Shown: in pieces, positions 1 to 64,000 of the stretch
Position numbering within the stretch: the stretch's first letter is position 1
How the letters are laid out: each line of letters starts with the position of its first letter
The notes under the pieces: model-generated
What the model was told of the DNA's origin: nothing
Databases searched by the model: none
Seen by the model: the letters and a program-made list of their open reading frames with translations, nothing else
Translations under genes and position numbers: made by a program
Origin: Octopus sinensis
Taxonomy: Eukaryota
DNA length: 64,000 nucleotides
Direction of reading: 5' to 3'
NCBI RefSeq assembly: GCF_006345805.1
Contig: NC_043001.1
Span: forward strand, 121,396,001-121,460,000

Positions 1-11079: not shown

Positions 11080-13170
11080 TTCGAAGCTCTTCTCTCTCCT
11101 TCCTCATTCCGCATTAATACCTCATTCTTCCCCTCTTCCTTTCTCTAATACATGATAGACTCCCTCTCTTATCACACACATCATTCCCTCTCCTTCTCTA
11201 CTCCTCTCCCTCCCCCTCTGTCACTTACTTATGTTATTGTTTAACCCCGCCTCCCTCATCCCTCGTTTTCTCTCAACTCTTACTCTCCCTCCCTCACAAA
11301 GCATATATCTCATACATCATCTCTATTTCCTTCCCCCTCCCTCACTTTTTGTCTCTCTCTCCCTCCCTCTTTACCACCTCATATCTCATACTCTCCCTCT
11401 ACCTCTTTTGCGCTCCGCCCCACGTCACACTCTCCCTCTCTTTCTAAACCTATGTATCATTCTCTCTCTCCCTCCACCTCCTTATATAATATTCTCTCAT
11501 TCTCTTACCTCATTCTTTCCCTCCCTTTCTCCTCCCTTTCCATCTCCCTCTCTTTCTCTATGTCTGTCTTTCTCTCTCTTTGCTCTCTCCATTTCTCTAT
11601 TTCAGTCTCTCTCTTTCTCCCTCTCGCTTCTTATGTCTCTCTCTCTGTCTCCGTGTCTCTGTTTGTCTGTCTCTCTCTTTCTCCCTCTCTCCCTCTCCCT
11701 CTCTCTATTACCTTATTATATATTAATGCTCCGCCTTTTTACTCTTTCTCTCTCATCTCATACTCCTCCTCTCTTCTTAACATTTATTTCTCTAATCCCT
11801 CCTCCTTCCTCCCCTTCTCTCCCTCCTTCTCCCTCTTTCTTCTCATCATTTTTACAGAATTACGTCGCCTTCCTCTCTATCTCTCTCTCATTCTTTCTTT
11901 CTTTCTTTTTGTTTCCCTTTACTTACTTTCTCTTTTCTTTCTTTCTTTCATTTTCCTTTCTTTCCTCCTTTCTTTTTTTCTTTCCTTTTCCATTCTTTCT
12001 TTCTTTCATTCTTTCTTTCTTTCTTTCTTTCTTTCTTTCATCCGTTCTTTCTTTCTTTTTTCTTTATGTCTTTCTTTGTTTCTTTCTTTCTTTTTTCTTC
12101 ATTTCCCTCATTTTTCCTTCTTTCTTTCTTTCTTTCATTCTTCTTTATTTGTTTCTTTGTTTGTTTGTTTCTTTCTTTCTTCCTTCATTTCCCTCATTTT
12201 TTCTTTCTTTCTTTCTTTCTTTTTTTAATTTTCTTATTTGTTTCTTTGTTTGTTTCTTTCTTTCTTTCTTCCTTCATTTCCCTCATTTCTTTCTTTCTTT
12301 CTTCCTTTCTTTCTTTCTTTTTTTAATTTTCTTATTTGTTTCTTTGTTTCTTTCTTCCTTCCTTCATTTCTCTCATTCTTTCTTTCCTTCCTTCCTTTAT
12401 TTTCCTTATTTCTTTGTTTACTTTCTGTTTTTCATTTCCTTCTTCTTACCCTTCATTCTTTTTTTCTTTCTTCCCTCTCATCTTTCCTTCTTCAATCCGT
12501 CTTTCATTTTTCTTCCTTTCTTTTTTCTGTCGTTGCTTCGTTTCCTTTCCTTGTCTCCTTTTTCTCTCTCTCCCTCTCACCCTGCTCTTATCCTTCTCAC
12601 TTTCTTTCCTTCTTTTTTCCTTCTTTCTTTCTTTTTTCTTTTTTCCCTTCATTCTTTCTATCTTTCCCTCTTTTTCCTTCTAACCTTCTTTCTTTTCTGT
12701 TTCCCTTTCTTTCTTACTTTCTCCCTTTCTTCCTTTCTTTCTCCCTTTCTTTCTTTCTCTCTTTCTTTCTTTCTTTCCTTTTTACTTTCTTTCTTTCTTT
12801 CTTTCTTTCTTTCTGTCTCTCTTTCTTTCTTTCCTTACTGCCTTTTTTCCTTCTTTCTTTCCTTACTGCCATTCTTTCCTTCCTTCTTTTACTTCCTTAT
12901 TTCCTTCATTCCTTCTTTCCTTCCTTCCTTCCTTCCTTCCTTCCCTCCTTCCTTCCTTTCTTTCTTTCTTTTTTCTTTCTTCCGCTCTCATTTCATGCAT
13001 TATTACAGAATCACGTTACTTTATTCCTTCCTTGCTCTTTTCTTTCATTCCTTCTTTTTTCTCTTTTCTTTCTTCCTTTCTCTCTCTCTCTCTCATTCTT
13101 TCCTTCTTTTTACTCTCTCTCCCTCACTCTCTTTCTTTCCCTTAATCTCATTGTTTCCCTCCCAAAACCA
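11080..13170. repeat. About 2.1-kb polypyrimidine (CT/TTTC/TTCC) low-complexity tract
   Basis: Almost purely C/T on the + strand; internal roughly 90-bp higher-order units at about 12090-12380. Confidence 0.97.
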
Positions 13171-13941
13171 TTTCGACCTTTATAAAAGAATCTCACCTCT
13201 CTATTGTCTCGCATCATTCGTGAAACAGCAACCAAACACCTTGAAATTTCTAAAGTTTTTATTTTATAAAAGCAGGACACTTGACGAAGCGTCTATCAAA
13301 TATATTGTCCTACAGGTGGTCGGGTAATATGCTAGAAGTAACAGTTCAGTACACTATATTCTGCATTGTTTTTCATGAAAGATTGAAGGAGACTTTATGA
13401 AGCATCCGGAGGAATGTTATCCAGTTGGTGGTCCTACATCATGCTAGAAATAACAGCCAAGTATATCAAAGTTTTGTGTTGTCACTCATATAAAAATTAA
13501 GGGTACTTAGAAAATCCTCTCTCTCCCACCTCAGCATATATTAATATATCACCCCAAATCTAAGCCGAATACCCCTAACCTCTAAGCCACTTCACTCCAG
13601 CGACCATGCAAACTGTGTGATGATTGCAGGCAGAGTGAAAGGAAAAGTAAAGAATTGGAAATGTGAAAAAGCGAAATAAAAAACGAATCAGTGACGTGGA
13701 GTCGCAATCTGTACTAATTCCATTGATCAATGTTCGATATTTATCGATAATGTGTTATAAACACTATTTTATATTATTCTCACTCTTTTTAATAATAGGC
13801 ATCACTCGCCGTCGCTCCGTCCCTTTCTCTCCCTCCACACACCGCACGATGCTCTCTGAAGCGGTGTTCCATCCAGGTATCCTCACATCCGTTTCTCTCA
13901 TCAATAGGCGAACCATTGTTCCATTACCATTGTCGGCCGTC

Positions 13942-13991
<50 letters not shown>

Positions 13992-13996
13992 ATATA

Positions 13997-14223
13997 TTGG
14001 GTTGGTGCATAATTATTGCGGATTTCTTCAACAAATTTTATTCAACAAAAACAATAACATGTAACAAAACATCTTTAAATGATTATTCCGGAGCATATTC
14101 ACCATCTACTTCAATAACTGTTTCATAGACGGTCATGTAAAGATGTTTTTGATAAATATTTTTATTGTTTTTGTTAAATAATATTTGTTGAAAAATAGCA
14201 GCAATAATTATGCACCAGCCCAA
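13997..14223. mobile_element. Mariner-type MITE with TA TSD
   Basis: TA-TTGGGTTGGTGCATAATTATTGC ... GCAATAATTATGCACCAGCCCAA-TA; TIR resembles the Hsmar1/MADE1-type end. Confidence 0.88.
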
Positions 14224-14229
14224 TATTTT

Positions 14230-14640
14230 ACCTGACCCTGGGATGGTGTGACATCTTGAATTGAGCGTTACATGGATTAAAGTGAGGGAAGGCTGTACAA
14301 TAGCATCTGGCTCACTCTCTCGTCCCTTCCGCTGTGATTCCAGTGGAAGGATGAAGTCAAGAAAACTACAGACAGGTTGCAGTTCACCCTCTACAAAGTT
14401 TGCGGGTCCGTTGAGCCTCTGTAATGGTTTCCTCAGCACACTCAACAGGTTCACATCCTTAGGTAGAAAAGCCCTAGTCCACCAATAGTTAAAGGCCGTG
14501 TGCTACCCTTACCATGGTTTAGCCAGCCTGTGGAAGCCGTGACCCTGGGTGGGGATACTGTTGCATGCAGATAGCATTGATGAACCACAGATGAGAGGTG
14601 GGAGTCACGGGAGGACCAAAGCGGACGGACTACTCCAAGG
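14230..14640 (-). mobile_element. GC-richer non-coding stretch, possibly a LINE 5' UTR remnant
   Basis: Composition shift only; no recognisable ORF motif. Confidence 0.25.
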
Positions 14641-14659
14641 AGTACTACATATTTTTCCA

Positions 14660-14726
<67 letters not shown>

Positions 14727-14729
<3 letters not shown>

Positions 14730-16403
14730 TAGTTTTATTTTTATAGCGTGCTTTCACTTCACTACCGAGCGCAGCTCTGTGTGCCTTGGGTATGTGCTGT
14801 GATTTGTTGTGATGCTCTGATGGTTATTGTATGGAAAGTGTTCTGCGTAGGATGTGTGCAGTGCCTAGTAGTGCAATTTTCTGTATGTTATATGTGTTTG
14901 TAAGTCCTGGTGTTTTTGTTATGTATTTGTCTGAATATTTTTTTATCATGCCTAATGCACCTACTATGATAGGAATTGTTTCTGTTTTCAGATTCCACAT
15001 TCTAGTTACCTCTATTTCCAGGTCTTTGTATTTTGAGAGTTTCTCCGTTTCTTTTAGAGACACGTTGTCATCTGCCGGTATTGATACATCAATTAGAAAG
15101 CATTTTTTTTCTTCATGATCTCTGACAACTATATCTGGTCTGTTGGCCTTAATTTCTCTATCTGTGTGTATCGGCATATCCCAGAGTATGGTTGCTTTCT
15201 CGTTTTCTGTGACCTTTTCTGGTGTGTGCCTATACCATCTTTTTTCTGTTGTATTCCATAATGTTGGCATAGCTTCCAATGTATGTAGGTTCCAACTCTG
15301 TCATCTCTGTGAATATATCCTTCTTAGCCAGGACTGGGCAGCTAGAGATAATATGATTTATTGTTTCTTGTCCATCTCCACATATACTGCAGTTACTTGT
15401 AATATTTCTTTTCATTACATGTTTTTGGTAATTTCTGGTGGGGAGGCTTTGGTCTTGTGCTGCAATTAAAAATCCCTCTGTTTCTGCTTTGAGTCCTGAG
15501 CTTCTCAACCACTGCTGGGATTTTCTTTGTCTATTTCTTTTGCGTTTAGTTTAGTGCAGTATTTACCATGAAGGGGCTTTTCTTGCCATCGTTTTATCAT
15601 GTTCGTTGCTGTTCTATTTTAGTTTGGATTTCATTTGTTTTATAGCTTTTGTTGTTTCTTCATCATCTTCTTCTTCTTCTTCTTCGTGTTTATTAGGTGG
15701 TATGATTTCTTGTTTGTATTTGTCAGCTTCCTTAAATACTGAGAACAGTTTTTTGTTTTGCTCGTGTTTTGCTGCTATCTGGATCAGTTTTCCTTCCTTC
15801 TGAAGTAGATATTTTTGCAGTCCTATGGTGGTCATTTATAGTAGTTTTCCAGCTGTATAAGGCCTCTACCACCTTCTATACGTTGTATATATAGTCTTTC
15901 TATGTCAGATTTTGGGTGATGCATCCTAGATCCTGTCAGTATTTTTCTTGTTTTCCTATCTATTTTGGACAGTTCATTCCGTGTCTAGTTAAGGATATTG
16001 TAGCTGTAACTTATAACTGGGACAGCTAAAGTGTTGATACCTATTATCTTGTTTTAGCATTGAGCTCTGTTTTTAGTATTGATCTAACTCGTATATAATA
16101 TTCTTTTTTTATTTTCTCTTTCATTTGTGTGTGTTGTGTCTTATCTAGTTCATGGATTCCTAAGTATTTGTAAGTTTGGCTTTGGTCTAATTCTTTTATT
16201 TCATTGGTTTTATCTAGTGTGTGGTTGTTACTCTTAACTAGTTTTCCTCTTTTCATGGTTACTTTGGCGCATTTTTCTAATCCAAATTTCATATCTATTT
16301 CTTTGGTAAATCCATGAACTGTCTTTAATAGTGTTTCCAGCTGTTTGTCATTTGCAGCGAATAGTTTTAGGTCATCCATATATAAAAGGTGGCTGATCGT
16401 TTT
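14727..16403 (-). mobile_element. R4/Dong LINE, family A, 5'-truncated
   Basis: YMDDLKLFA RT motif, CxxC..H...C knuckle (CSICGDGQETINHIISSC), RLE motifs ANRPDIVV/LIDVSIP; flanked by (TTA)n on both sides. Confidence 0.92.
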
Positions 16404-16416
16404 ATTATTATTATTA

Positions 16417-16468
<52 letters not shown>

Positions 16469-16486
16469 GTTATTATTATTATCATT

Positions 16487-17017
16487 CAGTAGTTTTATTT
16501 TTATAGCGTGCTCTCATTTCACTACCGAGCGCAGCTCTATGTGCCTTAGGTATGTGCTGTGATTTGTTGTGATGCTCTGATGGTTATTTTATGGAAAGTG
16601 TTCTGCGTAGGATGTGTGCAGTGCCTAGTAGTGCAATTTTCTGTATGTTATATGTTTGTAAGTCCTGGTGTTTTGTTATGTATTTGTCTGAATATTTTTT
16701 TATCATGCCTAATGCACCTACTATGATAGGAATTGTTTCTGTTTTCAGATTCCACATTCTAGTTACCTCTATTTCCATGTCTTTGTATTTTGAGAGTTTC
16801 TCCATTTCTTTTAGAGACACGTTGTCATCTGCCGGTATTGATACATCAATTAGAAAGCATTTTTTTTCTTCATGATCTCTGACAACTATATCTGGTCTGT
16901 TGGCCTTAATTTCTCTATCTGTGTGTATTGGCATATCCCAGAGTATGGTTGCTTTCTCGTTTTCTGTGACCTTTTCTGGTGTGTGCCTATACCATCTTTT
17001 TTCTGTTGTTATTCCAT
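16487..17017 (-). mobile_element. R4/Dong LINE, family A, short 3' fragment
   Basis: Near-identical to 14727-15257; ORF 16584-16934 carries the RLE domain; (TTA)n flanks. Confidence 0.92.
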
Positions 17018-17040
17018 TATTATTATTATTGTCATTAGAA

Positions 17041-17125
<85 letters not shown>

Positions 17126-17160
17126 CATTATTATTATTATCATCATTATTATCATCATTA

Positions 17161-17191
<31 letters not shown>

Positions 17192-17243
17192 TATTAATAT
17201 TATTATTATCATTATTATTATTATAACTATTATTATTGTTATT

Positions 17244-17958
17244 GAGTGAGAGAGCAGTTCATGCCATCAAAGTGACACTGGGGTAAAATATACGAAGCCC
17301 AATATACCTATCATGACAACCCGTCTGATAAAGGTACACTAGGCACATGCATCACAACCATATGTGCGCGACATGGTGATCTCATATCAAGATAAACAGC
17401 ACATGACCTTGCAGGTGGGGCCCAGTTAGAATTTTCTTCAGGTTGAGTAGCCCATCCCGCTCAAACGGTCCCTGAATAAGGGTTGTTTAAGGATGTTGAA
17501 AGAACCACCCATGTTTCCAGAGGTGAATTATTCAAACCCCAAAGAATCCCTCTCAACACATGGCTATGATGCTCCCCCACTACTTCTGCTCGTGGTCAGA
17601 GATGCACATATCGTCAGCCACTAAGGGACATGCTCAACTGGTTAAGGTCAAACAACTGACAAGCAAATCTGTGGTATTGAGCAGAATATTTGCTGTAGCC
17701 CATCTTTTATACCAAGACAAAACAATGTACATGATAACACAGACAAAACAATGTACATGATAACACAGACAAAACAATGTACATGATAACACAGACAAAA
17801 CAATGTACATGATAACATAGACAAAACAATGTACGTGATAACACAGACAATACAATGTACATGATAACACAGACAAAACAATGTACATGATAACACAGAC
17901 AAAACAATGTACATGATAACACAGACAAAACAATGTACATGATAACACAGACAAAACA
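17244..17958 (-). mobile_element. Non-coding element embedded in the TAA tract (candidate non-autonomous retroposon)
   Basis: No ORF; minus strand ends ...CTCTCTCACTCAATAACAATAATAA into the TAA tail; its other end is a 26-bp tandem array. Confidence 0.55.
17716..17958. repeat. 26-bp tandem repeat, 9 full copies plus a partial
   Basis: Unit GACAAAACAATGTACATGATAACACA starting at 17716, 17742, 17768 ... 17924, 17950. Confidence 0.97.
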
Positions 17959-18019
17959 TATTATTATTATCATTATTATCATCATCATCATTCTTATTAT
18001 TATTGTTATTATTATTATT

Positions 18020-21000
18020 CAGTAGTTTTATCTTTATTTTTATAGCGTGCTTTCACTTCACTACCGAGCGCAGCTTTGTGTGCCTTGGGTATGTGCTGTG
18101 ATTTGTTGTGATGCTCTGATGGTTATTGTATGGAAAGTGTTCTGCGTAGGATGTGTGCAGTGCCTAGTAGTGCAATTTTCTGTATGTTATATGTGTTTGT
18201 AAGTCCTGGTGTTTTTGTTATGTATTTGTCTGAATATTTTTTATCATGCCTAATGCACCTACTATGATAGGAATTGTTTCTGTTTTCAGATTCCACATTC
18301 TAGTTAGCTCTATTTCCAGGTCTTTGTATTTTGAGAGTTTCTCCATTCTTTTAGAGACACGTTGTCATCTGCCGGTACTGATACATCAATTAGAAAGCAT
18401 TTTTTTTCTTCATGGTCTCTGACAACTATATCTGGTCTGTTGGCCTTAATTTCTCTATCTGTGTGTATCGGCATATCCCAGAGTATGGTTGCTTTCTCGT
18501 TTTCTGTGACCTTTTCTGGTGTGTGCCTATACCATCTTTTTTCTGTTGTTATTCCATAATGTTGGCATAGCTTCCAAAGTATGTAAGTTCCAACTCTGTC
18601 ATGTCTGTGAATATATTCCTTCTTAGCCAGGACTGGGCAGCTAGAGATAATATGATTTATTGTTTCTTGTCCATCTCCACATATTCTGCAGTTACTTGTA
18701 ATATTTCTTTTCATTACATGTTTTGGTAATTTCTGGTGGGAGGCTTTGGTCTTGTGCTGCAATTAAAAATCCCTCTGTTTCTGCTTTGAGTCCTGAGCTT
18801 CTCAACCATTGCTGGGATTTTTCTTTGTCTATTTCTTTGGCGTTTAGTTTAGTGCTAGTTTACCATGAAGGGGCTTTTCTTGCCATCGTTTTATCATGGT
18901 TCGTTGCTGTTCTATTTTAGTTTGGATTTCATTTTTTTTTATAGCTTTTGTGTTTCTTCATCTTCTTCTTCTTCTTCATGTTTATTAGGTGGTATGATTT
19001 CTTGTTTGTATTTGTCAGCTTCCTTAAATACTGAGAACAGTTTTTTGTTTTGCTCGTGTTTTGCCGCTATCTGGATCAGTTTTCCTTCCTTCTGAAGTAG
19101 ATATTTTTGCAGTCCTATGGTGGTTATTTTATAGTAGTTTTCCAGCTGTATAAGGCCTCTACCACCTTCTATACGTTGTATATATAGTCTTTCTATGTCA
19201 GATTTTGGGTGATGCATCCTAGATCCTGTCAGTATTTTTCTTGTTTTCCTGTCTATTTTGGTCAGTTCATTTCGTGTCCAGTTAAGGATATTGTAGCTGT
19301 AACTTATAACTGGGACAGCTAAAGTGTTGATACCTATTATCTTGTTTTTAGCATTGAGCTCTGTGTTTAGTATTGATCTAACTCGTCTATAATATTCTTT
19401 TTTTATTTTCTCTTTCATTTGTGTGTGTTGTGTCTTATCTAGTTCATGGATTCCTAAGTATTTGTAAGTTTGGCTTTGGTCTAATTCTTTTATTTCATTT
19501 GCTTCATCTAGTGTGATGTTGTTACTCTTAACTAGTTTTCCTCTTTTCATGGTTACTTTGGCGCATTTTTCTAATCCAAATTTCATATCTATTTCTTTGG
19601 TAAATCCATGAACTGTCTTTAATAGTGTTTCCAGCTGTTTGTCATTTGCAGCGTATAGTTTTAGGTCATCCATATAAAAAGGTGGTTGATCGTTTTGCCG
19701 TAACATTTATATCCGCATCCAGTTCTATTTAGCATATCAGATAGAGGTGACAGTGCCAAGCAGAAAAGGAGTGGAGAGAGCGTATCTCCCTGGAATATTC
19801 CTCTTCTAATGGGGATGTCTTTGGTTTTCATGAGTCCCTCTTTTGTTTGGAGGGAGGTGTAGGACTGTTTGCCATTTTTCATAGAGTGCTCTATGAATTT
19901 TATGATTGTTGGTGCTACTTTGTTAATGGCTAGTGTTTCGAGGATCCATGTGTGGGGGATGCTATCAAACGCCTTTTTGTAGTCAATCCAGGCCATACTG
20001 AGGCCTTTCTTCTTTCTGTGGCTGTCTTCAGTTATGGCTTATTAATCATTAGTTGATCTTTACAGCCATATGAACCTTTGCGGCATCCTTTCTGCTCTTC
20101 TGGGAACAGTTTGTTTTCGTCCAGGTGCTTGTTCAGCCTTTGTGATATCACTGCAGTAAATGCCTTGAACATAGTAGGGAGGCAGGTTATTGGTCTGTAG
20201 TTTTCTGGTTTTTCTGTTTCATTTGATTTGGGAATTAAGATGGTTTTCCCCTTCGTGAGCCATTCAGGCATTGTCTCTGGCTCTGCTAGTACGTTGTTAA
20301 GTTTTCAGCCTTTTTGTGCATTCCTGTTAGATATTTCAACCAGAAGTTGGGGATCTTGTCATGCCCAGGTGCCTTCCAGTTGCTTAGTCTTTGCAGTGCC
20401 TGGGTGACCTCTTCAGTTGTTATGGGGGTCCAAATTTGTTCAGATGCCGAGTTTGTTATTTTGATACTCCTTTTTTTTGGTGGTTCGTTCGCCGACCATA
20501 TTTCTCCCCAGAATTCTTCCAATTCTTCTGCCGTTGGTGCTGCAGTGACTTCTATTTTATTTTTGCCCAGTTCTTGGTAGAACTTTTTGGGGTTGGAGTT
20601 GAACTTTTGTTTTCTTCAAAGAAGCGTTGGCGTTTCTTGTACCGGCGGATCCTTTGTGCTTTGGCAAGGATATCTTGCTTCAGCTTTCTTTTATTTCAGG
20701 CAAATCTTTTTCTGTGATGTTATATTTGCGGAGTATTTTTCTTCTCTTTTTGTTGCTCAGTAGCGTTGATTCTTTGCTGATTTCATTAAGAATCGACAGG
20801 TCTTTTCTATTTTTTTTTATTTTGCTTTGGATGTTATTTATCCACAGGGTTTGTTTGGGTGGTGGTACTCCTGTTTGGGCGGGTTTGGGTGAGTATCCAG
20901 CTTCTTTTGTGGCTGCAGTGGCTGCTGCGTATATTAGGTTATTTAGCTCAGTGATATCACTTTTTTTTGATTCAGTGGCTATCAGTTCAGTGACGGCTAG

Positions 21001-21978
21001 GTTTATGCTGTTTATAATAGGTGTTGTTATTCGTTTATTTTGATTCTTGGGAGGTATGGTCGGTGGTCCATTTTGAGCTCTGTGGTTTTCAGTTCTTTGA
21101 TTATTTTATTTTTATATTATCATAATCATTAGGCTCCCCTTCGTTGTTTACATCGTGTTTGTTGGGAATGTTGCGTTTGTCTTCGTGTTTTACAGTTTCA
21201 GTGTTTATATTATTGGGCATTGTTGTGTGGCTTCTATCTACATTTTCCTGGTGTATGTTTTCTTTTAGGTGTTCTATTTCTATTTTGATATTTTTTTTGT
21301 GTTGAGAATGTATCTTCGTACGTTAGCTAATTTATTAGGGTTCATTGCTGTATCCAAGTCTAAATCTCTATTATTTTCCTTCCATATTTTATATGTATGT
21401 TGTTGTATTTTCATTTTTTGGGTAGAGTACTGCTGTGAAGTATGCGTGTAAGATAGAAATGTATTCCTCACGTGTCCATTTACGTCTTTTGGGTTTTATT
21501 TGCGGGACATGAGGTACAACGTCCGGCCCATTATTTTGACGGTCGTCATTTTCGTAGGGTACCGGTCCGTTTATTTCTGATGTCACATTATTTCGCACGT
21601 GTAGTTTTTCGTACATTTTTGTTGTAGGTTTAATGTACGTACCGCTCGATTGTTATTCTTGGGTTGAATAGTATCGGTGGCATTTAATTTCTTCGTATTC
21701 CTTTGTACATGGTGTTTGGGGTCGGAGATGATCGTGATGTTTCACGCATGTTTACATGTGTTGCGTTAGAGGTGGAGATGATATCGAGTCAAAACACATC
21801 ATTTCGTTTCGAAAATAGTAATAAATTTCAATTAGTATTACTTACTCGGATACAGTCCAATTCTTGTTAGTAAAACTTTGGCTCCATAGGATGTCCTTGT
21901 TTTCGATGTTTGTGGATAGGTTTCGGAGCTCTGAATTTTCCTTCTTACATCTTAAAAGTCCCCCGGTGTTCTCTCTCT
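18020..21978 (-). mobile_element. R4/Dong LINE, family A, apparently full length (about 3.96 kb, frameshifted)
   Basis: N-terminal KRRKWTREE, RT motifs (PENYRPITCLPT, WIDYKKAFDSIPH, GIFQGDTLSPLLF, YMDDLKLYA), zinc knuckle and RLE; both ends abut (TTA)n. Confidence 0.93.
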
Positions 21979-21994
21979 TATTATTATATTATTA

Positions 21995-22053
<59 letters not shown>

Positions 22054-22244
22054 TATACTATTATTATTATTATTACTATTATTATATTATTATTATTTTG
22101 TCATTATTCATCATCATTATTACATTATTATTATTTATTATCATATTATTATTATTATTATTATTATATATTATATCATTTTATTATTATTATTATATTA
22201 TTAATATATCATTATATTATTATTATTATTATATATGTCATTTA

Positions 22245-23541
22245 CTTTTAATCTGCATGTTTGATGCAATCACTTGCCGGGGCACACCCAGCGCCCTAGG
22301 GCAAGTGAAGGTTAAGAGTTGTTGAAATATAGTTGAAAGCTTGGGGAGGGGAAGTAGAGAAATATCTCCATGTAATACAAACACAAACATTTACATTGAT
22401 AGGGTTTTTTAAGGATGTGGGCAGTACTTGTTAGCACAATCTTTTGGATTTCCTTGAGACATGGTTCTCCAGGGATATTGTCTAGGTGTTTCTGACATCC
22501 CTTTTTATCATACCTAGGGCACCTACAATAACAGGAACAGTTTTTGCTTTAAGATTCCACATCTTTTGTATTTCGATTTCCAGGTCCTTATATTTACTAA
22601 GTTTGTCAAATTCTTTACAGATACATTTTTATCAGTGGGGACGCTTACCTCTATTAGTCTGCAGGTATTTTCTTCCCTGTCTTTAACAATTATGTCTGGT
22701 CGATTAGCCTTGATCGTTCTGTCAGTGTTGACTGGAAAATCCCAGAGGATGGTGACATCCTTACCTTCAACAACTGGCTGAGGATGGTGTTCATACCAGT
22801 TAGCAGGAGTGTCGAATTGTAGTATTTACATATCTTCCAATGTATATACTGTCCTACCTATCGTGGCGATTTTTGTATTCGTTTGGTGTCAGCACAGGAC
22901 ATCCCGAAACGAGATGGTCTATCGTTTCGTCAAATGTGTCGCAGAATCTGCATTTAGGGTCAGTACCGTTTCGGAGAACGTTAGCCTGGTCATTTCTGGT
23001 AAACAAGCTTTGATATTGTGCTGCCATTATGAAGCCTTCAGTCTCTGCTTTCAATCCAGAACTATTCAGCCACTGATGGGTTGTTGCTTGGTCTACATCA
23101 GCATTTTGGCTTCGGAGAATATATTGCCCATGCAGGGGCTTCTGGCTCCACCGCCTCTCAATTTGATTCTGCCCGTTCTTTTTTGCAGTCTGCTTGATTC
23201 GCTTTGCTTGCTTGGTAGCAGTGGTTTCCGGCTCTTCATCTGATTCAAGGTTAATATCTAGTTCCCTTTCGAACTTATAGGCTTCCTTGACAATAGAATG
23301 AAGTCGCAGCATCCAGTCCTTTGTACTAGATAGGTACCTGTTCATCCCTACAGTAGAGGCCTTATAGCACAGCTCTAATTGCATCATTCCCCCCCCCGCT
23401 GCTTCTAGGTAGGTACAGGCGGTCTACATCTGCCTTAGGGTGGTGCATGCTCTTGGATGTCAGTAATTTTCTTGTCTTTCTGTCCAAGCGTTGGAGTTCC
23501 GTAAGGTTCCAGTTAATGATGTTAAAACTGTACTGGACTAC
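22245..23541 (-). mobile_element. R4/Dong LINE, family B, 5'-truncated
   Basis: LKAETEGFIMAAQ, CRFCDTFDETIDHLVSGCP, HDR, IVGALGMIK; clearly diverged from family A; (TTA)n flanks. Confidence 0.88.
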
Positions 23542-23589
23542 TATTATTATTATCATTATTATTATTATTATTATATTATTATATTATTA

Positions 23590-23624
<35 letters not shown>

Positions 23625-23650
23625 CATTATTATTATTATTATTATCATCA

Positions 23651-23690
<40 letters not shown>

Positions 23691-24062
23691 CATTATCATC
23701 ATCATCATTCTTATTATTATTATTGTTATTATTATTATTATTATTATATTATCATTATTATTATTATTTATTATTATTTATTATTATTATTACTATTATT
23801 ATTTTTGTTATTATTATCATTATTATTATTATTATATTATTATCATTATTATTATATTATTATTATCATTATTATTATTATATTATTATTATTATTATCA
23901 TTATTATTATCATTATTATTATATTATTATCATTATTAGTTTATTATTATCATCATCATTAGTATATTATTATCATTATTATCATTATTATTATTATTAT
24001 TATCATTATTATTATTATTGTTATAATTATTATTAATATTATCATTATTATTATTATTATTA

Positions 24063-24106
<44 letters not shown>

Positions 24107-24923
24107 CTTTTTTTTCTTCTTTCAAATTTTCTTCCATTCTTGCCGAGTGTCTTCCCGACTCCTAGGGCAAAGAAACTCATAGTGTATATTGGTAGGCCAT
24201 TAAACCAAACTCAGTAGTTCGTTCATTTTTTTTTTTTAAAGTTAAATTAAAATGCATGAGCAGCAACAGTTCTCACATCGACAATGCTCTTCTCAATACG
24301 TGTGATGTACCAGTTAAGACAATCTTTTGCACTTCTTGCAGGGATGGTAAGCCAGGGATCATTCTCATATAATTTTCGGTTCCCTTCTTGATCATTCCTA
24401 GTGCTCCTACGATCATGGTATTGTAACCGCCTTGAGATGCCACATTTTCTCAATTTCAATGAGTAGGTCTTTATATTTTCTGAGCTTGTCAAACTTTCGC
24501 TGAGATATTATGATCACAGGGGATGCTCATGTCGATCATAAGCAAACTTTATTGTTTTGGTCTTTCACAACAATATCTGGTTTATTGGCCTTGATGGTTC
24601 GGTCTGTATGTACTGGAAAGTCCCACAGAATGGTTACATTTTCTCCTTCAGTTACAGCCTCGGGTGGTGATTATACCACTGTCGGCAGTTTTGATATTGT
24701 AATGCCGACTTATTAGCCAGTGGAGATATTGGCCAACTCTGTCATGTCTTAATTATACTCCACTGGTGCTAAGATTACATCCAGAGATTAGGTGGTCCAC
24801 TGTTTCAATCATGTCGTTGCAGAATCGGCATTTTGGGTCTGCTCCATTTTTCATCACATTGGCCTGGTAGTTCCGGGTGATGGGTTGATAGGCTTGGTCT
24901 TGAGCAGCCAGGATGAAACCTTT
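24107..24923 (-). mobile_element. R4/Dong LINE, family C, 5'-truncated and decayed
   Basis: GFILAAQDQ, CRFCNDMIETVDHLISGC, ILWDFPVHTDRTIKANKPDIVV on the minus strand; (TTA)/(TCA)n flanks. Confidence 0.82.
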
Positions 24924-24950
24924 TATTATTATCATTATATTATTATTATA

Positions 24951-24981
<31 letters not shown>

Positions 24982-25053
24982 CATTATTATTATTATTATT
25001 ATATCATCATCATTATTATTATTATCATTATTATCATTATTATTATATTATTA

Positions 25054-25094
<41 letters not shown>

Positions 25095-25295
25095 TCTCAT
25101 TATTTATTATTATTATTATATTATTCATCATTATTATTATTATTTTTACTCTTATTATTATTATTATTATTATATTATTATCATCATCATAATCATCATC
25201 ATCATCATCATCATCATTATTATTATTATTATCATCATCATCATCATCATCATCATCATTATCATTCCAGTCATCACCGTTACTATAACTATTAT

Positions 25296-26535
25296 TAGTT
25301 TTGTCCATTTAAAAACGGGTTTCAGTTTATCAATAATTTTTTTTTTCGCTAACGTTTCTCTCGACTTGTCTTCAGTTGTGTAGACCACAAGTTGCCAGTG
25401 GTCGGTTAAAGGGATCATCTGGTCGACATCAGGATCTCAAATTTGTTGTTGGGGCACACGTGAACGTTCCGCTAGTGCATTCAAGTCTGGCCAACGTATA
25501 TCTCGTCAGAATTCTGGCATTTGATGCAGTAAATTAAATTTCTGCATTTGCAGTTCATATTTACATTTGCAAATATTCTTCCGTTTATTTTTTGTTCCTA
25601 TATTGACCGATATGTATGAACTGACATGTCCCACATCGATTATCATTGTACTTAGACACAGTGAATGATTCGTATTGTTGCTAAGATCACACTTTGCCTT
25701 TATTAAATGTTTCAAGTCTTTCGACTGTCTTTTACTTAGAGCCATTACTCCATCCGTGATTATATCTTCTTATTCATTACTTTGAATAATGATCGGCAAG
25801 TTTGATTCACAATGCTTAAAGTATTCTGGTAACATAGGTTGTGTGCCACTATAACTGGTATGATCTGTTCTCGTTTTCCTCTTCCTCAGGTGGCCCTAAG
25901 TTCTTGTATGGGTATTTCTATATCAAGCTGTACACCATTTTCTATGAGTAGAGAGGGATATTTTTGCTTGGGTAGAGATTCTTTTAGTTTTGTTAGGCTT
26001 TTGTCTCTGATTCTCACATCCTCCACAAACGTACAAATTTTCTCGGCTAGGTTGTATGGGATATTGTGTTTTGTATATGTTGGATAGTAAGATTTGAAGT
26101 TCAGGTATTGAACTTTAAAGGTTATTTGATCTGTTTTGGTGACACAATTCGTGATACCAAAATATCTTTAGAATTGCCAAAGCAAATTGACGATCGTTGT
26201 TCAAAGTAATGACTTGAAGGATATTATATATATTGATTTAGCTTCCAGACATTCTTTTCCGGACACAGTGTTTGTTATCATGAGACCCCTTATTGCACAC
26301 AAACGTAGTAATTATGCTCGCTTCTCTTTTGGTTTTCCAAAGCTTTATCTTTCTATAGCATTTGGTCAGTTCTTGCTTCAGCCTGCTTCTTCATTGTTGC
26401 GGAGGTCTCCAACGATTACGTTGAAGCAATTCCATAGTAACAAGTTTCTTTTCGTTTATAGGTGATCAAAGTATTCATTTGATTCTTCAAAACTGTATCT
26501 GGAATCTGGGACATAAATTTAGAAGATGGTTAACA
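25296..26535 (-). mobile_element. Penelope-like element 3' fragment (RT end plus GIY-YIG), decayed
   Basis: LSKRQSKDLKHLIKAKCDL and IYCIKC.NC resemble 46729-47066. Confidence 0.8.
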
Positions 26536-27126
26536 TTCCCTGTAGCATCGAGAGAAACACTCATTAGTCTCTCTTAATAAGCAACGTAGGATTTTATGTA
26601 TTTTGCGAATGTTTTTCTTCCATCAAAGCTATTCCCTGTCATGTAATGTTATCTCTTCTGCATAAATAAATGATAACATACTTAACCATTTCAAACGCGA
26701 TACCCTGCAGATAAGAAAGGACATTTCAAACCCAGTAAAGCTGTAGAGATAGCAGAGAAAGACTTGGGTACTCTAATGAGACGAAAGAAGTTGCCAGCAA
26801 GCCGATACGGCACTCGAACCCGTATCCCTCAGACATCGACTGAATAGGCGACAGGTAATTTGAATCCTGATAACTACACCTCCGGTATTTTGACTCCGGT
26901 AATTTGACTACCAGTCAATTTCACTCCCGATATTTGAAAAAATAAAACGTTGAATAAGGATAAAATAAAAGGTCGAGTAAAACCTAAAATTATTACTAAA
27001 AGTTTCAATAAAAATGAAGGTTAGGGGCTATTGCTCATATAAAATCCATCTTATTTTCGGGACTATGTCGCTCAATACTTATCCGTTTGCTTATATTCTT
27101 TCTTTTATTTTTGTTTGGTCTCGCAG

Positions 27127-27248
27127 ATCCCACCTCCATCAAATTCAACCTGTCTCAGCTGTGCCAAGTGTTCTTCCCTTTTCAATGCAGTAATTATCTC
27201 CATATATTCGGATGTGAACAAATTAAGGAAATTTGTAGGGCGTTGTGA
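27127..27248 (+). CDS. Candidate Cys-containing exon
   Basis: Long pyrimidine tract plus CTCGCAG acceptor; frames give DPTSIKFNLSQLCQVFFPFQCSNYLHIFGCEQIKEICRAL* or IPPPSNSTCLSCAKCSSLFNA|GTAATT; no paralogue in the window. Confidence 0.22.
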
Positions 27249-27315
27249 AATCCCTCTAAAAGTTTATTAGTGCGAGACATATCCGATTCTGTTTTAAAGC
27301 GGACATTCCAACTAC

Positions 27316-27573
27316 CAATGCGAAACTAGGGAGAAGTCCTTCGTGGTCTCATTCCTTTACTTCGCACTCATCTTAGGTACGATAATCCAAAGTAGGTCAC
27401 AAGTTCTTGCGGAAGATCATCGTCATCTACAAGATTTTCGACAATGGGAAACTAGGGAGAAGTCCTTCGTAGTCTCATTCATTTACTTCGCACTCATCTT
27501 AGGTACGATAATCCAAAGTAGGTCACAAGTTCTAGCAGGAGGATCATCGTCACCTACAAGATTTTCCGTCAAT
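27316..27573. repeat. 126-bp direct tandem duplication
   Basis: GAAACTAGGGAGAAGTCCTTCGT...CAAAGTAGGTCACAAGTTCT...CTACAAGATTTT at 27322 and 27448. Confidence 0.92.
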
Positions 27574-30500
27574 CTCATCATCGAGACGAAGAATTAGCAA
27601 CGCTTAAAACCATCTGATTTTAATGCTAAACTCATTATCATGATGGTATCTTTCCTTCAAGCCAAATTCACATGTTTTCTGTATATATTTTGTGATAGAT
27701 GAAAAAGACAGCATGAGATGGAAGTAGTAGGAAACAGATACAATGCTATTAATATGAGCTTTTTCAAAATCCCTCATAACATCTTCAGGGCTCAGTCTTT
27801 GGAGTAATTGATTTAGCTTATAAAAAAGGCGGGTATAAGTTTATTGATTTTTTTTTTGCGGAACACTGAATAACCCCACCTGAATATGATGCATGGATTT
27901 TGAAGCACATGAACAATGAGGATCTTCACCAATGTGCTGAATTATGGTATGATCTTCATCATGTATCCTAATGTGCACTCGAGCGTTACAGGACATAATT
28001 TCGAATTTCCTGTAAGTCTTAGATTCATCGAATTTTTGTTTCTGTGCTTCATAATATGTAATTCATGTCATCCACAAGTCTCTTCCTTCCGCGGATACTG
28101 TCAAAAACGTGAGGCATGGTGTAAGTATATTTCCTTTATAAGTAACTTTTATATCCTTGTAAGTTTGATAATTTAACGAAGTATTTACACGAACGCACGA
28201 GGCTTCCTGTTATACGAGTTTACACGGCTCACGGCGAACTGCTGATAACTCGACAGTTCTTTATTCATAGCAAATGTGACAATTCACTTTTAATCATATG
28301 GGAGTTGTCGGAATCCTTCCACAACAGTAAAGAATGAGGCAAGGATGGATCACGGATATACCTGTAAACTCTTTAAATTAAACATCCGAATGGATAACTG
28401 AAAAGGTAGTTTCAGTTAACTGAATTACTCTGTAAATAAATCAATCGAATAGGTGACTGAAATTGTATTTTCAGTTTACCGAATTACCTTGTATATCATC
28501 ATCATCAGCAGCAGCAGCAGCAGCAACAACAACAACAATAATCAGTAGAGCACTTAAAAGGTGCAAACCTCCGCCGAGACAATACCAACATCCTCTCAAC
28601 GATGAGCCAGAGATGATTTTTAGAATGAGAATATCTGAAATAAACTCGACTGCTCTCACAAACGAGAATACTAAAAGTGAACTCGACCGCTCTCAAAAAT
28701 TAGATGGAGTAAGCAAATTAATGCTGAAAACGGCAGAATCCGCATACTTCGCCTCGATGAATGACTCCCACCTCTCTGACTCGTCAATAATTTATGGCAC
28801 CAATTTATGAAAAGAAATGAGGCTCCAGAAATATATAACGCGTAACGTTATTGGACCTTCGATCCAGCGCCCGCGCAGCACTCAGCTAATCACAACACAG
28901 GGTTCAATAAATGTCCAATGACTTTTATGATAGTTATTTTAACCAATCTCAACAGAGTAACGTGGTGAGCCTTCAGAAACTAACTTAATGTTTTCAAATA
29001 TACAACAATAGAAATTGGTCTCGCTACACATCTATCACGTTCATATGTTCAGAATATTGCTATTGGTCAGAATTTTACTATTCGTCTAGGGATTATAGCG
29101 GAATATGCAAGGGAACAGCACTTCATTTCTTGGAGCCCATAGCCAAGATGTGGATGTAACTAATCCAGAATTTGATTCTTCGATAAACCTTGTGCTAACC
29201 ATTACGGTTTATAATCTACTAGTTCCATTTATATGTTGTGTTTGTATAGGATTCAACATCTTCGTGCAGTCACGTATTAAAGCTTGCTTGTCAGCCTGGA
29301 CGTATTACAAATTGTCTGTTGTATGTCATATTTTCACAAGATTGTAAGTACTGCAACTACGTGTGACAAGCACCCAATATAGGTTAAGTGTTGTATATTG
29401 AGGTAAGGCACAGATATGTAGATGTCTGTAGTCGTGTTTTTGAACATTGTGATCCTGCAGAGTTAGATTCATAATGAGATTGTTCGTCATAGTGGTTGTA
29501 GTATATTGGGGGCTCATCGTTGTAGAACCTATGGAATTTGTGGGCAACGGTATGGAGGAGGGGCCATATCAGGACCGAAAGGCAGAGAGAAACAAATCAA
29601 GGAGAAGTAAGTTATGGGGTGAAAAATAATGAAGAATGATTATGTTTGTGGTTCACAATGAAGAGAGAAAATATGTTAAACGAAACAGCGGAGATGAAAA
29701 ACAATTATAAAAATGTTGAACGTCTTTGCTGGCTTAATTCTCCAGGCACAGGGAAGTAACATGTGATATGAGAGAGAGAGAGAGAGAAGTATGAACTGAC
29801 GAGGAAAGTGTATGGGAGAGGCAAAGCTATAAGAGAGAGGAGAGGGCGAGAGAAGTAGCAAAAGAGAGTGAGTGAAGGAGAAATGTCATGGAGACAGATT
29901 TGTTTTCTTCACTGAAAGGAGAATAGAGAAAATATGTGTTCACAGATAATAACGAAGTGAGGAAATATATATATTAAAACTTTTTCCTTTATTTCAGTCA
30001 TGAGACTGCAGCCATACTGGAGAAGGTGGAGGGCCCCTGGAATAACTTTTTGTCGAACGAATTGACCCTAGTACTTTTTTCTCAGTATGGTGAAAATTGC
30101 CCAAAGTGCCATGTCACACGATGAGACCAAAAACAAAAACGGAATTATGTGGTTGGGAAGCAAACCTAATATTGATGGTCTCAGACGAAAATGAATAGCA
30201 TTATATTCAGATTAATTACACAAAGCAAAGGAAATAATCACACTGAATGGTTCTTATGTTGAACATGTCAAAGAGAGCTGTGTAGTATCCGTCGCACTAG
30301 ACACACAGGTTAGAAAATACAGGTCACGCTAGCATGTATAGCATTTGAAAGATTTAAGAAACAGGATCTGGAGCTTGTAGGACATCAGCCAGCGATGCAT
30401 TGATAGGTTTCACATTTTTGCTTCTCTAGTCAGGGTCTAGAAACACATAAGTAAGAGGTTATTAAAATGTGTTTAAAACTAAAGAGATATTATAATGAGA

Positions 30501-33321
30501 GTGGCGTAATTTGTATAAGAAACGTTATTTACATGAAATAAACCAGAACTGAAGTAGTCAGACGGAAGAGAGTGAAATGGTGCGACCATCTAATTAGAAG
30601 GAAACTAAAAAATAATTCCTTATTTCAGTCGATGTATCAAGACTTCTAAAACCACAGGCCATGTAATAAGCAGTAGAAATGACAGAGCTGTTACGATAAA
30701 CGGCTACATATCTTTTAACAGCAACAAGCAGAGTATAAAAGAAGGGCGTAGCGGTGCTCCGGCTGGCAAGAGAGCGACCAATGATCCGGAAAACAGAAGA
30801 AGCTAAAAAGCACGCACATACATACATACACACGCACGCACACACACACACACACATACAAGTACACACACACAGAAATAGACACATGGACTATTGGTTC
30901 GGTGCGTTCTGTCCACGAGAAAAACACTTCCAGTGCAGTCATCTGAGAAGAAATACCAGCAACAACCAGGGGTTAAACTTGCAACAGACTGGCATCTCTT
31001 TTAGTGGGATGTCTTCTATCCCCGGTGGGGCCTAATGGGCCTGAATATCATGTAGAGAATATAACTAAGAAACTACTTCAATGAAGACATTGAGGCGTGT
31101 GCAGTCTCGTGTTAGTGTAACATTGAGGGAGTGAAAGTAGACATGAACGTGTAGAAGACGAATCTACGTCCGGTGCTTTGATTGGAATGTAGCTGTTTGT
31201 GAAATGTTGATTACTTGAACAATGACAGTTGAATGACCTGATAATACTAATTAGATAAATGATCGTAAATCTAATCAACATGATACATTTTGCAAGTATT
31301 AACATTTTAGTGGAATGTTTAAAATAACAAATGGAATCAGTGCCTCTTCCGGTGGTATTTGATCTTAGTCTGCAGTATTACAGTATTTCATCTAGAAAAC
31401 GAACGGTAGCAACAGATCAGATTTAATCCTTTATTTAACAATTCTAAAGCTTACATTGATAACATTATATTGGCAAGAAGATAGAATATCAATATAATTT
31501 CAAATCATGCAATATTTTCTGTTTCAAGCCATAGTGAGCCCTGAAACTGTTTAAATTACATTATGGTGGATTATACAGTCTCATGCATGCATAGTGTTGT
31601 ATTGAAACGTAAATTATAGTGTCGTTACAAGAAAGAATATTTTATATTATATATGGAGAAAATATATTTTATATTATATATGGAGAAAATAATTTTATAT
31701 TATATATGGAGAAAATATAATTTTATATTATATATTAAGAAAATATTATTTCATATTATATATGGGGAAATTTTTATTTTGTATTATATATGCAGAAAAT
31801 ATCGTTTTATAGCATAAAATATCATCAAAGACGATTCTTGGAGGCTCTTTTTCGATTTTCACTCAAAAGTTTGTTTCTGCTGTTCTATCCTCTGTTCCAT
31901 TACCAGTACTTGAACCTGGAAACATAATGAAAAAACATAAAATATAAAATTTTAAGCACATTAATTACCGGATAGTATGAATTTGTATATATATATATAT
32001 ATGTTTATTTCTTACTATTTGAACTGTTAGAGCTGTTTTCGCTATGTATCCAGTACAACCCTTAAACAAGTAAATAATATTTCCCTAAACAATAGATCAA
32101 CGTATTTCAGTTTGTGACTTATTCACGAATATACCATGAATGACGATGCCTTTCATGTTACTTCAGCCAATTGACAAGCGCTGATGGAAGGACGGTTCTG
32201 CTTTTAGACAAATACACTGTCAACAAAAAGGTCACATCCTGTTTACATGTAGGAACACTTTCTTAAAATCTATCTGCACATCTTGAAAATGGCCAGCGTG
32301 TATATTTCACAGAAGACAATGCTCGAAACGTAGATCTGAATCCATGAGAAACTACTTTGACAGCATTCTTCAAATTATGCCAATGTGATCTGTTTGCCCG
32401 AACACTGCTGTACGTAGAGATCCCCGTATACTCTACCTGGGCACACAATATATATATGCACACATATATTTATTCATTTATATTTTTTTTTAATAATAAA
32501 TAAAATGACCATCCCGAAATATGTATGTGTATATGTATATATATTTTTACATTTTCCCGAGCAATATATAATTTGTTACGGGATTTGACAAGTAAAAATG
32601 CTACTGTCTGTTTCGCGGCCTCTATTGTTGCATTTCCTCAATATTGACCACTACTTAGACATACTGACCGGATGCGCATAAACCTCTTTTATGCTGGAAA
32701 TAGATAGACCTTATATTGATTTGGCAGTGGTAAAATGAAATGAATGGAAACGAAGTGAAAAAAATTATATCATTGTTCGGCAATGGGATGTGATTTATTC
32801 CTCTTTTATATCTCTTAGAGATGAGTTAAAGCGTATGAGCTGTGTGTGTATCTATCGATCCTAATTCAAAAATTAATATGATCACGTCGAACAAACTGAA
32901 TTTCCGCTGAGGAAAATTATTTGCAACATTGAATAATTTTCCTGAGTGAATTAAAGAAAGTACAGGAATTGTGTGAATTTTTCTGCCCAGTAGAGTCTGC
33001 ATCTTCTACTTCTATACAAAATTAGAAGAAAACATTTTTGCCCTCGGTTAGACAAACAGTTCCGTAGGGACAAGAAACGGAAAAGCGCAAAATAAAATGC
33101 TGATTTATTGAAATTATCCAAGCTTCGAGAAAATGTAAATAAATAGTTGTATGTATGAGAGAGGGGGAGAGTCTGTGCGCTTGCGTGCACGCGTGGGTGT
33201 CCTAAGGTATCATCCGTTGTGGTTGATGATGACGACAACGACGAAGAGGATGGTAATGGTGATTGATGAAGCTAATTATGACGGTAATGGTGTTAAAAAA
33301 ATGAAGAAACACGATACTTAC

Positions 33322-33399
33322 TTTCATCAAGCAAATTCATGTTGAGCAATGCCTGGAATTTGTTCAAAACTTGGGAGATATTGCGCCGCAGTTGACTTT
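33322..33399 (-). pseudogene. Acceptor-deleted remnant of the 7667-7783 exon
   Basis: SQLRRNISQVLNKFQALLNMNLLDE|GTAAGT; its 5' end is fused to sequence matching A 4560-4590. Confidence 0.55.
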
Positions 33400-33630
33400 G
33401 AACACTTAAAGAGATTAATTGTTTTTAGCTTAGGATTGGATCATCATAGGTAAAATAACCGCATTCAGTATGGTTGAGAACAGAATTAGTGAAGAAGGCT
33501 AGAACTACAAGCGGGTGACTAAAAGTTGGTCTTAAGAACATATTCGTCCAGTACCGGGGATTGCCCTCTTTAGCATGTAAGAAATCCACATGGTGGTCTT
33601 CCCTCCGTGTATAATTTTTATAAACGTATC

Positions 33631-33681
<51 letters not shown>

Positions 33682-34298
33682 GTAATTACCAGGTGGTTTT
33701 AATTGCGTGTTATCCACCTTAATTATTTTATAATCTTCACATTGCCATTTTGTGAAATCAATCACTCATTTTTATGTCATTCTCAATGACATTTACAGGC
33801 GGGAGTTAACCTCTACCAGCCGTAATGGAGTGAGCATTGCTGATGAGTATTAACTTCCCATAAGAAATTACCATGCTAATCTAATCCATCTGGCTTACCG
33901 TGGGGAATGTTGCCTCCCCCCCTGTCAATGCACCATGTGTTTTTTTATGGCTAAAGTGTCTATGACTATAATTTAACACAATCACTGGTAAAAGTTTGCA
34001 AGACTCAACGAAAAGTTTTAGGAAAATAAAAATAAGAAATACGTTGAAATGTTACCGGTGAGTGTGTGGAATTATAAGGCACAAAAAGAAAATGGCTCTC
34101 CCCAGACAGAACAGAATATGCTTCAACACACGAACTCACATAAAGAATCTTGCAAACCAAATCCCAAAACGAAATAGTCTATGACTAATATTTCTAATAA
34201 TGCTGGTGCTCACCGCACTCTTGTCACCTTTAGTAACTGTGAATTATTTCCCTGTTGGTCTTAAAATGCTGATAGCCGCCTTAATTTATATATACACG

Positions 34299-34338
<40 letters not shown>

Positions 34339-34410
34339 ATACGTTCGTATATGTAAGTATATCGTATGTTGTATATGTATATATTTGTATTTATTTGCTT
34401 TTCTGAGTAT

Positions 34411-34469
34411 ATTCCACTGATGAAGGCAGAGCATTTCTTATGCAGAGTCAGAAATCCGGGTTCTGGAAT
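34411..34469 (+). ncRNA. Degenerate minimal type I hammerhead-like motif
   Basis: ATTCCA-CTGATGA-[stem II with GCAT/ATGC]-GAAA-TCCGGGT-TC-TGGAAT; stem I is 6 bp, stems II and III are imperfect. Confidence 0.4.
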
Positions 34470-34677
34470 TATCCAGAAATGTTTGCTATTCTATTTTGTC
34501 TCTTCGTCTTCTCTCCTGGTGCTATATGAACATTTAATGTGGTTTTAGAGTCAAGATTTGACTGCTATTACCCTATATTATAATTTTAAATAATTGTTAC
34601 CTTTGATGGTTTTTATTCCCATGCTGGCCACCTGATAAAATCGATATTTAAATATTGATCTTATCCTTCTGTGTGTA

Positions 34678-34742
<65 letters not shown>

Positions 34743-34743
<1 letters not shown>

Positions 34744-37700
34744 TGGTTGGCATCCTTTTTGTCTCGGAGACAATGGAGTTGCGCATAAATAGTCCAGTCC
34801 GGCTTTTATATTTCATATCCTGATTCATTTCCTGCTGTGGCTGTGTAGTCCTATCCTGGACAAACACTCCCTCTGGCAGGTACCGCAAATGTAGCGAAGA
34901 CTGTTCCTGGCTGGTTGTAATGTCATAGTTTCTTGTTGACGTCTCTTCTTTTCTTTCCATTTCTCCTCTCTCTCCCTGTCACTCCTTTGTATTCCCTCTT
35001 TTACGGTACGTTGCCATTCTCCACGGTTGCCGGCAACTGCCTCCCAACCGCTAATATTGATGTTGCAGGCCTTCATGTTCCTTTTGCAAACATCCTTGTA
35101 ACGTAAGATCGGTCTACCCACAGACCTAGTACCCCTAGCAAGCTCACCGTAGAGTATGTCCTTGGGGATTCTGCCATCTTTCATACGGCTAACATACCCA
35201 AGCCATCTCATACGTCTTTGTGTGAGGAGTGCAAACATGCTTGGTATTCCTGCTTGCCTGAGGACATCTTTGTTGGGGATATGATTCTGCTATTTGATGC
35301 GGAGGATTTTTCGGAGGCAGCGCAGGTGAAAGATGTTTAGGTGACGCTCTTGGCGTGTGTATAGCGTCCAAGTCTCACTTCCATACAGTAGAGTGCTGAG
35401 TACACATGCCTGGTAGATCTTCATTTTCGTGGTCTTGATCAGCTTATTGTTGTTCCAAGCCCGTTTGGAGAGTTGGGCCATCGCAGCAGCTGCCTTTCCA
35501 ATGCGTATATTGTGCTCAGCGTCAAGGGATAGGTTGTAGGTGACGGTAGAGCCCAGATAGGTAAACTTCTCCACCTTTTGTAATCTGTGGTCTCCAATAT
35601 GTATGTTTGGGATGTCCGATGTAGCCTGACCCATGATGTTGGTCTTCTTAAGGCTGATAGCTAAGCCAAAGTTGTTACATGCTTGCTCAAAACAGTCAAT
35701 GAGCCTTTGGAGGGCTTCTTCTGTGTGATACCAGAGCGGCATCATCAGCAAATAGCATCTCCTTGATCAGGACGTTTCTGATTTTGGTTTTGGCACACAG
35801 GCGCGAGAGATTGAACAGTTTCCCGTCACTTCTACTGTGCAGAAACACTCCATCATCTGATGTCTGAAAGGTTTGTGAGAGTAAGAGCGAGAAGAAGATG
35901 CCAAACAATGTATGAGCGAGGACACATCCTTGCTTTACCCCGTTTTTTATTTGGAAGGCGGCTGATGTTGAACCGTTGTGCTGTATGGTGCCTTGCATGT
36001 CATCATGGAAAGACTTGATGATCCTCAGCAGCTTTGGTGGACATCCGATTTTTTGGAGCAGGATGAAGAGGCCTGTTCTGCTTACCGAGTCAAAAGCCTC
36101 TGTTAGATCAATGAAAGCCATATATAATGGCATTTTCTGCTCTCTGGACTTCTCCTGAAGTTGGCGTACGGAGAATATCATATCGATAGTTGATCTGCTT
36201 CTTCTAAAGCCACACTGCGATTCCGGATAGATACGAGAAGCAAGTAGTTGTAGCTTTGTCAGGATAACGCGGGCAAAGGTCTTTCCAACAGTGCTTAGAA
36301 GAGATATTCCACGGTAATTGTTACAATCACCACGGTCACCTTTGTTTTTGTAAAGCGTAATGATGTTAGCATCCCGCATATCCTGAGGGACTGTACCCTC
36401 TTCCCAGCACTGACACAGAAGCTCATGAAGATGCCGAAACAGGATGGGGTTTTTGCCGGCTTTGATGATATCTGAGGGGATGCCGTCTTTTCCCGGAGCC
36501 TTAGTTCTTGCTAGGGAGTCAACAGCCTTGGTGAGCTCTGCTATAGATGGCGGACTGTCAAGTTCGCACATGACTGGCAAGATCTTGACACTCTCGACTG
36601 CTGCCTCAGCCACTGTAGTCTCCCGTGAGTAGAGATCCTGGTAGTGCTCCACCCAGCTATCCATTTGCTTGCCTTGATCCGTGATGAGATCTCCAGAGGG
36701 GCTGACTTGGTTGCGGATGGACCGAGGGCCTTCTTCAAACCGGCATACATCCCACAGGTGTCGCCACTGTCAGCAGCTGACTGGATACTCTGACAGATTT
36801 CCTGCCAATACCCATTTGCACAGCGTCTGGCTGTCAGTTGGGTTTTATTTCGTGCCTTTCTGAGTTCTTCGAGGGACTTTGTAGAAGAATCACTCTTGTA
36901 TTGCATCAGAGCTGCACGCTTTGCTTCGATAACTGGCTCCAGCTCTGAGAGCCCAGCATTGAACCAATCTGGGTTTTATCTTTCTCTCATGCCGAAAGTA
37001 TCTATTGATGTCGTATACAAAGCTTCCCTGATATAGTTCCACCTACTTTCAGCAGAGGAGGTTGGGCAGCTACTGAGGGCAACTTTGATAGAAGCAGCAA
37101 AACATTTTTGCAGTGTAGGTTCCGAGGTTCTGGCAGTGTTAATGCGTGGTCGGCCCACTTTCTTGAAGCGATGGACTTTTTTAGGCAGAATCCTCACCCT
37201 ACTTCTAATTAGTGAGTGGTCTGTGTCACAATCCGCGCTGTGGTAACTGCGGGTCAATAGAGTAGAATTCAGAAAGGATCTCCGTGTAATGATGAGATCC
37301 AGCTGATGCCAGTGGTGAGATCTTGGATGTCTCCAAGATGCCTTGTGGGAAGGCTTGTTGGTAAAGAATGTGTTTGTGATGCACAGGTTGTGGTATGTGC
37401 AGAATACGAGTAGTCTCTGACCATTGTCATTCATGTTGCCAATACCAAAGTGTCCAACACAAATGGGCCACGAATCATGGTCAGATCCCACGCGAGCGTT
37501 AAAATCCCCCAGAAGGTAGATATTTTCAGTCGTTGGTATATTTTCTATGACACAGTTGAGATCTTTGTAGAACTGGTACTTGGTCTCCTCTGAGCTGTAG
37601 AGAGTGGGAGCAGAGATGCTGAGTAGATGTACTGAGCCAGAAGAAGTCGAGAGGCGCAGTGAGGGGATACGCTCAGTGCCTCCTGATGGTGGTTCTATTG

Positions 37701-38620
37701 AGGAGAGTAATTAGTTTCTCACTGCAAAGCCAACGCCATGCTGACGAGGTTCTTCTGGATCGCTTCCTGCCAAAAGGAGGTGAAATCCTGCTCTTTGAGT
37801 TTGCCGTTCGAGGGGAGACTTGTCTCCTGCAGCCCAGTAATATCTATGTTGAGCCTCTTTAGTTCACGGTCAATGATGGCCGTTTTCCTTGTGTCTTCAA
37901 CCCTGAGTAGATCATCAGATATTCCAGGGCACATGGTCCTGACATTCCAGCTTGCCAACCGCACAACTGGTGTTTTCTTGACTTTTAGTTGTTTGCCTGG
38001 TGCAGAGGTTGCAGGCCGCTTTTCAAGTCATACTTTTAGCTTCAAGCACCCAATGAAGCAGGCGACCTGTGGCGGGTCAGCACCTTATTAACTGGGGGCT
38101 GCCCAGCTTGAGGTGGGCAGTAGCTAACCAATAGGACACGGAGGTCCCTCCCACCGTCAGAGGTAACCCGTAGCGCCCATATTTTACGCCAATCTGAATC
38201 GACTTTTCACTCGTGACTGTTACCTCCCGTGTTGTTTCTGCAGCTTTTTACAGCAGCACTGAAGTGTCCTCTCCAGTTTTGCGCAAGCCTGGGCTATAGA
38301 TAAGAAAGTCCTGGGTAGCCCAATCGTCAGGTTTCCTCTCTCGACCTTGCTGATGTAGTCCAAAGGAGTGCAGTGCATTACGTTTGGCACCAGCTTGGTT
38401 GCAGGAGCTGCCGGAAGAGTGTCGAGTCGAACACTAGACCGCCTTCGGGGCTCCACTCCGGATTTCTTTGAAGGTTGTTTCCGTTCCGTAACCCTGGATA
38501 GGGGCCCATACCGGGTACTGTCAGCCGGAGCCAGCTGAGCCCGGAACTCGTGTCAGGCAAGGTCGTCACTCCCTGAAGTAGTAAAGAAGTTCGCTACCCA
38601 CTACCTTTTCAAGTAATGTT
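34743..38620 (-). mobile_element. Near full-length RTE-clade LINE (APE plus RT), frameshifted
   Basis: MRLASWNVRTM, GLQET, GDFNARVG, DTDHSL endonuclease motifs; NYRGISLL, FIDLTEAFDSV, GVKQGCVLA, LFADDAAL RT motifs; 5' UTR to about 38620; 3' end abuts (TA)n. Confidence 0.93.
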
Positions 38621-38667
38621 AAATTATTATTAGATTATATATATATATATAGGTATGTATGTATATA

Positions 38668-38828
<161 letters not shown>

Positions 38829-39047
38829 ATACAGTTCTCTCTTTATCTTTATATGGGTTTGTTTGTCCTTTGTATAATAAAACATTGATAAAACACTTAA
38901 GCATTTCGTCGAAGGTACAAATTAGTATATTGTGGGTTACAAGTACAACACTGTTGATTATGGTGACGTCTAATACATGCGATAAAATCGAATGTTTGGA
39001 ACAAAACAAAATAAATTTGAATAAATGTGTTAGAAGCTTTTGCTTAC

Positions 39048-39100
39048 CCAGGATATTCAACTCTGAATTTTCCAGTCACGGTTAAAAACTTATGCTCCAT
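39048..39100 (-). CDS. Candidate 53-nt exon (copy B1)
   Basis: CTTTTGCAG|ATGGAGCATAAG...CCTGG|GTAAGC; homologue of 3650-3702. Confidence 0.33.
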
Positions 39101-39850
39101 CTGCAAAAGCCAGATGTGTATATATGTTTATATATATATATATATATGCATACATTAAATTCAAGAAACAAAGTTTGATTTAAAAGCCTTGAGTAGTATA
39201 AAAAGATACAGATAAGGAAATAATTTTACATATGTATGTATTTATGTGTTTAAGCTAATCAGGCTAAACTTTAAAATACCTGTTATCATTTAACAAAATC
39301 GATATCACTATCTACGAAACGTATTGAGCTCACTCACTATTTAAATTGACGTTTTGCATTTCTTGTATAAAATATGCATGTGTGTGTGTGTGTGTGTGAG
39401 TGTATGCATGTGTGCGCGTGTTCAGCGCGCGTGTGTGTGTGTGTTCGGAGAAAAAGAGGGCAGATATCTACTCACGGCTCTTGATATGTTCTCAGCAGGT
39501 TTTTTATATTCGTTGAAAGATTTTAAAATCAAACGAAATGCGAAGGATTTGGTCCAGCCTATGGATTGATATAGAAAATAATTGCTGTATTTATAAATGA
39601 GACACACATCATAGATGCACATAAAACCCACATACGTAGATAAAAATATACATTCATAATCACATATACACTTAAAAATACTATAAGTAAATATATATAT
39701 ACGAATATACAAACTCACATTAATACATCTGCATCTACATGTATAAACACATATATAAATGCATGTTTGTACACATACACAGTTCCATGTATTTATATAT
39801 ATATATGTGTGTGTGTGTGTGTATGTATATATATATATGTATATATATGC

Positions 39851-40275
39851 GTAGTAGTGGGTGTGTGGTAAGTAGATCGCTTACGAACCATATGGTCCCG
39901 GGTTCAGTCCCACTGCGTGGTACCTTGGGCAAGTGTCTTCTGCTATAACCTCAGGCCGACCAAAGCCTTGTGAGTGGATTTGGTAGACGGAAACTGAAAG
40001 AAGCCTGTCGTATATATGTATATGACTATATATCTATGTGTGTGTATGTGTGTATATGTTTGTGTCTGTTTTTATCCCCCCCTCCAACATCGCTTGACAA
40101 CCGATGCTGGTGTGTTTACGACCCTGTAACTTAGCGGTTCGGCAAAAGAGACCGATAGAATAAATACTAGGCTTACAAAGAATAAGTACTGGGGTCGACT
40201 TGCTCGACTAAAGGCGGTGCTCCAGCATGGCCACAGTCAAATGACTGAAACAAATAAAAGAGTAAAAAGAGTAAA
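39851..40275 (+). mobile_element. tRNA-derived SINE (second family)
   Basis: GTGTGGTAAG...GGTTCAGTCCCACTGCGTGG.ACCTTGGGCAAGTGTCTT head; same body at 56380-56770 and 60222-60620. Confidence 0.88.
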
Positions 40276-40721
40276 GAGTGTATATGAATCTTTAGTCAAA
40301 TATATTCAATGAGAATATTATATACTGAATATATATTGAGTGCTCTATTGTATCAAAGTATTAATATTATTAAAGTATTTATATATTTAATGCGAGCGAT
40401 TATATATATTTTTAAATAATATGTTATTATTAATATTAAGAATTCAATATCAGAAAACTTCACAGAAAGATATACACGTGTGAAAAAAATGGTTGTATTA
40501 AAAATATATAAATAAATAAATATAAATATTTATAAAAATATATGTATATATGTATACGTATAAATATATAATGTATATGACAGTTTATAAGTTTTGAATT
40601 AAATATTTAAACCCTTTTTACGATCGTTTCACAGAAGTGCTGTCCCTATGATGAAAACCTATATTGGATACGTGTACGTGCACATAGATGCAAATAAATG
40701 TTTCTACATGTATATTATATG

Positions 40722-40759
<38 letters not shown>

Positions 40760-41429
40760 TATATGTTTACTTATGTATGTACATATGAATATAAACTTAT
40801 ATATATATATATATATATATATATGCTACGTATGTATGCAAATGTGGGCTGATTTGCATATATGCATATATAAATAGATGAGTGTATTTTTACCTTGTTA
40901 ACAATTAACACGGAAAAAAAAATAAATAGTTACCAGGGTAGCAAAAATCTCACAAGTAAAGATGTTGTAACTCCTTGTTTATAAAGGTAGAAACTTCGTG
41001 TTTACGTTGAATATTTTGAATAATATATGAATAAATAAATGGAGGTGTAATCAAATATTTTTACTTTCGACACATGTTTTGACAATTCCACTGTTACTAT
41101 TCAAAAGAATAAATGAAAGAATGCAATCTTCTCTTCAGGAAGGTGAAAAAAGCGAAACTTGTCAATAAGACATTTTAGCAAAAAATGATGGATTTGTAGA
41201 GTGATAGACAGCACGCTATTAATATTGTTTAAAAAAACGTTATATGATATAACGTCATAAGTAGTTAACAGAAAGAGTAGGGATATTAATAGTGAATGTT
41301 AAATATAAAGGAAATTAAAGTTTAAATTATATATAATGTCTATCTATCAGTGCTAGGAAATATTTACCTATATCGAAGGCCACCTCGGGTGAGTAAGGGG
41401 GCGTAAACCCTTCGGACTTAGTATAACTA

Positions 41430-42700
41430 TAGATACTAACTTGACGGTTGTCAATTTCTTAGACGTTTCCTTAGATCTTAATAAGAATATTTATAAGCCT
41501 TATAGGAAGCCCAATGATAGACTAAGTTATATTAATGTAGGTTCATGCCATCCCCCTATAGTATTCAAAAATTTAGTTAAAAATATTAGTAAGAGGATTT
41601 CTAGCCTCTCATCTGATGAGGACATCTTCAATAGCGTTGCCCCAGTTTATAATAAGGCTTTAAAAGATAGTGGTTTTAGCGATAAAATAAAATATACACC
41701 TATCACTAGCCCAACAGTAAAGAAAAGGGATAATAGAAATAGGAAGGTCATCTGGTTTACGCCCCCTTACTCACCCGAGGTGGCCTTCAATATAGGTAAA
41801 TATTTCCTAGCTCTGATAGATAGACATTTTCCAGTTAACCATACTTATAGGAAACTCTTCAATAGACACAATTTAAAAATTAGTTTTAGTTCAACTACCA
41901 ATTTTAAAAACATAATCAAACATAACATACAAAAAACACAAGAAGAAAACAGCTGTTCATGCAGGAATAAAGAATTGTGCCCGCTAAATGGAGCTTGCAT
42001 GTCCAAGACCATCATATATGAAGCTACCGTAAACTCTATAACCACTAAAGACACCGTTTCGACGAAGAAATACGTGGGCCTTACAGAGGGTAATTTCAAG
42101 GCCAGGTTCAATAACCACACTTTGAGCTTTAGGCACTGGAACAAAAGAAAAGCGACACAATTGTCTAATCATATTTGGTCGTTAAGAGATAAAGTTGTCG
42201 ATTATAACATACAATGGAAGATTTTGGCCAGATGTAAGCCCTATACTAACGGCAGCGGAAGGTGCGGTCTATGCGACATGGAGAGATGGCTTATCTGGAA
42301 AAGCAGCTTAGACCCTACTACATGTCTAAATACAAGGACAGAGCTTTTCGGATCATGCCCACATGTGACTAAGTTTCTGTTACGTTTTTGGTCCCCTAAA
42401 GAAAACAGATAGAACATGCTTTCTATGTTATGTCCCAAGAAGAATTTAGATATTTTTATATATTTTTTATATATTTTTTATGTATTTTTATATAATTTTT
42501 ATGACGAAAAATGCGAGCGATGTATAAGTACGCAGGCAAGCAGAGTTATAACAGAGTAATTTCCCTTTATTTAACGGTATTTTTTCATAACGTTTTCAAA
42601 TAGCCAGATAACCGAAGAGATGGTGTTGTGGATTTCCACTTCGGCATCTGAAACTCAGAGTTTTATCTTGACTACCGAGTAATGTAACATATTGTATATA
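41430..42700 (+). mobile_element. Penelope-like element, 5'-truncated: RT thumb plus GIY-YIG endonuclease and 3' pLTR
   Basis: ORF 41441-42412: VNFLDVSLDL, YRKPND, IWFTPPYS, IIYEATV...KYVGLTEGNFKARFNNH, CGLCDMER. Confidence 0.92.
42606..42668 (+). ncRNA. Minimal type I hammerhead-like motif in PLE 3' region (CCGAAGA core)
   Basis: AGATAA-CCGAAGA-GATG..CATC(T)-GAAA-CTCAGAG-TT-TTATCT: 6-bp stem I, 4-bp stem II, short stem III. Confidence 0.55.
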
Positions 42701-43219
42701 TATATATATATATATACATTCGTTTAAAAGCTGCCCTGTTAATCCTTGGGTCCAACAATGACACCATGCATTGAGTACATATTAAGTTTCATGAAACATG
42801 AATATTTCTCAAGCAATGAACAATTTTCATCAAAGCAATGATATAATTTGTCGACTCGGAACTTATTGCAAAGCTTCATGATAAACAACAGTACCACCAC
42901 CATCGCCAGCACATCTGCAATACACACGCCATCCAGACTTCTGACGCCATCACCATCAATACTTTTCATCACTTTCCGCTCCACCACCATCACCACTGTC
43001 TTTCACATCGCTTTCTATCACTATATTCAAACATAGCTTAGGATTGGATCATCATAGCTAAAATAACCGCATTCAGTATGGTTGAGAACAGAATTAGTGA
43101 AGGAGGCTCGAACTACTCGCGGGTGACTAAAAGTTGGCCTTAAGAATATATCCGTCCACTAAGAAATCCACATGAAGGCCTTCACTCCCTGCATAAATCT
43201 TTAAATACACTTTATATAT

Positions 43220-43273
<54 letters not shown>

Positions 43274-44067
43274 ATATATATATATGTAATTACCTGGTTG
43301 GTTTTAAATTGCATGTTAGCCACCTTAATTATTTTATAATCTTCACATTGCCATTTTGTGAAATCAATCACTCATTCTTATGGCATTCTCAATGATACTG
43401 AGAGGCGTGAGTTAGCCTCCACCAGCCGTAATCGAGTGAGCATTGCTGATGAGAATTAACTTCCTATAAGAGATTACCATGCTAATCTAATCCATCTGGC
43501 TTACCGTGGGGAATGTTCTCCCCACTGTCAATGCAAACAGACCATATGTCTTTTTGTGGCTAAGGAGTCTATGACTAATATTTCTAATAATGCTGGTGCT
43601 CACTGCACTCTTTTCACACTTAGTGACTGTGAATTATTTCCTTGTTGGTTTCAAATTGCCGATAGCCACCACAATTTATATATATACACACCCATATATG
43701 TGTGTGTATATATATGTGTGTATATATATATGTGTGATGTATATGTATGTATATATATATACATATATATAAATACAGCAATTTAATAAATAAAACATAT
43801 GCATACATACATACATATATGTACATACCTACATCTATATGTATATATACATACATATATGAGTACAGGACACCACAAAAAAGCGTAGAACACAACGAGA
43901 AACGAAAACATAAAATCAAACAAGGAAACGGACTCTTTTCAACAACGAAAAAACAGAGTACAAGACAAACAATACAAGGAACATTCCCCTTCTTCAGCTG
44001 CTCCTGTTTCGACTCAATGCGTATGTATATATATATATGTATATATATATATATTTATGTATATATA

Positions 44068-44105
<38 letters not shown>

Positions 44106-44278
44106 TATATATATGGATGTGTGTGATTGTGTATAGAAGAATATATTAATAAAAAGAATTCCAACCTTGTCTGATTTTCACGTTTTATTTACAATCTTAT
44201 AATGATATATTATAAGATAATATATTATAATTGAATAAAATAAAATGAAATAGTAGAATGTTAAATATTCATTCTGAT

Positions 44279-44323
44279 TGAACTAGTACTTTCATGCATT
44301 GAATTCTGCAATCTTCGGGTTCA
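44279..44323 (-). ncRNA. Hammerhead-like motif in the inverted pLTR arm
   Basis: Exact reverse complement of 47696-47740. Confidence 0.5.
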
Positions 44324-44975
44324 TGTAGTAGTGTTGACAGTCATGCTTCACAATTTTTGACTGTAGCAAGATGATTGATTCTGTGATATAAATACAGCTG
44401 GGTAGGCTCCAGAGTGCTAGGTTTTGCAAACTGTATTCTGACCAATCAGTGTGTAGTATCACTCAATTACTTAAGCTGATTGGTTGGTTGAGCTGATTGG
44501 TTTAGGCATCACGCTTTGTTGGACATGTCAAGAGTCCTGTATCTTGACCCTGGCCGAAGCAGCAATTGTTGGGTTATTTTTAGAAATGTTGTAAATATCC
44601 TTTGTCAGAGATTTTTATATTTTTATATTTCAATTGTCATCATCATCATTGTCAGCACCTTAATTATTGTTGCTAGTGGTGATGGTGGTGGCAATAGAAC
44701 TTTTAACCCTAAATAAGATAATTTTCCTGCTATCTTCGTCTTGATCACCTTTTATTGTTGTTGTTGTTAGTGGTCATGGTCGTAGCAGTGGAAGTAATAC
44801 CTCTAAGTATTATTATTATTATTATTGCTTATTTAGCTTGGGTTCGAATTTATCAATAAAATTCTTTTCTCTGATTTTCCTCTCGATTTCACTTGGGCTG
44901 TGTAATTTGTAGAATGGAAATATTATATATATTTTCCGACCACATGTTGCTAGGTGGTTACTCAAAGGTATCTGA

Positions 44976-45120
44976 ATTAAAGGAGGATATCCAAAAATTC
45001 TGTCGAAAATTAAAGGAGGATATCCAAAATTAAAGGAGGATATCCAAAAATTCTGTCGAAAATTAAAGGAGGATATCCGAAAATTAAAGGAGGATATCCA
45101 AAAATTCTGTCGAAAATTAC
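44976..45120 (+). repeat. Five-fold reiteration of the PLE 5' junction sequence
   Basis: ATTAAAGGAGGATATCC at 44976, 45009, 45029, 45062, 45083 (spacings 33, 20, 33, 21). Confidence 0.95.
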
Positions 45121-47695
45121 GACTTGTAGAATTCTTCGCTAACAAAAGTAATGAGATTGATGAATCCCTAGTAAGGAATAAATCAAATTTACCCCACCAA
45201 AAGGAAAATAACTACCTACCTTGACCAATACATTGATATCCTGTCTAAATTTCTCCTTAGACGCAATACCAATGTTAGGCCAAACATTAGCAAATCAGAG
45301 ATGTCTGCATGTAAACGTATACAAAACGATCAAACAATAATAATTAAACAAGCAGATAAAGTGGTGCAATTGTTATTATGGATACCGAATACTATAAGGA
45401 TTTGGTTGAAGACCAACTGAAGGATACAACCTTCTATTGTGAAATACCCGCAAATATAGACCACCACATCATGAAAAGATCAACAACCTGATTTCAACAC
45501 ACCACAACTCACTTACGGATAATGAAAAAGACTACATCACCAATTTTGAACCAAAACCCAGCAACTTCTACGGCTTACCAAAAATACACAAATCAAAAAA
45601 CATTCAACAGGCAGTAAAGAACAAAGAAAGTGAGTACATAAAATTATTACATCCAAAAGACCTAAAACTTAGACCTATTATAGCTGGTCCAGCATGCCCT
45701 ACACACCGTCTAAGCAATTTTATTGACATTGTTTTGAAACCACTATGTACTTACATACCAAGTTTCATCAGGGATGACATCGACTTCCTGTCCCATCTTC
45801 CCAAAACAACAGAAACAAATTCAGTTTTACTAATTTTTGATGTGGTAAGCCTCTACAAACCAATATTCCACACGATTTAGGATAAAGGCGATTAAATACT
45901 GGTTAGAAAAACATAGAGAAGTGATTCCCAGCAGATTCACAGTGCCATTTATATTAGACACAGTCAAGCTTATTCTAGAAAATAACACATTCTTCTTCAA
46001 TGGAAAGAATTACATCCAAATTAGAGGCACGGCGATGGGAACGAGGTTTGCTCCCGTTTACGCCAACTCTGTAATGGATACTTAGAAGAACAACTCTACC
46101 AAGAGGTGGAGGTAAACTATGGCACTGGTTTAGAAAGTATATTGAAAAGGCATGGAAGAGATACCTAGACGACTGTTTCATAATCGGACAGAATCTCTAA
46201 ATACTCTGAAGAGTTCAATATCCTCCTGAACAACCTACACCCATCTCTCCATTTACAAAGGAGATGAGTAGTACCAAATTACCATTCCTGGATATAATGG
46301 TAATTAAAAAAGACACCACCATCACCACAGATATATACTATAAACACACAGACACACATCAATACCTAAATTTAAGTCGTGCCATCCACCACATACAAAA
46401 CGTAACATCCCATACTGCTAGCCAGAAGAATTTGTACTATTGTAGAAGATGCAAATATCAGGAACAAACGCCTAATAGAACTAAGAGAATTTTTGCTCAA
46501 ACAAAAATACCCATCTCTATCTCATACTTATAGAAATGGCATACAGCGGGCTATAAAAATACCTATACAACAACTTAGGACAACCCAAGAAGAGGAAACA
46601 AGAACAAGTCATACCATTCATAGTGACACACAAACCCATGTCACCAGAATATCTTCAACATTGCCAAAGCAAACCTACCAATCATTGCCCAAAGTAATGA
46701 ATTAAAAGACATAATCACGGATCGAGCTATGGTGCTTAGTAAAAGACAGCCTAAAAACTTGAAAACATTACTAACAAAGGCAAAATTTGACCTCAGCAAC
46801 AAAGACCAAACATTCACGGTATCTAAATGCAATGATAGCCGATGTGGCACATGCCAATTCATACATACCGGTCAATATATAAACACAAAAACTGGGAAAA
46901 TATTCACAAACGCGAATATGAACTGCAAAAGCAGAATTTAATTTACTGCATCAAATGCCCAAATTGTGAAGAAATATATGTAGGTCAGACGGGAAACGCA
47001 CTATTAGAACGCTCACGTGTACACCGGCAACAGATTAGAGACCAGAGGTCCGTCAGATACCTTTGAGTAACCACCTAGCAACATGTGGTCGGAAAATATA
47101 ATAATATTCCATTCTACAAATTACACAGCCCAAGTGAAATCGAGAGGAAAATCAGAGAAAAGAATTTATTGATAAATTCGAACCCAAGCTAAATAAGCAA
47201 TAATAATAATAATAATACTTAGAGGTATTACTTCCACTGCTACGACCATGACCACTAACAACAACAACAATACTAAAGGTGATCAAGACGAAGATAGCAG
47301 GAAAATTATCTATTTAGGGTTAAAAGTTCTATTGCCACCACCATCACCACTAGCAACAATAATTAAGGCTGACAATGATGATGATGACATTGAAATATAA
47401 AATATAAAAATCTCTGACAAAGGATATTTACAACATTTCTAAAAATAACCCAACAATTGCTGCTTCGGCCAGGGTCAAGATACAGACTCTTGACATGTCC
47501 AACAAAGCGTGATGCCTAAACCAATCAGCTCAACCAACCAATCAGCTTAGAGTAATTGAGTGATACTACACACTGATTGGTCAGAATACAGTTTGCAAAC
47601 CTAGCACTCTGGAGCTACCCAGCTGTATTTATATCACAGAATCAATCATCTTGCTACAGTCAAAAATTGTGAAGCATGACTTCAACACTACTACA

Positions 47696-47740
47696 TGAAC
47701 CCGAAGATTGCAGAATTCAATGCATGAAAGTACTAGTTCA
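47696..47740 (+). ncRNA. Minimal type I hammerhead-like motif (CCGAAGA core)
   Basis: TGAAC-CCGAAGA-T-TGCA-GAATTCAA-TGCA-T-GAAA-GTAC-TA-GTTCA; palindromic AGTACT stem III. Confidence 0.55.
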
Positions 47741-48180
47741 ATCAGAATGAATATTTAACATTCTACTATTCATTTTATTTTATTCAATTATAATATATTA
47801 TCTTATAATATATCATTATAAGATTGTAATAAAACGTGAAAATCAGACAAGGTTGGAATTCTTTTTATTAATATATATGATATATATATATATATATTAG
47901 GTATGTATGTATATGTATATATGCATAATATATATATATATATATATATTATATAATATTATACATTTCTCCTCTGTATCTTTATATGGGTTTGTTTGTT
48001 CTTTGTATAATAAAATATTGATAAAACATTTAAACATTTCATTGAATGTATGAATTAGTAATTGTGGGGTCACAAGTACAACACTGTTTGACTATTGTGA
48101 CGTTAATACATGCGATTATATCGAATGTTTGGAACAAAAGCAAATAAATTTGAATAAATGTGTTAGAAGCATTTGCTTAC

Positions 48181-48232
48181 CCACAGTCTTCACTCTAAAT
48201 GTTGCCGTCACGGTTGAAAGGTCATGCTCAAT
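48181..48232 (-). CDS. Candidate 52-nt exon (copy B2)
   Basis: CTTTTTCAG|ATTGAGCATGAC...TGTGG|GTAAGC; homologue of 3650-3702. Confidence 0.33.
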
Positions 48233-48392
48233 CTGAAAAAGCCGGATGTTATATATATATATTATATATATTATATATATATATATATTATATATTATAT
48301 ATATATATATATATATACATACATTAATGAAAGAAACTGAGTTTGATTTAAAATCGTTGAGATGTATTGAAAAATAGATAAAGAAATAATTT

Positions 48393-48691
48393 TATTCTGA
48401 AACTCAGGATAATGCTAATGATATAACGTGAACCGGATGAAATATCCATAATTTGCAGAAAAATCTATCGGCGGCCAGCTATGTGACTACAACTCACACC
48501 CCTGTGATTACGCTTCAAGTGCTTTACCATTAAGCTAAACTGCGCGAACGACAAATACTTCTGCAAAGTTAGGCTATATACATCTAGCTTTATAAGACGC
48601 GTAATCTGGCCGCCGACAGAGTTTTCGTCAACAGGTGAATACATTATCCTGTTCATGCTATACTATTAGCATTATCCTGCGTTTGAGAATA
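48393..48691. mobile_element. MITE (homologue of 3326-3545)
   Basis: TATTCTGAAACTCAGGATAATGCTAAT ... ATTAGCATTATCCTGCGTTTGAGAATA. Confidence 0.78.
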
Positions 48692-48864
48692 TAATTATAT
48701 ATAAATTATTAGCTTGACACTCGGTAAAGTGGGGGGGAAATGAGAGGGTTTTTAATGTTCGAGCCAGCACATCTCTTTTTCAGAAAGGAAAACGAAAATG
48801 TTGAGAAGAAAAATATTACCAAAAGGAAGTGTGTGATTACATATGTTCTTATGTGTGTGTGTAT

Positions 48865-48911
<47 letters not shown>

Positions 48912-49483
48912 CACAAGATTAGTGAATATTTGAGTAGGATTTTATTTACTGTCAGAATCGGAAATTATATCACGGAATATATTAAGACAAAATAGTGGAT
49001 AGAACAGTCTTTTTATTGACCAGCAAAAATTCAGTAAGTTAAAAAAGAAAGTTTCATGTAATAGTTTACTATCAGTAAATGGAGTTGATTGTCTGAATTT
49101 CATGAAACCTCACTATTTATTTGACGTTTCACATTTCTTCTATAAAATATGCATGTGTGTGTGTATGTTGTGCGGAGAGTGTGTATGTGTATGCTTGTGT
49201 GCGCATGTTCAGTGCATATGTGTGCGCGCACGCGCGTCGTGTACGGAGAAGAGAGAGAGAGGACAGATATCTACTCAACGGCTCTTGATATGTTCTCAGC
49301 AGGGATTTTATATTCGTTGAACTTTTTAAAAATCAAACGAAATACGAAGGATTTGGTCCAGCCTATGGATTGATATAGACAATAATCGCTGCGTTTATAA
49401 ATGAGACACACGTCATAGATGCACATAAGACCCACATACATAGATAAAAATATACATTCATAATCACATATACACTTAAATAC

Positions 49484-49525
<42 letters not shown>

Positions 49526-49811
49526 CTTATTCTACCTATTATATACGTTTTTATTATTATTATTTGCAATTTACTATGCATTGACATTTAATTGTTATTT
49601 ATTTTTTATATTCTATTATATGTAATTTTAGATGGTGTAATTTAATTGTTCATTTTGAATGATAAAAGCTGTTTTTTTTTATTTTAATTTTTATATATAT
49701 CTTATATTGTGTGAAATTTGATTTAGTATTTCTAAATTGAATTTTTCCCTTGTAAGTTTGGATTTTATTCATCAAATAATAATTATATATTATATATATA
49801 TATATATATAT

Positions 49812-50110
49812 ACACTTATCATACCCTTTCTTCCTGTCGCTCTCTTCGTGTATCGGCTATCAATGCCTGCACATGGATGATTGGTTCCATACATCGATAG
49901 GACCTTTCTTGACTTCCTGTCCAACTCCTTTAGCTTCTCCTCTGTCCACTTCAGTTTTCCAGCATCATTCCGAACTACTGCGGCTGCGTGCGAGTTTATC
50001 GCCGAAATTATGTTCCAGGCATTCAGCTTTCGAACCAATATTTTGCTCACTCGCCAAAAGTGCTCTCTTTTACTCTTTCCCGTCATGTCGTGGTGTTTGA
50101 TTCCATCTGT
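49812..50110 (-). mobile_element. Decayed R4/Dong-type fragment (duplicate of 1786-2078)
   Basis: ORF 49790-50086 is near-identical to the translation of 1786-2078. Confidence 0.7.
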
Positions 50111-50192
50111 GAGTGTGTGTGGTGTGTGTTAGAGAGAGAGAGAGAGAGGGAGAGGGAGAGAGGAGACAGAGCATTGCAAACAATATATATAT

Positions 50193-50246
<54 letters not shown>

Positions 50247-50364
50247 CACACGTATACACACATCAAAATATCTTCCCGTATATTAATTACCATAAAATGT
50301 TCTTATTAACTATCAATTTGTAATAAACTTGTTAGTGTTATATTAGACAATAAATAACACTTAC

Positions 50365-50526
50365 CAATGAACTCATTCTTGTTACATAAGTGTCCGACGC
50401 AACAACCAGTACAAGACGTGCCATTCGCCCGTTTATTGCATATAAGGGTATTGTTTCTCATAGCTTCAACACATTTTCTGTATGTGCTGCAGGACCTTTC
50501 ATTGATATTGCGAATCGGCATACAGG
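50365..50526 (-). CDS. Exon encoding the C-terminal part of a Ly6/uPAR (three-finger)-like domain
   Basis: TATTATTACAG acceptor, TTG|GTAAGT donor, 162 nt phase 1-1: CMPIRNINERSCSTYRKCVEAMRNNTLICNKRANGTSCTGCCVGHLCNKNEFI, ending in the CCxxxxCN signature. Confidence 0.7.
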
Positions 50527-50788
50527 CTGTAATAATAGATATGAAAATTATACACTACAACAACAATATTTATTAGGACGATTACTGTTAATTACAGCAA
50601 CAACAACAGAAACAACACCACTGGGGATGTTTACCATGCAAGTAAGTTTAATCATTGCTTTAAAATATCCAAAAGCGATAAATGAAACCGTAAAAGATTT
50701 TCCGAATTGTTGAAAGTTAACAGCATAAGCAAACCTCTGTAAAATTTATTGCTATTTAGTATTCAAAAATCATGTTTTAAATGCTTAC

Positions 50789-50877
50789 AGTGTCCAAACC
50801 TCTCGGATCACAAGTAGATATGGCCATCGGCTCACGGTCTGTATCAAAACCGCATCGCACTGTCACACATCGCCCAA
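50789..50877 (-). CDS. Candidate upstream Cys-containing exon
   Basis: TATTTTAAG acceptor, ACT|GTAAGC donor; only one open frame (phase 1-0): GRCVTVRCGFDTDREPMAISTCDPRGLDT. Confidence 0.3.
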
Positions 50878-51954
50878 CTTAAAATAGGTCAAATTATCCC
50901 AATAAAGATGTATCAATTCTCTAAAATTTCTTCTTACTGGAGGAATGCTCAAGAGGAATTTTTCATATAAAATTTACGGAAAAATATGCGTACAAAACTC
51001 ACCAACAAGAGAAACTAATATGCCTTTACCCAAAGATGAAAATGAAATATAATTGTCAGATTGAACTCCTCAGTCCAAGCAAATAAAATAGAAAATACAT
51101 AAAATGAACACAAGAGAAACTTCGTTTTATTTTGCAAGTATATTTTATATGAAAATACGGTATATAAGTATAAAATTTGGAGAGAAAACAACCAAGGTCT
51201 TGTTAACTTAATAAGGGACATTCTGAAAGCGAAAAATATCAGGAATGGAGAAGAATATTTAAAGAAAAGAATCCATCACGAAAACGCAATTAATAATCGC
51301 AAACACCTAACAATAATAAAAGCAATGAAAATGTAGACATTGAAGTTAGAAATAAGATTTGCATTGCCTTAGTTTGAATTGAAACTCGTTTCTTCCAATG
51401 TTGGAAAAGTTTTAGAAAGAAAATTGGATCCCAAACTGAGTGAGGATGTCATGAAAAAATAACCAATGATAGTGTCCGAAGGCTGGCGTCTTCAAAAGAG
51501 CCATTGGAGTCTGTGATTGCAAATGAATGAATCGTTAAATAAGCTAACACAGGTCTGAGATCAAAACGGACAATGAAACAGGCAACAGAATTCAGCCATG
51601 CTCTTATGTCACGCTCTATTCTCCTATATTCTCGTAGATCAGTTAATGTGAAGCATTGATCTGTTTCATTACCCGTGTCTTTTATTGTTTCTCTTGTGTT
51701 TCTTTCACCAATGTACAACTGTGTATTCAGAGATATGCCTGGCAATTTTAATTTGTGTTTTAGCTGCGTTTAATCGTATAGCTTTCATCTATTCCTGTTG
51801 AAATAATATGACCCCCATCAGTTATGTTCTGTGAAGCTTATTGTACTTCTTGATGTGGGGGCAGATTTAATCTGTTTCGAACATTTCATAATCTTGTCTA
51901 TCAAACAACCACTTTTGCTATGGCCAACAGACGAAGGAGACGGTCATTTACTTC

Positions 51955-52140
51955 TTAACTTTTCCTTAATCCGCTCCCTGTAATCTCTGCAAGATGGTAG
52001 GGCCACATCCAACATGCAGTTATCCCCTCTAAGGTTAGTGGCCCGAGGTCATTCGACAAGGAATCTTGATCCCAAGTTGACTTCTGGCCACATACATTCA
52101 TACATCCTACTCTAAGGACAGCCATGTTTTGTCGGAGAAA
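51955..52140 (-). mobile_element. Remnant of the N-terminus of an L1/Tx1-type apurinic endonuclease
   Basis: MAVLRVGCMNVCG resembles the APE start motif (xxNVxG). Confidence 0.45.
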
Positions 52141-52480
52141 GCTCACTTTAAGTTCGTGTGTTCGTTTCTTGAATAGGGATTCCTGGACAGGGTAGAACGT
52201 TGCGTCCTTGAACAAGGCACTTCATTTCACTTTGTCCCAGTCTAATCAAGTGAAATGTGTCCCAACCTAGTGATGTTCAGCTATTTCTCCCTTCTATCGT
52301 CACATCCTTGTTTTCCCATTGAGTCATGAATAAGAAGATCGACAGGGTGTGTGTATGTCTACGCAGGCACATAAAAAAACCTGGCGAAAGCATATTACAA
52401 TCTATGTGGACTTTATGGCTTTTTAGTGACGGCTGTGGATATATTTTAACGAAAAGGAAGAAAGTAATATTCCAGCTTAC

Positions 52481-52566
52481 CTCTGCTTCTGGACAGCTTG
52501 TCACTTCATTGCACATCATTCCTGAACATGTTTGACACTGTAAATTCCGTTGAAATAACGAGTAAT
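52481..52566 (-). CDS. Exon encoding the N-terminal part of a Ly6/uPAR-like domain
   Basis: TTGTATTCTGTAG acceptor, GAG|GTAAGC donor; only open frame is YSLFQRNLQCQTCSGMMCNEVTSCPEAE (CxxC-x4-C-x5-C). Confidence 0.6.
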
Positions 52567-52879
52567 CTACAGAATACAAGTAAATATCTGTATTTATGAA
52601 CCAAATAATGCAATGCATAGCAATAACAAGAAATATTTTCTTTCAGATGTAAAAACAAATGTATGCGTGTTAGTATTGAAATCAATACATGTTAGACATA
52701 TAAATCAAATTATTAACAAAGACTATAAACCTATTTTCATGTTCATTTGGAAACGTTTCAATAATGTCACAAATTCAACTGAGAGAAGCATGAAAGCCAC
52801 TTGTTGTCCTTTTAGTATTCTGATGTAACAAACACGTAAAAATCGTTGAACAAGTCAAATAAAGGGATTAAGTTACAAC

Positions 52880-53075
52880 ATTCTTAAAAAATGTGGGGTT
52901 GGCGTTTGTTCAGGATAAATGTTATATGGTTGTGAAAAGGGCGAAAAATGTAAGCCAGACTAGCAACATCGCCATCAATGACCTGACAGTTTCCCCTATA
53001 TCTGAAGAGGAATGTTACAGATATCTAGGGGTGGTTGAAAATATATCTCATAACAGCACATTAAAGTATAAACAA
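52880..53075 (+). mobile_element. Decayed R4/Dong-type RT fragment
   Basis: GLAFVQDKC...SEEECYRYLGV resembles MKFGLEKC...YKYLGI of the Dong ORF. Confidence 0.6.
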
Positions 53076-53119
53076 AGAACATTACAGCTGAATAAATAAA
53101 ATTGTGCTAGAGGTTTCCA

Positions 53120-56100
53120 AACTGATTTTTGTCGGCGCCTAGAGGGTTTTCTCGTGACGTCGCAGACTTTAGTGATATTAGGGGACTTTAATGCTATCGT
53201 TGACGTACACATCGATAGCGTTGGCTCGATCTATAGGAAAGTGAACTCACGTCTCGTGGATCTGCTTAAGCGGTTTCAGCTAGCAGATCGTTACAGACTT
53301 GACCATCCGAACGTCCAGAGTGGACCTGGATGAGTGGCGACGGAAGGTTCAAGTCTTATCTAGACAGGATAGTGATAAGAACTAGAGATAAGTCTAGTTT
53401 TAGTTGCCCACAGCTCGTCCAGGTGCCCTATACTGACCATAGAATGGTCACGTGTAGACTGGACATAGATAGCACACTTAAGATAGGACCGGCTACTGGA
53501 AGCTGAACAAGTCTATTTTGACACGCGAGGCATACCGTAGCCGGATTAAGGTGTTAGTGCAGAGGGCGTTAACCGGAGCCGTGGTGATAACCGGTGGTGG
53601 TTCACCCTCAAAAGAGCCATTCGATTCGAGTCCATTAGATTTAGTAAACAACTAAGACTAGATTGGCTAGAATAGAAGGGCAACTAGTTAAGAACTTAGA
53701 GGAGGCGTTGAGGTTGGGCTCTGCATCTCACATTTTAGCGGCGAGAACGGCATTAGACCGTCACCTCAAAACCAAACATGAGGGATGTAGAGTCCGGGCT
53801 AAAGTACGAGCATTGGGCCGTGAGGGAATTAATGTTGCCGGATGGGCCCGTACGATAGAAACACAGCGTGGAAACGATGCCACAATTGGGTCTCTTGTTG
53901 ATGAAAACGGATGCACGATCAAGAAGCGGGACGAGAGTGTGTGAGGCACTTCACAAGCACTTCGCCGAGTTGTTCGGGAGGTGCGGGACGCTGGATCATG
54001 GTGAGGCCCTTAGGGACTTCCTGTCTGGTGGCCCGCGCCTCTCGACATGAGAGGCTGAGTGCTGTGAAGGCCAATCACAGCCGAGGAAGTAATCGAGGTG
54101 TTGGGCAAGTGCCCGGGGGAGAAGTCGCCGGGTCTCGATGGTCTGCCCTATGAATTTATAGAAGTATGCCAGACTTGTTCGGGCACCTGCTGGCTAGCGT
54201 CTACGCCAACTGGCAGCAGAATGGGAGAATTCCCAAGTCTGCGAGCCGGGGGGCGGTGAGAGTTGATCAGGAAGGACCCGAACAAGGGGGACGAGATAGG
54301 AACTTCAGGCCCATAACTCTGTTAAACACAGAGTTAAAGATTCTGGCCAAGGTGCTAGCAAAAAGGTTGGCGCGGGTCGTGGACAACTTGTCGGAGAAGC
54401 GCAACGTGCGCTATCCCCGGCAGAACGATCCACGACAATCTCCACCTTATACGCTACTCCTTAGAGAGGGTGGGGAAGCTTTCTGCCGCAGGGGGAGCAC
54501 TGGTACATTTAGATCAGTCCAAAGCATTTGATAGGGTCGACCATCGGTACCTGGCGGCGGTCCTCGGAGAGGCTGGCCTAGGCCCGACCTTTCGAGGTTG
54601 GATCGCTGCTTTGTATAGCGACATCGAGTCTGTAGTCAAGGTGAACGGTTCCTTTTCGAAGCCGTTCAGGATCGAGCGTTCAGTTCGTCAAGGGTGTCCC
54701 CTGTCCTCGCTCCTATACGTATTGGCTCTTGAGCCTTTGCTGCGGAAGTTGGAGGCACTAGGGGGCGCGCCGCATGATCTATGGTGTGGAAGAGGAGCTA
54801 CGGCGTATGCGGATGACACCTCCATCATCGTGGCAGACGAAGGCCAGCTTCCAGTGGTGGAAGAGGCCATCAAAAGCTACGAGGCGGTGGCAGGAGCAAA
54901 GGTTAACAAGGACAAGTCGGTCGGTTTGCAACTCGGCACCTGGAGGGGCAAGCCGATGCCGTCCAATAACGTCGTAGGGCGTTGGACGGAAGGTCCTGTT
55001 AAGCTGCTCGGAGTCTGGTTCGGGCCAGACCTCCAGATTGAGAAAAATTGGAGTGAGGTGGCCAACAAGGTGACCGCTCTAACCCAGACCTGGTCTGGGC
55101 GGGCGTTCCCTGCTAGGGAAGGCGGAGGTGGTGCAGATGTTTATAGCATCAGTAATCACCTACCGTCTGACCGTGGTGCCTTGCCCCGATTTGTGGCTGA
55201 ACAAGTTGGAGAGAATCCTTTTCCGATTTTTGTGGAAAGGAGGAAAGCCACTTGTAAAGCGCTCTGTCTGCTGCCAGAAACCGCTAAAGGGGGGCTAGGG
55301 ATGCCTTGGCTGAGGATGCGAAAAAACGCGTTAAGGTTGAGGCACCTCTGGCTTTACCTGGATGGAGAGCAGGTGTGGTCGCCGCACGTCCGGTTCTACC
55401 TTCCCCAGTTAACATCCCTAACGGACATCGGTGCATGGATCAAGCGGAGACCTAAACTAAACTGAGTGAATGGCATTTGGAGTGCCGTCAGGCGCTCCAG
55501 CTACTATCTCGGGTGGGCAACGCCGGCAACAGGAGTTCCACCACGGATTTCTATAGCGGGTTAGTGGAGATTAAGTCCGAAGACGCCTTGGGGGAGACCC
55601 TGGGCTACGATGAAAATCAGTTGGTCAACCTGTTCCGGAGGACGTTCGGCCGGGGTATCTGGATAATTACCAGAAATCCCTAGCCTGGCAGTGTTCCGTG
55701 CGGCTTTACCTGTTCGCGACAAGCTGTCAAGGCACGGCAGTGCCCGTCGCCGACATGCCCGCGATGTGAGCAGGATAGGGAGACCGTCTTGCACGCATTC
55801 GTGGAGTGTCCGGAGTTATCGGGACTGAAAGCTTTGTTGAACAACTTTGTCAGTGATGGGAAGAGTACAGCTATCAGCTGAGTCTATCATCGAGATTGTG
55901 CCGCCCCCTTCCTTAACAGGGAAAGAAAGGCTTGTTTTTTCTGTGTAGTAGCCATACTGAAAGAAACAGTATGGAAGAGCGTACGAAAGGTATAGTGACA
56001 GGCACCTTTGTCTCCGGCCAGGGGTTGATTAACTTTTTTAGTTACCACCTATTAGCAAAATCAGGCTGGAGAAGAGGTGTCTGTCACGAGATATGTTTGT

Positions 56101-56340
56101 GAAAAGATGGAAGCCTGTGGCATACAAGATGGGTATGTTGGCACCAGGTAAGTGTGACCGGATCAGAAAGTAAAGGTTCACCCGGATGGCTGGGTGTCCG
56201 TCCTTCGACATGATCATTAATATTTTTAAACATTGCCTTCGTAAAATTTATTGTTTATAATCTTATCCGTAATTTCATTCGAAAATTGTAACTGTGTTAA
56301 GCTACTTCACCCTTTATATTTGTCTGTTTGTTTGTCCCCT
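53120..56340 (+). mobile_element. L1/Tx1-clade LINE ORF2, 5'-truncated, frameshifted
   Basis: ILGDFNA, SYLDRI, TDHRMV (APE); KSPGLDGLPYEFY, FRPITLLNTELKILAK, LDQSKAFDRVDH, VRQGCPLS, AYADDT (RT); CPRCEQDRETVLHAFVECP knuckle. Confidence 0.93.
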
Positions 56341-56379
56341 CTTTTAAATGCCTAAATGGCAAATTATATGAAATAAAGT

Positions 56380-56770
56380 AGCTTGCGTAACGAACAAACA
56401 TGGTTCCGGGTTCAGTCCCACTGCGTGGACCTTGGGCAAGTGTCTTCTACTATAGCCTCGGGCCGACCAAAGCCTTGTGAGTGGATTTGGTAGACGGAAA
56501 CTGAAAGAAGCCCGTCGTATATATGTATCTATATATATATACGTATGTGTATGTGTATATGTTTGTATATCTGTGTTTGTCCCCCCAACATTGCTTGACA
56601 ACCGATGGTGGTGTGTTTACGTCCTCGTAACTTAGCGGTTCGGCAAAAGAGACCGATAGAATAAGTACTAGGCTTACAAAGAATAAGTCCTGGGGTCGAT
56701 TTGCTCGACTAAAAGGTGGTGCCCCAGTATGGCCACAGTCAAATGACTGAAACAAGTAACAGAGAAATGA
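56380..56770 (+). mobile_element. tRNA-derived SINE (family of 39851-40275)
   Basis: GGTTCAGTCCCACTGCGTGGACCTTGGGCAAGTGTCTT...GAATAAGTCCTGGGGTCGATTTGCTCGACTAAA. Confidence 0.88.
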
Positions 56771-57011
56771 GAGAGTATATGTAACGATATGGATTTGTTG
56801 GGAAGGCTGCAATGCTCTTGTTCGAGGGTCAGCAATTGTAATGGTAGAGGATTGTTGAAGTCGAGAGTCACTAATTGCAGCGGGAGAAATTGATTAGTAA
56901 ACATTATTATGATGGTGTTGAAATCAGCAGTTGTGACGATAATAATTAATTATTATAACAGCATACTGTAGGATGTGAAAGATGAACAATTCGTGAAGTT
57001 TTAAGATAGTA

Positions 57012-57252
57012 TTTATTTACCTATTTCTTTACTACCCACAAGGGGCTAAACACAGAGGGGACGAACAAGGACAGACACACGGATTAAGTCGATTACATCG
57101 ACTCCAGTCCGTAACTGGTACTTATTTTATCGACCCCGAAAGGATGAAAGGCAAAGTCGACCTCGGCGGAATTTGAACTCAAAACGTAACGGCAGACGAA
57201 ATACGGCTACGCATTTCCCCCGGCGTGCTAACGTTTCAGCCAGCTCGCCGCT
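57012..57252 (-). mobile_element. tRNA-derived SINE with Nin/Deu-like central domain
   Basis: Minus strand GCGGCGAGCTGGCTGAAACGTTAG...GAGTTCAAATTCCGCCGAGGTCGACTTTGCCTTTCATCCTTTCGGGGTCGATAAAATAAGTACCAG; related pieces at 60735-60845 and 61590-61705. Confidence 0.82.
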
Positions 57253-57844
57253 GATAGTATTTATTTACCGTTACGTTACAATACCTTGCCTGGACGAGCA
57301 GGTTATGATAAATCCAAAAGCATGCGAAGTAAAGTTTGGGCTTGTGTCCTCTTCATTGTTTAGTAGTAATTACAGAGAGAGATAGAATGATGTCGTAAGA
57401 GAATAGAATTAGAGCTAGTGAGAGTCGTAGGGTTGTGGGACGTTGTCTCACAGTTGCTGACAGTAAACTTCATTTCTCCCTCTGACCAAGGTTCTTGCTG
57501 GTCAGCCAGACTTCGTTCTCACTGAGTTGTCACCGAAGTGACTAACCGATTTCTGCTTGGGATGTGCTTGCTTATATAACTATCCAGAAGGATAGATATA
57601 TCATTAAATAAAGAGGGTTGGTGAAGGACGTGCGAGTCGCTCTTTCCGTCTTTGACGTCTCCGATCTTGCCTTTTAACGCCTGTTATTTTCCATCTTGTC
57701 TGTTCCCTTGACTATGGCATGCCACTATTTTTGGCGGTCCTTGGCTATTGTCATTCAGGTATTTGGATCAATGGAGCGGCGGAGGGGAGTGACCTTGAGT
57801 TAGTCATGGAAACGGAATCCGTTTGGTATGGTGCCTAGGGCATC

Positions 57845-59960
57845 AGGTCATTCCTGATCGAAACAGACCTACGATCAAAGATTTTCCAGCTGTGACCATC
57901 TCAACTATTTTTGAGACTTAGTGCATTTCTACATTATCTAACAGACGTAGAGGTCTTGGTAAGTAAAAAAACAATTCCTGAGCGTTCCGTTCTCCCTCTA
58001 TTTTTATGTTCCGGGGGTAGTAAATAACAAAAGCCATAAACAAGACCACGTAGCTCTCATCTGCAGTTACCAGTAAATGTCCACTATGTGGTGTAGGGTT
58101 GTAAATCTGGAGCAGGGATTCCCAAAATGTGTTTTGCAAAACTCCAGGGTTCCCTGAAACTTATCAGGGGTTCCACGCTTTTAAAAATAAGGCCCAGGAT
58201 AGAACTGACTAGAGGACACTGATCCAACGAGTAACCGAGAGTCGACTTCGACTGAGCGGATAGATAGATAGTAGGTATATGTTTCTTGTGGGGTCCGGGG
58301 ACAGCAAATGGAAGGGCAACTCCGGCGGCACACACTCTAGTTACGCTAGTGGGACCGAGCATTCCAATATAAGCACCACCTATGGAGCAGGCTACAGTAA
58401 GGTAGCCACACAATTTTGTAACTGTTATTTCTACGTAGTGGGTAGACAGAAATTATTTTAAGTAAAAACAAATTTATACATGGGTAAGAGATCATCGAAT
58501 GATTGGGGGTGCACAAGAACCAAATAAAGAGGAGACGGGGTCGAAAACAGCACCACCAACACAAGTACCAGCACCAGCAGTATCAAAATCATCATCATCA
58601 GCAGCAGCAGCAGCGCCACCACCACCACCACCACAATAACAAAGATAAATTGACGGGAAAGACGGGTTATATTCTATTTAAAGGGAGATAACAATCACTA
58701 ACGTTGGTGTCTTCTTTTAAGTTGTGTCCCTTGAATTAATTGTACTTTTGAAAAAAAATTTCATTCTTCGCTTTTTTACGTTTATCTTTCCGCTCTTTTA
58801 ACGACCACGTGGTTTCAGCCGTGACCCCCCACTTCTTATATTAACGAATAACGTATTTAAGACTACATTAATCCCTTGTATTCTGCTTCGTCATTGCTTT
58901 CTAGCCCCATCAGTCAAGCCTGATCGAGGAAAATTATCATCTCAGATCTACCAGCCGTGACCCTCACGTCATAGTGTATCTATAGCTACATCTAATGTAA
59001 AGTATAGTAGTTAGTATAAGTGGATATAGTTGTTGTTGTTGTGGTGGTTGCTGTTCACCCCCAAGTCTGTCCTTGGGTTAAACAAAGATGCTCCAACCAC
59101 GACCATCACATCTATTATCAAGACATAGTGTGTCTAGGGATACATTATTTAATGTATAGTTTAATAGTTAGCATTAGTGGCTATAACTGTTGTTATTCTT
59201 CTTCTTGTTTAGCCCCAGGTCAGGCTTATTTCATACCTATGATCAAAACTGTTCCAGCTGTGGTCATCGCATCTTTTATTCAGTCATAGTGTATCTAGGA
59301 CTACATTATCTAATGTATAGTATAGGAGTTAGTGGCTATAATTAGTGGCTATAATTAGTGGCTATAATTGCTGTAGTTTTTTAACCCCAGGTCATTCCTG
59401 ATCGAAACAGACCTACGATCAAAGATGTTCCGGCTGTGACCATCTCAACTATTTTTGAGACTTAGTGCATCTCTACATTATCAAACAGACGTAGAGGTCT
59501 TGGTAATTTAAAAAAAACAATTCCTGAGCGTTCCGTTCTCCCTCTATTTTTATGTTCCGGGGGTAGTAAATAACGAAAGCCCAGGATAGAACTGACTAGA
59601 AGACACTGATCCAACGAGTAACCGAGAGTCGACTTCGACTGAGCGGATAGATAGATAGTAGGTATATGTTTCTTGTGGGGTCCGGGGGCGGCAAATGGAA
59701 GGGCAACTCCGGCGGCACACACTCTAGTTACGCTAGTGGGACCGAGCATTCCAATATAAGCACCACCTATGGAGCAGGCTACAGTAAGGTAGCCACACAA
59801 TTTTGTAACTGTTATTTCTACGTAGTGGGTAGACAGAAATTATTTTATGTAAAAAAAAAAAAAAAATTATACATGGGTAAGAGATCATCGAATCATTGGG
59901 GGTACACAAGAACCAAATAAAGAGTGGGCAGGGTCGAAAACAGCACCTGTACCAGCACCA
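57845..59960. repeat. Direct duplication of a 570-730-bp module (57845-58580 and 59388-59960)
   Basis: CAGGTCATTCCTGATCGAAACAGACC...CCCAGGATAGAACTGACTAG...GGCTACAGTAAGGTAGCC...GGGTCGAAAACAGCACC in both; copy 2 lacks about 160 bp. Confidence 0.92.
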
Positions 59961-60089
59961 CCACCACCACCACCGCCGCAACCGCCGGTTCCCGGTTCAA
60001 TCCCACTGCGTGCCACCTTGGGCAAGTGCTTTCTACTACAGTCTTGGATATAAATATATATAAGTGTGTGTGTGTGTGTGTGTGTGAGT

Positions 60090-60125
<36 letters not shown>

Positions 60126-60151
60126 ATATATATATATATATATATATATTT

Positions 60152-60190
<39 letters not shown>

Positions 60191-60221
60191 TAGAAGATAG
60201 ATAGATAGATAGATATTTGTA

Positions 60222-60620
60222 TAGGCGTGGCTGTGTGGTAAGTAGCTTGCTTACGAACCACATGGTTCCGGCTTCAGTCCCACTGCGGGGCACCTTGGGC
60301 AAGTGTCTTCTACTATAGCCTTTGGCCGACCAAAGCCTTGTGAGTGGATCTGGTAGGCAGAAACTGAAAGAAGCCCATCATGTGTGTGTGTGTGTGTGTG
60401 TGAACGTGTGTCTTTGTGTTTGTCCCCCACAACCGCTTGACAACTGGTGTTGGTGTATTTACTTTCCCGTAACATTAGCGGTTCGGAAAAACAAACCGGT
60501 AGATTAAGTACTACGCTTTACAAAAATATTAACATGAACTGAGGGTGAAAAGATCGACTAAAATCCTTAAAGGCAGTGCTCCATCTTGGCCGCTGTCTAA
60601 TGACCGAAAGAAATAAAATA
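60222..60620 (+). mobile_element. tRNA-derived SINE (family of 39851-40275)
   Basis: GGCGTGGCTGTGTGGTAAGTAGCTTGCTTACGAACCACATGGTTCCGGCTTCAGTCCCACTGC head. Confidence 0.85.
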
Positions 60621-60849
60621 TAGAAGATAACATAAACTTTACCTGCATTAATAGAGGAATTCTATGTTGCAAAAGATTACACCGACCCCAGTGCGTAATG
60701 GTACTTGTTTTATCTATAATTTTGGAAACATACAACCGTAATCGACTTAATCCGTTTGTCTGTCCTTGTTTGTCCCCCCTGTGTTTAGCCCCTTGTGGGT
60801 AGTAAGGAAATAGGTATTTCGTCTGCTGTTACGTTCTGAGTTCAATATA

Positions 60850-61590
60850 ATATAATAATAATAATGAAATTATTGTATACAGTGCTCAGGTGCACCACAA
60901 CTTGTCAGAAAGTGCATATAAAGTACATGCAGTAATGTAGAAATGTCTGGAAAGCGAACAATGTATGAGTCAGATACATGCTTGTGTGTGTATGGAGGGG
61001 AGAAAATCAGGTTAGTGTTGGCGAATCTTAGAAGCATGGAAGTTTTGAAGGATGCAGTGCTCCGACAACTAACAACTGATGCTGCAGTTTGTTCCATGCT
61101 TTAGCAACTCTCAGCGTAGAAAAATGTTTCCTGAAGTCATGGGAGCTGTGTTGTTTTCTTACTTTGTAAATATGTCCACGGGTGTTAGATGGGTGGAGTT
61201 TGAAAAGGTGCTCAGATTTATTGTTTGTACGATGGTTGATAATTTTATGGGTGTCTGCCAAGTCAGCTGCCAGACGTCTGAGTTTCAATGTGTCCATGCC
61301 CAGGGAAGTAAGGCGTTCAGGATATGGCAAATGCCTGATGGAGGGTATTCTTTTGGTTGCACGTCGCTGAACAGCTTCCAGACGATTGATATCCTGAGCA
61401 AAATAAGGGTTCCAGACCGGTGATGCAAATTCCAGGTGAGGTCTTACCATAGCTATATAAAGCCGCAGATAGATAGCCGGAGAGCGGCTCACAAAGGATT
61501 TGGTGAGTGATGCCAAGACACCCTCAGCCTTCTTGACAATTTTAGCAATGTGTTTTGTCCAACGCAAATCACTGTCGACAATAATACCCA
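60850..61590 (-). mobile_element. CR1-clade LINE 3' fragment
   Basis: ORF 61028-61567: MVRPHLEFASPVWNP..DINRLEAVQRRATK..RGHIYK..RVAKAWNKL; short ATT-repeat tail at about 60845-60865. Confidence 0.9.
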
Positions 61591-61912
61591 GATTCCGCCG
61601 AGGTCAACTTTGCCTTCCATCATTTCTGGGTCAATTAAATAAGTACCAGTTACGCACTGGGGTCGATGTAATCGATTTAATCCGTTTATCTGTCCTTGTT
61701 TGTCACAAAAAGTTACATCGATAAAGATGGCACTGAACATAAGATGAAAGACAAACCAGACATCGAAGTCATCTCAGATTCCCTTGATGGTAACACTTGT
61801 GTTCCTTTTCAAATATTACGACACTAATTTATGGGCAGGTGTGTCTCGTCCTAATTTGGTTGATGTTTACGCTTCGTTCTCAGTTCTGAAGACGATGAAT
61901 ATCGTCCATATA

Positions 61913-63470
61913 CAGTGGGGGGAAATAATATTCGTACATGTCAAAATTCTTTATTTATTTAATTTCTAATGAACATAAACGGGATATACCAATACTATAT
62001 TTGCATACACATGCATCAACTAAGAATTTGCAAAAGAAACTAATAAATTATAGTAACTAAGGAATTTATATTCAATTATAAATATTTAGGGGTGAAAAAA
62101 GTATTCATACAGAGCATAAGTAACTGATAATTCTATGATACTTCGTAGCATAACCATTATTCAGTTCCACTTCAACCAATCTCTTCTTGTAGTTCTTAAT
62201 CAATGACTCCCATATTTCTTTAGGAATTTTTTCCCATTCTTCTTGACAAATTTTCTTCAAATCTCCAATGTACGTTGGGGCTCTTGAATGAATTTTAATT
62301 TTCAAATAACGCCACAAATTTCAATGGGGTTCAAATCAGGTGACTGTCTTGGCCATTCTAATAATTTTATATTGTGATCAACAATCCATTTTTTTGGTAG
62401 ACATCGCCGTGTGCTTAGGGTCGTTACCCTGTTGTAAAACCCACCCTTCACAAAGCTGGTGCTTTTCTACAGAGTCCCATAAACTATTGTTCAAAATATT
62501 TTGGTACATCTCTGCATTCATTCTACCATCTATCACATGTAAATTGCCAGTACCATTTGCAGAGAAACACCCCCACGCCATGATGTTTCCACCTCCAAAC
62601 TTTACTGTAGGAATTGTGTTTTTCCTCCAAACATGGTTAAGCGAATTTCGTCCAAACAATTCAATTTTCGACTCGTCTGTCCATAGAACATTTTCCCAGA
62701 ATGTATCAGATTTATCGTTATGTTCATAAACAAATTTTAAACGGGCATCTCTATGCCTTTTAATCAACAGCGGAGTTTTTCTAAGAGTGCATTACTTCAG
62801 TTCATTCCTATGAAGTTCATTGCTGATTGTTCGTAGTGTAACACTAGTCCCTGAAGCTAACAAATCTTCTTTCAACTCCTTTCTGGTGATCATTGCGTTT
62901 TTTCCGATTCTTCGCTTCATTTTTATTAATGATCTAGGGGGAAATCTTGCGTGGTGGACCGGATCTTATTCTGTTTTCAACAATTCCCGATTCTTTATAT
63001 ATTTGAATAAATGAAGATATGGTAGTAAATGGAATACAAAGGGTCTCTGATATTTTCCCGTAACTTTTACCTGCTTTCCATTGTTCAATAATTAAATTTT
63101 TCACAGAATTTGTGAGTTTTTTTTTACTTTTCGCCATTATTACGATACTGCTTTATGTTGTCTCAGTGCTGAATGAAGAAGCTAATGTTTTGGCACTTAA
63201 AAATGACAGCTGATAAGATTATTGGAACAAACGAGAAAGTTCTAGAAAAAAAAATTAACAGTATTTTGTGGCATAGAAAATCATAAATTTATTCTGTGCG
63301 AATACTTTTTTCACCCCTAAATATTTATGATTGTATATAAATTCCTTAGTTATTATAATTTATCAGTTTCTTTTGCATATTCTTTGTTTATGCATGTGTA
63401 TGAAATTATAGTCTTGGTATATCCTAAATGAAGAATTTTGACATGTACGAATATTTATTTCCCCCTACTG
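61913..63470 (-). mobile_element. Tc1 (DD34E-type) DNA transposon with long IR/DR TIRs, defective transposase
   Basis: TA|CAGTGGGGGGAAATAATATTCGTACATGTCAAAATT ... TTTTGACATGTACGAATATTTATTTCCCCCTACTG|TA; TIRs about 175-190 bp; HTH start 63137, [32 protein letters not shown], with frameshifts. Confidence 0.93.
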
Positions 63471-63847
63471 TATTCTCCATCTTCCAGTAGATTTCACTCA
63501 ATGTTGTGCTCATGAGTAAAACACGTCATTTCATGTTGCTCCAGTCCACCCAGCCGGCAAAACGAGTAACCCTGCGACAGAAAGACAATTCGACTAATTG
63601 GGAAATATATAAATCACGAGAACCGGGAAAACGGAAACATGAGTCTGTATGAGTCCGGAACGATCTTCATGCTTTATCATTTATAGTGGAGGTACATTGC
63701 TTAGGAGTTAGGGCATTGCACTCACAATCATGAGATTCTGATTTCGATTCTTGGACTGGGCGACTTGTTACTTTCTTGACTAAAATTTTTCATTCTACTT
63801 TGTTCCATTCCTCTCCATGAAAACACTTCATTCCACATTCATCCAGT

Positions 63848-64000
63848 GGAGGCACATGGCCTAGTGGTTAGAGCAGCGGACTCGCGGTCGAGGGGTCGCG
63901 GGTTCGAATCTCAGACAGGGTGATGTATGTGTTTATAAGCGAAACACCTAAGCTCCATGCGGCTCCAGCAGAAGGTAATGGCGAACTTCTGTTGACTCTT
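63848..64000 (+). mobile_element. tRNA-derived SINE head (family of 9899-10288), runs off the window
   Basis: GGAGGCACATGGCCTAGTGGTTAGAGCAGCGGACTCGCGG...GGTTCGAATCTC followed by the AAACACCTAAGCTCCA body. Confidence 0.85.

Follow-up and report, generated by a model that had tools for sequence, protein, structure and literature searches.

Two partial, probably decaying copies of octopus adhesion-receptor exons encoding a LYPD1-like three-finger domain at one Octopus sinensis locus

Results

Exons of the minus-strand copy

We analysed a stretch of 64,000 nucleotides of the Octopus sinensis genome (CM016863.1, ~121.396-121.460 Mb; hereafter the window, with positions counted within it). RefSeq already annotates LOC115212069 here, an "uncharacterized protein" locus called protein-coding with two isoforms (X1 and X2), and places no other gene within 10 kb of it. 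Window 50521-50365 matches the X2 protein (P0001) at 100% identity, and the remaining exons of X2 also lie inside the window. Thus, the gene is not "hidden", as a preliminary description had it: X2 starts inside the second of the two exons described there. The coding exons of the minus-strand copy are:

52481-52566, minus strand: exon LU-a (exon 1), first half of the 12-Cys domain, (N)YSLFQRNLQCQTCSGMMCNEVTSCPEAE; in neither RefSeq CDS
50365-50526, minus strand: exon LU-b (exon 2), second half of the three-finger domain, with a 22-nt deletion (junction ~50501-50498)
49825-50086, minus strand: first coding exon of X1 (MTGKSKREHFW...), transposon-derived, resembling the tail of a LINE ORF
49280-49362, minus strand: exon B1 (WTKSFVFRLIFKKFNEYKIPAENISRA), start of a ferredoxin-like domain after the three-finger domain; in X2
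48181-48232, minus strand: exon C1 (IEHDLSTVTATFRVKTVG), partner of B1; absent from the RefSeq models
39476-39558, minus strand: exon B2 (WTKSFAFRLILKSFNEYKKPAENISRA), internal duplicate of B1; in X1
39048-39100, minus strand: exon C2 (MEHKFLTVTGKFRVEYPG); in both RefSeq isoforms
33322-33404, minus strand: exon D, short form (VQSQLRRNISQVLNKFQALLNMNLLDE)
31863-31915, minus strand: terminal coding exon E (SSSTGNGTEDRTAETNF and a stop)

The two three-finger exons are real, as first described: sequences, splice sites and homology to paralogs agree. Exon 1 (acceptor ...tctgtag/, donor GAG/gtaagc) is an intact ORF that starts in phase 1 and ends in phase 0. It is 75-84% identical to P0012, P0013, P0014, P0018 and P0007 (tblastn) and 90% identical in DNA to the O. 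bimaculoides locus L002. Exon 2 is bounded by the acceptor ...attacag/ and the donor ATTG/gtaagt. The count of 12 Cys holds, 4 in exon 1 and 8 in exon 2, and they are the same cysteines as in the family consensus. An exhaustive HMMER scan with the exon-2 peptide matched 21 proteins at E<=1e-3 (best E 4e-45), so its pattern is not due to chance. In the frame first proposed, exon 2 reads CMPIRNINERSCSTYRKCVEAMRNNTLICNKRANGTSCTGCCVGHLCNKNEFIG, with all 8 Cys, whereas direct translation in phase 0 gives PVCRFAISMKGPAAHTENVLKL followed by a stop. The phase conflict between the exons is therefore genuine.

The downstream exons differ in quality. The donor of B1 is weak (GTTGAG), and a "long D" exon is missing after C1; the collinearity of the window with the paralog locus L003 ends just before the long D exon of L003. 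The tail encoded by exon E is hydrophilic and holds no transmembrane or GPI-signal-like stretch. In the exons 3' of the deletion, frames are still open and splice sites sound, so that the minus copy could yield a truncated product. Its introns contain transposon ORFs. Pieces similar to the first exon of X1 recur in the window at 15853-16053, 19146-19418 and 23395-23541, and a 255-aa ORF at 18939-19706 carries the same motif.

A 22-nt deletion breaks the three-finger domain

We compared exon 2 with the paralog/ortholog loci L001, L002 and L003 in a DNA alignment (A2). The window copy has a 22-nt gap between TGAA repeats. Intact paralogs (P0007, P0008 and P0010) read exon 2 in phase 0, PVCRFAISMNGAKLKTERSC..., across the lesion, and every intact relative joins ...PGAE directly to PVCRF.... 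Loss of these 22 nt thus accounts for both the phase clash and the broken domain. An indel at about 50495-50526 was among the solutions of the preliminary description: its location and the phase-0 frame (PVCRFAISM) were right and its size was not, since 22 nt are gone rather than one. The other two solutions proposed there fall away. An upstream acceptor at 50554, which would add CIIFISIITA, is ruled out because all intact relatives splice ...AE/PVC...; the 28 nt concerned are conserved intron (polypyrimidine tract) at four loci. The direct junction of PGAE to PVCRF likewise leaves no place for a missed exon between exons 1 and 2. An alternative phase-0 acceptor within exon 2 (..catacag/AAATGT), giving a 10-Cys product, is supported by no relative.

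No uninterrupted frame runs through the domain at the window locus, and on its sequence this copy would be incapable of encoding an intact domain. The sister copies are frameshifted as well, L003 by a 1-nt deletion and the plus-strand copy by an extra G. Errors in the assembly could account for the 22-nt deletion and for the extra G of the plus copy; the TGAA microhomology speaks, short of proof, for a real 22-nt deletion.

X2 begins at an ATG at 50521, inside exon 2. Its +1 frame is foreign to the intact family and rejoins the ancestral one past the deletion; the first nine residues of the exon-2 peptide as originally given (CMPIRNINE) belong to an unused frame too. The start codon of X1 lies in the transposon-derived exon. 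The X1 and X2 ORFs are probably opportunistic calls and not a working Ly6-type protein.

A mirror copy on the plus strand

The window contains a second copy in the opposite orientation:

1289-1388, no strand: 100-N scaffold gap that truncates the plus copy
1389-1517, plus strand: mirror copy of exon LU-b limited to its 3'-most 129 nt, the 5' side being cut by the assembly gap
2568-9245, plus strand: rest of the mirror copy, with B' 2568-2657, C' 3650-3703, the long form of D' 7627-7785 and E' 9198-9245 (tblastn)

The repeat of the 3' part of exon 2 at 1389-1517 had been noticed before; it lies directly after the gap, on the left of which a reverse-transcriptase ORF (686-1273) is unrelated to the gene. 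It differs from exon LU-b by one extra G (G-run 1451-1454), a frameshift, and by one substitution (E to D). The similarity extends well beyond this exon: in the inverted arms, 1389-3965 corresponds to 50492-47928 and 7685-10600 to 33399-30922, with copies of all downstream exons. Mirror exons B' to E' are 62-95% identical in protein to X2 and P0014.

That the plus copy begins exactly at a scaffold gap raises the question of an assembly artefact, in which a haplotig or a misjoined contig was inverted beside the gap. The related O. vulgaris locus L005, which spans the 3' exons only, could be taken the same way, as its inverted terminal-exon copies stand in a different order and only ~5 kb apart. 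On the contrary, both window copies lie within a single gap-free stretch (1389-64000), and the arms are only 82-97% identical with many indels, a divergence far above the allelic. Exon content differs as well: the plus copy has a single B/C set and the long D, the minus copy a duplicated B/C set and the short D. We consider an artefact highly improbable. The two inverted copies are a genuine tail-to-tail duplication, partial and diverged, which bears out the earlier view of a lineage-specific locus duplicated as a convergent pair; all relatives with a checked source come from Octopus.

The domain is an internal module of octopus adhesion receptors

The 21 relatives found in the HMMER scan come from Octopus in all 12 cases where the source name was checked. 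A further 3 come from Logan/ENA assemblies. A third search for homologs, run with the domain profile, brought in no taxa other than Octopus. All long relatives carry the 12-Cys domain internally, directly after the LRRCT. The family order is signal peptide, LRRNT, LRRs, LRRCT, 12-Cys domain, ferredoxin-like domain, HRM, GAIN/GPS, a 7TM domain (7tm_2) of the secretin/adhesion class and sometimes a C-terminal Death domain, with Pfam matches in the long relatives to LRR_8, HRM, GPS, 7tm_2 and Death. Full-length relatives are adhesion GPCRs (class B2), with GPS at E ~1e-13 and 7tm_2 at E 1e-24 to 1e-42, and their source names read "adhesion G-protein coupled receptor G6-like / GPR126-like" (ADGRG6). 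P0014 and P0017, two relatives that look intact, share the ...SSSTGNGTEDRTAETNF tail and have no 7TM domain. Judging by these sequences, soluble isoforms of the receptor family may be genuine.

We searched the window with 14 family proteins (tblastn) and found no LRR, LRRCT, HRM, GPS or 7TM exons. Positions 52567-64000 gave no LRR or LRRCT match even at E<=50, and no LRR or signal-peptide exon was found within the 11.4 kb upstream of exon 1. By comparison, an LRRCT exon lies 4.2 kb upstream of exon 1 in O. bimaculoides L002, and L001 also has LRR/LRRCT exons. The match in gene order to O. bimaculoides breaks off ~300 nt before exon 1; an upstream LRR/signal-peptide exon could lie beyond position 64000. 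Inside the window, then, there is neither the LRR/LRRCT upstream of the 12-Cys domain that marks the octopus LRR subfamily nor the GAIN/GPS plus 7tm_2 that marks an adhesion GPCR. Because the GPS and 7tm_2 exons are lacking, the locus represents part of a family member rather than a receptor gene in its own right.

The locus does have the features of an unprocessed pseudogene or gene fragment: introns and paralog collinearity are kept (92-97% with L003, which lies on another scaffold), together with lesions and lost exons (HRM, long D).

Fold of the 12-Cys domain

In the intact family, the domain spans 79 residues encoded by two exons, with the consensus C-x2-C-x4-C-x7-C-x5-C-x15-C-x5-C-x10-C-x8-C-x2-CC-x4-CN. 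This is the LU cysteine framework (LxCxxC, CCxxxxCN and 8-10 or more Cys in LU spacing). Curated profiles did not recognize it. Against Pfam, four splice variants of the window peptide gave nothing significant (UPAR_LY6_2, E=0.78), and intact paralog domains gave only sub-threshold matches: Activin_recp 7e-4, Toxin_TOLIP 0.077, UPAR_LY6_2 1.1 and CD59 0.57. The LU profile hit expected from the preliminary description was thus absent at threshold from window peptide and paralogs alike, yet the sub-threshold matches all fall within the three-finger clan.

We examined the fold using an intact paralog domain in place of the broken window copy. A profile of 16 intact domains matched LYPD1/Lynx2 (6zss) best, at full length, with 12/12 Cys aligned and E=0.077. 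The AlphaFold2 model of an intact paralog domain (pLDDT 72.2, pTM 0.61) also found Lynx2 6zss as its top Foldseek match (TM 0.62/0.65, probability 1.00). The best 50 matches were all three-finger, at E of only ~0.08-1.5, and included LYPD6, uPAR, Prod1, PSCA, CD59, GPIHBP1, TGF-beta/activin receptor ectodomains and snake three-finger toxins. With profile and predicted fold both pointing to LYPD1/Lynx2, the LU assignment of the preliminary description is upheld: the 12-Cys domain is, as modelled, LU-like with a LYPD1-type three-finger fold, at marginal E-values (0.08) and on a medium-confidence model.

The spacer after the 12-Cys domain gave a confident model (pLDDT 87.6) with the order beta-alpha-beta-beta-alpha-beta. 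Foldseek returned generic ferredoxin-like folds only, so that a specific SEA-domain assignment was dropped and "SEA-like" stays an impression.

Discussion

In our reading, the window very probably contains two tail-to-tail, partial, decaying copies of ectodomain exons of an octopus-specific adhesion GPCR, of which the minus copy is most plausibly a transcribed pseudogene or a gene fragment. What remains of the minus copy is the pair of three-finger exons, the ferredoxin-like-domain exons in duplicate and an alternative terminal exon. Exon 2 lacks 22 nt, a deletion at TGAA microhomology that frameshifts the domain; LRR/signal-peptide exons are absent from the 11.4 kb upstream, HRM, GPS and 7TM exons from the window, and transposon pieces riddle the copy. 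From these lesions, we infer that the minus-strand copy has lost its function.

The preliminary description had proposed instead a stand-alone, lineage-specific, recently duplicated Ly6/uPAR gene, encoding a secreted or GPI-anchored modulator or a toxin-like protein. The LxCxxC...CCxxxxCN framework and the LYPD1-like fold speak for this, as does the name "ly6/PLAUR domain-containing protein 1-like" that RefSeq gives to one family fragment. However, the domain is known only as an internal module of LRR-containing adhesion GPCRs, which explains why no signal-peptide exon stands beside the LU exons. Exon 1 starts in phase 1 (...QN/YSLFQRN) as the continuation of an LRRCT, not of a signal peptide, and the residues before the domain in the relatives are LRRCT (..YSQCQN/YSLFQRN). 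The exon after the domain encodes the ferredoxin-like domain and not a GPI signal; by inspection and homology, the locus has neither a signal-peptide exon of its own nor a GPI signal or stop after the domain. With the frame broken by the 22-nt deletion on top of this, we give a stand-alone Ly6 gene next to no credence.

A functional truncated gene deserves more weight and still seems unlikely to us. It would encode a soluble three-finger and ferredoxin-like protein, for example a decoy or modulator of the receptor family. The RefSeq models, two isoforms in all, are protein-coding, and such calls usually imply RNA support; exon 1 is intact with good splice sites; the hydrophilic tails of P0014 and P0017 suggest that soluble forms exist; and in O. 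bimaculoides P0008 the frame stays open across both three-finger exons. Yet such a gene requires an unannotated upstream signal-peptide exon, and a 22-nt deletion that is either erroneous in the assembly or tolerated. The deletion lies between direct repeats, as is typical of real deletions, and the 11.4 kb upstream hold no signal-peptide, LRR or LRRCT exon, O. bimaculoides collinearity being lost within ~300 nt. X1 begins in a transposon-derived exon, X2 in a non-family frame, and the sister copies are frameshifted. A wider version of the idea is more doubtful still: that the truncated three-finger and ferredoxin-like copies scattered through octopus genomes, this locus included, are still active and yield soluble or decoy ectodomain fragments. 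In the arm nerve cord, sucker and skin, these would modulate signalling by the octopus-specific LRR adhesion GPCRs.

If the locus is a decayed receptor fragment, as we favor, it is an annotated decayed duplicate, to be left out of any tally of new genes or toxin-like factors, and counts of cephalopod "Ly6-like" genes will be inflated by receptor fragments. LOC115212069, LOC115226165 and LOC118760947 become recognisable as fragments of the receptor family. The cysteine-rich stretch of the octopus adhesion-GPCR expansion can now be labelled as a LYPD1-like three-finger domain and, after it, a ferredoxin-like domain, both of which current Pfam models miss, and these labels provide a concrete handle on the ligands of octopus receptors. 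In intact receptors, the three-finger module, which occupies the place of the Ig domain in vertebrate ADGRA receptors, would most likely serve in extracellular binding.

In its passages on LRR and Death domains, Ritschard et al. 2019 (PMC6408891) describes an octopus-specific expansion of adhesion GPCRs with these domains, and does not use "Ly6" there. As far as those passages go, our family would correspond to their "group 3": the relatives show the LRR, GPS, 7tm_2 and occasional Death domains reported, and the window exons are 70-93% identical in protein to the corresponding exons of the receptors. The window copy differs in lacking the defining GPS and 7TM parts. It is more safely said that a LYPD1-type three-finger domain in such receptors is a combination that a non-exhaustive literature search did not find described for adhesion GPCRs.

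Among three-finger proteins, activin/TGF-beta receptor ectodomains share the fold, the CCxxxxCN box and a place in a larger receptor. Activin_recp gave the best Pfam signal (6/16 intact domains, best E=7e-4, full-length match), and ACVR1, ALK5 and TbRII were among the PDB matches. In contrast, all Pfam matches stay below the gathering threshold, the LYPD1 Cys spacing fits better, and no kinase or single-pass transmembrane exon follows; the relatives being adhesion GPCRs, we rejected a TGF-beta type I receptor gene, to which the ACVR1 match had pointed. Human LYPD1/Lynx2 (6zss) has the same 12 Cys, including the extra pair in the third finger, all of which align, and has xCxxC at the N-terminus and CCxxxxCN at the C-terminus in common with the octopus domain. 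LYPD1 differs in that it is a small GPI-anchored protein, consists of a single domain and brings a signal peptide of its own, whereas the octopus domain is an internal receptor module. Sequence identity is ~25%, and the window copy is frameshifted.

In overall logic, the octopus receptors resemble the vertebrate receptors ADGRA2 and ADGRA3 (GPR124/GPR125), which combine LRR, LRRCT, a small disulfide-rich domain, HRM, GAIN and 7TM. The octopus proteins are named by RefSeq after ADGRG6 instead, and where ADGRA receptors have an Ig domain, they carry the three-finger and ferredoxin-like domains.

An annotated locus with two cysteine-rich exons

The preliminary description proposed a hidden, stand-alone Ly6/uPAR gene. 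Sequence, splice sites and translation bear out its two spliced minus-strand exons and its 12 cysteines (four in exon 1, eight in exon 2 as then framed). The start of exon 1 is in phase 1 and its end in phase 0, whereas exon 2 in that frame requires phase 1: the phase clash is therefore genuine. In phase 0, exon 2 translates to PVCRFAISMKGPAAHTENVLKL, ending in a stop.

Exons, RefSeq models and retroelement ORFs of the window
52566-52481, minus: exon 1; acceptor ...tctgtag, donor gtaagc; reads (N)YSLFQRNLQCQTCSGMMCNEVTSCPEAE
50526-50365, minus: exon 2; acceptor ...attacag, donor gtaagt; reads CMPIRNINERSCSTYRKCVEAMRNNTLICNKRANGTSCTGCCVGHLCNKNEFIG in the preliminary frame
49362-49280 with 48232-48181, minus: first B/C exon pair
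39558-39476 with 39100-39048, minus: second B/C exon pair
33404-33322, minus: short D exon
50521-50365, 49362-49280, 39100-39048, 33404-33322, 31915-31863, minus: coding exons of RefSeq X2
50086-49825, 39558-39476, then the final three exons of X2, minus: coding exons of RefSeq X1
686-1273 (plus), 34825-37491 (minus), 41441-42412 (plus), 54470-55465 (plus), 61028-61567 (minus): retroelement ORFs, including reverse transcriptase

The window corresponds to CM016863.1:121,396,001-121,460,000. The joined peptide matched a single protein at 100% identity, 'uncharacterized protein LOC115212069 isoform X2 [Octopus sinensis]' (RefSeq). Exon 2 is already coding in X2 and is therefore not hidden; exon 1 is absent from the coding sequences of both X1 and X2. 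The annotated ORFs of the locus have no signal peptide. The first coding exon of X1 resembles the end of a LINE-type ORF (cf. the 255-aa ORF at 18939-19706); it has a mirror at 1809-2070 (plus) and similar pieces at 15853-16053, 19146-19418 and 23395-23541. This makes the X1 protein a chimera of transposon and receptor fragment.

The domain belongs to a family of adhesion GPCRs

With the exon-2 peptide as query, HMMER searched 1.84 billion representative proteins exhaustively and returned only 21 proteins at E<=1e-3. The long relatives, from O. vulgaris and O. bimaculoides, are named 'adhesion G-protein coupled receptor G6-like' or 'GPR126-like' in their source, and in four of them Pfam found LRR_8/LRR_4, HRM, GPS and 7tm_2. 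The 12-cysteine domain sits internally in these receptors, which argues against a stand-alone gene. The intact order is signal peptide, LRRNT, LRRs, LRRCT, 12-cysteine domain, a domain of ~95 residues, HRM, GAIN/GPS and 7TM, the LRRCT reading ...CGCHLPAFV...YSQCQN and the 12-cysteine domain YSLFQRNLQCQTC...CCVGHLCN. No signal-peptide exon lies beside exon 1 because the preceding residues continue the LRRCT; in intact genes the signal peptide is encoded hundreds of residues earlier. Intact members are thus shown to be multidomain adhesion GPCRs.

A Death domain on a GPCR is an unusual pairing. P0028, a full-length O. bimaculoides relative (XP_014788728 cluster), carries one at its C-terminus, past the 7TM (residues 1203-1277, Pfam E=3e-6). 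Ritschard et al. 2019 (PMC6408891) describe an octopus-specific adhesion-GPCR expansion, 'group 3', expressed in axial nerve cord, suckers and skin; of its 22 members, 5 have LRRs and one has a Death domain. P0028 is consistent with that single case. The proteins found here fit 'group 3' by description. In P0007, a 195-aa O. vulgaris hypothetical protein, the gene model runs exon 2, exon 1, exon 2, suggesting local tandem duplication of the three-finger exons or a chimeric model.

A 22-nt deletion explains the phase clash

We compared the exon junction across the intact relatives (P0007, P0008, P0010 and P0012-P0029). All read ...C-P-x-x-E / P-V-C-R-F-A-I-S-M-N-G-A-K-L-K-T-E-R-S-C-S-T-Y..., so the frame of exon 2 from the 50526 acceptor is phase 0. 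This direct join leaves two suggested remedies for the clash, an upstream acceptor at 50554 and a missed exon between exons 1 and 2, unsupported. The third, a 1-nt indel, was right in kind but not in size. In a DNA alignment with two O. sinensis loci, L001 and the paralog L003, and the O. bimaculoides locus L002, 22 nt (in L003, TGAACGGTGCTAAACTGAAGAC) are missing from exon 2 of the window, the gap being flanked by two TGAA repeats. This loss shifts the frame by one, so that the 5' end of exon 2 looks phase 0 and the remainder phase 1. The lesion takes NGAKLKT out of the second finger, and the three-finger domain of the window copy is untranslatable from exon 1 onward. The 'CMPIRNINE' start given to the exon-2 peptide is out of frame; its cysteine falls by chance one residue from the true PVC cysteine.

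Damage extends to the sister loci. In L003 (9924-10203; CM016887.1, LOC115226165) this exon has lost 1 nt, and P0002, the RefSeq protein of that locus, likewise starts at the internal out-of-frame ATG: L003 is therefore another damaged fragment that carries a protein annotation.

The window copy is probably a partial, decaying duplicate

On the minus strand, tblastn with 14 family proteins recovered exons 1 and 2, both B/C pairs, the short D exon and the terminal exon. No LRR, LRRCT, HRM, GPS or 7TM exon was found in the window (LRRCT even at E<=50), and no other RefSeq gene lies within 10 kb of the locus. In O. bimaculoides, 4.2 kb separate exon 1 from an LRRCT exon upstream of it; the window stays collinear with that locus for only ~300 nt beyond exon 1 in the same direction. 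The sole similarity remaining there, 52870-53059 with L002:8188-8372, is in opposite orientation and hints at a rearrangement or shared repeat. L003, on a different chromosome-scale scaffold, retains HRM exons; its blocks of 92-97% identity cover a large part of the minus copy (window ~31-51 kb).

Introns and flanks are full of reverse-transcriptase and other transposon ORFs. The ORF at 686-1273 extends up to a 100-N gap, a possible cause of the break in the contig. Between 14662 and 19696, transposon ORFs are carried by direct repeats as long as 1.75 kb (14666-16403 and 17959-19696, 96%; 0.6-kb partial copy, 16422-17020). Long ATT/TAT microsatellite blocks (17016-17243, 21978-22232, 23542-24105, 24923-25232) and a TCTT array of ~1.1 kb (11876-12981) were also seen.

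The broken frame, missing exons, transposon infill and collinearity with L003 together form the pattern of a partial, unprocessed duplicate in decay. The window copy is most likely a transcribed pseudogene or fragment, its family assignment being surer than this statement as a whole. The main rival, a functional soluble fragment, appears unlikely.

The convergent inverted pair is a real duplication

The final 129 nt of exon 2 recur, as first noticed, at 1389-1517 (plus), with one extra G and one substitution, directly past the gap (1289-1388) that bounds the plus copy on its 5' side. Self-comparison extended both arms of the proposed convergent inverted pair: 1389-3965 pairs with 50492-47928 (82% identity over a gapped alignment, blocks up to 95%) and 7685-10600 with 33399-30922 (88-98%). 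The plus arm has its own B', C', long D' and E' exons, and ~22.6 kb separates the terminal exons. Both copies occupy a single stretch free of gaps, their exon content differs and their sequences diverge by 3-18%; the pair is therefore a genuine duplication rather than a haplotig. At the O. vulgaris locus L005 (CATOCA020000001.1:1830250-1868328, ~21157-30221), inverted copies of the terminal-exon region lie ~5 kb apart in an order unlike the window, and its gene model, P0011, joins the same two terminal exons to one encoding a Death domain. The region appears structurally unstable.

A LYPD1-like module and its neighbor

In intact relatives, the domain that follows the three-finger module, encoded by the B, C and D exons (P0014, 556-655), gave a confident model (pLDDT 87.6) with a beta-alpha-beta-beta-alpha-beta order; the window counterparts are both B/C pairs and the short D exon, and RefSeq X2 encodes a short form without the third strand. 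No Pfam model detected this domain, and Foldseek returned generic ferredoxin-like folds only. Its place in the ectodomain of an adhesion GPCR makes a SEA-type domain a plausible guess.

For the 12-cysteine domain, we aligned 16 intact copies (17 invariant columns, including most cysteines). Against PDB sequences, the profile best matched LYPD1/Lynx2 (6zss; E=0.077, end to end, 12/12 cysteines aligned), then ACVR1. An AlphaFold2 model from the alignment (pLDDT 72, pTM 0.61) consisted mainly of beta-strands with a single helix at residues 53-62; its top Foldseek match in the PDB was again 6zss (TM 0.62/0.65, probability 1.00), and all 50 best matches were three-finger proteins. RefSeq names one family fragment 'ly6/PLAUR domain-containing protein 1-like'. 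Pfam matches of the intact domains all belonged to the three-finger clan (Activin_recp in 6/16, best 7e-4; Toxin_TOLIP, UPAR_LY6_2, CD59) but were sub-threshold and fell short of formal Pfam membership. No number is strong alone; the lines of evidence are unanimous and support the proposed LU fold for the family.

LU domains and TGF-beta receptor ectodomains are protein-binding units and, by analogy, the three-finger module in the ectodomain of the intact receptors would be one too. The locus was already annotated, the receptor family published and the fold known. In a limited literature search we found no paper explicitly stating a LYPD1-type three-finger domain in octopus adhesion GPCRs, and its recognition inside these receptors may be new.
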